DNA of 64,000 nt, taken from Pseudomonadota bacterium (GTDB lineage: Bacteria > Bdellovibrionota_B > Oligoflexia > Oligoflexales > CAIYRB01). The DNA lies in contig JAPLFX010000031.1 of NCBI GenBank assembly GCA_026390445.1, forward strand, positions 31,768 to 95,767, given 5' to 3'. Shown one piece after another: positions 1-64,000 of this stretch (the stretch's first letter is position 1; each line of letters begins with the position of its first letter). The notes under the pieces are model-generated. The model was given only the letters and a program-made list of their open reading frames with translations, was not told the origin of the DNA and did not search any database. The position numbers were made by a program, and so were the translations under genes.

Positions 1-149
1 AAGTCCCCCGAAATAGGATGAAAATATGCTAAGTGATGCCGTTTCCAGACATATCAACAAATAGGCCGGGAGTCCAGCCCCACGCCGCTTACAGACCTAG
101 TCTTAACGCAGGATTTTGCATGGCTTCATGTCGTGATGGATCGGCACTT

Positions 150-920
150 TCAGCGTATTTCGACGATGAGAGGCGCATGGTCAGACGGCTTCTCGCCCTC
201 GCGCTCGCCAAGGTCGACGTAACAGCGCATGAGCTTGTCGGCCGTGGGGATGGTCGCAAGGGCTAGGTCGATGCGCAGGCCCTGGTTTCTGGACCAACCT
301 CCGGCCCGGTAGTCCCACCACGTGTAGCCTTCCGTGGCCATGTCCAAACGGCGAAAGGCATCGACTAGGCCGAAGCTCAAAACCTCCTGAAAAGCGGCCC
401 TTTCGGGGCCTGAACAAAGGATCTTGTCACGCCACTGCGCTGGATCATGGACATCCAAATCAGCGGGTGCCACATTAAAGTCGCCAAGTAGTAGCAGGGC
501 ATCCTGCGGTGAGTGATGCCGACGCAGGTAACGGCCCAGCCGCGCTAGCCAGTTCAATTTGTAATAATACTTGTCGGTACCGGTGGCTTGTCCGTTGGGG
601 ACGTAGGCCGACATCACGGTCAATCCAGGAAACCACGCCGTCAGCAGTCGCGCCGCCGGATCGTCAACCCCATCGGCAAAGCCGCGCAATACTTCGACTG
701 GAGGCTGACGACTTAAGATTGCGACGCCGTTGTAGGCCTTTTGACCAAATACTGCTGCATGGTAGCCAGCGGCCGCCACCTCGGCGTGGGGGAAGCCCTC
801 ATCTACGCACTTAAGCTCCTGTAAACAAAGGATATCCGGGGAATGTCTGGCTAGAACTCCAAGCAGGCGTTCCAGCCGGACATTCACCGAATTGACGTTC
901 CAAGTGATGATCTTCTGCAT
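150..920 (-). CDS. xthA: exodeoxyribonuclease III (AP endonuclease, EEP fold)
   Basis: Within ORF 150..1097(-). The conserved N-terminus MQKIITWNVNSVNVRLERLL begins at ATG 920-918. LCLQELK, GDFNVAP and the C-terminal SDHAPLIVEI are ExoIII hallmarks. The 59 upstream codons of the ORF were judged non-coding. Confidence 0.9.
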   Translation of the reverse strand: MQKIITWNVNSVNVRLERLLGVLARHSPDILCLQELKCVDEGFPHAEVAAAGYHAAVFGQKAYNGVAILSRQPPVEVLRGFADGVDDPAARLLTAWFPGLTVMSAYVPNGQATGTDKYYYKLNWLARLGRYLRRHHSPQDALLLLGDFNVAPADLDVHDPAQWRDKILCSGPERAAFQEVLSFGLVDAFRRLDMATEGYTWWDYRAGGWSRNQGLRIDLALATIPTADKLMRCYVDLGEREGEKPSDHAPLIVEIR

Positions 921-999
921 GCGGTCGCCTGCTCCAACTAAAGTTTTGCCGCCTTCTGCCGAACTCCAGGAAGGATGCCTAAGTCCGGGAGATGCCAGG

Positions 1000-1347
1000 A
1001 TGTTAGCGAAAAAAATCAGCGGCCGCAAAAGTCCACGTTCACCAGTCACTCCCTTGGATATCAAGGGACACCTGCTTAAAGCTAATGGCAACCTCACTCA
1101 GGTGGTGGTGGTTTGGAATGTTTCAGACACAGGACTCTGCCTTTGGGTCACAGAGAAGTTTAAAAGCGGCGACCTCATCGCCTTCCAGCTGACCCATCCC
1201 GCCGAGGTGTCGATCGCCTGCAAGGTCCGCTGGGTTCGCACCATCCCTGAGCGCTCGGGCTACCTCCTAGGCCTGGAGTCCGTGGGCGACCGCGCATCGA
1301 TGCGCGCAGTCTATGCGCTTGTGCTGCCACAGACCTCCAAACGCTAA
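1000..1347 (+). CDS. PilZ-domain c-di-GMP binding protein
   Basis: ATG at 1000 inside ORF 892..1347. Both PilZ motifs are visible: RKSPR (RxxxR) and NVSDTG ([DN]xSxxG). Confidence 0.7.
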   Translation: MLAKKISGRKSPRSPVTPLDIKGHLLKANGNLTQVVVVWNVSDTGLCLWVTEKFKSGDLIAFQLTHPAEVSIACKVRWVRTIPERSGYLLGLESVGDRASMRAVYALVLPQTSKR

Positions 1348-1453
1348 GTTCAAGGTCGGGCAAGGCCTGTACTGTGTGTTCTGTGGTTTGCGTGCCCAGC
1401 GATTTCCTTTAGAGTGGACCTTGCATCTAATCGGTAAAAAGGGGCATCGGCCT

Positions 1454-1942
1454 ATGTTTGGCGTTGGCTTTTTTGAAATGGTGATTATCGCGGTCGTCGC
1501 CCTAGTGGTCGTCGGGCCAAAGCGCCTGCCTGAGGTCATGCGCCAAGCGGGGCGTCTGTTCGTCCATGTCCGCCGCACCGCCAACGATGTCCGCACGACC
1601 TTCGACCAGGTCATCCGGGAAGCAGAAGACGAGATCCGGCGCGAGGAAGCCCAGTCCCTGCGCGAGGCCCTGCAGCCGATCCTCGATGCAAAAAAAGACG
1701 TGTCATCCATCATGACTGATGCACACACCACCACGACCGAAGCCCTGGCTCCAACCGGCACCCAGACTTTGGCCCAGGGCCGCAGCCTGGACCAAATGGT
1801 GGCCCCAGCGCCTGACGCAGTGGTCGCTCCGGCCGCAGACTCGCATCTAGAGACGTCTACATCTCCATCAAGGGAATCCTCTGATCTAGAGCCGCCGCAC
1901 CCGCCCAAGCTTCAGGATTCCCCGCCAGACGACAAGGTATAA
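1454..1942 (+). CDS. tatB: twin-arginine translocase subunit TatA/TatB family (TatB-like, 162 aa)
   Basis: MFGVGFFEMVIIAVVALVVVGPKRLPE at ATG 1454 is the Tat TM plus hinge signature. The length and the long acidic/Pro-rich tail fit TatB better than TatA. Confidence 0.75.
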   Translation: MFGVGFFEMVIIAVVALVVVGPKRLPEVMRQAGRLFVHVRRTANDVRTTFDQVIREAEDEIRREEAQSLREALQPILDAKKDVSSIMTDAHTTTTEALAPTGTQTLAQGRSLDQMVAPAPDAVVAPAADSHLETSTSPSRESSDLEPPHPPKLQDSPPDDKV

Positions 1943-1949
1943 GCAGGCC

Positions 1950-3206
1950 ATGGTTAAGGATATCGAGTGCTTTGCCGTTAAACACGGCGTCTATCACTGC
2001 GAGGGGGTACCCCTCACGCACCTCGCCAAGGCCGTCGGCACCCCAGCCTACATTTATTCTCAGAGCGCCCTGGAAGCCAATTGCGCAGGACTGATTCGAG
2101 CCTTCGCTGGCTACCCAACACTGCCCTGCTTTGCGGTTAAAGCGATGAGCAATCTGACGCTCCTGCGCCACATCTTCGGCGCTGGTTTTGGCGCCGACCT
2201 GGTGTCAGGCGGCGAGCTGCAGAGGTCCCTACTGGCCGGAGCCAGGCCGGATCAGATCGTGTTTTCCGGCGTCGGCAAGCAGTCCGAGGAAATCGATCAG
2301 GCTCTAGCCGCCGGCATTTTGATGTTCAACGTTGAATCGCCTTACGAGCTTGATCTAATCGCCACTTTGGCTGGCCAGCGCGGCCTAAGAGCTGCCATCA
2401 GCCTTAGGGTCAATCCGAACATCGATGCCAAAACCAATGCGAAGATTGCGACTGGCTTGTATTCGACGAAGTTCGGCCTGCCCGAAGCGGCGCTGCCGCC
2501 TTTGCTCGACCGTATCGGCCGCGATCCGCGCCTCGAATTGGTTGGCATCGGCTGCCATATCGGCAGTCAAATCGTCGATATCCAGCCACTGCGCGACGCC
2601 GCTAGACAGATGGTGCAGCTTGCCGGTCATCTGCACCAACAAGGTCACAAGCTTCGCTACCTCGACCTGGGCGGCGGCCTCGGTATCCGTTATGACCAGG
2701 AAGTGCCGCCAAGCTTTAGCGACTATGCCGATGCGTTGATAAAAGAGGTCCGCCCGAGCGGCCTTCATTTGATTATCGAACCAGGCCGGGCTTTAGTCGG
2801 CAACACCGCGATTCTTCTGACCAAGGTCCTCGGCGTCAAGACCACACCGGAGCGCCACTTCGTCATCGTCGATGCCGCGATGAACGATCTTATCCGGCCA
2901 ACGCTCTACGGCTCTTACCACGAGATTTGTCCAGTGGTAGCGTCGGAACGTGGCGAAGAAGTCCTCTGTGATTTCGTCGGCCCGATCTGCGAAACCGGCG
3001 ACTTTCTGGCAAAGGAACGGCGAATGCAGCTGCCGGCTGGCGGCGACCTGATGTTTCTCCGCAGCTGCGGTGCCTATGGCGCATCGATGGCGTCGCAGTA
3101 CAACAGCAGGCCACGTGCTCCCGAGGTCCTAGTCAGCGGCACTAGTCACCAAATCGTGCGCCGCAGGGAAACACCTGCAGCCTTGTGGGCCGATGAACTT
3201 GTTTAG
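1950..3206 (+). CDS. lysA: diaminopimelate decarboxylase
   Basis: 418 aa with GTPAYIY, FAVKAMSN (PLP lysine), LGGGLGIRY, EPGRALVG and GPICETGDF, the group IV decarboxylase pattern. It is adjacent to lysC. Confidence 0.9.
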   Translation: MVKDIECFAVKHGVYHCEGVPLTHLAKAVGTPAYIYSQSALEANCAGLIRAFAGYPTLPCFAVKAMSNLTLLRHIFGAGFGADLVSGGELQRSLLAGARPDQIVFSGVGKQSEEIDQALAAGILMFNVESPYELDLIATLAGQRGLRAAISLRVNPNIDAKTNAKIATGLYSTKFGLPEAALPPLLDRIGRDPRLELVGIGCHIGSQIVDIQPLRDAARQMVQLAGHLHQQGHKLRYLDLGGGLGIRYDQEVPPSFSDYADALIKEVRPSGLHLIIEPGRALVGNTAILLTKVLGVKTTPERHFVIVDAAMNDLIRPTLYGSYHEICPVVASERGEEVLCDFVGPICETGDFLAKERRMQLPAGGDLMFLRSCGAYGASMASQYNSRPRAPEVLVSGTSHQIVRRRETPAALWADELV

Positions 3207-3302
3207 CAAAACCGGCGCCAAACCGTTCCAGGCCAAGGCCTGCAAAGCCCGCTGGACGTGACCCTACAGTCCGTGTAGACAAAATCCGCGGCACACCTGG
3301 AG

Positions 3303-4601
3303 GTGTCGCACCTGCCACCTCATCCGATCAAAAAGGCAAGATCCGTGTACGCATCGCTTCCTAAGACCGCCTCGATCGTCCAAAAATACGGGGGCACCTC
3401 CGTTGGCACCGGTGAACGCATCAAAGCAGTCGCCGAACGAATCGCCCGCCAATGGCGGGACGGTTACCACCACCTAGCGATCGTCGTCAGCGCCCAATCC
3501 GGAGAAACCAATCGCCTTGTGGATATGATGCGAAGCGTCAATCCCAATGCCTCCGGCGTCGCTTACGACATGGCCCTCGCTGCTGGCGAACAGGTCAGCG
3601 TCGCTCTTATGTCGGCTGCATTGGAGGCGCAGGGCATCAAGGCGTTGCCGCTGCTAGCGCACCAACTCGGTATTCACACCGACGAGCTGCACGCCAAGGC
3701 CCGCATTCGCCATATCGACACCGACCTCATTGAGCGGGGCTGGGAACGCGGTGCGGTGGCGGTGATTGCTGGCTTTCAAGGCGTCAACAGCGACCACGAA
3801 ATTACGACCCTGGGACGTGGCGGTAGCGACACCAGTGCGGTCGCACTCGCGGTCGCACTAAAAGCTGGATTTTGCGAGATCAATACGGACGTTGATGGTG
3901 TCTACACCGCCGATCCACGCCTGGTGCCATCGGCTCGCTTGATCGAAAGCCTAGAATACGAGACGGCGTTTGAAATGGCGTCGCTTGGCAGCAAGGTGTT
4001 GCATCCACGTTGTGTCGAGTTGGCAGCTAAGTTCCACATGCCGCTCATCGTTCGCAACACCTTTACCTCTGATAGCCACAGAAGGACCCGCATTATGCCC
4101 CAATCGGCCGCAGGCAGCTTAGAAGAACTCGTCGTGTCTGGCGTCACCACGGATCGCCAGATCGCCAAATTGACCTTGACCGGCCTGCGTCAGGATAGCG
4201 CCGTGATCTCCGAGATCTTTCAGTCGCTCGGTGAGCTTGGCATCAACGTCGACATCATCGTCCACGATAAACCGCACGCCGATCAGAGCCTACGCCTTGG
4301 CTTCACGATTGCGTCTAGCGATCTCGACGCGGCCCGCAAGGTGATTGCCGAGCTCGCTGCAAGCAAAGGCTACGATAGCCTAAAAATCGTCGCCGAAGGC
4401 GGCCTGGCCAAAGTGTCCGCAGTCGGGGTTGGCATGCGCAGCTATGCTGGGGTTGCGGGACGCACTTTCAATGCACTGACGTCGCAGGGCATCGTGATTC
4501 ACATGATTTCAACCTCGGAGATCAAAATCTCCGTGGTCGTCGACGAGGCAGAGGCGACGCGCGCGACCCAAGCTTTGCATCGCGAGTTCGTCGGAGACTA
4601 A
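3303..4601 (+). CDS. lysC: aspartate kinase
   Basis: VQKYGGTSVG kinase N-terminus, GRGGSDTSAVALA, and a C-terminal pair of ACT-like regions. The start is uncertain (GTG 3303 or GTG 3345). Confidence 0.9.
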   Translation: MSHLPPHPIKKARSVYASLPKTASIVQKYGGTSVGTGERIKAVAERIARQWRDGYHHLAIVVSAQSGETNRLVDMMRSVNPNASGVAYDMALAAGEQVSVALMSAALEAQGIKALPLLAHQLGIHTDELHAKARIRHIDTDLIERGWERGAVAVIAGFQGVNSDHEITTLGRGGSDTSAVALAVALKAGFCEINTDVDGVYTADPRLVPSARLIESLEYETAFEMASLGSKVLHPRCVELAAKFHMPLIVRNTFTSDSHRRTRIMPQSAAGSLEELVVSGVTTDRQIAKLTLTGLRQDSAVISEIFQSLGELGINVDIIVHDKPHADQSLRLGFTIASSDLDAARKVIAELAASKGYDSLKIVAEGGLAKVSAVGVGMRSYAGVAGRTFNALTSQGIVIHMISTSEIKISVVVDEAEATRATQALHREFVGD

Positions 4602-4602
4602 G

Positions 4603-5262
4603 GTGAGCCAGAGAAAAAAGTTCGATGCTCGCTGCGACCGGTGCTTGATGCGGCGAGAGCTGTGTCTATGCCCGCTGATTCCACGACTTGATCTCGCGAC
4701 CAGAGTGGTCTTGATCATCAGCAAACGCGAGCTGCGGGTGCCGACGAACACCGGCCGGCTGGCCACACTCGCCCTAAGCAACAGCACCATCCTTCGCCAT
4801 GGTGATCAAGAGCACAGCTACGATGTGCGTGATCACCTCATGCCTGGCGCTGTCAGCCTGCTTCTTTACCCCGCTCCCGATGCCATCGTCCTCAGCCCTG
4901 AATTCGCGCGCAGCCTAAATGGGCCCTGCAATCTGATCGTCCCTGATGGTAACTGGCGCCAGACGATCAAAATGCGGCGTCGCGATCCCTATCTGGCGAC
5001 CCTACCGGTGGTGACCTTGCCACCTGGTGAAGCGTCCGGTTACCGCGTCCGACGGGAAAGCAAAGCCGCTGGGCTAGCCACCATCGAAGCCATCGCCAGG
5101 GTGTTAGGCTATCTTGAAGGCTCCCAGGCCCAAATGGCTTTGGAAGAGTTGTTTCAGGCGATGGTGACGCGCACTTTAGCCAGTCGTGGCACACCGCTGC
5201 ACGGCCTCCCGACTATGGCCGTGGGCGCCGAAGGAGACCACCTTGGCGCGCTTGGAGGTTAA
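4603..5262 (+). CDS. DTW-domain protein (tRNA aminocarboxypropyltransferase family)
   Basis: N-terminal Cys cluster CDRCLMRRELCLC and LIVPDGNWRQ, a DTW motif in the variant form DGNW. Confidence 0.7.
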   Translation: MSQRKKFDARCDRCLMRRELCLCPLIPRLDLATRVVLIISKRELRVPTNTGRLATLALSNSTILRHGDQEHSYDVRDHLMPGAVSLLLYPAPDAIVLSPEFARSLNGPCNLIVPDGNWRQTIKMRRRDPYLATLPVVTLPPGEASGYRVRRESKAAGLATIEAIARVLGYLEGSQAQMALEELFQAMVTRTLASRGTPLHGLPTMAVGAEGDHLGALGG

Positions 5263-6157
5263 GCACACCGTACTTGCCGACGACGCTGGCCGAGTCGACG
5301 TTTTAGTCGCACGGCTGATTAAATTCTCACGGTCTCGCGTGCGCGGCCTGATCGACCACGGTGGCGCCTGGATCAACGACCAACCGGTTACAGATGCAGG
5401 CACTCTCGTGGCAAGCGGTGACCACCTGCTGCTTCGCTATGATTCTGAGCGGCGCTACAAAGAAAAGTCAACGCCCCGGCCCACCCGAGGCTTTAGCGTG
5501 GTGTACAGCGACGAACACCTGATCGTCGTCGACAAAGAGTCGGGCATCCTGACCGTGCCTACCGAGCGTCGCGAATCCAACACCCTCGTCGACTTGATCG
5601 CGGGTCACCTGAGCCAAGGCCAGAGACACAGCGCCAAGCTCGGGGTTGTGCACCGCCTTGACCGGGACACGTCTGGTCTACTCGTCTTTGGCCGCAGTGC
5701 TGCAGTAACAGCGCACCTCATCACTCAATTTGCCGCGCGCAAGCCGGAGCGCGAATATGTCGCCATCGTTGCCGGAACGGTCGTCAAAGACTCCGGCGAG
5801 AGGCGCAGCCACCTTCAAACCGACTCCGCTCTAAACCAAAAATCCGCAGCCGTCGGCGAACTAGCCATCACCCACTTCAATGTCCGCCGCCGGTTCAAAG
5901 ACACCACCTTAGTGGGACTGCGCCTAGAAACCGGACGACGCAATCAGATCCGAGTTCACATGGCTGAGATGGGCCACCCGGTTCTTGGCGATCAACGCTA
6001 CCGTGCCGACCAAGCCGCGCACAAAGACTGGCAGTACAAACGCCTGGCTTTGCACGCTCGGTCGCTTGGCTTTGTCCACCCGGTGACGAACCAGATGCTG
6101 CGCTTTGAAGCGCCTATACCAGCAGCATTTACCCGCTTTGAAAGCAGCCAACGCTAG
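5186..6157 (+). CDS. RluA-family pseudouridine synthase with S4-like N-terminus (RluD/RluC-like)
   Basis: HRLDRDTSGLLVFGRS catalytic-Asp motif and GRRNQIRVH. The start is uncertain: the ORF opens at GTG 5186 and overlaps the DTW gene by 77 nt. In-frame TTG codons at 5243 and 5252 are alternatives. Confidence 0.85.
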   Translation: MAHRCTASRLWPWAPKETTLARLEVKHTVLADDAGRVDVLVARLIKFSRSRVRGLIDHGGAWINDQPVTDAGTLVASGDHLLLRYDSERRYKEKSTPRPTRGFSVVYSDEHLIVVDKESGILTVPTERRESNTLVDLIAGHLSQGQRHSAKLGVVHRLDRDTSGLLVFGRSAAVTAHLITQFAARKPEREYVAIVAGTVVKDSGERRSHLQTDSALNQKSAAVGELAITHFNVRRRFKDTTLVGLRLETGRRNQIRVHMAEMGHPVLGDQRYRADQAAHKDWQYKRLALHARSLGFVHPVTNQMLRFEAPIPAAFTRFESSQR

Positions 6158-6175
6158 GTCAGATCAGGGCGTCAT

Positions 6176-6200
6176 AAAGGGCCCGAAAACGAGCCCCTTT
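6176..6200. terminator. putative bidirectional rho-independent terminator between convergent genes
   Basis: Hairpin gggcccg-aaaa-cgagccc (one mismatch), flanked by aaa on one side and ttt on the other. It lies between the pseudouridine synthase stop (6157) and the sodB stop (6220). Confidence 0.5.
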
Positions 6201-6219
6201 GTGTACCAAATAGATGCGA

Positions 6220-6795
6220 TCAAAATTGCTTTTCGACAAAATCCCAGTTCAAGATATCCCAAACACTATTGATAAAGCGCGCCCGGTCGTTGCGGTAATC
6301 GATGTAGTAGGCGTGCTCCCAAACATCCAGGGTGAGCAGTGGCTTATGCCCATGCACCAGGGGGGTTTCCGCGTCTTTGGCCTTTTCGATCGCGAGCGTT
6401 CCGTTGCTTAGTTTGCTCAGCCAAACCCAGCCGGAACCAAAGAGTCCAGTGGCCGCCTCAGAAAACTCGGCTTTAAATTTATCGAAGGAGCCCCACTGCT
6501 GCTCAATCGCCGCCTTGACCTTACCCGAAGGCTTGCTACCTTTTGGCGTCAAGCAGTTGAAGAAGAACGTGTGGTTCCAAATCTGCGCTGCGTTGTTGAA
6601 GATGGGGCCGGTCTTAGTCGTTTTGATGATGTCTTCAAGCGACTTGTTGGCGTGCTCGGTTCCCTGCACCAACTTGTTGAGATTGTCGACATAGCGAAGG
6701 TGATGCTTGCCGTGGTGGTACTCCAAAGTCTCTTTTGAAACGATGGGAGCAAGGGCATCAAGCGCATAAGGGAGTTCGGGAAGTTTAAACGTCAT
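6220..6795 (-). CDS. sodB: superoxide dismutase (Fe type)
   Basis: MTFKLPELPYALDALAP, EYHHGKHH, AAQIWNHTFFF (Fe-type) and DVWEHAYYIDY. Confidence 0.93.
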   Translation of the reverse strand: MTFKLPELPYALDALAPIVSKETLEYHHGKHHLRYVDNLNKLVQGTEHANKSLEDIIKTTKTGPIFNNAAQIWNHTFFFNCLTPKGSKPSGKVKAAIEQQWGSFDKFKAEFSEAATGLFGSGWVWLSKLSNGTLAIEKAKDAETPLVHGHKPLLTLDVWEHAYYIDYRNDRARFINSVWDILNWDFVEKQF

Positions 6796-6835
6796 AGGGC
6801 TTTCCTTTGCTATTGAGAACTTGGCTGAAGCCTAC

Positions 6836-7303
6836 CTATTCTTTGCCAAAGGTACGAATCTTTTTCGTCAAAGCGACGATCTCTTCTGGGCTTAGCACTG
6901 AACTCCAAGGCGCCATCGTTGCACTGAGTCCGACCGAGGCCCCGCCCTTGGTGATGACCTTAATGATGCGGGCGTCGTCGACGCTGGCCTGCCATGCCTT
7001 GTCGTGGAAATTACGTGGTTTAGGCGTTAAAGCCGCGCCACCCGGCCCGTCCCCGTTGCCCTTTGGGCCATGACAGTTAGCGCAAATCGTCGCATAGCGC
7101 TCCTCGGCGTCGACTTTTTGTTCGCCGCCGGCGGCCGGGATCTCTCCGGTCGCGGTCAGCTTCGGAATGGGCTGCTCCGACTGCTTCCACTCTGCCGCGA
7201 ACTTCGCGTTGTTTTTCGAGGGATCATACTGCTCTAAACAAGAGACCAGCAAAAGGGGACAGGCAGCGAGTGCAATCACAGGCACTTTGCGAAGAAAACG
7301 CAT
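6836..7303 (-). CDS. monoheme c-type cytochrome, probable lipoprotein
   Basis: Single heme motif CANCHG (ICANCHGPKGNG). ATG 7303 gives the signal MRFLRKVPVIALAACPLLLVSC with a lipobox. Confidence 0.75.
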   Translation of the reverse strand: MRFLRKVPVIALAACPLLLVSCLEQYDPSKNNAKFAAEWKQSEQPIPKLTATGEIPAAGGEQKVDAEERYATICANCHGPKGNGDGPGGAALTPKPRNFHDKAWQASVDDARIIKVITKGGASVGLSATMAPWSSVLSPEEIVALTKKIRTFGKE

Positions 7304-7367
7304 CAAATAACTCCAAGCCATATCTAGAGCTGCTAACAAAGCACCTGTAGCCTATCAGAGACCCTGC

Positions 7368-8738
7368 CTACTGCCAACGGTAAGCCAACCGGGCATTGAA
7401 CAGCTCCAATTCACTAGTCGCCTTACCGTTCTGGCCATCGTAGTAGACTTGGGCATAGGCTTTGTCGAACGAGGAGTTAAAATACTCCACCGTCAGTGCC
7501 AGGCCGCTGGCCAAGTCCACTCCGGTGCCCAGAGAATACGCGCTTTGATTGATCTGGCTGCGCGGCGGGGCGGTAATACCGGTACAGCGGTGTCCGTCAA
7601 AGCTATCACAGACCTGAAAAGCCTCGACTCCTCCGGTAGTTAGACGCCTTGAGGTAACAGCACCAGCGACAAAGTAGGAGCCGAACATCCGGTATTTGAA
7701 GCCAAAATCGTAGACCGTCCGACGCACCGTGTTCAGCTTGCCGTCTTGTTCAGGAAAAAACGTGTCCGGATCAAAGGAGCACGTCGTATTCTGCTGGAGC
7801 TCGGCCAAGGTTGGATAGCCAGGATGCTGGTGGCCAAGATCGCTGACTAAATTGCGCTGCCAGCTGAGCCCAATCTGCAGGCCCTCGATCCCCGCAAGGG
7901 CGCCGTCAACCACCAGCCCCACCGCATAGCGGCGGGCCGAGTGCCCCTGCTTGGGCTGGACCGCCGGGAGCGAAGTCCCGCACCTTGTGGCGGAGCGCTT
8001 AAGCAAAAACGCCGTCTCTTCGGAACCTGCATCATTCCCGTTCAGTGATAACCCACCTGTCAACCGCAAGCCTGGGAGCAGCGTCGCCTCGGCTTGCAGA
8101 CCAAAATACTGCTGGGGCGTCGCATTGGTGACAGTCTGACCCTCGCCGTCCCCGCCGATCAAGGTAATCCGCACCGGGGTTGGCAGGGTTAAATGATAGG
8201 CAACGGTCAAAGCGGTTTGACGCCATCCACTGCTGCTAAGCGAATTGGCCGTGGCCAACCCACTGACCGATGGGATCAGGGTCGCTCCATCAAAGCTCTG
8301 AATGGCGACTTCAATGTGCGGCCTAGGGATCCAGGTTAAGGCGAATTGGTCGATGATCCACAAGGACGTGTCGCGGGATGTCGGCAGCTGGTCGCGCAGT
8401 GGGGTGTTCATCTTCGCCGAATCCGGGGTTTGGAAGGGGTCGATGCTCAGACGCGCGTAGACCTGCGGCGACACTTGATCGCGTAGACTGACCCGCAGTC
8501 CAGAAATCCGAACACACTCTTGAGTCGAGCCCTTGTCGACATTGAAATTGTGCAAACAGTCAAAGCGTAGACCGAGGGTCGTATCATGCTCCTTGGCTGG
8601 TGCGACGACGCTTGAAGCCTGAGGCTCTTGCGCCACGGCAGCGCTGGCCTGGAGCAACAAACCAAGACCAAATGTCCACTTACCTAGTCCCATCATGCCG
8701 CATCTTTTGCCGCCCAAGCGCCGCAATCGCTGCATCAT
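7368..8738 (-). CDS. hypothetical secreted protein, putative outer-membrane beta-barrel
   Basis: Signal-like N-terminus (...LLLQASAAVAQEP), Gly/aromatic-rich alternating pattern, and C-terminus ...FNARLAYRWQ. It shares local similarity with the upstream ORF. The family is not recognised. Confidence 0.45.
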   Translation of the reverse strand: MMQRLRRLGGKRCGMMGLGKWTFGLGLLLQASAAVAQEPQASSVVAPAKEHDTTLGLRFDCLHNFNVDKGSTQECVRISGLRVSLRDQVSPQVYARLSIDPFQTPDSAKMNTPLRDQLPTSRDTSLWIIDQFALTWIPRPHIEVAIQSFDGATLIPSVSGLATANSLSSSGWRQTALTVAYHLTLPTPVRITLIGGDGEGQTVTNATPQQYFGLQAEATLLPGLRLTGGLSLNGNDAGSEETAFLLKRSATRCGTSLPAVQPKQGHSARRYAVGLVVDGALAGIEGLQIGLSWQRNLVSDLGHQHPGYPTLAELQQNTTCSFDPDTFFPEQDGKLNTVRRTVYDFGFKYRMFGSYFVAGAVTSRRLTTGGVEAFQVCDSFDGHRCTGITAPPRSQINQSAYSLGTGVDLASGLALTVEYFNSSFDKAYAQVYYDGQNGKATSELELFNARLAYRWQ

Positions 8739-8753
8739 GCCCTCCCAAAGAAG

Positions 8754-10055
8754 TTAAGCGTTCTTGTTGAGTTGATAGGTCAGCTCAAGCCCCATTCTGC
8801 TCAGTCCAGAACGATGGACCGTGCCGTCTTGAAAGCCACCGCTCTTGCTATTTGCATCGCGCGCAGTCCGGTATTCCCTTGAAAACAGCAACTGCACCGA
8901 CAGCTCCTCGGCGATGTGACCAAGAATTCCCGCTTCAAGCTCATAGCCGTACAAGCTCTTGCTCGTATCTCTCTGCACATCGCTGGTCCAGCGGTCGCCT
9001 TTACCAAAGTCGATCCCGACTAGTCCCCATAGGTCCTGGGCGACGGCGACGGAGGCAGACAGAGAGCCACTCTGCAAGGTCTGTGGCTCCATTTGGACCC
9101 GGCCGCGGCTGCGCAGGTAGCGCGCCTCAAAGCTCACTTTGGCCTGCCGATCAAGGGCCGCAAACACCTGGGACGCGGCCACTTGCGCGAAGACCTCATC
9201 GTAGCGTCCCTGGCCATCTTGTTGATCGAGAAACCCGAGCAACAGGCTTAATTCCACGCCTTGACCGGGACGCGCTGCAACGCGCAGCGCGGTGCCATAG
9301 TAGGGATCTCGCGCACTAGGAGCGACGTCAAAGGTATCATGCTTTGCGACCAGCGCTTCAGCCCGGTCCTCGTTGCCTTGAAAAAGCGAGAGCTCGGCCG
9401 TCACGCTGGCGGGCTTTGCTCCAATACCACTGGCTCCGGCTCGGTCCGGTTCCTGACTCTGTGGTTGCCATGTCAGGCGCAGGCCAGAAAATTTTGCGGG
9501 AAAGAGGACCTTTAGGCCAAAGCCAAGCAGTTCCGGATAGGCCTGCTCGGCGGGTTGCAGCCCCGCCCAGACGCCAATGCCAAGACTCATCGCCGGTCTC
9601 GGCCGCAGCACCAGCTGATACTCGTCGAGCAACCGCAGCGTTGGCATGGGTTGAAGTCCTCCGTCTCCGCTCCGGGTATCGACTTCACGCACCGGTAGCT
9701 GCGTCCCGCCCGCTTCATCGTGGCGGTTCACGGCGTCAGGCCTGAGCACGAAGTGCATGCTGGCAATGGGCGAAGCCTGATAGCTGAGTCCCAGGGCGAA
9801 CCGGCGCAGACCAGGGGCGCGCGGTTGGGCCGCAGCTGCGAGGGGCGATCCTCCACTCGCAGCGCCGATGCTGCCGACACCATTGCGTGGAGCCGTGAGG
9901 GCATCGAGGTACGTCAGCGCCGCATCGACATCGTAGTTCAAGTTGGCACGGTCGGCCACGGCCACCTGACCAAACAAGCTCAGCGCACAGCCCACTGCGC
10001 CACCGAGGCACCGTCTCACCGTCCTACCAGCCAAGCCTCCGACTAGTCTGCGCAT
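8754..10055 (-). CDS. hypothetical secreted protein, putative outer-membrane beta-barrel (paralog of 7368..8738)
   Basis: The likely start is ATG 10055, giving MRRLVGGLAGRTVRRCLGGAVGCALSLFGQVAVA. LRLLDEYQLVLRPRPAMSLGIG resembles LWIIDQFALTWIPRPHIEVAIQ in the neighbour. The C-terminus is ...GLELTYQLNKNA. Confidence 0.4.
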   Translation of the reverse strand: MRRLVGGLAGRTVRRCLGGAVGCALSLFGQVAVADRANLNYDVDAALTYLDALTAPRNGVGSIGAASGGSPLAAAAQPRAPGLRRFALGLSYQASPIASMHFVLRPDAVNRHDEAGGTQLPVREVDTRSGDGGLQPMPTLRLLDEYQLVLRPRPAMSLGIGVWAGLQPAEQAYPELLGFGLKVLFPAKFSGLRLTWQPQSQEPDRAGASGIGAKPASVTAELSLFQGNEDRAEALVAKHDTFDVAPSARDPYYGTALRVAARPGQGVELSLLLGFLDQQDGQGRYDEVFAQVAASQVFAALDRQAKVSFEARYLRSRGRVQMEPQTLQSGSLSASVAVAQDLWGLVGIDFGKGDRWTSDVQRDTSKSLYGYELEAGILGHIAEELSVQLLFSREYRTARDANSKSGGFQDGTVHRSGLSRMGLELTYQLNKNA

Positions 10056-10223
10056 GTGTTCTACTTCTCCCAAGCCGATGTCAAATATTTGGCGCCGGAC
10101 TTTTGGCACCAACCGCCACCGTGCTGACGCCTCGCCGTCAATACTTTGACGGAGCCTTTGGTCGAACATCTATTCACAGGAAAAATTCCCATGATCCTAC
10201 ATCATGCCGAAACCGCCAGGTTT

Positions 10224-10239
10224 TGACACTGATATTGCA
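10224..10239 (+). promoter_or_regulatory. possible sigma54-type promoter upstream of fliL (imperfect)
   Basis: TGACAC-tgata-TTGCA versus the consensus TGGCAC-N5-TTGCA, 72 nt upstream of the fliL ATG. The -24 GG is GA here, so the call is weak. Confidence 0.25.
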
Positions 10240-10310
10240 TAGGATCCTCTCACACCCCTGTTTCAGGCCACTCCCTAGCCCCACCGCAAGGTCAAAGGTT
10301 AAGCAGCCCC

Positions 10311-11090
10311 ATGGCAAAAGATAAAGCCGAAAAGAAAGAAAAAGCGCCCAAAGCCGAGCTCACTCCCGAAGAGGCAGCAGCTGCGGGCAAGAAAAAGAAG
10401 ATGCTGATCTTCATCATCGGTGGCGTCCTTGGCACGACTGCGATCGGCGGTGGCTTGGCGCTATTCCTCGCCGGGGGCAAAGACCCAAAGGCGGGCGAAG
10501 AAGCCAGCGAGAGCGCCAAAGGCGAGGGCAAAGAAGAAAAGCACGGCGAGAAAAAAGAGGGTGCCAAAGGCGAGGGCAAAGAAGAAAAGCACGGCGAGAA
10601 AAAAGAGGGTGCCAAAGGCGAGGGCAAAGAAGAAAAGCACGGCGAGAAAAAAGAAGGCGGCAAAGAAGAAAAGCACGGCGAGAAAAAGGAAGGTGGCAAG
10701 GACGAGAAAAAAGAAGGCGGCAAAGAGGAAAAGTCAAAGAAAGACGACAAAAAGGACGCCAAGGACAGCAAGATCGACGGCGTTGACTTTGGTTGCACCT
10801 TGCCGCTCCAGGCCTTTCACCTCAATCTCGGCAACCCACTCGAAAACCGCTACATCCGCCTAGAAATCGCCATTGAATACAGTTGCGGCGAAGAAACCAA
10901 AGCCGAGATTGACAAACGCCTACCGCAACTTCGCGACGCAGTCATTCACGTCACCAGTCGCAAAACCAGGGAATTTCTCCTCGGCCCGGATGGCAAAGAG
11001 CAGCTGCGCAAAGAAATCTACAATCAAATTAATACCTATATGAACAAGAAGATCGACGATGTGTTCATCACCGATATTCTGATCGAATAA
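10311..11090 (+). CDS. fliL: flagellar basal-body-associated protein FliL with a Lys/Glu/Gly-rich repeat insert
   Basis: N-terminal TM (MLIFIIGGVLGTTAIGGGLALFLAG). The C-terminal FliL core is FHLNLGNPLENRYIRLEIAIEY...LPQLRDAVIHVTSRKT...VFITDILIE. It sits at the head of the fliMN cluster. Confidence 0.85.
   Translation: MAKDKAEKKEKAPKAELTPEEAAAAGKKKKMLIFIIGGVLGTTAIGGGLALFLAGGKDPKAGEEASESAKGEGKEEKHGEKKEGAKGEGKEEKHGEKKEGAKGEGKEEKHGEKKEGGKEEKHGEKKEGGKDEKKEGGKEEKSKKDDKKDAKDSKIDGVDFGCTLPLQAFHLNLGNPLENRYIRLEIAIEYSCGEETKAEIDKRLPQLRDAVIHVTSRKTREFLLGPDGKEQLRKEIYNQINTYMNKKIDDVFITDILIE
10518..10733 (+). repeat. in-frame 48-bp tandem repeat (KGEGKEEKHGEKKEGA) plus degenerate shorter units inside fliL
   Basis: Units 10518-10565 and 10566-10613 are identical in sequence. 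Unit 3 (10614-10661) differs near its 3' end. 36-, 24- and roughly 12-nt derivatives follow. Confidence 0.95.
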
Positions 11091-11186
11091 GTCTTCGCAT
11101 CGCCACGACAAAAGACCCAGCTACCCAGTTGATCGCCTCATGTCCGAGCCCTCGCTCTCTCGTCCCCTCTAGCCCAAAGGTGTGGT

Positions 11187-12170
11187 ATGAACCAGGTTCT
11201 CTCCCAAAATGAGGTGGACGCGCTCCTTTCTGCCGTCTCCGATAACCGAGTCGATAGCGACGAGGACGGCGGAAGTGACGAGATGAAAAGCGGCGTCGTC
11301 CAGTACGACCTGGCAAACCAAGACCGGATTATTCGCGGTCGGATGCCAACGCTAGACATCATCCATGATCGCTTCATCCGTCTATTTCGTGTCACCTTGT
11401 CCAACGCTTTGCGCAAGATGGCCAATCTCAGTGTAAACTCCACCGGACCGCTGAAATTCAGCGAATTCATGAATTCCTTGCCACTGCCTTCATGCCTCAA
11501 CATTCTTCGCCTCGACCCATTACGCGGCGCCGCCGTCATGGTGATCGAATCCAAGCTGCTCTACGCCCTGGTCGACAGTTTTTTTGGTGGGAACGACGTC
11601 CCGTACACCAAGATCGAGGGCAAAGACTTCACCCAAATCGAAATCAAGATCGCTCGCCGGGTTGTACTATCCGCGATCGACGACTATGAAAAGGCCTGGG
11701 AGCCGGTCTACCCCCTTAAGGTCGGCTACAGCCGGACCGAAATCAATCCGCAGTTCGTCGCCGTCGTGCCGCCATCGGATGTGGTCATCGCGACGACCTT
11801 TGACGTCGAACTAGAAAAAGTATCGGGCACCATCAAAGTCGTGATCCCCTACGCAACCCTCGAACCGATCAAATCGAAGTTGTCCGTCGGCTTTCAAAGT
11901 GAACAGCTGGAAGTCGACTTTATTTGGATCAATCGAATCAAGGAGCAGATCATGGGCACATCCGCCAACGTCCTGGTCAAACTCGGCGAGGCCGACATCG
12001 CTCTGCGCGACCTTATGGAGCTAAGCCCGGGCGATATCATCCAATTAGACTCAGACGCGACGATGCCGCTTAGCATCCACGTCGAAGGCATCCCCAAATT
12101 CAAAGGCATCCCCGGCCTGCTTAAGGGGAATCGGGCGCTTAAAATCGTGGAATCCCTCATCGACGTTTAA
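11187..12170 (+). CDS. fliM: flagellar motor switch protein FliM
   Basis: N-terminal CheY-P binding peptide MNQVLSQNEVDALLSAV, 327 aa, and position upstream of fliN. Confidence 0.93.
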   Translation: MNQVLSQNEVDALLSAVSDNRVDSDEDGGSDEMKSGVVQYDLANQDRIIRGRMPTLDIIHDRFIRLFRVTLSNALRKMANLSVNSTGPLKFSEFMNSLPLPSCLNILRLDPLRGAAVMVIESKLLYALVDSFFGGNDVPYTKIEGKDFTQIEIKIARRVVLSAIDDYEKAWEPVYPLKVGYSRTEINPQFVAVVPPSDVVIATTFDVELEKVSGTIKVVIPYATLEPIKSKLSVGFQSEQLEVDFIWINRIKEQIMGTSANVLVKLGEADIALRDLMELSPGDIIQLDSDATMPLSIHVEGIPKFKGIPGLLKGNRALKIVESLIDV

Positions 12171-12231
12171 CCACCATGAGCGCTGGTCCAGTCAAAAATA
12201 GCAACTTACACAGCAACAGGGGGAGCGCACG

Positions 12232-12687
12232 ATGAGCAGTGAAGGTGGGGGCATGAGTCCCGAAGATTTTGGTCTTGGATCGGACTTCGACGACGCACTC
12301 TCCGAGGCTAGCGGCGACGGTGGCAAGGCATCTAAGGGCGATGGCGGTGGCGGTGGCGGCGGTGGCGGCGGCGGTGGTGCTGACGGCGATGTCAAACTGC
12401 CGCGCACCGATTTTTCAAAGCTCAAGATGATCCTCGATATCCCGCTCAAAGTGTCCGTCGAACTTGGGCGCACGAAAATGCTGGTCAACGACTTGCTGCA
12501 GCTAGGACAGGGTTCGGTCATCGAACTCGATAAAATCGCCGGCGAGCCCATGGAAATCCTGATCAACGACAAGCTAGTCGCCATGGGCGAGGTCGTAGTC
12601 GTCAATGAAAAGTTCGGCGTCCGCCTCACCGACGTCGTATCACAGTTTGGCCTCGGCGACCTGGCACAGACAGAAAAAGCTGGATAA
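12232..12687 (+). CDS. fliN: flagellar motor switch protein FliN
   Basis: SpoA/FliN core [67 protein letters not shown]. Confidence 0.93.
12343..12378 (+). repeat. 12-codon Gly run (mixed GGC/GGT) in the FliN linker
   Basis: ggcggtggcggtggcggcggtggcggcggcggtggt encodes G12. The antisense frame gives poly-Pro in a shadow ORF. Confidence 0.95.
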
Positions 12688-12718
12688 CTAAGAGCACATT
12701 GGACGGAGGGAACTTACG

Positions 12719-14125
12719 TTGACGGCTTTCCACCTTAGACCTTGGACCAGGCGAATACTCGGATCGTTCGTCGCTTTGGCGACCTGCACACCAGCCTTGG
12801 CGAAGGCGAAGGACCCGGCCCAGGCCAAGGAGGTTCCATTGGTCACCCTCGGTCTGATCGACGCCGAGACGGACCCGCAGCTTCCCAGCATCACCATCAG
12901 GCTAAACCAAAAGCCGACATGGACGAAACTCAGCGAGATCCAGAACCACGGCGCGTTTTTGCAGCTGACACTACCCGGGACGATCGTCCCCGAGCCCGGC
13001 AAGTTCTTTGACGGGGTTTCGCCATACATGCCCAAAATCGCAGCCTTTCAATTGACCCCAAGCGACGCTGGTATCCGCTTTTTCATCAACCAAGACGCCG
13101 CCAAAACCAAAGAGGCCTTGACGGCTGAAGTCCTCGGCGAACGCATCGTCCTCACCCTTGACGTCAAGAAGCTAGGCCAAAGTGTTGCCGTGGCGGCAGT
13201 CTCATCCTCGCCAGACTTTATCGAAAAGGATCTCATCGGCCCGCCGGCTCCCTCAGCCATCAGCGCCGAGCAAGTCATTGCGCGCACTGCGGTGCAGAGC
13301 GACGAACCCGCGCCTAGCGAACGCTTTAAGTCGACCGCCAGCAACAGCCATAGCAAAGAATCCACCCAGACGCTCGCTACTGGCGGTATCGATCTACAAG
13401 GCAAAATGGTTCGCATGGCCGCCTTCTCGGCGGTGATGCTCGGCCTGCTACTCGTGACTTGGTTGGCCAAGCCCTATCTCAAACGCCGAGCTGGACTCAA
13501 GGGTGACCTCAGCTCGTCTGACAACCTTACGATGAAGACGCTGTCGACCTTAGCGTTAGCGCCACGACAAAAAATCTCTCTGATACAAGTAGGCAACGAA
13601 CGCCTGCTCATCGGCATCTCACCCGATCAGATCACGTTCTTAAGCGCTATAGGCACCTCGACCCCTACGCCTCCCCTCCGCATGCAGCACCCGGCGCCTA
13701 CCGCCGTGACCCAAGGTATGCCTGCGGAGTTCACCAAGCTTCTTTCCGCCTCGCAGGACGTCGAAATGAGCCCGGCTCCAGTCCTGAAAAACCTCCCAGG
13801 AAATGACCCAGAAACCCTGGCTTCGCCGACCCGCCGCGCGGTGACCAGACCGCCCATGCCGTCGCCCCATGGCGCCCCGGTCCGCAGTAAACGGCCGGTG
13901 AGCGGCCAACGCATCAACATCGGGGTTGGTGAAAACGGCATCGAAGACATGAGCCCCGCAGCGCCACCGCAACGCCCACGCGACAGGCCGCAGCAGGTGG
14001 CCCAGGGTCCACAGGCTCGCAAGCCATCCGAGGAACCCTTTGGCAGCACCGGTGATGGCCAAAAGGCCATCGACGATGTCACCCGCCTGATTCGCGAAAA
14101 ACTCAAAAACCTGCGGACCATATAA
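12719..14125 (+). CDS. fliO: FliO-like export-gate assembly protein, greatly extended (468 aa)
   Basis: It sits between fliN and fliP. A single internal TM (AAFSAVMLGLLLVTWLA) is followed by the FliO core MKTLSTLALAPRQKISLIQVGNERLLIGISPDQITFLSAI. An N-terminal signal peptide plus a roughly 200-aa extra domain and a Pro-rich C-terminal tail are atypical. TTG start preceded by GGAGGG. Confidence 0.7.
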   Translation: MTAFHLRPWTRRILGSFVALATCTPALAKAKDPAQAKEVPLVTLGLIDAETDPQLPSITIRLNQKPTWTKLSEIQNHGAFLQLTLPGTIVPEPGKFFDGVSPYMPKIAAFQLTPSDAGIRFFINQDAAKTKEALTAEVLGERIVLTLDVKKLGQSVAVAAVSSSPDFIEKDLIGPPAPSAISAEQVIARTAVQSDEPAPSERFKSTASNSHSKESTQTLATGGIDLQGKMVRMAAFSAVMLGLLLVTWLAKPYLKRRAGLKGDLSSSDNLTMKTLSTLALAPRQKISLIQVGNERLLIGISPDQITFLSAIGTSTPTPPLRMQHPAPTAVTQGMPAEFTKLLSASQDVEMSPAPVLKNLPGNDPETLASPTRRAVTRPPMPSPHGAPVRSKRPVSGQRINIGVGENGIEDMSPAAPPQRPRDRPQQVAQGPQARKPSEEPFGSTGDGQKAIDDVTRLIREKLKNLRTI

Positions 14126-14896
14126 ATGCGCCACTGCTTGCAAATCCTTGCCGGCACGATGCTACTCGCGGCGATCTTCTGTGCCATGTTCCAGCCCAAG
14201 CAGGCGCTGGCTCAGATCAAAGTCCCAACGATCGGCATCGACCTCAAGGAAACCGACAATCCTAATGACCTAGTGCCGGCGATGAAAATCGTCGCCATGT
14301 TAACGATCCTTTCCATCGCACCGGCGATCCTGCTGATGATGACCTCATTTACCCGCATTCTGGTCATCCTTAGCTTCGTCCGTCAGGCGCTTGGCACCAA
14401 CTCCATGCCACCAAACCAGGTGATCGTCGGACTGGCCCTTTTTCTCACGTTTTTCACCATGTCACCGGTGATCGATACGATCAAGGACAAGGCCTACACT
14501 CCGTATAGCGATAAAAAGATTACCCAAGAGCAAGCCCTCGACGAAATGATGAAGCCCCTGCGCAAATTCATGCTGGCACAGACTCATGAAAGCGACCTTG
14601 AAACCTTCTTTAGTATTACCAAGCAAGCCCGACCAAAGACCGCTCAAGATGTCTCGATGACAACACTCATGCCGGCCTTCATCGTGAGCGAACTAAAAAC
14701 GGCCTTTCAAATCGGATTTCTCATCTACATCCCATTTCTCGTCATCGACATGGTGGTGTCATCGGTGCTGATGGCGATGGGCATGATGATGTTGCCGCCA
14801 ACGGTCGTCTCCTTGCCATTTAAATTGATCCTCTTTGTCCTGGTCGACGGCTGGGCATTGATCGTCACCAATATCGTTAAGAGCTTCAATCTCTAA
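14126..14896 (+). CDS. fliP: flagellar type III export gate protein FliP
   Basis: 256 aa with signal peptide, LTILSIAPAILLMMTSFTRILVILSFVRQALG and FKLILFVLVDGW. Confidence 0.95.
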   Translation: MRHCLQILAGTMLLAAIFCAMFQPKQALAQIKVPTIGIDLKETDNPNDLVPAMKIVAMLTILSIAPAILLMMTSFTRILVILSFVRQALGTNSMPPNQVIVGLALFLTFFTMSPVIDTIKDKAYTPYSDKKITQEQALDEMMKPLRKFMLAQTHESDLETFFSITKQARPKTAQDVSMTTLMPAFIVSELKTAFQIGFLIYIPFLVIDMVVSSVLMAMGMMMLPPTVVSLPFKLILFVLVDGWALIVTNIVKSFNL

Positions 14897-14911
14897 GCCG
14901 GGAGCACGAAC

Positions 14912-15181
14912 ATGACCGACCAAAACGTCATTGACCTCGGATCTCGCGCCGTTTGGGTCGCCATCCAAATTTCGGCTCCGGTACTCGCGGCGGCCTTGAT
15001 CACCGGAGTTCTGGTTTCGATCCTCCAAGCTGCGACACAGATCCAAGAGCAGACCCTCTCCTTTGTGCCGAAGATCCTCATGATCACGCTGGCCATGATG
15101 CTGTGTGGGCCATGGATCCTGCAAACCATGATGGGTTTCACCACCGATCTTTTCAACGGCATCCCAGGAGTCACCCACTAA
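14912..15181 (+). CDS. fliQ: flagellar export gate protein FliQ
   Basis: 89 aa with SAPVLAAALITGVLVSILQAATQIQEQTLSFVPK. Confidence 0.95.
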   Translation: MTDQNVIDLGSRAVWVAIQISAPVLAAALITGVLVSILQAATQIQEQTLSFVPKILMITLAMMLCGPWILQTMMGFTTDLFNGIPGVTH

Positions 15182-15184
15182 GCG

Positions 15185-15979
15185 ATGACCGGATTACCAA
15201 ACCCAACTCAGCTTCTCGTCGGAGCCATGGCCTTCCTCCGCATCGGCGGCTTGCTGCTTTCCTTGCCAGTGATCGGCGACGCCCCGACACCAGTGCGGGT
15301 GCGGATTTTGCTATCTTTGGCACTGACGATTGGCCTGTATCCTGCCATCCCAGCCTCATGGGCACCAGACCTGGCCACTGATGTGCTAACGATTAGCTCC
15401 TACGTCGTCCGCGAACTTGCGATCGGCTTGGTCGTTGGCTTTTGCGCTCGCGCCGCCTTTGACGGCATCATGATGGCGGCAACAGTCGTGTCCTATCAGA
15501 TGGGCTTTGGCACCGCTAGCCTATTTCTGCCTGACTACAGCGAAAAGATGGACAGCTTTTCGGCGTTTCACCGCATGATGGTGATGCTGATTTTTTTGAC
15601 TCTGGGACTACACCGCATATTTCTCACCGCTGTCATCGACACCTTTCGCCTGATTCCAGGTGGCGGCGCTCACCTCACCGGCTCCTTGCTTAGCATCATC
15701 ATCACTCTGACCGGAGGCATTCTATCGATCGCCGTTCAGCTCGCCGCGCCGATCCTGGTGGCACTCCTATTCACCATGGCCGCGATTGGGCTCATTGCCC
15801 GTGCGGTGCCAAATATGAATGCCTTTCTGATGAGCTTCCCAGCTAGCTTCATCATTGGCATGGTGGTCTATATCGCTACCCTACCGTTTTTTCCTGGCTG
15901 GATGCAGGACCACTTTATCAGCGTTCAAGAGCAGATCCACGGCATCATTCGCAGCATGTCTCCCACAACCCAACCATAA
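15185..15979 (+). CDS. fliR: flagellar export gate protein FliR
   Basis: 264-aa polytopic membrane protein in the conserved fliPQR order. Confidence 0.9.
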   Translation: MTGLPNPTQLLVGAMAFLRIGGLLLSLPVIGDAPTPVRVRILLSLALTIGLYPAIPASWAPDLATDVLTISSYVVRELAIGLVVGFCARAAFDGIMMAATVVSYQMGFGTASLFLPDYSEKMDSFSAFHRMMVMLIFLTLGLHRIFLTAVIDTFRLIPGGGAHLTGSLLSIIITLTGGILSIAVQLAAPILVALLFTMAAIGLIARAVPNMNAFLMSFPASFIIGMVVYIATLPFFPGWMQDHFISVQEQIHGIIRSMSPTTQP

Positions 15980-15992
15980 GCGAGCTGGTTAA

Positions 15993-17093
15993 ATGGCGGA
16001 TCAAGACGCCAGTACAGACGACCGTACAGAAGATGCCACCGCCGAGAGGCGGGAGGACTTTCGCGATCGTGGCCAAATCGCTCTATCCAAGGAATTCACC
16101 TCAGTCGCTATCCTATCGTCTTGCGTCGTGGCCTTCACCTCAGGGGCCCCAGGCTTCCTAAAACACCTGCAACGACTGTTCATCACGCACTTTGAGCAAA
16201 TCGCCGTCGTGCGTATCGACACCAATAACATCATGTCTTTTCTGGGCGACACCTGGGTCGACATCCTGAAGCTATGCCTGCCGATTTTCCTGGTCACCAT
16301 GGTTGCGGCTAGCGTAGTGACCTTAGCTCAGACACGCCTTAGTTGGTCCTGGGAACGGGTCGCTCCAGACTTTTCCCGCCTCGAGCCATTTTCTGGCATC
16401 GTGCGTATGTTCAGCACCCAGGCCTGGGTAGAAGTGCTAAAGAGCTTTGCCAAGCTATGCGCCGTTGCCACCGTCGCTTACCTGATCCTGCGCAGTGAAT
16501 GGATCAAAGTTCCGGAGCTGATGGCTTACCCGATGCGTTCGACCTGGGTGTATTGGGGCGGCATCACCAAATTACTCTTCTGGTCAGTGGCTGGATTTCT
16601 TCTCATCATCTCTGGAGTCGACTACTTCTGGAACTTTGTCAGCTTAGAAAAGCAAATGCGCATGACGAAGCAGGAGGTCAAGGAAGACTTTAAAAACCGC
16701 GAAGGTGACCAACGAACCAAAGGTAAAATGCGCAACATGATGCGCGAACTCGGCAGTAAAAAGATCGTCGCCAAAACCAAAACGGCCACCGTTCTCATTA
16801 CCAACCCAACTCACTATTCTATCGCCTTACGCTACAACCCAGGTGACAAAGTGCCGATTCTCGTCGCCAAGGGCATGGACTTTATCGCCTTGCGCATGCG
16901 TGAGATCGCCAGAGACGAAAAAATTCCCATCGTCGAAAATGTGCCGCTAGCGCGCGAGCTCTATGCCACGGTGAAAGAGGGCCAAGAGATCCCCGACACT
17001 CTGTATAAAGTGGTTGCAGAAATCATCCGCTACGTCTTCGCTCTAAAAGGCAAAAAGATTCCAACCAAGCGAGGTGTAGATGGCCGCCGCTAA
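15993..17093 (+). CDS. flhB: flagellar export switch protein FlhB
   Basis: MTKQEVKEDFKNREGDQRTKGKMR and the autocleavage site region VLITNPTHYSIALRY (NPTH). Confidence 0.95.
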   Translation: MADQDASTDDRTEDATAERREDFRDRGQIALSKEFTSVAILSSCVVAFTSGAPGFLKHLQRLFITHFEQIAVVRIDTNNIMSFLGDTWVDILKLCLPIFLVTMVAASVVTLAQTRLSWSWERVAPDFSRLEPFSGIVRMFSTQAWVEVLKSFAKLCAVATVAYLILRSEWIKVPELMAYPMRSTWVYWGGITKLLFWSVAGFLLIISGVDYFWNFVSLEKQMRMTKQEVKEDFKNREGDQRTKGKMRNMMRELGSKKIVAKTKTATVLITNPTHYSIALRYNPGDKVPILVAKGMDFIALRMREIARDEKIPIVENVPLARELYATVKEGQEIPDTLYKVVAEIIRYVFALKGKKIPTKRGVDGRR

Positions 17094-19188
17094 AAACGCT
17101 GAGATCCGCAACGGACCCGCCCTCTATGGCTTTGTCGAGGCCTTAAAGAGCTCCGACGTGCAATTTGCTGTCGGCGTGGTATCGATTATCTTGATGATGA
17201 TCGTTCCGCTACCGCCGTTTATTTTGGACATTTTAATGTCCATCTCAATCAGCATGTCGCTTCTTATCCTGCTCATCTCAATCTATGTTAAAGAGCCACT
17301 TGAGTTCAGCACGTTTCCCACTCTGCTGCTTTTAACCACGTTGTTTCGATTAGCTCTGAACGTCGGAACGACCAGAGGGATTTTACTGGGCGGTGCGACC
17401 GGGCACGTCAGCAAAGTAGTCCAAGCCTTCGGTGAGTTTGTCGTCGGCGGTAACTACTTTGTCGGATTTGTTATATTCATCATCTTAGTCATCATCAACT
17501 TCATCGTCATCACCAAAGGTGCAGGTCGTGTCGCCGAAGTCGGTGCCCGCTTCACCTTAGACGCGATGCCAGGGAAGCAGATGGCGATTGACGCCGAGCT
17601 CAACAATGGCAGCATCGATCGAGACGAGGCCAAAAGGCGGCGCTCTAAAGTCGAGCACGAGGCAAACTTTTACGGCTCGATGGACGGTGCTAGTAAGTTC
17701 GTCCGCGGTGACGCCATCGCTGGATTGATTATCACCGGCATCAACATCATCGTTGGTCTCATCCTTGGGGTTGTCCAGTACAAGTTATCGTTTGCCGATG
17801 CTGCAGCAAAATTTACTTTGTTGACTGTCGGTGATGGACTGGTATCACAAATCCCCGCCCTGATTATCTCAACCGCATCGGGTATCGTCGTCACTCGTGC
17901 CAGCGGCGGCAATGATCTAAGCGAGGAGCTGTCAGGACAGCTCTTTATTCATCCAAAGGCCATGTACGTCTGCTCCGCACTGCTGGCTTTGCTCGGCATC
18001 CTTCCTGGCATGCCACTCATCCCCTTTGCCCTACTCGCCGGCGGGATGATCCTCCTCGCTCGCTACGCCGGGCGCGAAGTCATCAGGCGGCAAGCGGCCA
18101 AGCTTGCCGCCCTTGATGAAAAGAATAAGCCTGAGGCCAAGAGTGATTCCGTCGAGGCCTTACTGCACCTAGATACTCTGGCGCTAGAGGTCGGCGTTGA
18201 ACTCGTGCCTCTAGTCGATACGGCGCAGGACGGTGAAGTCCTCGAACGCATTGCCTCCGCCCGTAAAACCTTCACCCTCGATATCGGCATCATCGTTCCC
18301 ATGGTGATGATCCGCGATAACATTCAATTGCGTCCCGACGAATACCAGATTCTCTTGAAGGGCAATATCATCGGTGGCGGCAAGCTGATGCCACGGCGCT
18401 TCCTCGCCATGGACCCGGGAGACGTCCTCGATCCGATTGACGGCCACAAGACCAAAGAACCCGCCTATGGCCTTGATGCCATCTGGATTGCTCCCGGACA
18501 GCGCGACGAAGCGACCTTCCGCGGCTACACCGTCGTCAATAGTTCGACGGTGATCGTGACTCACCTAACCAAGTTGATCCAAGACCATGCTGGCGAACTC
18601 ATCGGCAGGCAAGAGGTCCACTCACTCGTCGAAGGACTCAAGCGGGATCATGAAAAGGTGGTCGACGAGGTCATTGCGGCTGACCGACTCAACCTAGGCG
18701 ATGTGGTCAAAGTACTGCAAAACCTCCTGACAGAAGGCGTCAGTATCCGCGACTTGCTCAGCGTTTTTGAAACCCTGGCCGATCACTGTAAGACGGTTCG
18801 TCACCCGGATGCTTTGACACGATATGTACGGAAGGCCCTCGGACGTGGTATCATTAAGAAATACCTCAGCCCGGATAATCAGCTGGTCGTCATCAACCTC
18901 GATCGCATGACAGAAGATGTCCTCGTTTCGGGAATCAACCAGCTGGAAGACGGCAGTACCTCCCTCAATATCGACCCGCAGCAAGCCCAGTCCCTCTTAA
19001 ACAACATCTTTGAATCCATGCGTAGCTTCGAAACCTCGGGTACCCAACCCATCCTTCTGTGCGGTTCCCGCGTCCGCTGGGACTTACGCAAGATGATCAG
19101 CCGCTTTATTCCCAGCCTTACCGTGCTCGCCTTCGACGAAATCCCCAAAGATATCCAAACCAAGAACATCGGTTCCGTCACCTTTTAA
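17080..19188 (+). CDS. flhA: flagellar export apparatus protein FlhA
   Basis: 702 aa with FPTLLLLTTLFRLALNVGTTRGIL, ITKGAGRVAEVGARFTLDAMPGKQMAIDAEL and FYGSMDGASKFVRGDA. Confidence 0.96.
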   Translation: MAAAKNAEIRNGPALYGFVEALKSSDVQFAVGVVSIILMMIVPLPPFILDILMSISISMSLLILLISIYVKEPLEFSTFPTLLLLTTLFRLALNVGTTRGILLGGATGHVSKVVQAFGEFVVGGNYFVGFVIFIILVIINFIVITKGAGRVAEVGARFTLDAMPGKQMAIDAELNNGSIDRDEAKRRRSKVEHEANFYGSMDGASKFVRGDAIAGLIITGINIIVGLILGVVQYKLSFADAAAKFTLLTVGDGLVSQIPALIISTASGIVVTRASGGNDLSEELSGQLFIHPKAMYVCSALLALLGILPGMPLIPFALLAGGMILLARYAGREVIRRQAAKLAALDEKNKPEAKSDSVEALLHLDTLALEVGVELVPLVDTAQDGEVLERIASARKTFTLDIGIIVPMVMIRDNIQLRPDEYQILLKGNIIGGGKLMPRRFLAMDPGDVLDPIDGHKTKEPAYGLDAIWIAPGQRDEATFRGYTVVNSSTVIVTHLTKLIQDHAGELIGRQEVHSLVEGLKRDHEKVVDEVIAADRLNLGDVVKVLQNLLTEGVSIRDLLSVFETLADHCKTVRHPDALTRYVRKALGRGIIKKYLSPDNQLVVINLDRMTEDVLVSGINQLEDGSTSLNIDPQQAQSLLNNIFESMRSFETSGTQPILLCGSRVRWDLRKMISRFIPSLTVLAFDEIPKDIQTKNIGSVTF

Positions 19189-19259
19189 GTCATCGCACCT
19201 AAGTCTCAGGTCCTGCCGCAATTAGATCTGGTCTTCGCCTCTCGCCCGGGAGCAACTCA

Positions 19260-20420
19260 GTGGACGTCAGAACATTCGAAGCCTTCTCGATGAAGGACGC
19301 AGTAAAATCCGTCAAAAAGACCCTTGGGGCTGATGCTGTCATCCTCTCGACCAAAGAAAAGCCGGCACCAGGCGGTAAGGGCACAGTGTACGAGGTCACT
19401 GCTGCGTCGGCCCAAAGCGACCGCCGTTCAGGAATGAACGGGGCTCGGGCCCAAAACGAGCAAGCTCAAGCTCCCAGCATGACGACCGAGTTAGACCACT
19501 TGAGCGGCCAGCTCGCCACTCTTGCGGCGAGTCTTCCCACTCGCGGACAGGTCCAAGCACTCGAGGCTGGGATGCAAGAACTCAAGCTGTTGATGATCGA
19601 GACCCTGCGGCACAAAGACGGCTCGATGCTCAAAGACCTGCCCGCAGACATGGTACCAACAGAGCGCCAACTCAGTGTCATGGGCATCAGCGAGCCGACC
19701 ATGGTCGACCTAACTCGCCACCTACGTTCGCTTCCTGCCCCGGATAAAGACGGCGAAGCCTACTACCGAGATCAGGCCATCCGGTGGATGATGAAGCGCA
19801 TTAAGATCGCCCCGAGGTGGAACATCATGCCTGGCACCGTCTCCTACCAGGGTCTGGTCGGACCAACGGGAGTCGGCAAAAGTGCACTGGTTGCAAAGCT
19901 TGCAGCGCATTATGCCATGCGGGAGAAACATAAAGTCGCAGTGGTATCGCTCGATAACCATCGTCTGGCAGCCAGCGATCAAATGCGCATCTTTTGTAAG
20001 ATCATCAACGTCCCATTCCTTGCCGCCAACGCCCCAGAAGATCTCCTAAATGTCCATGAAACCTTTCGCGGTACGGAATTGGTTTTGATCGATACGGCTG
20101 GGGTTAGTCCAAAAAACAAAGCTGGTATTGACGCCCTATCAGCGGTGAAAGAACTTAGCCTACCTATTGATTTCCACCTGTGCCTCTCCAGCACAGAAAG
20201 TCCTGCACAACTCGATCATGAAGTCAGATCGTTTCTGTCGACCGGGCTGAGCACGCTGATCTTTAGCAAACTCGACGAAAGCTGGGCTTATGGCGAGATT
20301 TTCAATCTCTCTAAAACGTGGAGTTTGCCCCTCAGTTTCTTCTCCATAGGTCAGCAAATTCCTGATGATATCGAGCGAGCTAGCCGCGAGCGAGTGATCG
20401 AGCGGATTTTTGGTTTGTAA
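19260..20420 (+). CDS. flhF: flagellar placement SRP-type GTPase FlhF
   Basis: GTG start. N-terminal B-domain DAVKSVKKTLGADAVILSTKEK, G1 GPTGVGKS, DTAG and SKLDE. Confidence 0.9.
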   Translation: MDVRTFEAFSMKDAVKSVKKTLGADAVILSTKEKPAPGGKGTVYEVTAASAQSDRRSGMNGARAQNEQAQAPSMTTELDHLSGQLATLAASLPTRGQVQALEAGMQELKLLMIETLRHKDGSMLKDLPADMVPTERQLSVMGISEPTMVDLTRHLRSLPAPDKDGEAYYRDQAIRWMMKRIKIAPRWNIMPGTVSYQGLVGPTGVGKSALVAKLAAHYAMREKHKVAVVSLDNHRLAASDQMRIFCKIINVPFLAANAPEDLLNVHETFRGTELVLIDTAGVSPKNKAGIDALSAVKELSLPIDFHLCLSSTESPAQLDHEVRSFLSTGLSTLIFSKLDESWAYGEIFNLSKTWSLPLSFFSIGQQIPDDIERASRERVIERIFGL

Positions 20421-20434
20421 GCAGAGGAGAGCGC

Positions 20435-21295
20435 GTGTCGAGTATCCGGATGATAAATGGTGGAGCAAGAGCTCCTCAAGTGCTCGCGATCACCAGCGGT
20501 AAGGGCGGCGTTGGGAAAACCCTAACAACCGTCAATCTTGCAATGGCGGCGCGGCGCTTAGGCAAGTCGGTGCTGATTTTTGACGGCGACATGGGACTCG
20601 CCAACGTCGACATTGTTTTAGGGCTGAAGTCTCGCTACAATATCAGAGATGTTCTCGACGGTCATGCCGCTCTCAAAGACATCGTGATCAAGGGCCCTCT
20701 TGGCGTCGATCTCATCCCCTCCGGCTCCGGCATCGCCAGTCTCACTCGACTCAGCCACGTGCAAAAGCAACAGATCATTGAGCAGATTAGTCAGTTGGAT
20801 CACCACTACGACCTCATATTGATCGATACCGGTGCCGGTATCGCCGACAGCGTGACTCACTTTTGCAAAGCTGCCGATCAGACTTTGGTCGTTACCACCC
20901 CGGAACCACACGCCATGACCGACGCCTACGCTTTGATCAAGGTACTCGCCGAAGACCACGGGGTAAAGAGCCTGCACTTGCTCGTCAATCAAACCAGGTC
21001 CGAAGGTGAGGGTCTAAAGATCCTGACACGAATCGCCGATGTAGCCATGCGCTTTCTCGACGTTCGAGTGCATTCTGCCGGTCATGTTCCCTTCGATCCT
21101 CAGGTGACTAAATCCGTGATGCTGCGCCGCGCGGCGACGGAAGAATCCACCCACACGATCGCAGGTCAGGCGTGGGGGCAAACGGCAAGGCGGCTATTTG
21201 GCGGCCCAGAAGCGCCAAGGTCTCACGGTGATGTTCAAGAGTTCTGGCGCAGCCTCCTGTGGCAGCAGCCATCCCGCGCGGAAGGAGTGTCATGA
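20435..21295 (+). CDS. flhG: MinD/ParA-type flagellar number regulator FlhG (FleN/YlxH)
   Basis: Deviant Walker A SGKGGVGKT, ILIDTGAG, and position between flhF and fliA. Confidence 0.88.
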   Translation: MSSIRMINGGARAPQVLAITSGKGGVGKTLTTVNLAMAARRLGKSVLIFDGDMGLANVDIVLGLKSRYNIRDVLDGHAALKDIVIKGPLGVDLIPSGSGIASLTRLSHVQKQQIIEQISQLDHHYDLILIDTGAGIADSVTHFCKAADQTLVVTTPEPHAMTDAYALIKVLAEDHGVKSLHLLVNQTRSEGEGLKILTRIADVAMRFLDVRVHSAGHVPFDPQVTKSVMLRRAATEESTHTIAGQAWGQTARRLFGGPEAPRSHGDVQEFWRSLLWQQPSRAEGVS

Positions 21296-22050
21296 AAGGT
21301 CTTGTCAAACGCTACAAGCAAGACACACAGGGCGTCGATGGCAAGCTGCGCGATCAGCTGATCATGGACTACGCTCCGCTTATCCGCTTTGTCGCCCAGC
21401 GCATCGCGGCCAGGTTACCGTCCAATATCGACATCGACGATCTCATTAGCGCCGGAGTCATCGGCCTCATGGACGCGATCGAAAAATACGACCCTAGCCG
21501 CGACAACAAATTCAAGACCTACGCTGAGTTCCGTATCCGGGGCGCAATCCTCGATGAACTTCGCTCGCAGGACTGGGTACCCCGAAGCGTGCGCGACAAG
21601 GCCAAGAAAATCGAGCGAACGTATCAAGAGCTTGAACAGCGCTTCGGACGAGCCGTCAGCGACTCAGAGGTGTCTGAATCCATGGGCATGTCGCTTGATG
21701 GCTACCATGGGATGGTGGCCAAGGTGAAGGCCGTCACCATGCTGTCGATCGATGAACTGACCGGACCCAGTCAGCATGATCGCAAGAGCCTACTCGAATG
21801 CTTGGAGAACGTCGGATCGAAGAACCCATTCACGCAGATGAAGAGCAAAGGCGTCCGGCAGCTGCTCATGAAGAACATTGAGGAACTACCCGAAAAGCAA
21901 AAGCTCGTGCTGTCGCTATATTACTACGAGGACTTAAACCTCAAAGAGATCGGCAAAATCCTCGAGGTCACGGAATCGCGTGTGAGTCAGCTACACACTC
22001 AAGCGGTGATTCGACTGCGCGCTAAGCTAAAGAATGTCCTCATCGACTAA
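21292..22050 (+). CDS. fliA: flagellar sigma factor FliA (sigma-28)
   Basis: ATG 21292 is preceded by GGAAGGAG and overlaps the flhG stop (ATGA). Region 2 is DDLISAGVIGLMDAIEKYD. Region 4 is LSLYYYEDLNLKEIGKILEVTESRVSQLH. Confidence 0.9.
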   Translation: MKGLVKRYKQDTQGVDGKLRDQLIMDYAPLIRFVAQRIAARLPSNIDIDDLISAGVIGLMDAIEKYDPSRDNKFKTYAEFRIRGAILDELRSQDWVPRSVRDKAKKIERTYQELEQRFGRAVSDSEVSESMGMSLDGYHGMVAKVKAVTMLSIDELTGPSQHDRKSLLECLENVGSKNPFTQMKSKGVRQLLMKNIEELPEKQKLVLSLYYYEDLNLKEIGKILEVTESRVSQLHTQAVIRLRAKLKNVLID

Positions 22051-22087
22051 AACCCATGCCCTTTCGAATTTAGGTTAAGGAGTTCCT

Positions 22088-22507
22088 ATGGCCGTAGGTC
22101 AACCCGACATGAAGATCCTCGTGGTCGACGACTTTCCGACGATGCGACGGATCGTCAAAACCCTATTTCGCCAAAACGGCTTCAGCGACTTTATGGAAGC
22201 GGAGGACGGTGCACAAGCTTACGAGCTACTAAAAAAGAATCCACAGATCGAATTCATCGTCTCTGACTGGAACATGCCCAATATGACCGGCATCGAGTTT
22301 CTCAAGGCGGTACGCGCTGATCCCAAGTTCAAGCACCTCCCTTTTCTCATGGTTACTGCGGAAGCAGAAAAGGAAAACATCATAGAAGCGGTGAAGAGCG
22401 GCGTTAGCAACTACGTTGTCAAACCATTCACTGGCCAAACTCTGGCAGAAAAGCTCGCAAAGATCTTCCAAAACCATGGGGTTAAACCGGCCAAAGCCGC
22501 CAGCTAA
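22088..22507 (+). CDS. cheY: chemotaxis response regulator CheY
   Basis: KILVVDDFPTMRR, acceptor context FIVSDWNMPNMTG, MVTAEA and VVKPFT. The start is either 22088 or ATG 22109. Confidence 0.92.
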   Translation: MAVGQPDMKILVVDDFPTMRRIVKTLFRQNGFSDFMEAEDGAQAYELLKKNPQIEFIVSDWNMPNMTGIEFLKAVRADPKFKHLPFLMVTAEAEKENIIEAVKSGVSNYVVKPFTGQTLAEKLAKIFQNHGVKPAKAAS

Positions 22508-22522
22508 ATAGGAGTTCTGCCT

Positions 22523-23062
22523 ATGCCTTCAGACATCTTGAATCCGTTAGCTTCCGCCGAGGTGGTCATTTCAGTAAATGAGAGCATCGACCTGTCCCTT
22601 GCTGTCCCTGGGCTAAGCGATGCATTGAGTACGGCAAACCTAGACGGTGAGGCGCCGCCGCTGCCAACCGGATTCGACGAGGACCTGATTAAAAAGTACC
22701 CGCGTTCAAACCGCAAAGTCGCGGTCGATGTCGCCACCTATGGACTAGTCGAGCGCGCCGGTGAGCAGCGAGCGCAAACCCTGCACATCAGTCCACACGG
22801 CCTCGAGTTCCAAGGCACACAGGCCTATGCTGAAGGAACTCTACTCAAAATTCACATCTCTCTACCCGACTACTGGAATCGCAAACAGCGATTTGTCGAA
22901 TATCGCCGTGTCGATACGCCTGGCACCTTTAAAGTGCTGGCAAAAGTCGTACGCACAGAAGACGTCGGCAAGCGCGGCAAAAAGAAGATTGTCGTCGCCC
23001 AAGTGGTCAATATGGACGAAGTCGACGAACAAGTCCTAAAATCATTTCTGCAAGACGGTTGA
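22523..23062 (+). CDS. PilZ-like domain protein with degenerate c-di-GMP motifs
   Basis: YPRSNRKV (RxxR-K instead of RxxxR) and HISPHGLEF (xxSxxG), followed by a beta-barrel-like C-terminus. It lies immediately after cheY. Confidence 0.5.
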   Translation: MPSDILNPLASAEVVISVNESIDLSLAVPGLSDALSTANLDGEAPPLPTGFDEDLIKKYPRSNRKVAVDVATYGLVERAGEQRAQTLHISPHGLEFQGTQAYAEGTLLKIHISLPDYWNRKQRFVEYRRVDTPGTFKVLAKVVRTEDVGKRGKKKIVVAQVVNMDEVDEQVLKSFLQDG

Positions 23063-23066
23063 ACCT

Positions 23067-23672
23067 ATGACAATGATTCTGCTGGCCGCATTGATCCTGC
23101 TCGACCTTGGGCTGATTGTCGTCGTCGCACGGCTCAGCCAAAGGCAAGGCAATAGCCAGCTCGAACTCGCCGAAGAGCGGCAATTGCTGGGCGAACTACG
23201 CAGCTCAGTGAAAGAAGAGCTCGAAGCGGCGCAAGCTAAAGCCAGGGCCACGCTAGATAAGGCGATGCGACTCGCCACCGAGGCAGAGCAAGAGGTAAAG
23301 ACCGGCGGCCTGACACTTGCCCATGAAATGGAGCAGGTTGCGGCCCAACTAAGCGGACAGTTTGAAGAGCCTCTACGTGAGCTAGGCAAGCGCCAGACCT
23401 ATCTAGAAGCTCTACTGCGCCGCATTGATGGTGAAAAAGTCAGCCTACAAAAACTTCTCGCTAGAGGCGAGAAGATCTGTCGCTTCTTCGATAACCGAGT
23501 GCCCTACGAGGAAGTCCTGGCAGAAATCGAAGACAAGAAGTATGCCGACGCGCGCAGCCTACTTGCCCGCGGCAAAGCGCCAGCGCAGATCGCTTCCGAG
23601 CTAGGCATGAGCGAAACCGAAGTCCGCCTCGTCGCTGGTCTAACGCCTCGAACACCGGCGTCATTGGGCTAA
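23067..23672 (+). CDS. membrane-anchored coiled-coil protein with C-terminal HTH-like segment (DUF2802-like architecture)
   Basis: N-terminal TM MILLAALILLDLGLIVVVA, a long charged helical region, and the C-terminal LLARGKAPAQIASELGMSETEVRLVAGL. It is the last gene of the flagellar cluster. Confidence 0.4.
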   Translation: MTMILLAALILLDLGLIVVVARLSQRQGNSQLELAEERQLLGELRSSVKEELEAAQAKARATLDKAMRLATEAEQEVKTGGLTLAHEMEQVAAQLSGQFEEPLRELGKRQTYLEALLRRIDGEKVSLQKLLARGEKICRFFDNRVPYEEVLAEIEDKKYADARSLLARGKAPAQIASELGMSETEVRLVAGLTPRTPASLG

Positions 23673-23697
23673 CGTCGGTGTCACGACCATGCCATGC

Positions 23698-24441
23698 TTA
23701 GTTGGCGACGACTTTGTATGTATTCGGCAGACTGCTATCTAAGTAGCGTTGAAAGGCATCGTTATGCCCGTGGTCTTGCTGGCCATCGGCAGTAATAATG
23801 CGCGTGAATTGATAGTCTGGGACCTGGGTTTTGAAAAACGAGCTTTTGCGGGTCCAAAGTCCATCGTCATGAAAATCCATCGTGAACTCGGCAAGCCACT
23901 TCGGTACCTTTACCGTCCTACCTGCGAGATTCAATACCGGAACGATGTCCGCATGCTGATAGTCAGCCGAAAAATTAATCTCGTAGATGAGATGCACGGC
24001 TACCATCAGCTGAAAGAAGTTCGCCCCAGAGGCATCGCCAACGTAGGTGTAGCAACCAGCGTCAAAAACCGGTAACGCTAGGCTGCGTTTGGTCTGCGGA
24101 TCATTGAACGCAGCATGAGCAAGCGTCAGTGCCTTGATTGGAAAGGCATCACCATCGGTCCACCAGATGCCGTCGAGAGAGTGAGGGACCCCATTTTCGC
24201 CTCTGCCCGGGGTCATATTTGTGGCGATCTCCGCCTTTGGAAATAATACTAGTTTGTAGGCATCGGCCTTTGGCAACTGTGACGCGGGTACATCCTCCCA
24301 GTTGCGAATATTGGCGGCGACCTCATTGCCACCGACTTTGTCAGCTGACTCAATGCTTGCCCCACCTTTAACCGCCGGTTTGCAGCCAAAAACCAGCATC
24401 ACGCCCACGCTGACAAGACTAAAGGTCCTCAGACTTCCCAT
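23698..24441 (-). CDS. hypothetical lipoprotein
   Basis: ATG 24441 gives MGSLRTFSLVSVGVMLVFGCKP (lipobox). No family motif is recognised. Confidence 0.5.
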   Translation of the reverse strand: MGSLRTFSLVSVGVMLVFGCKPAVKGGASIESADKVGGNEVAANIRNWEDVPASQLPKADAYKLVLFPKAEIATNMTPGRGENGVPHSLDGIWWTDGDAFPIKALTLAHAAFNDPQTKRSLALPVFDAGCYTYVGDASGANFFQLMVAVHLIYEINFSADYQHADIVPVLNLAGRTVKVPKWLAEFTMDFHDDGLWTRKSSFFKTQVPDYQFTRIITADGQQDHGHNDAFQRYLDSSLPNTYKVVAN

Positions 24442-24784
24442 CAACGAAACCCCCTCGGCCGCAGTTTTAAGTGATCTGCTCCAAAAGCGCGCCGTCAAGC
24501 GTGGGTCGTGATCCCAATATGCGCACTTTAAGCTGCCGACTGCTGGAGTTTTATTATTTTAGTTTATGCAAATAGCTAGGGCAAGGGATGCAGAGATAAA
24601 CACCGGGCCTGCTAGCAGAGGGGCTTCAAGGACGCCGCCGAAACTGCTTAAAATGTCAATAATACTAGATGATTAACGACTTTTGCGGTGCCTGTTGCGG
24701 TTTTATGTTAAGCAGGCCCCTACGCCGGTGTCCCCTTCCCAAAGTCGCCTTCTCAAGGACACCTTCTTTAGGTGAAATCAGCCG

Positions 24785-25276
24785 ATGCTAAAACTGCCAA
24801 AAAACGTCCTCACTAGTCCGACAGCTGCGGCTGTTGAAAAACTCTTTGTCAGCACCGAACAACGTCTGCGATTCGGTGGCAAAGTGACGATCTCGCGCTG
24901 GGTCTTTAGTCAAAAGGTGCGAGCGGCGCTCAGCGACGTCATCATCGGTCGGCACCTTGTGCAAAGCCTTGAAGTCATCGGCACGACGCTTGATCGTGAA
25001 CTGAAGGGGCTACTCGCCGTCCAGCAAAAGGCCGAAAAGGCACCAACCGAGCGACTCTCACGACTGCTGCTCCTGTCCAGTGACGGGAGCGACCGCTTCT
25101 ACCATGATGCGGAAAGTTTGCTGCTGCGCCACGGTCAGCGCACCTGGTGCTGTGTGCTTGACGCTACGGGTGAGCAGCTGGGGCATGCCATCAAACCTGG
25201 TGGTGCTGCGGCCAAAGCCCTGCTGATCGCCGACCGCAAGGCTTTGGAACTGTTTCTGCTAAGCCTGGTCCACTAG
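24785..25276 (+). CDS. hypothetical protein, possibly L7Ae/YlxQ-like RNA-binding fold
   Basis: The C-terminal pattern LLLLSSDGSD...GEQLGHAIKPGGAAAKALLIADRKAL resembles the L7Ae/YlxQ pattern (vllasDas...eeLG.AiGk...v.aI.D). The assignment is weak. Confidence 0.35.
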   Translation: MLKLPKNVLTSPTAAAVEKLFVSTEQRLRFGGKVTISRWVFSQKVRAALSDVIIGRHLVQSLEVIGTTLDRELKGLLAVQQKAEKAPTERLSRLLLLSSDGSDRFYHDAESLLLRHGQRTWCCVLDATGEQLGHAIKPGGAAAKALLIADRKALELFLLSLVH

Positions 25277-26163
25277 ATGGACGCGCTGTTTCGCTGACCA
25301 AGCAACGCCAAGCGCTGTGCCAGCGGCTGGTGATAGAGCAAAAGGCTCATCACCGACTTAGCCTCACCAGAAAATTTCAACGGCTGGACGAAAATTTCAC
25401 GGTAAGGTTGTGCCACCGGTGCTTTGAGCAAGGTTGTAAAGCCGCTGGTGAGCTGGGGCAAACCGAGGGTTTCACAAGCTTTTTGGTCGCAGCGAGCCTC
25501 GGCGCCTCGGGCATAAAAACGCAGCAGCAGCGACGCATAGGGAGTCAGCAGCATCTCCAAAAGCGGAACAAGAAACCCTTCCATCCCGTCGGTTGGTGTG
25601 TCGTCCTCTCCTGTGCGCAGTGATGTACCCAAAAAGGTTGCCAACATCCGCGTGGGAAACAGCGTGAAGATGGCGACAAAGCCTTGAAGTAGTTGCTGGG
25701 TGACGGCGTCACCTTGCTCAATGCGTGCCAACTGGTGCACGATGATCAAGTCAGCAGCTGGACCCGGTCCCAAGTCGACCAAACCCTGCGACAGAGCCAG
25801 TAACATGCCACGCTTTCGGCGACCAACGACAAAGGCATTGCAGCCGGTATTTTGATAGACACCCAGCTCTGGCACCTCGCTCAGACCGGCACGCTTGGCA
25901 AGGTGGACGACATGGCTCGACCATTCACCGTCGCTAAGCACATGCGTCATGGTCGCACCCATGGCGACATCTCGCGCAATATACCAGGTGATCAGGCAAC
26001 CAAACCAACTGAGGATCAGCCCAGTGCAGAGGACGCCGTGCTGACGAATACCAAGAAGCTGGATGGCACCAAGGTCCGTCAGCAGGAGTTCGATGATGTA
26101 AAACGAAAGGCCGATACAACCGGTCGCTAGGGCCAGATAGAAAAGGCGACGGAGAAAACTCAT
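25273..26163 (-). CDS. HtpX/M48-like membrane protein lacking the HExxH zinc motif
   Basis: GMLLALSQGLVDL...LIIVHQLARIEQGDAVTQQLLQGFV aligns with the HtpX pattern GMLAVSTGLL...[24 protein letters not shown] as I recall it, but reads HQLAR in place of HExxH. It has N-terminal TM helices. Its start overlaps the hydrolase stop (ATGA at 26160-26163). Confidence 0.65.
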   Translation of the reverse strand: MSFLRRLFYLALATGCIGLSFYIIELLLTDLGAIQLLGIRQHGVLCTGLILSWFGCLITWYIARDVAMGATMTHVLSDGEWSSHVVHLAKRAGLSEVPELGVYQNTGCNAFVVGRRKRGMLLALSQGLVDLGPGPAADLIIVHQLARIEQGDAVTQQLLQGFVAIFTLFPTRMLATFLGTSLRTGEDDTPTDGMEGFLVPLLEMLLTPYASLLLRFYARGAEARCDQKACETLGLPQLTSGFTTLLKAPVAQPYREIFVQPLKFSGEAKSVMSLLLYHQPLAQRLALLGQRNSASI

Positions 26164-26942
26164 GCGAGGGCCTTTGCAACGGCGTTGTACAGTGCTTGCG
26201 GCGCTTCGGCCAACAGTAGATGGCCGGCCCCCGGGAAAACCTGGAGGTTGGCGCCTTGTATATGCGCCTGTAGCTCTTCGCCAGCACTTAAAGCGATCAC
26301 TTCGTCCTCGGCGCCGTGCAGCACATAAGTCGGCGCCTTGATATGGCTGGCGGTCGCGGTCAGATCAACGCCCCTGATCGCCGCAACCTGCCGCTTACTT
26401 TGCTCGACGAAGGGACCTTCGGCGACGGCCTTGGCAACCTGCTTCGCCATACCTCTGACCAATGGACGGTTGCGCTCGAAGAATTGAGCGGTGAAATAGG
26501 TCCGCAGTTTAAGCTCCACCTCGGCGGGATCAGTCGTCCAAGGTCGTCGGTCTGGACTAATCAGCGCTTGGCGCATCGCTGTCGACACGAGAAAAAGCTG
26601 ACTGACCCTGGTCGCGGTGACTTCATCCCCAGCGATGGTTTGGGCGATAAATCCACCCATCGAGATCCCCAGCAATGCGCTCGTCGCAATGCCAAGGTGA
26701 TCCCATAAGGAGCTGACATCGGCGGCCATTTCGGCAAGGGTAAAGGCCGTTGTGGTCGTCGTCAAACCTGCGCCGCGATTGTCCAGGGCTAGAACACGAA
26801 ACCCTAGGGACGTCAGATGCCGACCAAGCATGCGAAAGTCAGTCAGTGGCCGTACGTGGCCATTCACCAGGGTCACCCAGGGACCGCCGTCGCCCCAGGT
26901 TTCGTAGTTGAGCACAGCGCCGGACCTGGCTAGCTGAGGCAT
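26160..26942 (-). CDS. alpha/beta-fold hydrolase
   Basis: LVNGH oxyanion region, nucleophile elbow GISMGGFIAQ, and C-terminal GAGHLLLAE (catalytic His). Confidence 0.8.
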   Translation of the reverse strand: MPQLARSGAVLNYETWGDGGPWVTLVNGHVRPLTDFRMLGRHLTSLGFRVLALDNRGAGLTTTTTAFTLAEMAADVSSLWDHLGIATSALLGISMGGFIAQTIAGDEVTATRVSQLFLVSTAMRQALISPDRRPWTTDPAEVELKLRTYFTAQFFERNRPLVRGMAKQVAKAVAEGPFVEQSKRQVAAIRGVDLTATASHIKAPTYVLHGAEDEVIALSAGEELQAHIQGANLQVFPGAGHLLLAEAPQALYNAVAKALA

Positions 26943-26960
26943 ACCATTTCCTACACGCTG

Positions 26961-27956
26961 TTAGAATTCTTCGTTAAAGGCCACGTCACCGCTGACACCG
27001 TGCTGATAGGACGAAACGCGGCGTTCAAAGAAGTTAGCCAACTCCTGAACGTCCTGCAACTCGAGAAAGCCAAAAGGATTTCTCACGTTGTATACGGGCC
27101 GAAGCTGCAGCGCCATCAGCCTCTGATCGGCGACATATTGCAGGTACTGACGCATCTCGCCCAGCGATAACCCGGCAATCCCATGCGACAGGACATCGGC
27201 GGCAAAGATCATTTCGCACTCAACCGCCTCATCTACCATCATGGCGATCTTACGCTTAAGTTCATCGTCAAAGAGACTTGGTTCTTCATCGCGAACCTGC
27301 TGGATCACTTCGAAGGCGAAGCTCATATGACAGCTTTCGTCGCGAAAGACCCAATTGGTACCGGCCGCGAGTCCGTGCAGCAGGCCCTTAGAGCGCAGAA
27401 AGTAGACATAGGCAAACGCCGCAAAAAAGAATAGGCCCTCGATACAGGTGGCAAAGCAGATGAGGTTCAGCAGAAACTGCCGACGGTCCTCAGGCGTATT
27501 CAACTGCTCAAGGTGATGGACCGAGTCCATCCAACGCATACAGAACTCACCCTTCTGACGAATCGACGGAATGTTATCGATCGCAGCGAAGGCCTCGGCT
27601 CGGTCCTTTTCGTTGTCGAGATAGGTATCAAGCAAGGTAAGATAAAACTGCACATGTAGCGCCTCTTCGTAGAGCTGGCGCGACAGGTACATGCGGGCTT
27701 CGGGCGAGTTGATATGCTTGTATAGATTGAGCACCAGATTATTCGAGACGATCGAATCTCCCGTAGCAAAAAACGCCACGAGACGATGGATGAGATGGCG
27801 CTCTGAGGCCGGCATCCGCCGCAGATCGGCGACATCGGTCGAAAAATCAACCTCATCTACGGTCCAGGTGTTTTTGATCGCACTGCGGTACATCTCGTAA
27901 AAGACCGGATATTTCATCGGTCTTAGGGTCAGATCTAGTCCAGGATCAAGTAGCAT
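26961..27956 (-). CDS. nrdB: class Ia ribonucleotide reductase beta subunit
   Basis: Diiron/tyrosyl ligand blocks EEALHVQFY and FRDESCHMSF, with a C-terminal acidic tail. ATG 27956 overlaps the nrdA TAA (TAATG). ATG 27965 and TTG 27974 are alternative starts. Confidence 0.93.
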   Translation of the reverse strand: MLLDPGLDLTLRPMKYPVFYEMYRSAIKNTWTVDEVDFSTDVADLRRMPASERHLIHRLVAFFATGDSIVSNNLVLNLYKHINSPEARMYLSRQLYEEALHVQFYLTLLDTYLDNEKDRAEAFAAIDNIPSIRQKGEFCMRWMDSVHHLEQLNTPEDRRQFLLNLICFATCIEGLFFFAAFAYVYFLRSKGLLHGLAAGTNWVFRDESCHMSFAFEVIQQVRDEEPSLFDDELKRKIAMMVDEAVECEMIFAADVLSHGIAGLSLGEMRQYLQYVADQRLMALQLRPVYNVRNPFGFLELQDVQELANFFERRVSSYQHGVSGDVAFNEEF

Positions 27957-30361
27957 TATTGGCATGCCTCGCAAGCATCTGGGTTTTCTAGAGAGCAGGC
28001 CACCGCCTCTTCCTCAGTGTAACTAGAGACCGTCGTCATCTGGATCTTCGTGGCGGCGCGCGAGCGCAGATAGTAGGTCGTTTTCAGGCCCTTTTCCCAG
28101 GCATAGGCATACATGGACGACACTTTGCCGATGGTTGGGCTTTCCATAAACAGGTTAAGCGACTGACTCTGATCGATGTAGGGTCCACGCTCTGCTGCCA
28201 TATCGATCAGCGAGCGCATCGGCACCTCCCAAACCGTCCGGTAGATCTGCTTAACCCGCTCGGGGATTTCGTCGATACCCTGAATGGACCCCTCGGACAG
28301 CTTGATCTTGGCACGAATGGCTTTATTCCAAAGCCCGAGACGGCGAAGGTCCTCGACCAAGTAGGAATTAATCTGCAGGAACTCGCCGGACAGCGTCTCG
28401 CGTTTGAACTGGTTAGAAACCTGAGGCTCTATGCACTCGTACGAGCCGACGATCGACGCGATGGTGGCCGTTGGCGCAATGGCGATCAGCAGCGAATTGC
28501 GCAAACCGTGTAACTTGATCCTCTCCTTCAGAGCATCCCAACCCGGCAGGGTAGGGGTCACCCCCCAAAGATCAAACTGAAGTTGGCCTGCCGCCGCTCG
28601 GGTGTCCTCATAACTGCCGTGCGCTCCACTTTGTTCCGCCAATTCACAGCTGGTGGCAACGGCATTGAAGTAGATCGTCTCTTGGATCCGTGCGGCGAGC
28701 TGGCGGGCTTCGGGCACATCAAAGGGTAGCTGCAGTTTAAAGAAGACATCCTGCAGACCCATAATGCCCAAACCGACAGGGCGCCAGCGGCGGTTGGAAA
28801 CCTCGGCTTGAGGGATCGGATAATAGTTGATGTCGATAACCCGATCGAGAAAGCGCACCGCCAAGCGGACATTTTCCGCCAACTTGTCAAAATCAAAGCG
28901 ACCGTCCTCGACATGACGCGACAGGTTGAGCGAACCCAGATTGCACACCGCCGCCTCGCTTTGCGACGTCACCTCGAGGATCTCAGTGCAGAGGTTTGAC
29001 AGGTGAATGGTGTTGCCTGCCTTACCAGTCTGATTGGCTTTTAGATTCGAAGCGTCCTTAAAAGTCATCCAACCGTTTCCGGTTTGGGCCAGCGTCTTCA
29101 TCATCAGGGCATAGAGGTCGCGGGCCTTCACCTGCTTTTTGGCTAGTCCGGCGACTTCAGCCGCAGCGTATGCGGCCTCGAAAGGCTCGCCATAAAGATC
29201 GGTCAGGTGCGGGACATCATGGGGATCAAAGAGCGACCACTCGCCATCGGTCTTGATCCGCTTCATGAACAGATCTGGGACCCAGTTGGCGAGGTTGAGG
29301 TTGTGGGTCCGCGACGCTTCATCGCCGGTATTGTTGCGTAGCTGGAGAAAGTCATAGATGTCGGCGTGCCAGGACTCTAGGTAGATGCATGCCGCTCCCT
29401 TGCGCTTGCCGCCTTGATTGACCGCAGCGACAGAGGAATCAAGGGTCTTAAGAAAAGGTACGATCCCATTGGATTGGCCGTTGGTACCGCGAATCAGCGA
29501 GCCTCTGGCCCGAACCCGGTGATAAGCCAAGCCGATACCGCCGGCGTATTTAGACAACATGGCGACGTCGCGGTACTTGTCGTAGATAGAGCCAAGGTCG
29601 TCTTCAGGGCTGTCGAGAAGGTAGCAAGAGCTCATCTGCTGATGCTGCGTCCCGGAATTAAACAGCGTCGGCGTCGACGGCATATATTCAAAGGTCGAGA
29701 TCAGCTGATAAAAGTGAATCGCGTCCTCGACGGTCGTCGACAAACCGCACGCCACGCGCATGAAAAAGTATTGCGAGGTCTCGATCACCGCACGACTTTT
29801 CGGGTCGCGCAGCAGGTAGCGATCATAGACCGTGCGCAGGCCAAAATACTCGAAGTGATCGGCGTTCTGGCGCCGAATAGCCTCATTAAGGGTATGTGCA
29901 TGGGCGCAGACGAAGGCGTAGGTGGTCTCGGCGATCAAGCCACTGCGGTAACCTGCGGCGATAGAGTCATAGAACGACTCGATGCCCCGAACGATAAAGA
30001 CCTCCTTGGCGATATAGACGTCGAGCAGGCGAGCCGCCAACTTCGAGTACTCGGGCTCCTCGCTGATCAGCATTGCCGCATTGGCGATCAGCAAGGCATC
30101 GAGCTCGGTCGTACACACGCCGTCGTAGAGGCCCCTAATGGCCTTGTCAGCGACCGTCTGGGCGTCGATATGCGCCAGACCCTCAGCGCATCGTGCCACC
30201 TTTAAAACGATCTGCAGCGGATCGACGGCTTCGAAATGACCATCGCGCTTACGCACGCGCAAGGCCGGGTCGATCCCCGCAGTGGACGATATGCGAGGCA
30301 GCGTGGAGGACCTGAGCGACTGGGCTGACTTGGTGGCAACCTGAGGGGCTTGGGAAGACAT
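27956..30361 (-). CDS. nrdA: class Ia ribonucleotide reductase alpha subunit
   Basis: ATP-cone (VRKRDGHFEAVDPLQIV), the active-site block SNLCTEI, and the C-terminal Cys pair CSLENPDACEACQ. ATG 30361 is preceded by GGAGG at a suitable distance, whereas the longer ORF start (30382) would include that RBS. Confidence 0.95.
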   Translation of the reverse strand: MSSQAPQVATKSAQSLRSSTLPRISSTAGIDPALRVRKRDGHFEAVDPLQIVLKVARCAEGLAHIDAQTVADKAIRGLYDGVCTTELDALLIANAAMLISEEPEYSKLAARLLDVYIAKEVFIVRGIESFYDSIAAGYRSGLIAETTYAFVCAHAHTLNEAIRRQNADHFEYFGLRTVYDRYLLRDPKSRAVIETSQYFFMRVACGLSTTVEDAIHFYQLISTFEYMPSTPTLFNSGTQHQQMSSCYLLDSPEDDLGSIYDKYRDVAMLSKYAGGIGLAYHRVRARGSLIRGTNGQSNGIVPFLKTLDSSVAAVNQGGKRKGAACIYLESWHADIYDFLQLRNNTGDEASRTHNLNLANWVPDLFMKRIKTDGEWSLFDPHDVPHLTDLYGEPFEAAYAAAEVAGLAKKQVKARDLYALMMKTLAQTGNGWMTFKDASNLKANQTGKAGNTIHLSNLCTEILEVTSQSEAAVCNLGSLNLSRHVEDGRFDFDKLAENVRLAVRFLDRVIDINYYPIPQAEVSNRRWRPVGLGIMGLQDVFFKLQLPFDVPEARQLAARIQETIYFNAVATSCELAEQSGAHGSYEDTRAAAGQLQFDLWGVTPTLPGWDALKERIKLHGLRNSLLIAIAPTATIASIVGSYECIEPQVSNQFKRETLSGEFLQINSYLVEDLRRLGLWNKAIRAKIKLSEGSIQGIDEIPERVKQIYRTVWEVPMRSLIDMAAERGPYIDQSQSLNLFMESPTIGKVSSMYAYAWEKGLKTTYYLRSRAATKIQMTTVSSYTEEEAVACSLENPDACEACQ

Positions 30362-30445
30362 AAAAAAACCTCCACGGCCCATTCAGCATCAATGGCCAAA
30401 CGGGGGTCTACTTAATATAAAGATTAGGGTAACCGGCTCTGCTAG

Positions 30446-30492
30446 CAGCATATCTAGTGGTGCAATGGAGCGTCAACCACTATGTATGGTGT
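30446..30492 (-). promoter_or_regulatory. tandem NrdR-type boxes overlapping a sigma70-like nrdA promoter
   Basis: Read on the minus strand: box A acaCCATACATAGTGg (30492-30477) matches the recalled consensus acaCwAtATaTwGtgt at 13/16. The box B core CACTAGATATGCTG (30459-30446) matches at 11/14. The box cores start 32 bp apart. TTGACG (30476-30471), an 18-nt spacer and TATGCT (30452-30447) lie between and over the boxes. Confidence 0.6.
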
Positions 30493-30718
30493 CCGCCTCG
30501 AATCCCTGGGCCTCGGCCTTTCCACCATGCGTGCGGCGTGCAGCGCAGGCGACACACGGCCTAGCAGCCCACTACGGCGTGCTACCCTTGCCCAGTAAGC
30601 TCTCAGGCCGATGGTAGCGAATCCTTGATCTACAGCAAGAGCTGTCGCGGAATCTTTTCGCCACTCAGGAAAACCGATCTGAACGCAGGCGCTTAGAGCC
30701 CCATGAGCAAACATATCT

Positions 30719-30750
30719 GGGTAGGGCGCCAAATTAAGAGCGCACCACCC
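30719..30750 (-). terminator. putative terminator hairpin after the MprF-TM-like gene
   Basis: On the minus strand: gggtggtgcgc-tcttaatttg-gcgccctaccc (9 of 11 positions paired), starting 5 nt after the stop and followed by agatatgttt. The U-tract is weak. Confidence 0.35.
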
Positions 30751-30755
30751 AACGC

Positions 30756-31778
30756 TCACGTCACCGTGGAGGCTTCGCTTTCGCCGCTTAACTTGTCCTG
30801 CATCGCCTTCAAGCTACCCATCGACGAGCGGTAAAATAGGTAGGGGATGAATCCGAGCAGGTTCAAGCACAGCTGACCCAGCGCCATGATATTGAAGATA
30901 TTCGCCCCACCGGTCAGGCCGACCATGGTGAACAACTTTTCAAAGGCGAGATGCCCGAGGCCAAGGCCCCCAGGCGCCAGAGGCAAGGCCGTCGTCATGG
31001 TACCGATCGGAAAGATCGTGCCGAACACACTGAACTCTGGCCTTTGCCCAGTGAGACGCTGAGTCAAAAACAGCGCATAAAGCACCGCGCTAGACTGGAT
31101 CACCACCGAAATCCCGACGGTCGCCATCAGGATCAAGGGTTTCTCGCGATAAGCGCGCAAGGCATCGTAGATTTTTTCCACCGTTGAGAACCCCGGCCAG
31201 CCAAGGTTAAGAAACCGCTTGAAGGGATCCTTGCCAGGTTTAAAGGGGAACATGACGACAGCAAAGCCACCCAAGATCGCCGCCAAGCCCGCGCCAATGA
31301 ACACGATCAGCGGGATCATGGGGGGCCGCTCAAGAAAAAACGAAGAATTATACATGATCGCGGAGCCAGCCATGACAAACAGCGCCGCTAAGCCAACAGC
31401 TCGGTCGAGCAGCACGGTCAGCATCGCTCGCGTCTTACCCTGGCTCTGCGATTGATCGCGGATCAAATAGACGGCCTTGACGATGTCGCCACCCACCGCA
31501 CCAGGCATCGTCGTATTAAAGAAGAAGCCGATCAGTTGTAAGTGCAAGGCGCGCGGAAAACTGACATGAAGGTCCAGCCCACGCAGCAACAACCACCAGC
31601 GCAACGTCCCCAGCCCCACGTAGCCAAGGGACCACATCGCTAAATTAGCCGCAAAGATCGCCGGATCATCAATTAAAACACGGAGATGCCTAAAGTCCAG
31701 CTTGTCTGAGTGGCTCAGCCACATCAACAAAGCCGCTACGATGCTCATTTTCAGTAAGGTCTGCAGGAACGTACGCAT
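30756..31778 (-). CDS. lysylphosphatidylglycerol-synthase-TM-like (UPF0104, flippase-like) membrane protein
   Basis: ATG 31778 (MRTFLQTLLK...). Polytopic, with LRWWLLLRGLDLHVSFPRALHLQLIGFFFNTTMPGAVGGDIVKAVYL typical of the family. The 64 upstream ORF codons are probably non-coding. Confidence 0.65.
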   Translation of the reverse strand: MRTFLQTLLKMSIVAALLMWLSHSDKLDFRHLRVLIDDPAIFAANLAMWSLGYVGLGTLRWWLLLRGLDLHVSFPRALHLQLIGFFFNTTMPGAVGGDIVKAVYLIRDQSQSQGKTRAMLTVLLDRAVGLAALFVMAGSAIMYNSSFFLERPPMIPLIVFIGAGLAAILGGFAVVMFPFKPGKDPFKRFLNLGWPGFSTVEKIYDALRAYREKPLILMATVGISVVIQSSAVLYALFLTQRLTGQRPEFSVFGTIFPIGTMTTALPLAPGGLGLGHLAFEKLFTMVGLTGGANIFNIMALGQLCLNLLGFIPYLFYRSSMGSLKAMQDKLSGESEASTVT

Positions 31779-31994
31779 AACCACCTTATACGCTGCATGC
31801 AGGCTGCTTGCCAAGCATGACGCCGGCTCGGGGCCAGCTGATGAAATCTCTTTGGCGCAAAATATTCCATTCATATCAGTGTAGTCCACTCGGACCTTGA
31901 AGAAACGCTTAAACTTCCAAGCGACCCACCGATAGGAACTCATCTGGGTGGCTTGGCACGTCCCAAGCACCCTTTATCCTCAATAGGCCAGTCC

Positions 31995-34193
31995 ATGACC
32001 AGCAGTCTAACCAACAAAAAATGCCGGGTCGTTGTCGTCGATCCCTCGGGACCTGTGCGCCAGATGATGGCTGAGACCATCCGTTCGACCCTGGGCTTTG
32101 AGTCGGTCGAAAGCAAGGCTTCAGTCCAGGATGTACTTTCCCACCTGGAATCAGATAGCGCCGACTGGATCGTCGCACCACTGCAGGCGGACCAACCCGT
32201 CAACGCCCTGCATTTGCTCAAGATATGCTCCGAACACCCTGAACTGCGCGGCATTCGTATCTCACTTCTCGTCACTGAAGAAGAGTCCTATGTGTTACCA
32301 ACGGCCTTCGAGCTAGGATTGTTCTCCTATCACCACAAGCCCGTCACAAAAGATACGCTCAACGCCGATATGAAGGCCTTATTCTCACGCTTTGAGAGCA
32401 AACAATTCAACGAGCCAAAAACCGCGGCGCATTATCTGCGACAGTACCTAAAGACGGTCAAAAACCATGCTGGGTTGGCCGCGTTGGAAAAGAATCTACT
32501 AGAGGTTTACCCGGGTGACCCACAAATTTTGCTGCACCTTGCCGAGCCGCAGTTCCATCTTGGCAATCAAGAGCTGGCGAAAAAGACCCTGCGTCAGGTC
32601 AAACTTGTCGACAAAACTCTATCGGACAAGGTGACAGAGCTGGCGAAAGTTCTGTTTGGCAATCCCGATGCTTTAGCCGCTGAAGGTGACAGCGGCGGCG
32701 GAGCTGGCATCAACATCATTGGCGCCAACACCGCAGTAATCATCGAATCCGACGAATCTACCGCGCGCGCCGTCGAGGATATATTAAAGCAACTCGGCTG
32801 CCAAAACATCCGCATCTTTGCCAATGGCCAGGAAGCTTGGGACTACCTCGAGAAAAATCCGGAGCCGGAGCTCATCATTACCGAGTGGCGAGTCCCGAAA
32901 TTGACCGGTCCACTGCTTATACAGCGCGTGCGACACCACGGCTTTCTCAACGTGCCGATCATTGTCCTGAGCTCGCTACTCAAGCCAGAGGATATGCCCC
33001 TGGTACGCGAAATCAGTGTTGCGGACATCATCCAGAAGCCGATCAACAAAGACGTCTTCGTACCCGCCCTGATTTGGACCATGGCGCAAGAACGCATGCC
33101 GACAGAGCAGATGACGCTGGAACGAAAAATAAGAATGCTGCTCAAAAATAACCGCAAGGCCGATGCCGAGCCGTTAAGGCTGCAGCTATTTGCGGACAAA
33201 CAAACACCAATGGCCCGCAAACGCTTGATCGAAGCCGAGTTCGCCTTTGCCAACAACCAATTCGCGCTTGCTCGCGATGCCGCCATCGAAGCACTTAAAC
33301 AAGCCGGCGATAGCATCCATGTCTTGAACGTCCTAGGCAAGTCCTTCATGCGTTTGAGCGCCTACGACGCCGCCCTCAAGTGTTTCAAAAAGGCCCAGGC
33401 AATGTCGCCACACAACCTCGAACGCCTGTGTCTAATCGCCGAGACCCAGACCGAGCTAGGCGACCATGCCGCGGCCCAGGAAGCGCTCGACAAAGTTACT
33501 GCCATTGATCCTGACTCGGCCCAAACCGTCGAGGCGAAGGTAAATGTCGCAATTACCAAAGGCGACAGTGCTATGGCCAAGAAGATCATGGCGACCTTTG
33601 AGTCCATCGACAATATCGTCGCCTATATGAACAACAAGGCGATCTCCCTAGCAAAGTGCGGCCAGGGGCCTGAGGCCATCGAGCTGTACAATAAAACCCT
33701 GGAATCGATACCCGACGACAATCTCAACCAAAAAGCCATCGTCCTCTACAATCTATCGCTCGGCAAAAGCCGCGACGGAGACTTCGCTGGAGCCATTGCG
33801 CACCTAGAAATCGCCGCCACGATCAAAGAGTCTCGCGTTGCTAAAAAAGTCGCATCATTACTCGATCGCCTAAAGACTGCTCAGGCGACCGGCAAAGACT
33901 TCAAGTTTCGCGGCGTCGCCACGTCCGATCCGGCGAAAGTTACACCTAAGGATGGCGCACCCGACGCAAAAGACGCCCCGAAAGACGAGGCCAAACTGGC
34001 AACCGAAGATGATTTTCGCCGTATGATCGCCGCCGTTGACACAAAACGCGGCGATCTATGTTGCTTCCTTATCTTTCACAACCCAGCCGAGACCGATGCC
34101 CGCATTCCGGCTCTACTGGCCAAATCGCCGCGCTTCCAAACCCGCGTCGCCATAGAGCGCGCCGAAGTCATGCTGCAGCATGACAAGAAGTAG
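31995..34193 (+). CDS. dual degenerate receiver-domain protein with C-terminal TPR array
   Basis: REC1 is RVVVVDPS...DWIVAPLQ...HHKPV, with Ala at the acceptor (32175-32177). REC2 is AVIIESDES...LIITEWRVPKLTG...IQKPI, with Glu at the acceptor (32883-32885). Several TPR-like repeats follow (e.g. GDHAAAQEALDKVTAIDPDS). The start is probably ATG 31995. Confidence 0.7.
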   Translation: MTSSLTNKKCRVVVVDPSGPVRQMMAETIRSTLGFESVESKASVQDVLSHLESDSADWIVAPLQADQPVNALHLLKICSEHPELRGIRISLLVTEEESYVLPTAFELGLFSYHHKPVTKDTLNADMKALFSRFESKQFNEPKTAAHYLRQYLKTVKNHAGLAALEKNLLEVYPGDPQILLHLAEPQFHLGNQELAKKTLRQVKLVDKTLSDKVTELAKVLFGNPDALAAEGDSGGGAGINIIGANTAVIIESDESTARAVEDILKQLGCQNIRIFANGQEAWDYLEKNPEPELIITEWRVPKLTGPLLIQRVRHHGFLNVPIIVLSSLLKPEDMPLVREISVADIIQKPINKDVFVPALIWTMAQERMPTEQMTLERKIRMLLKNNRKADAEPLRLQLFADKQTPMARKRLIEAEFAFANNQFALARDAAIEALKQAGDSIHVLNVLGKSFMRLSAYDAALKCFKKAQAMSPHNLERLCLIAETQTELGDHAAAQEALDKVTAIDPDSAQTVEAKVNVAITKGDSAMAKKIMATFESIDNIVAYMNNKAISLAKCGQGPEAIELYNKTLESIPDDNLNQKAIVLYNLSLGKSRDGDFAGAIAHLEIAATIKESRVAKKVASLLDRLKTAQATGKDFKFRGVATSDPAKVTPKDGAPDAKDAPKDEAKLATEDDFRRMIAAVDTKRGDLCCFLIFHNPAETDARIPALLAKSPRFQTRVAIERAEVMLQHDKK

Positions 34194-34205
34194 TCGCGCC
34201 GACAC

Positions 34206-34448
34206 TCAATAGCTTTGATAGCAGTAAGCGACAGGTATCCCGCCGCAACGAACACGCGCAGGAGCCTCCGTGTAGCCCAAAGCTTGACCGCAGATCGTGT
34301 TGGACGTCGATACACAGGTGTAAACGCCCCACCCACCGATCGGGGGCAAGGTTGGCGGCAGGGTCGGACCCAGTTGGGCCAAGCCTTCACCACTAAGGCC
34401 AGTAAGCATTGCGACGACGAGAAGAATCCGTTGAGCCAGGGGGGACAT
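34206..34448 (-). CDS. small secreted Cys-rich protein (80 aa)
   Basis: ATG 34448 is preceded by GGAG at 8 nt and an AT-rich upstream gap. Signal-like N-terminus MSPLAQRILLVVAMLTGLSGEGLA. The mature part has a PTLPPTLPP segment and 4 Cys. Confidence 0.5.
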   Translation of the reverse strand: MSPLAQRILLVVAMLTGLSGEGLAQLGPTLPPTLPPIGGWGVYTCVSTSNTICGQALGYTEAPARVRCGGIPVAYCYQSY

Positions 34449-34573
34449 GATGCACTCCGCGAAAATTAAGTTTAAGATATCAATAAGATATAAAATATAG
34501 ACCGACCAAGGCCGGCCCGGTACTTTATAATCAAATTAGTGTTTTGTAAATGACTATGATGCCACGTCGCAGT

Positions 34574-36070
34574 CTAGCAACCGCTCTTAAACCAGACCGC
34601 CGTCGCCGCCGCCGTCGCCTCGCCGTCGCTAAGATAGTAAATGCGAAGTCGCACTGCCGACGGTGTCTTGCCGGAGTCGGTGACAACGAACAGATCGGAC
34701 CAAAGGCGTAACTCCTGCGTACCCAAAGCTTGCACCGTCGTCCCCAAAGTAAACGTGAGTTTTTGCATGGTCGGATCCCAGCTTCGCGAGAGATCGGTGA
34801 GTGAGGTGTCGACCATGGCCGCGTTGTAGGGTGCGGCATACTGCATCGGGTCGGTAGCGACTTTGACGGTCTTCAGGCCATCATTGCGGTAATAGTCGAA
34901 ATATACCTCGATGCGATCAAAGACCGTGGCCGCAATCGGTGCGTCCACTTCATCCAGAGGTGGTTGGACGTCCAGTACCACTTCACCGCTGCGGCAAAAC
35001 GGTCTGGTCAATCCATTGGCATCACTGGCCGATGTATAATCCACGGCGGTTGGAGTGCTCCCATCTGTCGCCACGGCAGTGATCTTAGGCGGCATGCTAA
35101 GACGGCGCGCCAAGCGGCGCGGCACCGAGACCTCAGCGCCGCCATTTGGTTGAACCTTAAAGACCGCCACTGCGGCCGCAGGCGGCATACCACCGCTAAA
35201 AGCACTAAATTCATAGCGAGCTGGGCTTGTCTTGCTCAGCCAGCTTGGCAAGGCCCCGATCAAACCAGCTGCCTCAGGCGCGACCTGGTCATCATTTGCC
35301 ACGCGACCAGAACTTTGCCATGGGCCGGTACGACTAAGTGCGACGCCGATCACCTCCGTCTCATCGCGGGCTAGCACCAAGGCCCCAAGTCGGTACAGGC
35401 GCCTCAGGTCAGTGGCAAAAGCTGCCGGATAAGCAGACCGCTGGTAAAATGAATAAAGCAGAGTCGGTGCATCGAAGACAAAGAGCTGGCTGCTAAATGC
35501 CACCCGAGTCACCTGGTTTGGCAGAAGATAGTCGCCAAAGGATGCACTAAACGTCGGCGCAACGTTAAATCCACCGCCGATCGTCGCCGCGATACCTGAG
35601 CTTTGAACTGCGGGTACCCCCTGTTTGTCCAGCGCAATCGGAACGATCCCTAGATCAAAACCGAGGCCCCCCTGATAGACAAACGCAGCCTGTGTGCCAG
35701 GGGTAGAGGTCGCCACGTCGACATCTCCAACCCAGTTAAAGTCTTTAAGCAGGTGCATGGAATAGGATTGCCCTTCGACAAAATGCGCCAAGGGCACTCT
35801 AAAGGCTCCGCTACTATCCAACGGTACTTCTTCTAGAGAAGGACTCGTATGATTGAAGATCCATAGATCATAGCCACGCGCCGGCACATTCGTTGTACCT
35901 AAAGCAAAGCCACCGGTGACGTTGCTACTGCTCAGACTTAAATGCCCGGGGGTACTCGTTGGCGTTGGCGGATCACCGTGGCCTTTTCCCTGCTGCCCGC
36001 AAGCCAGACCAAGGCTGCTTAGCCATAGTGAACGGCTGCTCCAACGCAGCCACAGCTTGAGTTGGCTCAT
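34574..36070 (-). CDS. hypothetical lipoprotein (497 aa), translationally coupled to the CHAT protein
   Basis: ATG 36070-36068 overlaps the upstream TGA (ATGA) and is preceded by GGGGAG. The signal is MSQLKLWLRWSSRSLWLSSLGLACGQQ. No family motif is recognised. Confidence 0.6.
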   Translation of the reverse strand: MSQLKLWLRWSSRSLWLSSLGLACGQQGKGHGDPPTPTSTPGHLSLSSSNVTGGFALGTTNVPARGYDLWIFNHTSPSLEEVPLDSSGAFRVPLAHFVEGQSYSMHLLKDFNWVGDVDVATSTPGTQAAFVYQGGLGFDLGIVPIALDKQGVPAVQSSGIAATIGGGFNVAPTFSASFGDYLLPNQVTRVAFSSQLFVFDAPTLLYSFYQRSAYPAAFATDLRRLYRLGALVLARDETEVIGVALSRTGPWQSSGRVANDDQVAPEAAGLIGALPSWLSKTSPARYEFSAFSGGMPPAAAVAVFKVQPNGGAEVSVPRRLARRLSMPPKITAVATDGSTPTAVDYTSASDANGLTRPFCRSGEVVLDVQPPLDEVDAPIAATVFDRIEVYFDYYRNDGLKTVKVATDPMQYAAPYNAAMVDTSLTDLSRSWDPTMQKLTFTLGTTVQALGTQELRLWSDLFVVTDSGKTPSAVRLRIYYLSDGEATAAATAVWFKSGC

Positions 36071-39000
36071 CGTGGCTCCCCGACGACGCGAAACGACGAC
36101 CAATAGGCGGGGTGATTGAAATACCTTCTGACCACTTTCTGCGCATGGCGCATGGCCTCGGCACGCGACTCACCTGCGGCTAGATAGCGATAAAAGCGCT
36201 TCATCAAAACGGCACTGGCCACGTCGCTGATACGCCAGAGACTAGAGACAACGGTATTGGCTCCGGCGTAAAAAAATGCGCGCTCCATGCCGATGATTTC
36301 ATCCCCAGAGGACAGTCGGCCGAGGCCGCTGTCGCAGGCCGACAGCGTCACTAGATCGGCTCTTGAATCCAAGGCAAAGATATCAGCGACCGAAAGATCG
36401 CCCTCTTCGCCCGACTTTGACGCGAGAAACAACCGCGATTCCGCCGGATTATTGGGCCGGAACTCGGCATGGGTAGCTAAATGCAGCACATCCAATTTGG
36501 GCGCCCATTCGCGCACCGCAGCCTTGGTGGCAGCAGCCCCTTGGCGCTGATCGCGAGCAGGAAAATATCTCCCCATCACCTCGACTTCTTTACTGGCAAA
36601 AGGCAGCGCCTGAGCTGCTGCCGTCTCACCCGTGGGATTTGCCAGGGCGAGGATGCGGGTCGATGCGCCTAGGTGCCGAGGCTTAGGATCAAGAGTAAAG
36701 CGCGCCATCGTCGCACTCGTGAGATAGGACACGGCAAAGCGGTCGATGACATCTTCGCTAGGGCCGAGAGGAAGCGCCGCAAACGGTAAAAAGTGCAGGC
36801 TGCCATGCGGAACAATGGCCAAGTGCTTGGCGGTGCCGATTTGACTTAGCACCGGCGTCAGCAAAAGATCGGCAAGCTCTTTACCAAGATAGTCCGTCGA
36901 TGAGAAGTTCTGCATGAGCTCGCGGTATTCGCGTACTTTCGCGAGTAAATCCTTAGCCGGCATAGGCACGGCCTTGCCGCTGATCTGGCCGTCTATGAGC
37001 CACCAGATCAGGAGGTGATCCGTGGTGACCTGGTACTCGATCAGTGCGGTACCAGGCCCGAGCAGACGGCTGAGTTCCTCCTTGGTGATGGCATCGACAA
37101 GGGAAAAGTTCCCCCACTGCGCCTTTTCTTGGGGATTTGTGGGTACCTTCAGGTGCCTTCGCTGCGTCCCGAGGGCGTCGATAAAAGCCCGCCCACGCCC
37201 GCGCTCGCTAACCGTCCAGGCTTGCTCATATCGCCCTAGTTGGGTCAGTACAGCACTATATCCACCGTACACTTGCTGTACACCCACATCGGAAATAAAG
37301 CCGCTGCGTGAATCCTCTGATTTTAAACCAGCGCTCATCGCCTCAATCACCTTCAATGCCTCGGCGTAAGAGGCAGCGGCCTCGTTTTGAGCGTCACGCT
37401 TATGTTGAGCGGCTGCTATGCCAGCATGTGCCCGCCACACAAAGTCGCGCATCGCCCCCTTGACTGAGATAGCTAGAGCTTTGCGAAAATAAGCCTCAGC
37501 ATCGCCCCACTGTCCTTCTCTCATCGCGATATCGCCAAGGCCAAACTGGCAATACGCTTCATTGTAGACCAAGTGGAGCTCTTCGCTGACAGCTAACGCA
37601 TCCTTTAATAAATCCTTGGCGCGGTTGAAGTCGCCCTTCAAAATAATACTCAGGCCCATATTGCGATGATCAAAAGCAATTGAGCTACGCGACTTTAGGT
37701 CGGTATCGATGCGTAAAGCCGCATCAAAAAAGGCGATCGATTGATCGACCGCACCGTACTCTCGCGCCCAGAAGCCATAGTTGTTGTAAAGCGATGCCAG
37801 CGGACCTTGAAGCTTATACTCCTGCGCTATCTTGACCGCTGCCTGAAACTCGGCAAAGGCTGATTTGTACTGACCAAGCTTACCGGCGATCATCGCCTTC
37901 ATACCCATGGCATCGACCTGTAGACCAACGCGGGCCAGCTGAACCTTTACAAGTGCCGCAGCGGCAATGGTCAACTCATTGCGATCTTTAGCCTCCTGGA
38001 AAAGCCCCGCACGAAAGTAGGCGTTGGTGAGCATCTGTGAAGCGCGCACCCACAGGACCGTTTGCTTAGCACGGTCGATATTCGGAATCACTTCCCGCTC
38101 CAAGATAGCCGACGCTGCATCCAGGTCGCCAATGGTCATCAAGGTGCTGCTCTTGTCGATCAAGACCGAGAGGTAGAGATCCTGTTTCTTTAGCGCCTTA
38201 AAAGCATCTGCTGCTTGGGTATAGTACTCCAGTGCTTTGACGCTATCGCTGAGATCGCGATTGTAAACATTGCCGATGTTTAGAAGCTGATTCGCCGCCT
38301 CATCAGGCTTAACCTTGACGTATAAGCCACGAGCCTGCTCATAAGCCGCCAAGGTGTCCTCGTAGCGATGTTGATTTTCAAAATTAATCGCACGGTATTG
38401 CCAAACCTTGCCGAGCTGATCGGGCATATCCTCGGACTTAAAGACCACTTCGGCCTGGTCTAGCAGCCGACCAGCAACATCCGCTTGACTGCCTTTGACG
38501 GCGATCGCCGCGGCCTCTAGCAGTGATCTAGCGTAGTCAACCGGATCCTTTTCATCCTTTTTGACTCCAGGAGCGGCCGGAGTCTGCACGGCTGGATTCA
38601 AGCGTTCTGCTAGGCGCATTTGAAACGGTAAGGCCCCTTCATAGTCTCGCTTTTGTACCAGAGACTGGACCAAGCCCTTAAGCGCCATGTCTTCGCTATC
38701 ACCCTTTGAAAGTCGCTGCGCGTCGTATAAAGAACGACGATAGAGCACGGCCGCCGCGTCAAAATCCTGATCCGCCTTGGCATCATCGGCCGCATCAAGG
38801 GCTTTGGGCAATTGCTCTTTAGCAAAGGACTCTTCATCTTTACCAGGAATTCCAGGATATCCAAGAACACGGCCCGAAAGCTGCGCCGCAGCTGCGGCTT
38901 CCCCCACCGACGAAGTCGCTAAAGTCGCATAGAACGCCGGCCAAACCGGTGGTCGTTTGCCGTCAGCCATAAAGACCGTCGGAACACCCGCGCTTAGGTG

Positions 39001-42000
39001 CGCCAAGGACAGAAACAGCCACCCATCGTGACCTTCGCCACTGGCGTCGAGATCGCGGTTTGCGCGCTCGACCTTGGCATAAATCACCGCAGTGGCACTC
39101 GGCAAGGTCGACCCTGCAAGGCGCTTTAGGGGAAGATCGCTCTGGCTCGAGCGCGCTCCTTTAAGACCAGCCGCCACTGTGCTTTCCCCTGGCTCGACGT
39201 CGTTTAGCCACAACGGTAGATCGATATGCAATAGATCATAAGGGGTCAAGCGGTCGAGCAGCGGCGCCGGCGCCTCAAGTGCCACCGCTTGCAAGGTACG
39301 CTTGGCATTGGCAGAGGCGAAGGTCGCTGCCGGCGGATCTTTCCCAACGTATCCCAAGCTCCCCTTGCCTAGGCGACGACCCTGAACGAATTCCGGCAGC
39401 AGGTCCAGAGCCGGGGCATACGCTACTAGGCGTTGCTGCAGGAGCCCATTGGCACTTCCTAGCTGTTCCCACGGCACGTCAAACAGCTCTTGATCGGGTA
39501 TGAGATAAACCGTTCCGCCTTGTTCAGGCATTGCTTTGCTTAGACCGGTGGTTTCGAATATCCGAGCATAGGTTGCCGCATCGAGGCTTTGCTTTGGCAA
39601 AACCTTACCGCGTCCCGTGCTGACCTTACCTTTTGCCATCAGCACAGCGTAGACATCGCCGGCGAACGATTTATGCACCCAAAGTGCCGCATCGGTATCA
39701 CCAAGCGCCTTAAAAATCTGTGGCGTGTCGCGTAGCGCCAACAGCTTATGGCTGCGAGCCTGGTCCAAACCGGAGCGCTGAGCCATATCGCTAAGCCGCA
39801 TCAAAGCAAACCGCCGCACCAAGGTCAATGCCACTGCCGCATCCGGATTGGTCCACGCCGCGTCGAGCTGCCCCTCGAATAATTGCCGTGCCAAGCGTCG
39901 ATCCGGCGGCGTGCGCATCACACCACCCGAAGCAATCCAGCGGTCCAGGGCCTCGAAGGCTTTCGTGGTGCTACCAGCTTGGGCGAGACTCTTCCACTGA
40001 GTTTCGCCTTCTGTCGCCACACCTGGTACGAAATGCTGGTACGCCAGGACCGCACCGAGCGATGTTGCGGGCGGCGCAGCGATGGCTTTATAAACCGCAA
40101 GAGACTCTTCGAGACCGGCTTTAGCTGCTGTATCCGTCTTCGCGCCACCTACCGTTAAACGCAGCGATGAGGCGAGTTCTAAGCTAGCCGCCAGCGGCCG
40201 GCCTTGTGCTTTGACGCCACTTTGGTAGATCGGCCGCAGCTGTGCGGACGTGGCGTCAAGATCGGCTAGTTCACCGGCCAGCTCCTTGCTGCCAAGTAAC
40301 GTCAGACTCGCTAGCCGTAGCGCCACCCGTGCCCGGTTGATACGGTTGGTTAATTCGCCGGGCGAACTCAGTTTTTGGTCAGCACCTGCTGCCACTTTCG
40401 CCGCAAAGGCGGCGGCCGCATACGCTAACTTTGCACCACTGTGAAATCCGGCCTTTAGGCGCAGGTCACCGATGGCATTATCGACCAGAGCCTCACTCTC
40501 GGCCAGATGCTTTTTCTCTTGGCCCGAGGCATCCTGCAAAACCTTCAAGCGCTCCTCGTTGGTGGCGAGCGCCAAGTCGAGTCGCCCCATCTTTTCGTAG
40601 ATTTCCGCCCGAAATGACAGAATAAGCAACCGTCTCGTGAGGAAATCAAAACCCTTGGCCGCCGAGCTACCACCGCCTAAAGCGATCTTAATCGACGTAT
40701 CCTTGCTCTTCTTCGCCTCCTCCGCCGCCAACTTATCCGGGCTTTGCAGCACCAAGTTGAGCGCGGCCTCGGCCTTGTCAAACAGCACGAGCGCACCGCT
40801 ATAGTCGTGGCGCATGAAGGCGCAGTAACCGAGGTTGGATAGGGTCCCGACTAAATTCACCTCTTGTCCGGTACGTTCCTGGATGCGACTCAGGCGCTCA
40901 TACAAGGTCGCGGCTTCAATGAAGTCGCCCTGTTCGCGCCGACTCAATGCCAATGCATCTAGCGAGTAAGCAATGCGTTCATCTTTGCCAACCCGTTCCC
41001 AGGCAGCCAAGGCTTGCCGCTGTAAATCTGCAGCCAAGCCCAGCTCATCGATTTGAAAGGCCGAGCGCCCGGCGCGCTCAAACAAAATCGCTTCAGCTCG
41101 AGCGTCGCGCATGGGGATCACTGAGAGTAGATGCACCCTCTGCAAATAATAGTCCAAGCACTTTTTATAGTTGTGCAGGGAATAGTAAGCTTGGCCGAGA
41201 TTTTGCGCCAACCCAGCCCGTTCAACCGACGCGGGCTGACTAAGAAAATAGGCGTTTTGATACGCCTCAATCGCCAACTCGCGCCAGTCTGGGTCACCGG
41301 CACCAAAGAAATCCCGCACTAAGCTACCGCGTTGGCTTAGCGAGCCCACCATAGACCCGGACCGGTAGTATTGCCAAACGGTGAAGTTCTTCTGCATGTA
41401 CAGCCAACCAAGCGTTTGATGGATCTGTAAAATCTGCCCGTTGAGTTGGCGCGCCCTTTCGACCAGTTCGGTGGCCTCATCGATCGCCGCAAGGCGCGCG
41501 CTAGGACCTACGGCTTGATCGATGGTGTAGGTTTTCGCATAGCCGTAGATATAGACCCATTCGGCACTCTCCGGCTGCTCGCTGACATGATGGGCGTACT
41601 CTTCGACCAAGTTACTGAGTGTCTGGTTCATAAATGCAGCATCGATGCGCCCACGGTGGGCACTGATATTTCGCTCATCTAGGGCCAAAACCTGCGCATA
41701 GACCTTCATTGCCAAGCCGGGTTCCCGCTGCTTTAGGAGGTCTTCGCCGCGACTTAGGTAGAATGCAAAGAGCAGTTCTTTGGCCTGAGCGATATACTCC
41801 GGACGGCCGCGCTCTAGACCTTGAGCCAAGCGCTTGAGGGACGACTCGGCCAAGGCAAAGCGCTCTGCCTTTAGATCGAGTGGTAACAGGCGCGTTGCCG
41901 CCTCCACCATGATTTCCGGTGACTCCGGATAAAGATCAATGATTTGGCGAAGCTCATTGGCAGCGACCGCCTCCTTTCCCTGAGCCAAGAAGATGTCTGC

Positions 42001-43749
42001 GATCCGCATGTGCGCAAGAGCAGGCATCAGTGGAATGCCCTTAGCAGACACGCGCAAGGCCACCAATTGCTCCAGCCGGTCATTATGCCGTTCAAGCAGA
42101 CTTATCGCCGCATGGGCCGCCCGCCGTGCGACCTCGCGTTGGTCTGGATACGTAGCAGCAACCTCCTTGAGGACTTTGACAGCCGTATCATCATCGGCTG
42201 TCGCCGGTGTGATGACGCCCGCATAGTAAGCGGCCTCAGCCGCCAGTCTACGGTCTCCACCGTAGCTCTTGGCCACCTGCGCAAGGAGCTGATTGGCCGC
42301 AAAGTATTGCCGCTGTGCGGCCAGGATTTGCGCTTTGAGTAGCTCAGCCTGACCAATGACCCGCTTTGAGGATTGACTCCTTTTTGCGATAGTCTCCGTA
42401 CGGACCAGTAACTCCACCAGTTTTTGTGTCTGCTCAACGGTGAGATTCTCGGTGAACTTTGGATAACCAATCGGCTCTAGGTCCAACAAGATCATGGCAA
42501 GGTCAGCCAGTGCGTGGATCGCCGGATCAAAGCCCGATTGCGCCTTAAGCTTGGCGTAGACCCACTTCGCTTCGACAGTGCGCCCATGCTGCACGACCCA
42601 CTGCAATTCGCGCAGGGCACACTCCGCAGCAAGGTCGTCTTGATGCGCCAAGGCAAAGGCAGCCTCGGCGCGACGGAGTATCAAGGACTTTTCATATTCA
42701 TTTGAACGCTGATCAAACTGTGCCAACACCACGGCCATATCAGAACTTAGCTTGCTCTGACCAAATTCAGGAAAGCGAAAGATATCCAGACCCAATTCGG
42801 TCTTGAGAGCGGCATACAAATAGGGTCCGCGAATCTGCGGCGAATACGCGGCAAAGGACGCGGCGGTGAGCGGCACGATCAAGTAGTTTTCGCGTTGCTT
42901 CGCCTGCCTCTGGAGCGCTAAATCGAGCCGCCAAATGGTCGGTTGATCATCACCGTCTAGCTTTCCATCACCGTTGGTATCATCGCTGTAGCGAATAAAC
43001 AGCAGGGACTTGCCATCACCGGTAAACCTCGGTTGCCCATCCTGCAGCAGCCCACCAGCGGTCACTTGTTCGATTTTGCGCGTGTCCATATGATAAATGT
43101 AAAGGGCGCCCAGGTTGACATAGGCCACCATCGTCCCATCAGGAGACACGCTAGGTTGGTCTCCTTTCAGGTCAGCGAGCGGCTCGGGCGTCAGCGTATC
43201 CAGGTCCGCCACCATCAACGCTGGCTGCTTGTCTCCAGGCAAGCGCGCCGCGAATACCACGCGGTCGCTACCAGGGAACCACGAGGGGTTCGTGTCCTCG
43301 GTTTGTGGCGAGTTAATATCAAGTACGGTCCCTTCGGGATTGCCAAAGAACTTCGCCCACGACCTGCCCAATTTCAGAACATGCACATCGCCAGCAGCAT
43401 CGGTACGCCGCGAAATAAACGCAACGTATTTGCCATCTGGACTCAGCACCGGGGCAAAGTCATCGGCCGAATGATTGGTCACCAGACGACCAAATCCACC
43501 GACCGTGGGCTTCACCCAAAGATCCTTATTGCCACCGCGGTCGGAGGTGTAAAAGACATACTCGCCGTTGGGCGACAGATCAGGCGAAAAATTTGATTCG
43601 CTGCCCGCAGTCACTTGCTCGGGCGTGTAAAAGCTCAAACCTGGCGTGTAAGACTCCGGGTGAAAATCCTCCAGATAGCGCCGGCTCTGGCATGCTCCTG
43701 CTAGGAGCACAACCACCATGCATACACAGAGCCGCCCGCTGCTGCTCAT
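36067..43749 (-). CDS. giant predicted lipoprotein: TolB-type PD40 beta-propeller + extended TPR arrays + degenerate CHAT-like module + C-terminal catalytic CHAT domain
   Basis: ATG 43749 overlaps the upstream TGA (ATGA). The signal is MSSSGRLCVCMVVVLLAGAC. PD40 repeats include FSPDLSPNGEYVFYTSDRGGNKDLW, FAPVLSPDGKYVAFISRR, PSVSPDGTMVAYV and PRFTGDGKSLLFI (about 42930-43640). Hundreds of residues of TPR-like helices follow. The middle CHAT-like module (about 38880-39530) contains TVYLIPDQELFDVPWEQL. The C-terminal CHAT has HLAIVPHGSLHFLPFAAL, LHLATHAEF (His codon 36489-36491) and VTLSACDSG (Cys codon 36334-36336). Confidence 0.75.
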   Translation of the reverse strand: MSSSGRLCVCMVVVLLAGACQSRRYLEDFHPESYTPGLSFYTPEQVTAGSESNFSPDLSPNGEYVFYTSDRGGNKDLWVKPTVGGFGRLVTNHSADDFAPVLSPDGKYVAFISRRTDAAGDVHVLKLGRSWAKFFGNPEGTVLDINSPQTEDTNPSWFPGSDRVVFAARLPGDKQPALMVADLDTLTPEPLADLKGDQPSVSPDGTMVAYVNLGALYIYHMDTRKIEQVTAGGLLQDGQPRFTGDGKSLLFIRYSDDTNGDGKLDGDDQPTIWRLDLALQRQAKQRENYLIVPLTAASFAAYSPQIRGPYLYAALKTELGLDIFRFPEFGQSKLSSDMAVVLAQFDQRSNEYEKSLILRRAEAAFALAHQDDLAAECALRELQWVVQHGRTVEAKWVYAKLKAQSGFDPAIHALADLAMILLDLEPIGYPKFTENLTVEQTQKLVELLVRTETIAKRSQSSKRVIGQAELLKAQILAAQRQYFAANQLLAQVAKSYGGDRRLAAEAAYYAGVITPATADDDTAVKVLKEVAATYPDQREVARRAAHAAISLLERHNDRLEQLVALRVSAKGIPLMPALAHMRIADIFLAQGKEAVAANELRQIIDLYPESPEIMVEAATRLLPLDLKAERFALAESSLKRLAQGLERGRPEYIAQAKELLFAFYLSRGEDLLKQREPGLAMKVYAQVLALDERNISAHRGRIDAAFMNQTLSNLVEEYAHHVSEQPESAEWVYIYGYAKTYTIDQAVGPSARLAAIDEATELVERARQLNGQILQIHQTLGWLYMQKNFTVWQYYRSGSMVGSLSQRGSLVRDFFGAGDPDWRELAIEAYQNAYFLSQPASVERAGLAQNLGQAYYSLHNYKKCLDYYLQRVHLLSVIPMRDARAEAILFERAGRSAFQIDELGLAADLQRQALAAWERVGKDERIAYSLDALALSRREQGDFIEAATLYERLSRIQERTGQEVNLVGTLSNLGYCAFMRHDYSGALVLFDKAEAALNLVLQSPDKLAAEEAKKSKDTSIKIALGGGSSAAKGFDFLTRRLLILSFRAEIYEKMGRLDLALATNEERLKVLQDASGQEKKHLAESEALVDNAIGDLRLKAGFHSGAKLAYAAAAFAAKVAAGADQKLSSPGELTNRINRARVALRLASLTLLGSKELAGELADLDATSAQLRPIYQSGVKAQGRPLAASLELASSLRLTVGGAKTDTAAKAGLEESLAVYKAIAAPPATSLGAVLAYQHFVPGVATEGETQWKSLAQAGSTTKAFEALDRWIASGGVMRTPPDRRLARQLFEGQLDAAWTNPDAAVALTLVRRFALMRLSDMAQRSGLDQARSHKLLALRDTPQIFKALGDTDAALWVHKSFAGDVYAVLMAKGKVSTGRGKVLPKQSLDAATYARIFETTGLSKAMPEQGGTVYLIPDQELFDVPWEQLGSANGLLQQRLVAYAPALDLLPEFVQGRRLGKGSLGYVGKDPPAATFASANAKRTLQAVALEAPAPLLDRLTPYDLLHIDLPLWLNDVEPGESTVAAGLKGARSSQSDLPLKRLAGSTLPSATAVIYAKVERANRDLDASGEGHDGWLFLSLAHLSAGVPTVFMADGKRPPVWPAFYATLATSSVGEAAAAAQLSGRVLGYPGIPGKDEESFAKEQLPKALDAADDAKADQDFDAAAVLYRRSLYDAQRLSKGDSEDMALKGLVQSLVQKRDYEGALPFQMRLAERLNPAVQTPAAPGVKKDEKDPVDYARSLLEAAAIAVKGSQADVAGRLLDQAEVVFKSEDMPDQLGKVWQYRAINFENQHRYEDTLAAYEQARGLYVKVKPDEAANQLLNIGNVYNRDLSDSVKALEYYTQAADAFKALKKQDLYLSVLIDKSSTLMTIGDLDAASAILEREVIPNIDRAKQTVLWVRASQMLTNAYFRAGLFQEAKDRNELTIAAAALVKVQLARVGLQVDAMGMKAMIAGKLGQYKSAFAEFQAAVKIAQEYKLQGPLASLYNNYGFWAREYGAVDQSIAFFDAALRIDTDLKSRSSIAFDHRNMGLSIILKGDFNRAKDLLKDALAVSEELHLVYNEAYCQFGLGDIAMREGQWGDAEAYFRKALAISVKGAMRDFVWRAHAGIAAAQHKRDAQNEAAASYAEALKVIEAMSAGLKSEDSRSGFISDVGVQQVYGGYSAVLTQLGRYEQAWTVSERGRGRAFIDALGTQRRHLKVPTNPQEKAQWGNFSLVDAITKEELSRLLGPGTALIEYQVTTDHLLIWWLIDGQISGKAVPMPAKDLLAKVREYRELMQNFSSTDYLGKELADLLLTPVLSQIGTAKHLAIVPHGSLHFLPFAALPLGPSEDVIDRFAVSYLTSATMARFTLDPKPRHLGASTRILALANPTGETAAAQALPFASKEVEVMGRYFPARDQRQGAAATKAAVREWAPKLDVLHLATHAEFRPNNPAESRLFLASKSGEEGDLSVADIFALDSRADLVTLSACDSGLGRLSSGDEIIGMERAFFYAGANTVVSSLWRISDVASAVLMKRFYRYLAAGESRAEAMRHAQKVVRRYFNHPAYWSSFRVVGEPR

Positions 43750-44351
43750 AACCTGCCTGCGCCATGCGACGGCTTTTGCACCCATGACCCCGTGTCCTCT
43801 TGATACCAGACCCCACCAGCGGCGCTGTCCCGCAGCATCTTGGCGTAGGTCATCTTGACGTTTGGCAGGTCGCGAGCGGAGAGGTGTTCATTAGCATCGA
43901 TGATCCGCTGCCAGATGGCTTGACGGTCACGGTTTTCTTCTGCCGCAATCTGTGCCGCCAAGGCATAGTCCTTGGTTGCAGGCGCCTCCCCCTTGACCAA
44001 GTGCCGAGGTAACAAGACGACAGTCCCTCCTGCCGCTTCGCCTAGGATCTGCTGCTGCTTGAGTTCGTCGATATCATCCTGATTGAATAGCTGATTTTGC
44101 CGTGCATCGAGCGCGCCCTGCTTGCTGGCTGAAACTTTGACGGGAGCCGTATCGACCTTGGTTTTGAGGCCGCGGACTGACGAGGCAAGGATCAAATCGT
44201 CATCGAGTTCTTTATAGGTGCCCATGACTTGGTTTTCCAAGGCCGTACGCTGACTCGTCACATCAAAATTGAAGGTACAGCCCGCCAATCCCATTCCAGC
44301 AATCATCAACCATCCATTTATTTCGCGCCGCCTCACCCTGTCCTCCTTCAC
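43746..44351 (-). CDS. YdbL-like (DUF1318) lipoprotein with N-terminal extension
   Basis: The C-terminal half ILGEAAGG...IAAEENRDRQAIWQRIIDAN...GGVWYQEDTGSWVQK matches the DUF1318/YdbL pattern as I recall it. The lipobox is MIAGMGLAGC. GTG 44351 overlaps the upstream TGA (GTGA). The alternative GTG 44336 is preceded by AAGGAGG. Confidence 0.6.
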   Translation of the reverse strand: MKEDRVRRREINGWLMIAGMGLAGCTFNFDVTSQRTALENQVMGTYKELDDDLILASSVRGLKTKVDTAPVKVSASKQGALDARQNQLFNQDDIDELKQQQILGEAAGGTVVLLPRHLVKGEAPATKDYALAAQIAAEENRDRQAIWQRIIDANEHLSARDLPNVKMTYAKMLRDSAAGGVWYQEDTGSWVQKPSHGAGRL

Positions 44352-47300
44352 CCGGCTCCACTGGCAGCGGGAGCTGATTGATCTTTCACATTTTGCAGTA
44401 ACTGACTGATCGGGAAGTGACTTAGCTTAGGTAAAGGAATCGGCGCGCCGAGAAGTCGCAGATCGACATCCATACCGACCTCGCCATTTTTGAGCGGAAT
44501 GATCACCTGCCGCACTTCGCCAAAGGCCAGGGCCTTGCGGATATCGCCAATGGTTGGATTCTGCTCAAATGGATCGACGAAATACAAGATCATGCGCAAT
44601 TGCTCTTTGCCAATCGACGAGATGTCCAGACCTCCGGCGATATCATTCGAACGCATGTCAAAGACCAGATGCAGGGTCGCATCGATGTAGGGGTTGGAAA
44701 ATAGTTCAGACGACGAGGCCTTGCCGCTGAGGCTTGGGAAGCGTTCGATCAACTTTCTCGTATCAAGCCGCGTCAAATGCACTGAGGCGCGAAGGCTTTG
44801 CGGAATCGAACTTGGCACCGGATTTGACGCATCAAAGGCTAGCTGGAAGTCGCCCTCGATCTTGCCACCGAGAAAGCCGATGACGAACTGGTTTAGAGCG
44901 AACCAATTCTGGCGCAGCTCCATGTCAAACTCCATCTTCGAGAACTCCAGATTGGCGACTTCAAGGCGCTGGATCGAAAGCGGCCGCCTTTCTGGGTAGA
45001 ACGGCCTGATCGAGCCGTAATCAACCGTCGCCACCAGATTGCTTCCGGGCATAGGCCGGCTATCGCTCTTAGCCATGTAGGTCTGCACGGCATGAGCCAT
45101 GGACACCGCATCAGTATCCACTGCCGCATCACCGTCACTCGCAACGACGACCTCAGGAAGTGCCTGGCTTTGGCCAGGCAGCGAGGACCCAGCTGCGGCC
45201 ACCGTGGCAGCTTGATCTACTGGTAAGGTCGAAGTGGTCGCAGTCGTTGCTGGAGTCGGCTTTGGTATCTTGACCACTTGCCGAAATGGAATCTGGCCAT
45301 TCATCTTCTCTAGGGTGAGCAAGGCGGGATCATTTGGCTGTTTACCTGGCACCATCACATTGAAATGGGCAAACGACACGTAACCGTCAACGCCCACAGT
45401 ACGCATATCATCGCTATCTACGGCCAACCTAAGTCCCATGCGTCCGGAAGTCTTGATGCCGCCGGGGAGCTTCTCCTCGCCATTGTGTACGACCTGCGTA
45501 TCCAGTTTGGCATGAAGGCTTTGTGGTTGAAAATCAGCACCAATCCCTGCCGTCGCCCCAAGCTGAACGACGGTGCCGAACTCTGGCAGCCGCAGGGTTA
45601 AATCGTGCAGTACAAGATTGTTCATTTGCTCCTGGCTCACCCGACTGGTCAGTTGAAAATCGGCGACGGGATGAGGCAAAACGCCATCCATCGCGACTTT
45701 TCCCACAAACAATTTAGTTTCTACTTTGGTCAACATACGATGCAGCAGAGCATTCACCTGGCTGATGTCAACCGCCCCGTCGATGGTATTGTCGATACTC
45801 AGGTCAAACGCGAAGTGATCGACTGCCACCGGTTGCGGCGGCTTTTCCTCGGCAGCTGCAACGGACGCGGCCGCAGTCAACGGTGGAGCAGGTGCAGCCG
45901 CTGGAGCAGGTGTAGCTGCGTTGCCTTTGGTGACCGGGCCTGGGCTCTCAGCAGGCTTCGCCTGAGGCTTTGGCAAGATCAGAGTCAGCCTATCAAACTT
46001 TTGCGTGAAATCGAGCTTCTGTTGATGCGTCGAGCCCGCAAGGCTAAAACGCGTATCAAGGCCCTTGAGATCGATGTGATCAAGCGGCAACTTAGCATTG
46101 AGTTTGCTCACATTGAGCTGCGTGCTGAATTGAATATCCGCTTGTTCCACCAGCTCCTTAGGCGGCGTCGTGCGAGGATTCGGCAGGCGACCACGCAAGC
46201 CGAACTGAAGATCCACCGCACCCGACAGTTGGGTCGGCATCACCGCTGCGAGGTTCAGCGGTTCACTGAGTGGCAGCAGTATGGCATGAAGCTTGGCCAG
46301 TGAATTGAGACGTGCCTGCAGATTGGACCGAACGTGTGTACAGCTATCCAGGCAGTCGGCCATGGCGCTAAGCTCGGCAAGTCCTGTCAGCTCCAAGTTA
46401 GCGTTGAGCCCCAGGTGCTCCAGATCTTGGCGACCCTCGGCGTCGATATCTAAAAACAACGGCACATCGACCGGTGCGATATGCTCGCCTTTGGCCGTGA
46501 CGTGAGCTGCCTGGACATTCACCTTTAAGATTGGTGCCACCATCTGCGGCCAGAGGGCCCGAGCTGTGACCTTGGTGGTAAAGTCAGCTACACCGGCCGA
46601 CACCAAACCAAGTGGAGTTTGCTTTTCGGCTGTCACTTTGGGCAGATTGAGATCGAGGGCGACATCGACTTGTGAACCACCACCGCTTAGAGCTGGTCCG
46701 ACCGCAATGGATAAAGATCCATCCAGGGGCTCCATCGCAACCCCGGTCGCCGGGAGGTCGACGAAGACCTCGCTCAGCCACAGGGTTCCCGACACGTAAG
46801 GTAGGATCAAGTCCTTCGCCGCCGCTTTAAGCTTTTCTGGTTCGACCGTGCCGTTGATCTTAAAGTCTTCCAGGGAGATTTCTCCGGAGGCTTTGAGATC
46901 TGGCACAAAGGGCTTAGCGAGGGACGCCAGCTGCTTTAGATCTAAGTGCAGTTGCTGCTTCAATTTTAGCGTGATCTGCTCCATACGGCTGTCGGCCACG
47001 CTGATCGACCCGCCCAGGTTATAGCTGATGGCATCGGCTAGTTCGGCTTCCACGGTATCGATGCGTATGCCCTTTAAATCATCGCTGAGATTGACCGCGA
47101 CTTTGACCAAAGTCCTGAGGTCCTTGTAGCTCGCTGCAGGCGTCGCTACGTTGATGACCTGCGTCGCCAAATCGACCTTAGCCCGGGTCAGATTAGATAG
47201 TTCAAAGCGCAGTCCCAGTGCTGACTCGAGGCTGAGCGACCGCACCAACTTGGCTCCTGGTGCCGGCTCAGCATCAAGGGTGAGAGTCAAAGGACGTTCA

Positions 47301-48106
47301 AAGCTGCTCATCGAATTCAGCCAGATCGAGCTGACATTACCAAACCAGGTGAGGCCCAGGTCCAAAGAAAACCCTGAGGTGTTGATCTGTTGCGTGATCC
47401 GCCCCTGGTCCTCCTTGGTCAGGGCGAGCACTAGGTTTTCCATCCCGACATTTTGCACCAAGAGGTGGACCGGCAGATAAAGCAATGCCGGATCAAAGGG
47501 CAACAGTCCCTTGCCGACCGGACCGGGCGCCTTCACCGGTTCTGGTGCCGGCGGGCCAACCAGCTCTTTAGGCTTGGGGAAATGCGCGTCGCGATACGCC
47601 ATGATCCCAGCGAAATTGAAGATGCCGTCGGTCTGTTTTAAATAGATGTCAGGATGTTCAAGTTGCAGCGCCCGCAGCTCGATACGGCCAGCGAATAGCT
47701 TGGGTATACTGTATTCGATACGCAGGCGCTTAAACGCGGCCAGAACCTTTGGCTCCAGGGCACCGCCGGCCAATACGCCGCGGCTATCGCCCACGAGTGG
47801 TGGCGTATAGCTGACATCGAGTAGACGCAAACCGCTGAGCACATCGAATTCGACGGCACCGATCACTAGGCGTCCGCCGGTCTGGACGGCCGCCTGCTCG
47901 GTGAGCAGGTCTTTAATCCGCCCTGGTGTCAGATAGACTTTGATCCCACCATAAACAGCGGCAACGCTGGCAACGCCAGCGATGAATCCCCAGCCCAATA
48001 CGCGGGCGACGATCATGCGCAAGCGAGTACGACGCAACCAAGGCTTGCGTTTAACTGCAAGCTCGGGCGACTCGTTGCTGGTTGTAGTGTCGTCGGTCGT
48101 GGTCAT
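44348..48106 (-). CDS. AsmA-family (YdbH/TamB-like) inner-membrane-anchored envelope-spanning protein
   Basis: N-terminal anchor MIVARVLGWGFIAGVASVAAVYGG followed by an AsmA-type start (LVIGAVEFDVLSGLRLLDVSY). The body is long, beta-rich and low in Cys, with a central Pro/Ala-rich insert. It lies directly upstream of a DUF1318 gene, as in E. coli ydbH-ynbE-ydbL. Confidence 0.5.
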   Translation of the reverse strand: MTTTDDTTTSNESPELAVKRKPWLRRTRLRMIVARVLGWGFIAGVASVAAVYGGIKVYLTPGRIKDLLTEQAAVQTGGRLVIGAVEFDVLSGLRLLDVSYTPPLVGDSRGVLAGGALEPKVLAAFKRLRIEYSIPKLFAGRIELRALQLEHPDIYLKQTDGIFNFAGIMAYRDAHFPKPKELVGPPAPEPVKAPGPVGKGLLPFDPALLYLPVHLLVQNVGMENLVLALTKEDQGRITQQINTSGFSLDLGLTWFGNVSSIWLNSMSSFERPLTLTLDAEPAPGAKLVRSLSLESALGLRFELSNLTRAKVDLATQVINVATPAASYKDLRTLVKVAVNLSDDLKGIRIDTVEAELADAISYNLGGSISVADSRMEQITLKLKQQLHLDLKQLASLAKPFVPDLKASGEISLEDFKINGTVEPEKLKAAAKDLILPYVSGTLWLSEVFVDLPATGVAMEPLDGSLSIAVGPALSGGGSQVDVALDLNLPKVTAEKQTPLGLVSAGVADFTTKVTARALWPQMVAPILKVNVQAAHVTAKGEHIAPVDVPLFLDIDAEGRQDLEHLGLNANLELTGLAELSAMADCLDSCTHVRSNLQARLNSLAKLHAILLPLSEPLNLAAVMPTQLSGAVDLQFGLRGRLPNPRTTPPKELVEQADIQFSTQLNVSKLNAKLPLDHIDLKGLDTRFSLAGSTHQQKLDFTQKFDRLTLILPKPQAKPAESPGPVTKGNAATPAPAAAPAPPLTAAASVAAAEEKPPQPVAVDHFAFDLSIDNTIDGAVDISQVNALLHRMLTKVETKLFVGKVAMDGVLPHPVADFQLTSRVSQEQMNNLVLHDLTLRLPEFGTVVQLGATAGIGADFQPQSLHAKLDTQVVHNGEEKLPGGIKTSGRMGLRLAVDSDDMRTVGVDGYVSFAHFNVMVPGKQPNDPALLTLEKMNGQIPFRQVVKIPKPTPATTATTSTLPVDQAATVAAAGSSLPGQSQALPEVVVASDGDAAVDTDAVSMAHAVQTYMAKSDSRPMPGSNLVATVDYGSIRPFYPERRPLSIQRLEVANLEFSKMEFDMELRQNWFALNQFVIGFLGGKIEGDFQLAFDASNPVPSSIPQSLRASVHLTRLDTRKLIERFPSLSGKASSSELFSNPYIDATLHLVFDMRSNDIAGGLDISSIGKEQLRMILYFVDPFEQNPTIGDIRKALAFGEVRQVIIPLKNGEVGMDVDLRLLGAPIPLPKLSHFPISQLLQNVKDQSAPAASGAG

Positions 48107-48170
48107 ACCCAGTTAATATAGCTGGATTTGTCCACGCCGACGATGGGCAGCATTTACCTAAGAGCGCAGC

Positions 48171-48198
48171 GGCAAAAAACACCTAGGTGCTTTTTGCC
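48171..48198 (-). terminator. rho-independent-type terminator after pckA
   Basis: ggcaaaaaacacctaggtgctttttgcc is a near-perfect long hairpin with A/T runs in its arms. It begins 12 nt downstream of the pckA stop and lies upstream of the 48106 start. Confidence 0.55.
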
Positions 48199-48209
48199 TA
48201 GGTCTCTCA

Positions 48210-49838
48210 TTAAAGCTGGGGTCCAAACTTGGCCAGCTCCTTGCCGGCCGCGGTATCCTCGAAGCGACGGAACTTCTCGACGAACATTCCGGCCAGCTTT
48301 TTCAGGACTTGGTCATAGGCCGCTTTATCCGCCCAGGTGTTGCGTGGGTTGAGCAGCGTGCTGTCGACTCCAGCAATCGCCGTTGGCACTTCAAAGCCAA
48401 AGACCGGGAACTTCTCAAATGGACCCTTGTTGATCGAACCATCCAAGATGGCATCGATAATGGCCCGAGTGACCTTGAGGCTCATGCGTTTGCCGGTACC
48501 ATAGGCGCCACCACTCCAGCCGGTGTTGACGAGGTAGGCCGACGACCCGTGCTGACGCATCTTCTCAGAGAGGACCTTGCCGTAGGCGGTTGGGTGCAAC
48601 AGGAGAAAGGCGTTGCCAAAGCACGGCGAAAAGGTCGCCTGTGGTTCTTTGACGCCAATCTCGGTACCAGCCACCTTGGCCGTGTACCCGGATAGGTATT
48701 GGTACTGTGCCTGCTCAAAGGTCAGCTTTGAGACCGGAGGCAATACCCCGTAAGCATCGCACGTCAAAAAGATGACGCTTTTTGGATGGCCGCCTTTGGA
48801 AACTGGCTTGACGATATTCTCGATGTGATAGATCGGGTAGGAGACGCGGGTGTTTTCGGTCTTCGACTGATCGTTGAAGTCGGGGGTGCCGTCGGCGCTC
48901 AGCACGACGTTCTCGAGCAGCGCATCGCGCTTGATGGCATGATAGATCTCCGGCTCGCTATCGGCCGATAGATTGATGCACTTGGCGTAGCACCCGCCTT
49001 CAAAGTTGAACACGCCGTCGTGGTCCCAGCCATGCTCATCGTCGCCGATCAAGGCGCGCTTAGGGTCGGTTGACAGGGTGGTCTTACCAGTGCCAGACAG
49101 ACCAAAGAACAGCGCCGTGTCGCCCTTGAGGCCTTGGTTGGCCGAGCAGTGAAAGGCGCCAATGCCCTTTAGCGGGAGGAAATAGTTCATGATGCTGAAG
49201 ATGCCCTTTTTGATCTCACCGCCGTACCAGGTGCCACCGATCAGGGTCATACGTTCTTTTAGGTGGAAGGCAACGAAGGTCTCGGTGCGCAGGCCGAGCT
49301 CTTTAAAATTGTCGGCCTGGGTCTTACAGGCATCCAGGATGGTCCAGTCAGGTTTGAAGGACTTTAACTCTTCGGCCGTTGGCCGAATAAACATGTTCTT
49401 AGCAAAGTGCGCCTTCCAGGCGATTTCCGTCACCAAGCGAACCGACAAACGAGTCGCGGGGTTAGCGCCGCAAAAGGCATCGACGACAAACAGCGGTTTG
49501 CCATTCAGGCGTCCAGTCACCAGACCCTTTAGCTTGCTCCAAACCTCTTGCTGCATCGGCTGATTGTCAGAACCGGTACCCGACCACCAGACATGCTCTT
49601 TGTTGTCTGGATCGACGACGATGTATTTATCTTTAGGCGACCGGCCGGTGAAGCGCCCGGTGTCGACGTTGACAGCGCCCAGTTTGGACACCTGTCCCTT
49701 CTCGAAGCCTTGAGCACTTGGGCTCGTTTCGAAGCGAAAAAGGTCATCGTAAGACGGGTTGTAATGAAGCTCGGTGGCGGTGTGAATGCCGAGGTTGTCG
49801 AGGCCGAGGGTCTTTAGGTTCGGGCTGGCGGTTGTCAT
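48210..49838 (-). CDS. pckA: phosphoenolpyruvate carboxykinase (ATP)
   Basis: [11 protein letters not shown] kinase-1a loop, IGDDEHGW and [19 protein letters not shown] 49838 is preceded by GGAGA. The ORF's TTG 49865 is less likely. Confidence 0.95.
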
Positions 49839-49959
49839 ATGAAAAGTCTCCAAAGTGCCTGACAAAGCGGGTCAGAACAGACCTTCGCTTTATCAGAAAT
49901 TCATGATGAGGAGCAGCACCTTAATAATTTAGTAGCAATATCATAGAACTACCGATGAG

Positions 49960-51360
49960 CTAAGGGAATATTTTACCCGGATTCAAAAGGTTCGCGGGAT
50001 CCAAAAGCTGCTTGATTTGCCGCATCAAAGTCACTTCTGGCTCACTACGCGAAAAGTGCAGATCCTTTTTCTTCAGCAGGCCGATACCGTGCTCAGCACT
50101 GATGCTGCCCTTGTAGCGGGCCAGGCGTTCAAAGATCCTCAGTTCGATCAGTCGCGCGCGTGCGTTAAAATCAGCAAAGGACTCTGCCTTGTTCAGACCG
50201 ACGTAATTGATATGCAGGTTACCGTCGCCAATGTGGCCAAAGAGCACCAACTGAATATCTTTAGGCGCCGCGGCGACCTCAAGCTCCAGGTCCGCAGTAA
50301 AGGCGGCCAACTGGCCGATGGCCAATGAGATATCGTTTTTGCGGATGTGGCCATGCTTGGACAGGCTCTCGGTAATGTTCTCTCGCAGGCCCCAAAGCTC
50401 CTTAAATTGAGCCGATGAAGTCGCCACGACCGCATCGCTGATCAAATCCGCGGCAAAGATCTGCTCGAGCAGCGGTTGCATCACGTCGATGCCACCAGCT
50501 CCCTCCTCCACCTCCAGGAGGACATAGTAGGGCGACTTTTCCGCAAATGGCGAACGTGCACCTAGAGCGTGCTGCAGAACGATTTCATGCGCCGCCCGGG
50601 TAAAAAACTCGAAGGCCGTCAACTGCACACCAGCCTTGCCGCATACACTGAGGATCTGCAAAATCGACTCGAAGCTCGGCACAGCCAGTACGCTCACCTG
50701 CATATTGCGTGGCGGCGGCGTCAGACGCAGGGTCGCCCGGGTCACGATGCCCAGGGTTCCTTCGGAGCCAATAAACAACTGGCGCAGGTCATATCCGGTG
50801 TTGTTCTTACGTAGCCCCGTGTTCATATCGAGCACTTCGCCACTAGGCAAGACCACCTCGATCCCAAGCACCTGTTCGCGCATGCCGCCAAACCGAATAA
50901 ACTTCACGCCGCCGGCATTGGTGGCGATATTGCCGCCGATCTGGCAACTGCCCTTCGCAGCCAGGTCGAGCGGAAAAAACAGGCCCACCTGCTTAGCCGC
51001 TTCCTGAACTTGCTGCGTCGTGATACCCGCCTCGACCCGGATGGTCTGACCGACCTCGTCCAGCTCCTCTATCTTTGTCATGCGGCTTAGTGACAGCACG
51101 ACCTCGCCGTTAGTCGCCACCGCTGCACCGGCGAGCCCGGTGCGACCGCCGCTTGGCACGATCGGCAACTTATGAGCTTGGCAATAGGTCACAACCGCCG
51201 CCACCTCGGCCGTCGATGCGGGCAGCAAGATAACGCTGGGTTTAGCTTGGTGCACCCGCGTCCAGTCGCGTCCATAGGCCTCAAGGTCGCTGGGACTAGT
51301 CAAGACATTGGCCTGGCCGAGTAACTGGCGCAGGTCGGACAGGGTGGATTCTTGCAACAT
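49960..51360 (-). CDS. FAD-binding oxidase, GlcD/D-lactate (D-2-hydroxyacid) dehydrogenase family
   Basis: FAD_binding_4 pattern VVTYCQAHKLPIVPSGGRTGLAGAAV, GGNIATNAGG and a C-terminal SAEHGIG. Confidence 0.8.
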   Translation of the reverse strand: MLQESTLSDLRQLLGQANVLTSPSDLEAYGRDWTRVHQAKPSVILLPASTAEVAAVVTYCQAHKLPIVPSGGRTGLAGAAVATNGEVVLSLSRMTKIEELDEVGQTIRVEAGITTQQVQEAAKQVGLFFPLDLAAKGSCQIGGNIATNAGGVKFIRFGGMREQVLGIEVVLPSGEVLDMNTGLRKNNTGYDLRQLFIGSEGTLGIVTRATLRLTPPPRNMQVSVLAVPSFESILQILSVCGKAGVQLTAFEFFTRAAHEIVLQHALGARSPFAEKSPYYVLLEVEEGAGGIDVMQPLLEQIFAADLISDAVVATSSAQFKELWGLRENITESLSKHGHIRKNDISLAIGQLAAFTADLELEVAAAPKDIQLVLFGHIGDGNLHINYVGLNKAESFADFNARARLIELRIFERLARYKGSISAEHGIGLLKKKDLHFSRSEPEVTLMRQIKQLLDPANLLNPGKIFP

Positions 51361-51413
51361 CGAGGGCTCCTTAAAGGCTACGCTCGAAGAGTATCAAGCC
51401 GGATGCCTGGCTC

Positions 51414-52922
51414 CTACAGCAGATTCATAAAGGCCGTGAGGACTTGGTCTTGTTGATCGCGCAGATCCGCCACCGCCGGCTGACTCGACCCGTCCTTGCC
51501 GTTTTCCAAGATACAAAAGGCCACCATGCCGTGCTTGGGATGACGAAAGTAGCCGGCGATTGCCGACACCGCGATGGGCTCCGTCAAGGTCCCGGTCTTC
51601 GCTCGGATCAGGCCTTTTAGTTCGACTGCGTCCCCTTTGCCAAAACGCTTCTTCAGGGTGCCGTCCCAGCCCGTGGCCGGCAGACTGGCGAGGAACTCGG
51701 GAAATACCTCCATATGCTTCGCCATATAGGCGAGCACATCGACCACCTGGCGCGCACTCAGGCGATTCTCCGTGGCCAAGCCCGACCCGTTTTCCAGCAC
51801 GAAGTTCGAGGTGATGCCGACGTCTTTGCCGAGAAAATCGCGTAGGACCTGCACCCCATTGGCAAAGCTCCCCGAGCCTGGAGCGTCCGCCGGCCCTTTA
51901 ATCGGATAGGCCGCGCCCAGGCGCTTCACCAAGGCATCGGCAATGAAGTTATTGGAGAAGGTATTGAGGCCGGTGACGATCTTGCGCATCTCGTAGCCTT
52001 CTAGCTCCAGCAGCAAGGTCGCCTCCTTCGGCTTAAGCCCAGCCCTAACGCCTCCCGCCACGATCACCCCAGCATTTTTCAAAAACGCCCTCAAATACTC
52101 CCCAGACGCCTGCACCTCGTTGCCGACCGAGCGGTAGACCTTCTGCATCGGCGCCCCTACACCGATCGTTCCCGCAACCTGCAGTCGCTCGTCCTTGCCG
52201 CTAACGCGCCGCGTAACCTGAAGCGACCGATGCGCCCCCGCTTTCGTGGTGAGCGCGGAGTTATCGAGCACCACTCCACGCAGGGGGTAGGGATCTAGAT
52301 TGACCAGTGCGCTTTGGCCGGCCCGTCCACTGGGCGCGATGGCTACGGCAAAGGTATTAAAATTAACTGCAAATGCCGATACGGGCGCATCATAGGCATT
52401 GCTTGACTGCCGGATACCGCCCTGACGGGAATCATCGCGGTTTTCGCTATCGAACAGGCTATTGTCGATCACCAGGTCACCGCTCACTTCACGGATGCCG
52501 AGGTTTTTGATGTCGGCGGCCAGCTGCCACAGTTTCTCCGAGACGATGAAGGGATCACCGCTGCCAACGACGACCAAATCCCCGAGAATTTTATCGTTCT
52601 TGCGCTGACCGGTGTAATAGATCGGCGTCTTGAAGGTAAACACCGGACTAAGCTTGGACAGCACTGCAGCCGAGGTGACGACCTTGGTGACCGAGGCAGG
52701 AGCAAGAAGCTGCGTCGCCTCCTTTTGATACAGCACGGCGCCGTCGCTCAGTCTCTGCACCAAAATACCCTGCGCTAGCTTCGTCCCATGCAGCGCTAAA
52801 AGCCGCCCAATCGCATCGGCGTCGCCCGGGCTATCCTCTGACTTACTGCCCAATGCCACCTGCCCTCGCAGCGACAAAAGCAAAAGCGCCCCAAACAGTG
52901 CACTACGGCCGCGTCGGAACAT
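51414..52922 (-). CDS. dacB: D-alanyl-D-alanine carboxypeptidase/endopeptidase (PBP4, S13)
   Basis: SxxK (PASVTKVVT), SxN (FSNNFIAD) and KTG (AKTGTL). ATG 52922 is preceded by GGAGGGAG. Confidence 0.88.
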   Translation of the reverse strand: MFRRGRSALFGALLLLSLRGQVALGSKSEDSPGDADAIGRLLALHGTKLAQGILVQRLSDGAVLYQKEATQLLAPASVTKVVTSAAVLSKLSPVFTFKTPIYYTGQRKNDKILGDLVVVGSGDPFIVSEKLWQLAADIKNLGIREVSGDLVIDNSLFDSENRDDSRQGGIRQSSNAYDAPVSAFAVNFNTFAVAIAPSGRAGQSALVNLDPYPLRGVVLDNSALTTKAGAHRSLQVTRRVSGKDERLQVAGTIGVGAPMQKVYRSVGNEVQASGEYLRAFLKNAGVIVAGGVRAGLKPKEATLLLELEGYEMRKIVTGLNTFSNNFIADALVKRLGAAYPIKGPADAPGSGSFANGVQVLRDFLGKDVGITSNFVLENGSGLATENRLSARQVVDVLAYMAKHMEVFPEFLASLPATGWDGTLKKRFGKGDAVELKGLIRAKTGTLTEPIAVSAIAGYFRHPKHGMVAFCILENGKDGSSQPAVADLRDQQDQVLTAFMNLL

Positions 52923-53115
52923 GCTCCCTCCCTCTGCCCACAGGCGATTCAATCATCCCGGAATGATAGCCTTTTTACCTATCTACGCCAATCCCAAGCG
53001 AGGCGCAGGAGTGGTCTAGGCAAGGCTTATTGGAATACCTTGGCGGGCCGCCTGCGAACTTGCTAAGTTCAGGCGCCACAAAAAGCAGCAGTCCTGCCAC
53101 ACTGAGGAATTCTCC

Positions 53116-54051
53116 ATGAGCAGCGCAACAAACGACGTGACGATTATTGGCACCGGCCCCTCCGGGCTTACAGCCGCGATCTATACTACCCGGGGTGGTC
53201 TGAAAACCCAAGTCTACGCCGGCATCCAGCATGGTGGCCAGCTGACGACCACGACCGAGATCGAAAACTGGCCGGGGATGCGCGAGGCGATCATGGGCCC
53301 GCAGCTGATGGCGGACATGACCGCTCAAGTCGAACGGATCGGTGCCGAGGTCGTCTACGAAGAGATCACCAAGGTCGATTTCTCAAAGCGGCCGCTGCGG
53401 CTATGGGCCGGCGACCGAGAGTTCACCTCGCACAGCGTCATCATTGCGACCGGAGCCACAGCCCGGACCTTGAAGCTACCATCCGAAGCCGCACTGATGG
53501 GTCGTGGCCTATCTACGTGTGCCACCTGCGACGGCTTCTTCTACAAAGACAAGAAGGTGATCGTCGTCGGCGGCGGCGACTCAGCGATGGAAGAGGCGAG
53601 CTACCTTGCCAAGCTTTGCTCGGAAGTGATTCTCATCCACCGCCGGCCGGTATTTCGCGCCTCGGCAATCATGCTAGAACGGGCGCGCAAGAACCCAAAG
53701 ATCAAGTTCATGGTGCCCTACGATGTGGTCGACACGAAAGCCGACCACACCGGCCTGACCGCCGCCGTGCTCAAGAACGAAGACACCGGCAAGCTCGAAG
53801 AAATGCCAATCGCCGGTTTATTTATGGCGATCGGCCACACCCCAAACTCTTCGCTATTTAAAGACTTCCTCGACCACGACGAAAACGGCTATCTCAAGGT
53901 CACCAACTTCACCGAAACCAAGGTTCCCGGCGTCTTTGCCGCCGGCGATATTGCCGACCATGTGTTTCGCCAGGCGATCACCGCCGCGGGTATGGGCTGC
54001 CAAGCAGGCATGCAGGCCATCCGTTATCTCGAGAACCTTTCGACTACCTAA
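53116..54051 (+). CDS. trxB: thioredoxin-disulfide reductase
   Basis: IIGTGPSG, redox-active CATCDGFF, GGGDSAMEEA and GVFAAGD. Confidence 0.95.
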   Translation: MSSATNDVTIIGTGPSGLTAAIYTTRGGLKTQVYAGIQHGGQLTTTTEIENWPGMREAIMGPQLMADMTAQVERIGAEVVYEEITKVDFSKRPLRLWAGDREFTSHSVIIATGATARTLKLPSEAALMGRGLSTCATCDGFFYKDKKVIVVGGGDSAMEEASYLAKLCSEVILIHRRPVFRASAIMLERARKNPKIKFMVPYDVVDTKADHTGLTAAVLKNEDTGKLEEMPIAGLFMAIGHTPNSSLFKDFLDHDENGYLKVTNFTETKVPGVFAAGDIADHVFRQAITAAGMGCQAGMQAIRYLENLSTT

Positions 54052-54065
54052 GGGCGGGACTAAAC

Positions 54066-55214
54066 ATGGGTTTATTTTCATCGATCAAAGACAAAGTGGT
54101 GGGAACTCCTAAACCGCTCCTGACCGAGGCACACATCAAGTCGGCGCTGAGCGTCGTCATGGATCCCGACCTCCATCAAGACATCGTCACCCTCGGTTTT
54201 GTTCGAGCCATCGCCATCAACGGCAGCAGCGTATCGCTTGAAGTCAATCTGACGACACCGGCTTGCCCGGTCAAGGAACAGCTGAAATCGCAGGTTGAAG
54301 ACATCCTAAAGGCACTGCCTGGCGTCAGCGACGTGACGGTCACTATGACCGCCACGACCCGGGCGCCGCAGGTTAGTGCGGCAGCGGCGACCAATCCGTC
54401 CCTGCAGCACGTCAAGAATATCATCGCCGTCGCCAGTGGTAAGGGCGGCGTCGGCAAGTCCACCACGGCGGTCAATTTAGCTTTTGCCTTAGCCAAGGCC
54501 GGCTCTAAGGTTGGTCTGCTCGACGCCGATGTTTATGGCCCATCCGTGCCACGCATGGTGCGCATCACCAAACCCGCACACGACGCCGGACCTAACGTCA
54601 TCGTACCGCCCGAATCGCACGGCGTAAAGGTCCTCTCTGCCGGCATGTTTTCCCAACCTGGCGAAGCCACCATCCTGCGCGGGCCGATGGCTGGCAATGT
54701 CGTAAAGCAGTTTCTCACGCAAGTACAATGGGGCGAACTCGATTACTTGATCATCGACTACCCACCTGGCACGGGCGACATCCAGCTCACGATCTCGCAG
54801 ACCGCGCCGGTCACCGGTGCCGTGATCGTCACGACGCCCCAGGAGGTGTCGCTGATCGACGTACGCAAAGCGATCAGCATGTTCAAAACGCTTAAGGTAC
54901 CGGTCCTGGGCGTGATCGAAACGATGAGTTATTTCGTCTGCGATGGTTGCGACAAGAAGCACGAGATTTTCCGCAGCGGTGGTGGCGAACGCCTCGCCCG
55001 CGAGTACGGAGTCGCCTTCCTCGGCGGCATTCCACTCGACCCCAGAGTCGTCGTCGGTGGCGACGAAGGCTCAGTACAAGTCCAAAGCTTGCCTGACTCG
55101 CCTGCGGCCAAGGCCTATAGCGGTGCCGCTGGTGCTGTCGCGCAGCAGCTGTCGATCCTCAACAGCGTCGACTCCGGCGCCCTGAACCAATTTGTCCTCG
55201 AATGGAAGCATTGA
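54066..55214 (+). CDS. apbC: Mrp/ApbC/NBP35-family Fe-S cluster carrier ATPase with N-terminal DUF59
   Basis: DUF59 segment (VMDPDLHQDIVTLGFV), Walker A SGKGGVGKST, and CDGCDKKHEIF (CxxC). Confidence 0.9.
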   Translation: MGLFSSIKDKVVGTPKPLLTEAHIKSALSVVMDPDLHQDIVTLGFVRAIAINGSSVSLEVNLTTPACPVKEQLKSQVEDILKALPGVSDVTVTMTATTRAPQVSAAAATNPSLQHVKNIIAVASGKGGVGKSTTAVNLAFALAKAGSKVGLLDADVYGPSVPRMVRITKPAHDAGPNVIVPPESHGVKVLSAGMFSQPGEATILRGPMAGNVVKQFLTQVQWGELDYLIIDYPPGTGDIQLTISQTAPVTGAVIVTTPQEVSLIDVRKAISMFKTLKVPVLGVIETMSYFVCDGCDKKHEIFRSGGGERLAREYGVAFLGGIPLDPRVVVGGDEGSVQVQSLPDSPAAKAYSGAAGAVAQQLSILNSVDSGALNQFVLEWKH

Positions 55215-55232
55215 GCCAAAAAAGGACCTCGC

Positions 55233-55529
55233 ATGAGCTACATCAGAGTGAAAGATATCAGTCAGGTCGACGAGCGAACCCTCGGTGTGCTTTGGACCGA
55301 CGGCCGTAAAAACAAGATCGACGTCGTCGATCTGCGCCGCCGCTGTCCTTGTGCTGTCTGCATCGACGAGTGGACCAGGGCGCAGCGCCTGAAACCCGAG
55401 GATATTGCCGAAAGTGTCCGGCCGGTCAAGATTGAGTCGGTGGGCTCATATGCCTTGAAAGTGCAATTTAGCGATGGGCATAGCACCGGCATCTATACCT
55501 TTCAAATGCTGCGAGAAGCCTTCCACTAG
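55233..55529 (+). CDS. DUF971-family protein
   Basis: LGVLWTDG...LRRRCPCAVCIDEW...VGSYALKVQFSDGHSTGIYTFQMLRE is the typical DUF971 pattern. This family is a frequent Mrp neighbour. Confidence 0.85.
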   Translation: MSYIRVKDISQVDERTLGVLWTDGRKNKIDVVDLRRRCPCAVCIDEWTRAQRLKPEDIAESVRPVKIESVGSYALKVQFSDGHSTGIYTFQMLREAFH

Positions 55530-55667
55530 GGCGTCCTTTACCTGTAAATTTACGATAAAGCTCGCCGACCGACGTGACAACAAAACCAACCTTTGTTATG
55601 AACACGCGGTCGTATAGCTATGTTCTGTTTGCAGTTTCGACACAACAACGGTCATCAAGGATCCCCC

Positions 55668-57704
55668 ATGCTTAGGCTCAGGCTCGCCTCACAGCTCATC
55701 ATGATCAGCGCGATGCTCGCCACAGGTTGCACCACTCCTGATAAGAGTCCTGAACCCAAAGAGGAACGTGTCAGTGTAAAGCCGCGACGCAACTTCATCA
55801 TCTTTGTCGCCGACGGTCTTAGGCCTGGATCCGTGACCAAGGAACTCGCGCCAACTCTGACCAGGCTCCGTGAGCAGGGTGTGTCGTTTCGCAATTCACA
55901 CTCTCTCTACCCAACCTTCACCACGGCCAACGCCTCATCCATCGCGACTGGGCACTATCTTGGCGACACCGGCGACTTTGCCAACATGCTCTATGTTGGC
56001 TATAGGACCTTTAGCTCGGGCAGCTTTAGCAAGAAACCGGCGGCGACGATGGTCCCTTTTATTGAGACCGATCCCGTCCTAGCTGACCTCGACGAACACT
56101 TTGGCGGCAACTTTCTCAGTGAGGAGAGCTTGCTATCGATCGCACGCGCAGCCGGCTACCAGACCGCCGCGGTCGGCAAAATCGGCCCCGTCCTGCTCCA
56201 AGATGTTACGCAAAGCGAGGGCTTAGCCAAGGGCCAAGCACCAAGTGCAACCATCATCATCGACGATGCTACGGGAAGTGCTGATGGGCTTCCTTTGCCG
56301 CCGCGCGTGCAGCAAAGTCTGACCGCAGCCAAGCTGAGTACCAGCGCGCCTAAACGCAATAATGGCGCCGCACCAGGATCAAGCGGCGACAACGGCTTTC
56401 TCGGCAACCTCAAAACACCTGGTACCACCGCGGCAAACGTCGTGCAGCAGCAGTACTTCGCCGACACGGTCACCAAGGCCATTTTACCGCTGTTCCAAAG
56501 TGACGCAGCACCCTTCGGCCTGGTCTATTGGTCGCGCGATCCAGACGGATCGCAGCACAATCAGGGCGACAGCCTTGGCAAGGTCGTTCCTGGTATCAAT
56601 GGTCCAACCAGCAAGGCCGCTGTCCGAAACGTCGATGCCAATCTGCATCAGATCCTTGCTTATCTCGACGCGCACCCAGACGTCGCTAAAAACACCGTCC
56701 TGTTTATAACCTCCGACCATGGTTTCTCGACCATCAGCCGTCACGATCTGGGTCTAAAAGGCGAGGCGGTCAAAGGTTCGTACGCGCAGACCTTGATCCA
56801 CCGCGATGACCACGGGCAACAGAACGTCGCCACCGGCTTTCTACCCCTCGGCTTTCTCGCCATCGATATTGCCCATGCCCTCGCCTTGCCGATCTTTGAC
56901 CCGGAGGCCCAGATCACCTCGGGCAAGACCACCACCTACAAGCGCGTCGATCCAACATTGACCAAAGCATCGAAAACCGTCGCGCACCACCTCAGCGCCG
57001 GCAACGCCTTGATCGGTGGTACTGGCAAGATCAACGGCGGCAGCGACGCCCAAGTCATCATCGCTGTCAATGGCGGCTCCGATCTGATCTACCTGCCGCG
57101 CCACGACGCCAAACTAGCAAAAAAGATCGTCACCTTCCTGGCCTCCCAGGACTACGTCAGTGGGCTCTTCACCGACGATAGCCTTGGCGACCTTCCCGGA
57201 GCTTTACCGTTGTCGGCGATCAACTTGGTCGGCTCAGGGCGCTTACCGCTGCCGTCCATCGTCGTCAATTTTCGCTCCTTCGCCACGGACCCCGCTCATC
57301 CCACGCAGAGCCAAGTGGATATCTGCGACACGGCGCTGCAACAAGGCCAAGGGATGCACGGCGGATTCGGCCGCGGCGATACCTTCAACACCATGATCGC
57401 CTACGGACCCGATTTCAAAACCAGCTTTGTCGATCAGAGTCCTGCGAGCAACGCCGATGTCGCGGTCACCATCGCGCATATCCTCGGACTGCATCTACCG
57501 ACCAAGGGCAAGTTATCTGGGCGCGTCCTCGTGGAAGCGCTCAAGGACGGCCCGAACGAAGTCGCGGCGAAGACCACGACGCTACGCTCACGCCCGGCGG
57601 AAGGCAGCGGCAGGGTGACGATTCTAAATCGTCAGGAAGTTGGTTCGACCTGGTATTTTGACGCTGGGGGCTTTGCTGGGCGGACTGTGGGGCTTGCTCC
57701 CTGA
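55668..57704 (+). CDS. alkaline-phosphatase-superfamily phosphodiesterase (NPP-type) lipoprotein
   Basis: ATG 55668 gives MLRLRLASQLIMISAMLATGC. NFIIFVADGLRPG and YPTFTTANASSIATGHY (Thr nucleophile region), and later ITSDHGF. Confidence 0.65.
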   Translation: MLRLRLASQLIMISAMLATGCTTPDKSPEPKEERVSVKPRRNFIIFVADGLRPGSVTKELAPTLTRLREQGVSFRNSHSLYPTFTTANASSIATGHYLGDTGDFANMLYVGYRTFSSGSFSKKPAATMVPFIETDPVLADLDEHFGGNFLSEESLLSIARAAGYQTAAVGKIGPVLLQDVTQSEGLAKGQAPSATIIIDDATGSADGLPLPPRVQQSLTAAKLSTSAPKRNNGAAPGSSGDNGFLGNLKTPGTTAANVVQQQYFADTVTKAILPLFQSDAAPFGLVYWSRDPDGSQHNQGDSLGKVVPGINGPTSKAAVRNVDANLHQILAYLDAHPDVAKNTVLFITSDHGFSTISRHDLGLKGEAVKGSYAQTLIHRDDHGQQNVATGFLPLGFLAIDIAHALALPIFDPEAQITSGKTTTYKRVDPTLTKASKTVAHHLSAGNALIGGTGKINGGSDAQVIIAVNGGSDLIYLPRHDAKLAKKIVTFLASQDYVSGLFTDDSLGDLPGALPLSAINLVGSGRLPLPSIVVNFRSFATDPAHPTQSQVDICDTALQQGQGMHGGFGRGDTFNTMIAYGPDFKTSFVDQSPASNADVAVTIAHILGLHLPTKGKLSGRVLVEALKDGPNEVAAKTTTLRSRPAEGSGRVTILNRQEVGSTWYFDAGGFAGRTVGLAP

Positions 57705-57748
57705 CGCCAGCCTCGCGGTCAAAATGATTGCGCTGGATCTAATTATGC

Positions 57749-57787
57749 CTCACAATAATAATTGTTAGTAACAATTATTATTGTGAG
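57749..57787. promoter_or_regulatory. perfect 39-bp palindrome (19-bp arms, 1-nt centre) abutting the ATPase start
   Basis: ctcacaataataattgtta-g-taacaattattattgtgag, ending 8 nt before ATG 57796. Confidence 0.9.
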
Positions 57788-57795
57788 CGACGTAG

Positions 57796-59073
57796 ATGGA
57801 ATTTATAAATAGAACCAGTGAGTTAGAGAAACTCTCGCGCAAGCGAAGCAAGCTCACAGTTCTATTTGGCCGCAGGCGTGTTGGCAAAACAGCCCTTGTC
57901 ATGGAATTTGCGCGGCAACAAATGTCAGCCGATTCCGTTTTCTATAGCCAGGCTATCGAAGGCGCTGAGTCGCTACAGGTATCGCAGCTTTGTGCTGACT
58001 TGGGCGATCTGCTACCAAGCGTGACTCTGACAAACTGGGTTGAGTTCCTAGCATTGCTCACGACCGTACGGCGCAAGTGCGTTGTGATGATCGATGAGTT
58101 TCCTTATTTGGTCCGAACCTCACCATCACTGCCATCGCGTCTACAAAAGTGGTTGGATCACGACTGCCCTGCCAACATTAATTTGATCCTCCTCGGCTCC
58201 TCACAGACGATGATGCACGACATTTTTCTCAACGGCAGAACGCCCCTCTTTGAGCGCGCCGGCGAGATTATTCATGTAAAGCCGATGGGCTACAAATACT
58301 TCTGCATCAAACTCGACTTAGAGGCGACCGACTTGGACAGTTACTTGCGCTATTCCATGGTTGGAGGAGTTCCAAAGTATTGGGATTATATCGATAAAAA
58401 GTCGTCGGTGCTGCAGCTTGCCGACACCCTGTACTTCGAGGTGGGGTCGCGCCTCGAGAATGAACCAGAACGGTTGCTCAAAGACGAGAATATCGTCGGA
58501 GACCAGGCCAAGTCCATCCTAGAACTAGTCGGCCGTGGCGCAAACCGCCCATCAGAAATTGCTGCAAGAATGTCGGCAAAACAAACTTCTTTGTCAGGTC
58601 CGCTGCAACTCCTAAGGGACGCGTCGCTGCTGCAGCGCGAAACACCGTTTGGCGAAAGCACCCGCAGCACTAAGCGCTCGCTGTATAAGATTTACGACCA
58701 CTGTCTTGCCTTCTGGTACGGCTGCTTTTCGCCCCATAGGTCGCGCTGGGCCCTTTATACAGCGGAAGCAAAACGAAAGATTATTCTCGATCACGCGTCT
58801 AAAATGTTTGAGCAGGACTATAGGGGTCTTTTTCCTCACGCGGCAAGATATTGGGAATCTGGCCTAGAGTTCGACGCTGTTCGCTACGCCGATGCAGATG
58901 GCAACAAGCTCATAGTAACAGAGGTCAAATTTAAATCGTTATCCCCTGAAGAACGGTCTCAAATTGCAAAGTCCACGGCAGACAAGTTCAATCAATCACA
59001 GCTCGCCCACCGATATTCCTGCAGCATCGAGGTCATCGACCTTGGCGACGGCCTTCATGCCCTTAAAGCTTAG
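57796..59073 (+). CDS. ATPase_2 (archaeal-type AAA) ATPase with DUF234-like C-terminal PD-(D/E)xK-like motif
   Basis: FINRTSELEKL...LFGRRRVGKT (Walker A) and VVMIDEFPYL (Walker B). The C-terminal LEFDAV...LIVTEVKF resembles D...ExK. The gene is visibly AT-richer than its neighbours. Confidence 0.7.
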   Translation: MEFINRTSELEKLSRKRSKLTVLFGRRRVGKTALVMEFARQQMSADSVFYSQAIEGAESLQVSQLCADLGDLLPSVTLTNWVEFLALLTTVRRKCVVMIDEFPYLVRTSPSLPSRLQKWLDHDCPANINLILLGSSQTMMHDIFLNGRTPLFERAGEIIHVKPMGYKYFCIKLDLEATDLDSYLRYSMVGGVPKYWDYIDKKSSVLQLADTLYFEVGSRLENEPERLLKDENIVGDQAKSILELVGRGANRPSEIAARMSAKQTSLSGPLQLLRDASLLQRETPFGESTRSTKRSLYKIYDHCLAFWYGCFSPHRSRWALYTAEAKRKIILDHASKMFEQDYRGLFPHAARYWESGLEFDAVRYADADGNKLIVTEVKFKSLSPEERSQIAKSTADKFNQSQLAHRYSCSIEVIDLGDGLHALKA

Positions 59074-59255
59074 AAACTGTCCCAAAGTGGCATTGGCACC
59101 CCCGCCGACTCGCCTCGCAACCAATTGAAAACACCAGACTTAGCCACAAACCAAGACCTCCAGCCTAAAGTTTTTTCCACAATGCACGATACGCCCCTTA
59201 GCTAGGATTTCTAGCTTTAGGAGCAACCTACCGTTTAGCTCCGTGGAGAAGCACC

Positions 59256-59810
59256 TTGCGTATGCACAGCACCTTGACCGTCTTGCTCACCAGCATCTAC
59301 CTCTCCTGGTCGCTTCCCGCACTCGCCAAAGGTGACGGCGACGGTGATCACACGTCTAAGCATAAAAGTACGCAAGCACCGGCTAAGAAGAAGTTTCACT
59401 ACAACCCGTGGAAAGATGACCCAACCTATAAGTTCTACCTATCTGGCAAGGTCGCGCTCGCACCAGAATTGACCTCGGCAGCCAAAGATGTTCGCGAGGT
59501 TTATATCGAGCTCTACACCGCAGGCACCGAAGGTGCGCAGCCCTATGCCTGGACCAAATACGTGCTGATTGCTGATCCAATTGGAGACTTTCTCGACTTC
59601 AAGGTCACCGAGAAGAACATCCATTTTACCAGCCTATATCCCGACCGGAACACCCCCATGCCAACGCTCAAGATCCGTCTCACCAAGTACGGACTCATGG
59701 GCGCCGAGTCTCCCGGCGACCTCATCGGCACCGTCCAGGGCGTCAAAATCGGTGATGATGAGCTGGTCGTGACGGTGAATCGCCCCGCAACACCGGTGTA
59801 TGCACACTAG
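59256..59810 (+). CDS. hypothetical secreted protein
   Basis: Signal peptide MRMHSTLTVLLTSIYLSWSLPALAKG (start TTG 59256 or ATG 59262). No motif is recognised. Confidence 0.5.
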   Translation: MRMHSTLTVLLTSIYLSWSLPALAKGDGDGDHTSKHKSTQAPAKKKFHYNPWKDDPTYKFYLSGKVALAPELTSAAKDVREVYIELYTAGTEGAQPYAWTKYVLIADPIGDFLDFKVTEKNIHFTSLYPDRNTPMPTLKIRLTKYGLMGAESPGDLIGTVQGVKIGDDELVVTVNRPATPVYAH

Positions 59811-59930
59811 GCAGGCGAGCGAAAAAAATTTTTCGTTTAAGCCAGAGCTTGCAATGCGCCTAGTTTATCAATAAATTCGTCGCCAGGACCCCCCGACTGG
59901 TTTTTTGATAAATTTATGGAGAGTGTACCT

Positions 59931-61310
59931 ATGCGTTTGCATGCATTTAGCAAGGGCCTTATCGCTCTTAGCTTCGGTTTAGCCGCCACAGCCTCGCACG
60001 CCGCCACGGTTGCTGTCGTCGACAGCGGCCTCGATACCGAGTCCAAAGATCTGGCGACAAAGATTTGGTTGAACCCGATCGACAGCACCTTAGACGGCAT
60101 CGACCAAGACAACAACGGCTTCATCGATGACATTCACGGCTGGAGCTTCGTCGACAACTCCTACAAGTTGATCGATCACAAGTACGCAAACCTCTACAGC
60201 AACGATATCGTCCGCTTCTTCGCCGTGCAGTCGGCCGGCTTAAAGGGTAAGGCCACAGCCGAGGACAAGGCTTGGGCCAATAGCCTGCGCAAGGATAAAA
60301 GCTTTACCAAGCGGCTATCCACCTACGGTAACTATGCCCACGGTACCCATGTGTCTGGCATCGTCGCCAACCAAGGCGACGGCGTTAAGGTCCTAGGTGT
60401 TAAACTCCTCGCCACAGAAAATCCCCTCGGCAGCATCCGCGACTCCGTGAGCCAAGCCTTGGCCGACGGTCAAGACATCAATTTCATCCTTCGCGTCATC
60501 ATCAAAGGCGGCCTAGGACTTCTGGCCCAAGCTCAGGCCCAAGTATTTACCCAGATCGGCGAATACGTCGGCGGTCACAAGGTGGACGTCGTCAACGGCT
60601 CCTTCGGCATCGGCCCCGTGCAAGCACGGGTGTTGCTAACTCCGCTGCTCACCCTTGCCAGTGGCCATCAACCCGCGGCTAAATTGGTCGATGAATTCGT
60701 CACCTTCTTTCTCGGCGAGGTGATCGACAAACAAGCCGCCTTTGTCAACGCCGCCCCCAGCACCTTGTTCGTCTTCGCCTCGGGTAACGATGGCAGCAAC
60801 AACGATCTGTTGCCGACCGCTCCAGCCAATATTAAAAGCGATCGGGTGATCTCCGTCGCCGCAACCTTTGCCGACGGTCGCCTGGCTCCATTTTCCAATT
60901 TTGGCGCCAAAACAGTTGATCTAGCGGCCCCAGGAGTCGCGATCGAATCCACCGTCCCCGAGGATCACCGCCTCTTGCTGTCTGGCACCAGCCAAGCTGC
61001 ACCGCATGTTGCTGGCACTGCTGGTGCGATCAAAACCTTGAACCCAGCCTTGACCCCCGTTCAGATCAAACAAATCATCATCGGCACGGTCGACATCAAG
61101 CCTGAGCTGAAGGACAAAGTGAAGTCGAGCGGTATCCTCAACAATCTGCGCGCCCAAGAAGCCGCCAGACTGAGCCTCAACGACTCCCTTGATAGCGCGA
61201 TCGCTCATGCACGCAGCCAGGTACCTGACGTAGCAACCGAAGAGGCCTTGGTCGGCACACCAGATATGTCCCTGTGGCTCGATCTGCAGCCGCACGTCTT
61301 GAGCAACTAA
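59931..61310 (+). CDS. secreted subtilisin-like serine protease (S8)
   Basis: Catalytic triad blocks VAVVDSGLD, HGTHVSGIVA and SGTSQAAPHVAG. ATG 59931 is preceded by GGAGAG and followed by the signal MRLHAFSKGLIALSFGLAATASHA. Confidence 0.9.
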   Translation: MRLHAFSKGLIALSFGLAATASHAATVAVVDSGLDTESKDLATKIWLNPIDSTLDGIDQDNNGFIDDIHGWSFVDNSYKLIDHKYANLYSNDIVRFFAVQSAGLKGKATAEDKAWANSLRKDKSFTKRLSTYGNYAHGTHVSGIVANQGDGVKVLGVKLLATENPLGSIRDSVSQALADGQDINFILRVIIKGGLGLLAQAQAQVFTQIGEYVGGHKVDVVNGSFGIGPVQARVLLTPLLTLASGHQPAAKLVDEFVTFFLGEVIDKQAAFVNAAPSTLFVFASGNDGSNNDLLPTAPANIKSDRVISVAATFADGRLAPFSNFGAKTVDLAAPGVAIESTVPEDHRLLLSGTSQAAPHVAGTAGAIKTLNPALTPVQIKQIIIGTVDIKPELKDKVKSSGILNNLRAQEAARLSLNDSLDSAIAHARSQVPDVATEEALVGTPDMSLWLDLQPHVLSN

Positions 61311-62272
61311 CCGTTAAAGCGGCGAGTCCTTTGTTTAAGCGCCTCGATCTTCACCGGATCGGGGCGCTGCTCTTTCACCTCTGTCACTCGCCCGGCCAGA
61401 TCAGGCGGCAGAGTTCCCAGAATCTCCATCTCATACGCCATCCAGACGCCAAACTCCCGGTACACCAGCTCGCGCATCATCAGCGTCAGCTCAAGAATGG
61501 CCCGGCTTGACGCCCCTTTATTATAGACGAAATTGGCATGCAGCGGACTGACCTCGGCACCACCGTGCTTAAGCGCTTTGGCACCCGCCTGTTCAAGCAG
61601 CAACCCACTAGGCAGTCCTATCCCGTAATCATTCTTAAAGACACAACCGCACGACGGATAATCGAACTGTCCCTTGGCGATGCGGTCATCGGCGCAGGCC
61701 TGCATCTTCCTGGCGACTTCTGCTTTGTCCCCCGGAGCAAGCTGCAACTCAACGCTCGCGATGAGATCGCCGTTAGTCATGAACACCGTATCCTTGTAAC
61801 CGCGGAACATCGACCGATCCCGGTACGTCCGCACCTCGCCGCTGCGACTAACCGCCGTTACCTCCGCCACGACCTGACTGATCTCGCCGCCGTAGCAGCG
61901 CGCGTTCATCCGCACCGTACCGCCGATTTGCCCAGGCAGTCGGTTCATCCACGCCACACCATCTAGGCCGTGCTGCAGCGCAACCTCGGCCAAGCGGGTA
62001 TTTTCCACCCCAGCACCCACGCGCAGCCGTTGACCAGTCACCGCGACCTGGTCGAGGCCTTGAAAGACGACGAAGGCCCCAGCGAAGGGCTCATCCATCA
62101 CCAGGGAGTTGCTCCCTGCACCCAAGGCGATGAGCGGCTGACCAAGCCGCTGCGATCTTTTTACCGCATCGGCCAACTCGTTCATCGACGTTGGTCGGTA
62201 GAGTTCGCCGCAGACACCACCTGTTCCGTAGTACGAATAGGCTTTAAGATGGACCGACCGAAAGCTCGTCAT
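61307..62272 (-). CDS. murB: UDP-N-acetylenolpyruvoylglucosamine reductase
   Basis: FAD-binding N-terminal domain (GAGSNSLV), SCGCVFKN, and GGAEVSPLHANFVYN. Confidence 0.9.
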   Translation of the reverse strand: MTSFRSVHLKAYSYYGTGGVCGELYRPTSMNELADAVKRSQRLGQPLIALGAGSNSLVMDEPFAGAFVVFQGLDQVAVTGQRLRVGAGVENTRLAEVALQHGLDGVAWMNRLPGQIGGTVRMNARCYGGEISQVVAEVTAVSRSGEVRTYRDRSMFRGYKDTVFMTNGDLIASVELQLAPGDKAEVARKMQACADDRIAKGQFDYPSCGCVFKNDYGIGLPSGLLLEQAGAKALKHGGAEVSPLHANFVYNKGASSRAILELTLMMRELVYREFGVWMAYEMEILGTLPPDLAGRVTEVKEQRPDPVKIEALKQRTRRFNG

Positions 62273-62273
62273 C

Positions 62274-62597
62274 TCAATCTTCTTCGTCGGGAAACGTGCG
62301 AAACAACTCGTCTTGCAGCGCTGCGTAGGCGTCCCCGTTTGGCGTCACCAGCGTGATCCGGCGCACCGTCGGTTCCTGCCTAGGTCCAGATAAAAACGCC
62401 TTGAGTAGGGCCATGACGTCTTGCTGACCGTGTTCGCCAAGCTGCGCCGCAGTGACGGCTACATGCCGCGCCCTTTGCCTGTCGCCAGACTGCAGTCCAG
62501 CCAAAGTCGGCGGCACCACCAAGTCCACGGCAAAAAGCGCAAGCTCGCCTTGAAACAGGTCGATTGCTGCGCCCCCATACCGCCGAATCCCTAACAT
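62274..62597 (-). CDS. hypothetical protein (107 aa)
   Basis: The ORF fills the sucD-murB gap exactly and its stop abuts the murB start. No motif is recognised. Confidence 0.35.
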   Translation of the reverse strand: MLGIRRYGGAAIDLFQGELALFAVDLVVPPTLAGLQSGDRQRARHVAVTAAQLGEHGQQDVMALLKAFLSGPRQEPTVRRITLVTPNGDAYAALQDELFRTFPDEED

Positions 62598-62617
62598 CGC
62601 GCTCCTTCGGTGCTCGC

Positions 62618-63493
62618 CTATCTCATCTTCTTGGCCAGGGTGACACCCATATCAGCCGGTGAATCCACCACGGATACACCCGCTGAGCGTAGCGCGTCCA
62701 TCTTTTCAGCCGCGGTACCGTGACCACCGGAGATGATCGCACCGGCATGGCCCATGCGTTTTCCTGGAGGCGCCGTTTGCCCGGCGATAAAGCCAGCGAC
62801 GGGCTTTTTAATGTTTTCTTTAATAAATTTGGCGGCTTTAATCTCTGCGTCGCCGCCGATCTCACCGATCAAGATGATGCCTTTGGTCTCGGGATCACGC
62901 TCGAACATGATCAACATGTCGATGAAGTTAGTCCCATTGATTGGGTCGCCACCGATGCCAACGCAGGTCGTCTGGCCAAGCCCCACCGTCGTGGTCTGAT
63001 GCACTGCTTCGTAGGTCAAGGTGCCGGATTTGGACACGATGCCGACGACGCCGCGTTTGTGAATATAGCCGGGCATGATGCCGATTTTGCATTCACCTGG
63101 GGTGATGACTCCAGGGCAGTTTGGACCGACCAGACGCGACTTAGATCGATCGAGCGCTTTGCGCACTGGGACCATGTCCAAGACGGGTATGCCTTCGGTG
63201 ATACAGACGATCAGTTCGATCTCGGCCGCAATCGCTTCGAGGATGGCATCGGCCGCAAACGGCGGCGGCACAAAAATCATCGAGGCCGTGGCCCCGGCCT
63301 TCTCGCGAGCTTCTAGCACAGTATCAAATACCGGCAGGCCGATATGCGTCGTACCGCCTTTACCTGGCGTGACGCCGCCGACAAAGCGGGGCGCGTACTC
63401 ATGGGAAAGCTTGGTATGAAACTCGCCGGATTTCCCGGTGATACCTTGGGTGATGACTCGGGTATGTTTATCGATGAGGATAGCCACGTCCAT
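62618..63493 (-). CDS. sucD: succinyl-CoA synthetase alpha subunit
   Basis: [16 protein letters not shown], the phosphohistidine loop MGHAGAI, and [14 protein letters not shown] 63493 was chosen by fit to the family N-terminus. Confidence 0.93.
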
Positions 63494-63556
63494 TGCTCCT
63501 TGTTCGCCTACCATCGAGGGCAGCGGGTTGATGCGGACACCAGCACGGCGGGCCGT

Positions 63557-64000
63557 CTATTTGACTTTTTTTGCCGCCGCGACGACTTGACGCGCGCCGT
63601 CGTTCATATCGGTGGCGTTGATCAGATTGAGGCCTGACTCGGCCAGCATCTTGCGCCCAAGTTCGACATTGGTGCCTTCTAAACGAACGACCACCGGCAC
63701 CTTGACACCGACCTCGCGCGAGGCGGCGATCACGCCCTCGGCGATGACATCACAGCGCATGATGCCGCCAAAGATATTGACGAACAGCGCTTTAACCTTA
63801 GCGTCCGACAGCAGAATCTTAAAGGCGTTGGTCACCATCTCCTTGGTCGCGCCGCCACCGACGTCGAGGAAGTTAGCGGGAACCCCACCGTTGAGCTTGA
63901 TGATATCCATCGTCGCCATTGCCAAGCCAGCGCCATTGACTAGGCAACCGATATTGCCGTCCAGACCGATGTAGTTCAGCCCGTACTTGGAGGCCGCAAC
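63557..64000 (-). CDS. sucC: succinyl-CoA synthetase beta subunit, C-terminal part (5' end outside the window)
   Basis: The frame is open to the window edge. [29 protein letters not shown] and [10 protein letters not shown]. Confidence 0.93.

Follow-up and report, generated by a model that had tools for sequence, protein, structure and literature searches.

Does a run of tightly packed genes in a lake-dwelling member of the class Oligoflexia encode a single envelope-spanning assembly? The window, the whole 64,000-nt stretch of DNA that was analyzed, contains four minus-strand ORFs packed end to end (34574-48106), with the pckA hairpin on one side and an AT-rich gap on the other. A first-pass annotation had read them as one coupled unit joining a lipid-bridge module of the E. 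coli ydbH-ynbE-ydbL type to a giant exported protein and an orphan lipoprotein. We find it very probable that genes 1 to 3 act together in the envelope. The features are listed below by position in the window.

31953-34193, plus strand: response-regulator-TPR gene, 746 aa (Response_reg, 1.9e-20; TPRs)
34206-34448, minus strand: 80-aa Cys-rich ORF, without a match in the family search
34499-34518, minus strand: terminator-like hairpin with a T-rich tail after it (-14.7 kcal/mol, z = -2.4)
34574-36070, minus strand: gene 4, predicted lipoprotein, 498 aa (GLAC, Cys24), its start overlapping the gene 3 stop (ATGA)
36067-43749, minus strand: gene 3, predicted giant lipoprotein, 2560 aa (2572 aa from start 43785), from domain matches and lipobox
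36079-36888, minus strand: gene 3 CHAT domain, residues 2288-2557, with an intact His/Cys dyad
36334-36336, minus strand: gene 3 CHAT dyad, Cys2472
36469-36471, minus strand: gene 3 CHAT dyad, His2427
38830-39552, minus strand: gene 3 vestigial CHAT-like domain, about residues 1400-1640, between the TPR solenoid and a second TPR block
42760-43632, minus strand: gene 3 PD40 propeller, about residues 40-330
43690-43692, minus strand: gene 3 lipoprotein Cys20 (lipobox AGAC)
43746-44336, minus strand: gene 2, predicted YdbL-type lipoprotein, 196 aa, from Pfam, hhalign, and a fold match
44348-48106, minus strand: gene 1, AsmA-like protein with a predicted beta-rich body, 1252 aa, from Pfam at the family level, the anchor, and the conservation profile
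48171-48198, minus strand: pckA hairpin with a 12-bp stem (-22.3 kcal/mol, z = -4.5), marking the upstream limit of the operon

Junctions and boundaries of the operon

All four coding sequences were recovered as annotated (44348-48106, 43746-44351, 36067-43785/43749, and 34574-36103/36070). The three stop/start overlaps said to chain them (GTGA 44348-44351, ATGA 43746-43749, and ATGA 36067-36070) were also found, but the GTG in the first is probably an unused start. The gene 1 stop is followed at once by a perfect AAGGAGG and then, after 5 nt, by GTG 44336. Because AAGGAGG precedes GTG 44336, and because orthologues share that start, translation of gene 2 probably begins there (giving MRRREINGWLMIAGMGLAGC), with the upstream GTG at 44351 as the alternative. 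Genes 1 and 2 are thus more likely to be separated by an 11-nt spacer than to overlap. Gene 3 has two candidate starts, ATG 43749, which forms the ATGA overlap seen also at 8 orthologous loci, and ATG 43785.

Both proposed limits of the cluster held. The folding of the pckA hairpin was equalled by none of 200 shuffles, and its stem has no canonical U-tail after it. The downstream gap (34449-34573) is 37.6% GC versus 56.3% across the cluster, and the hairpin within it is likely the end of the operon transcript. The operon is set among core genes: pckA (named by Pfam PEPCK_ATP, 5.6e-210), RNR, and PBP4.

Beyond the gap, the 80-aa ORF had been taken for a secreted peptide. The closest relative, L008, which is 94% identical, lacks about 220 nt that include the gap hairpin, the start codon ATG, and the first ∼56 codons, so that the ORF is broken there. 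It is doubtful that this ORF is a real gene, or else it is lineage specific; either way it does not belong to the unit. The response-regulator-TPR gene is convergent with and downstream of the giant gene in L003, L008, L013, L016, L020, L022, and L031; it is a recurrent neighbor that probably does not belong to the operon. Gene 4 had been counted as a member of the unit, but it has homologues in only two lineages, L008 (92%) and L020 (25%), each immediately 3' of the giant gene. We found neither a family nor a PDB match for it. From this distribution, gene 4 is a lineage-variable accessory outside the conserved core.

Products of the operon

The lipoprotein-type signals ascribed to genes 2, 3, and 4 were borne out as hydrophobic leaders ending in Cys (LAGC, AGAC, and GLAC, respectively). 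Gene 1 has a single strong hydrophobic segment (residues 31-52, nt 47951-48016) preceded by an Arg/Lys-rich stretch, in agreement with the N-terminal anchor proposed for it. Its assignment to the AsmA-like superfamily also stood: Pfam AsmA matched 13 of 20 orthologues (best 1.7e-14) and DUF748 matched 10 of 20 (best 1.4e-12), and the N-terminal and C-terminal matches of the family were colinear with the models. The window's own gene 1 fell under the Pfam cutoffs (26 and 14.5 bits); thus, membership in the superfamily is assigned at the family level. The proposed YdbH type was rejected, since PF11739 gave no match and hhalign against YdbH returned a probability of 0.4%. The best-conserved part of the protein is its C-terminal ∼200 residues (1051-1250, nt 44357-44956), with values of 0.57-0.64 versus about 0.40 elsewhere. 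The AF2 model is of low confidence (pLDDT 44).

Gene 2 belongs to DUF1318, as had been proposed (Pfam, 35.5 bits; cutoff, 27). Against E. coli YdbL, hhalign gave 93.7% probability, and the YdbL crystal structure 28oj was the sole significant match in a fold search. The signal peptide ends in a lipobox whose Cys20 (nt 44277-44279) is invariant throughout the family. An N-module (residues 20-56, nt 44169-44279), a variable linker, and the YdbL/DUF1318 domain (residues 89-188, nt 43773-44072) follow. Among orthologues the N-module CTFNFxVTSQRTALENQVMGxYKELDDD, which includes the lipobox Cys, is invariant or nearly so. YdbL binds the YnbE helix through E60, R61, L68, and N72 (PMC13464000); these residues align with D137 and R138 (both invariant), I145, and N149 of gene 2.

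Domain matches confirmed gene 3 as a PD40-TPR-CHAT protein (CHAT, 3e-66), in the order PD40 propeller, TPR, vestigial CHAT-like domain, TPR, CHAT, the last being a caspase-like protease domain. TPR-CHAT proteins often occur in antiphage or programmed-death systems, and the pairing is typical of craspase/Csx29 (NCBIfam Csx29 matched gene 3 at a subthreshold 5.6e-8) and of DdvA. The operon might be a conflict or defense system, a periplasmic surveillance device. PADLOC returned only weak domain-level matches (BovA, 3.7e-7, and TPR) that belong to no defense system, and it gave genes 1, 2, and 4 no system-level match. Moreover, the locus keeps its synteny with core genes, pckA being upstream in at least 8 loci, inheritance is apparently vertical, there are no mobile-element genes nearby, and one subclade of giants has lost the His/Cys dyad. 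We consider a defense function highly improbable. The subclade without the dyad retains the AsmA/YdbL linkage, and therefore the function in common cannot require proteolysis.

Linkage of the three genes

If the packing of these genes were a matter of chance, it would not be expected to recur. The order AsmA-like, DUF1318, giant, all on one strand, was found in 23 of 24 genome loci (Oligoflexales/Bdellovibrionota MAGs) and in metagenome loci L001, L003, and L006; the AsmA-like call in L006 is from a precomputed Pfam AsmA match, the gene having been missed by tblastn and by our own Pfam scan. The median gap is -4 nt at both junctions (range, -32 to +87 nt for gene 1/gene 2 and -38 to +52 nt for gene 2/giant), and the order persists at identities as low as about 25-30%. 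In 11 metagenome cases the longest contigs with giant and with DUF1318 matches were equal in length. The same order with tight junctions in nearly every genome locus therefore places the packing beyond chance. Of the synteny expected for all four genes in relatives, that of genes 1 to 3 thus extends across the whole class, and that of gene 4 is confined to L008 and L020.

We favor the reading, with a probability of roughly 0.55, that genes 1 to 3 are one conserved, cotranslated Oligoflexia envelope module consisting of an AsmA-like bridge, a gene 2 tether/chaperone, and a giant scaffold. The gene 1 protein would bridge the inner to the outer membrane in the manner of phospholipid-transfer proteins, and its C-terminal ∼200 residues, conserved as expected of a docking site, would dock onto the lipid-anchored gene 2 protein. 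The latter may unite in one chain the E. coli roles of YnbE (outer membrane tether) and YdbL (helix-binding chaperone). In E. coli, DegP removes free YdbL. The giant would be a periplasmic scaffold, tethered to the outer membrane, that positions or controls the bridge, and by comparison with DegP it may in most lineages also cleave a bridge component. That the three products form a single physical assembly is suggested by gene order.

Genes 1 and 2 might instead be a self-sufficient AsmA-like/YdbL lipid bridge, with the giant merely sharing the promoter and having an unrelated periplasmic job, either proteolytic sensing or signaling like that of the DdvA TPR-CHAT domain or a Tol-like envelope role. 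DdvA is a precedent for a periplasmic TPR-CHAT domain in signaling (PMC11506125). The giant family is also older and wider than the AsmA/YdbL linkage: in other phyla giants lie beside unrelated genes without the pair, standing alone in Nitrospinae-type genomes, following an MCP-type gene in L035 and L036, and following valS in L037. However, the DUF1318/giant stop/start overlaps are still present in 25 loci, at identities as low as about 25-30%. The giants of the linked clade have specifically turned lipoprotein, keeping the lipobox Cys, whereas unlinked giants carry plain signal peptides; and L005 keeps the DUF1318-giant pair though no AsmA-like gene is adjacent. Separate jobs are, in our judgment, unlikely.

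Locus L005, in which DUF1318-long (82.6 bits) lies directly before the giant gene, is a point for yet another reading: the YdbL-like lipoprotein may serve the giant as a helix-binding chaperone, anchor, or inhibitor, with gene 1 a looser associate. The commonest DUF1318-giant junction is a 4-nt overlap, and YdbL is a helix binder akin to the ClpP handle region (PMC13464000), both of which fit. We nevertheless think this decidedly unlikely, given that the only partners of YdbL known by experiment are components of the YdbH-YnbE bridge (PMC11126948, PMC13464000), that the AsmA-like gene is immediately upstream in all but one of the genome loci, and that the docking-site-like C terminus is the best-conserved part of the AsmA-like protein. 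The three-gene envelope module remains our preferred reading.

Comparison with known systems

As had been surmised, a literature search gave no paper on the combination of AsmA-like, YdbL, and giant CHAT proteins. Gene 3 resembles DdvA of Myxococcus xanthus, a ∼1000-aa transmembrane anti-sigma factor encoded within a defense island (PMC11506125), in that a TPR array precedes a CHAT domain bearing a His/Cys dyad, and in its predicted extracytoplasmic location; more broadly, separase, craspase/Csx29, and HetF share the TPR array followed by CHAT. Gene 3 differs from DdvA in that it encodes a 2560-aa lipoprotein, in which an N-terminal PD40 propeller is joined to a [TPR-CHAT] arrangement that occurs twice. 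It lies in an envelope operon of the core genome and lacks a sigma factor as partner.

With TolB of Tol-Pal, gene 3 shares a periplasmic PD40 beta-propeller at the N terminus, and the best PDB sequence matches of the gene 3 propeller were TolB proteins (7e-9 to 4e-6). Unlike in TolB, the propeller is only about 12% of the protein. Gene 3 was rejected as a TolB equivalog (68.5 bits versus a cutoff of 343), and the TolB N-terminal domain and tol-pal neighbors are absent.

Gene 1 is close in length to TamB (1259 aa) and YhdP (1266 aa) and, like them, has a single N-terminal anchor and a predicted beta-rich periplasmic body; its family profile showed no sequence similarity to either. TamB depends on an outer membrane partner, TamA, encoded in its operon. 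Gene 1 too has operon-encoded partners, but here they are lipoproteins, and no Omp85 partner gene is present in the operon.

The closest parallel is ydbH-ynbE-ydbL of E. coli, in which YdbH-YnbE is an AsmA-like intermembrane bridge and YdbL is its chaperone (PMC11126948, PMC13464000). In both operons a gene for an inner-membrane-anchored AsmA-like protein precedes a DUF1318/YdbL gene, the AsmA-like gene and the YdbL domain have a lipoprotein element between them, and the YdbL fold and ligand-binding residues are kept in gene 2. The likeness drawn in the first-pass annotation is incomplete, however. YdbH has 879 aa versus the 1252 aa of gene 1, which lacks PF11739 and YdbH similarity. E. coli has its own ynbE gene; here the operon has none, and the junction gaps leave no room for one. 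Instead, the YdbL homologue is itself a predicted lipoprotein whose N-module, new and invariant, occupies the position of ynbE and has no sequence similarity to YnbE that we could detect. Finally, unlike in the E. coli operon, a third gene, encoding the 2560-aa lipoprotein, is coupled to the pair.

Extent and conservation of the operon

Four consecutive minus-strand open reading frames (ORFs), proposed in the first-pass annotation to form one operon, are present in the window. ORF calling places them as follows.

44348-48106, minus strand: gene 1, encoding a predicted AsmA-like protein of 1252 aa
43746-44351, minus strand: gene 2, encoding a YdbL/DUF1318 lipoprotein of 196 aa if read from GTG 44336
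36067-43785, minus strand: gene 3, encoding a PD40-TPR-CHAT lipoprotein (the giant) of 2560 aa if read from ATG 43749
34574-36103, minus strand: gene 4, encoding a lipoprotein of 498 aa if read from 36070

The motifs at the three junctions (GTGA at 44348-44351, ATGA at 43746-43749, and ATGA at 36067-36070) are likewise present. A perfect AAGGAGG lies directly past the gene 1 stop, GTG 44336 comes 5 nt later, and a start at this GTG yields MRRREINGWLMIAGMGLAGC, in agreement with the orthologues. The junction between genes 1 and 2 is therefore likelier to be an 11-nt spacer with a Shine-Dalgarno sequence, and the GTGA, although present as a motif, is the less likely start. Gene 4 starts with the ATGA at 36070, preceded by GGGGAG. 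At the upstream boundary the pckA hairpin (48171-48198) is strong, with a 12-bp stem, a folding energy of -22.3 kcal/mol, and z = -4.5. At the downstream boundary the gap at 34449-34573 is AT-rich as described (37.6% GC versus 56.3% in the cluster) and holds a terminator-like hairpin at 34499-34518. Scanning the window for Rfam families and tRNAs gave no matches. A scan for internal sigma-70-like promoters found 6 sites versus 6.9 expected from shuffled sequence, and for this phylum such a scan carries no information.

A genome scan seeded with the gene 2 family gave 24 loci, mostly from Oligoflexales, Pseudobacteriovorax, and Bdellovibrionota metagenome-assembled genomes (MAGs), the nearest being a lake MAG at 94% identity. 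The AsmA-like, DUF1318, and giant genes (the trio) occur in this order on one strand in 23 of the 24 loci. The order recurs in the metagenome loci L001, L003, and L006, the AsmA-like call in L006 being a precomputed Pfam match for which tblastn and a fresh Pfam scan were negative. At both trio junctions the median gap is -4 nt. Because the order is kept while identity to the window drops to 25 to 30%, recent shared ancestry alone does not explain it. The trio could share a promoter and yet have separate functions, which is one rival to a joint role. A second rival, that the operon is a defense system, is unlikely because the operon is syntenic with pckA in the core genome and because the PADLOC matches are weak, are at the domain level, and define no system.

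Synteny in relatives, which had been anticipated for all four genes, holds for genes 1 to 3 and fails for gene 4, whose homologues were found solely in L008 (the 94%-identical closest relative) and L020. Gene 4 and the 80-aa ORF downstream (34206-34448, minus strand) had no Pfam, NCBIfam, or PADLOC match, and gene 4 had none in the PDB. A comparison of window 34206-34530 with L008 19730-19930 shows that about 220 nt are absent from L008. Gone with them are the terminator-like hairpin and, from the 80-aa ORF, both the start codon and the first ∼56 codons; the two sequences have only its final 24 codons in common. The conserved unit is three genes, not four or five.

The sole genome locus without the trio, L029, has a gene 2-type gene followed by DUF4412, sucC, and valS, and no AsmA-like ORF was found in the ∼600 nt upstream, which reach the contig end. 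In the L005 locus a gene 2-type gene (locus coordinates 9399-9986) lies directly upstream of a 2890-aa giant (6631-9389) with no recognizable adjacent AsmA-like gene; none of the three ORFs upstream (433, 123, and 360 aa) has a family assignment. This pairing of DUF1318 with a giant raises a third rival, that the YdbL-like protein serves the giant and not a lipid bridge.

About 65 full-length homologues of the giant (2,400 to 2,900 aa) were found in metagenomes, labeled Deltaproteobacteria, Oligoflexales, Nitrospinae, or KSB1. Outside the linked clade (the giants that have an AsmA-like and a DUF1318 gene upstream), the giant either is solitary or has other neighbors, e.g., in the Nitrospinae-type L002 and L004; in L037 the upstream gene is valS. 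L002, from a 4.24-Mb genome, also has a 313-aa AsmA-like N terminus only (18056-18997, minus strand; DUF748, 1e-11), convergent to its unlinked giant. In L035 and L036, which belong to another clade, an ∼860-aa HAMP/MCP-signal protein precedes the giant (5333-7912 and 5426-8008, respectively), overlapping its start in L036. In the same two loci plsB, which encodes the glycerol-3-phosphate acyltransferase of phospholipid synthesis, is convergent downstream (17163-19766 and 15877-18471).

A response-regulator-TPR gene (746 aa; window 31953-34193, plus strand) is convergent to the operon. In L003, L008, L013, L016, L020, L022, and L031 such a gene lies immediately past the giant, again convergent, which makes it a recurrent neighbor. 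Also near the operon is a gene with a lysyl-phosphatidylglycerol-synthase transmembrane domain, a membrane-lipid modifier (window 30756-31970, minus strand), and a gene of this type is near the operon in L001 and L031 too. In L006, from a "Deltaproteobacteria" MAG, the lipoprotein-maturation genes lgt and lspA (18805-19605 and 21388-21981) are 1 to 4 kb downstream of the giant.

The AsmA-like and YdbL-like proteins

Gene 1 had been described as a YdbH-type, AsmA-like protein with an N-terminal anchor. On a hydropathy scan, residues 31-52 are the one hydrophobic segment that dominates, preceded by RKPWLRRTRLR, and the orthologues are alike. In Pfam, gene 1 matched DUF748 under the cut-off (3e-6; residues 41-173 on model positions 19-137), and its C-terminal part matched AsmA below threshold (E = 0.016), these weak matches being colinear with the two models. 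Its sole NCBIfam match was sub-threshold, to the Leptospira hypothetical family LIC_11026. Of 20 orthologues, 10 matched DUF748 (best, 1.4e-12) and 13 matched AsmA PF05170 (best, 1.7e-14); the L017 orthologue reached 42.5 bits with PF05170 (cut-off, 29.8; model positions 422-523). The gene 1 family HMM gave a weak match of 15.3 bits to the N terminus of E. coli AsmA. Given the DUF748 and AsmA matches across orthologues, gene 1 is, as judged from its sequence, AsmA-like at the superfamily level. The YdbH-type assignment was rejected: PF11739 (DctA-YdbH) matched none of the 20 orthologues, and comparison with E. coli YdbH gave 0.4% with hhalign and -3.1 bits with hmmsearch.

The family profile had no similarity to the E. 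coli paralogues TamB and YhdP, and a profile of the 20 orthologues had no match in the PDB. The AlphaFold2 (AF2) model of residues 53-1252, built with only 8 homologues, is unreliable (pLDDT, 44; pTM, 0.28) and consists almost entirely of long beta-strands; Foldseek matches of this model in the PDB, e.g., FAS, ushers, and LptD, are meaningless. Conservation in gene 1 is by far highest over the C-terminal ∼200 residues.

Gene 2 is a DUF1318 protein, as was claimed, scoring 35.5 bits with PF07027 against a cut-off of 27. It aligned with the whole of mature E. coli YdbL (residues 24-107) with an hhalign probability of 93.7% (E = 1.9e-7). In the AF2 model the YdbL domain has a pLDDT of about 90, and the sole significant Foldseek match in the PDB is the YdbL crystal structure 28oj (TM, 0.84; probability, 1.00). 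The four YdbL residues that bind the YnbE helix, E60, R61, L68, and N72 (PMC13464000), align with D137 and R138 (both invariant), I145, and N149 of gene 2.

The leaders of genes 2, 3, and 4 are lipoprotein-type, ending in LAGC, AGAC, and GLAC, respectively; lipoboxes were called by eye and with a simple rule. The lipobox Cys of gene 2 is invariant in 31 homologues. The mature protein of ∼176 residues has an N-terminal extension of 70 residues, which includes a module of 37 residues directly after the Cys (C-[TSA]-F-N-F-x-V-T-S-Q-R-T-A-L-E-N-Q-V-M-G-x-Y-K-E-L-D-D-D) that is better conserved than gene 2's own YdbL domain. This N-module had no match in Pfam at E ≤ 10, the YnbE family included, and an hhalign probability of 0.16% with YnbE. 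A single-sequence phmmer search of 1.84 billion representatives gave 41 matches, all of them N termini of ∼170- to 220-aa proteins or truncated fragments except for one spurious repeat protein; none was a YnbE-like protein standing alone. The N-module is located where ynbE lies within ydbH-ynbE-ydbL, and the gap between genes 1 and 2 (-32 to +87 nt) leaves no space for a separate ynbE. Because of this placement and the lack of space, we propose that gene 2 combines the tethering role of YnbE with the chaperone role of YdbL, a proposal from position and architecture and not from sequence similarity to YnbE. A functional equivalent of YnbE fused to gene 2 is possible.

The giant PD40-TPR-CHAT protein

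The PD40-TPR-CHAT architecture reported for the giant was well supported (CHAT, 3.1e-66 and 224 bits versus a Pfam cut-off of 24; TPR_12, 5.3e-21). From the N terminus it comprises a lipobox, the PD40 propeller, a TPR stretch, a vestigial CHAT-like domain, further TPRs, and the CHAT domain. The internal CHAT-like domain, at about residues 1400-1640 (window 38830-39552; also in the family members P0037-P0050), means that the [TPR-CHAT] arrangement is duplicated; Nitrospinae-type giants have a strong form of this domain (up to 129 bits), and the window's clade has a vestigial one. The giant did not qualify as TolB, scoring 68.5 bits with TIGR02800 (cut-off, 343) with matches limited to the propeller blades. 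Nearly every giant in the linked clade has a lipobox Cys; several unlinked giants have ordinary signal peptides and no lipobox.

The catalytic dyad of the giant is intact, consisting of His2427 (HLATHA) and Cys2472 (LSACDSG), and is retained in 78 of 87 family members. It is lost in one subclade (L023, L025, L026, L028, and L030, also P0028, P0036, and P0038) of shorter giants, ∼2400 to 2540 aa, which retains the AsmA-like and DUF1318 genes upstream. In E. coli, free YdbL is degraded by DegP (PMC13464000). The intact dyad and this precedent suggest a proteolytic role for the giant, but because the dyad is lost in a linked subclade, proteolysis is not the core shared function.

A possible lipid bridge and its known relatives

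How phospholipids move to the outer membrane of Gram-negative bacteria is still an open question, and AsmA-like bridge proteins are leading candidates. To our knowledge, outer-membrane partners and regulators of such bridges are known for E. coli only (TamA, YnbE, and YdbL). Because its length matches those of TamB and YhdP, gene 1 may form a bridge from the inner to the outer membrane. Its conserved C-terminal ∼200 residues might dock on the lipid-anchored gene 2 protein, which would unite the tether and chaperone roles, and the giant could be a scaffold or regulator tethered to the outer membrane.

Taken jointly, the trio may be an unrecognized AsmA-like bridge machine in which gene 2 is a natural YnbE-YdbL fusion and the giant is a built-in regulator and lipid-flow protease; we give this reading about one chance in five. 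At the outer membrane, the AsmA-like groove would be capped by the lipid-anchored beta-strand and acidic helix of gene 2, whose fused YdbL domain would hold the acidic helix in cis. The TolB-like propeller and TPR solenoids of the giant would position the bridge within the envelope, and the giant's CHAT domain would cleave a bridge component. If this is true, the giant is a dedicated protease governing intermembrane lipid flow. The comparative-genomic case for the trio is robust; the proposed mechanism is unproven.

Across a whole bacterial class, a different AsmA-like protein is paired with a lipid-anchored YdbL in which the residues that bind the ligand in E. coli YdbL are retained, and a giant exported TPR-CHAT scaffold is linked to both genes. 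Thus, YdbL-type helpers may extend beyond YdbH, the roles of YnbE and YdbL may be united in one protein, and an envelope lipid bridge may be the target of a caspase-like protease. In addition, the locus supplies a first functional context for the large uncharacterized PD40-TPR-CHAT family.

Literature searches turned up nothing relevant on AsmA-like proteins with CHAT, on CHAT with PD40 and a lipoprotein, or on DUF1318. The only characterized periplasmic TPR-CHAT protein that we know of is DdvA. DdvA is an anti-sigma factor with a periplasmic TPR-CHAT region (PMC11506125), and both its architecture and its context differ from those of the giant. TolB has the propeller alone in common with the giant, which is without the TolB N-terminal domain. 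The closest known system is E. coli ydbH-ynbE-ydbL (PMC11126948, PMC13464000), which resembles the trio in the operon logic of AsmA-like plus DUF1318 genes and in the YdbL fold. In contrast to the trio, the E. coli system has an AsmA-like protein of a different subfamily and a separate ynbE; its YdbL is soluble, periplasmic, and about 87 residues long, whereas gene 2 is lipidated (judged by its lipobox) and extended; and it has no giant. The trio is an AsmA-like/YdbL module whose giant partner is as yet undescribed.
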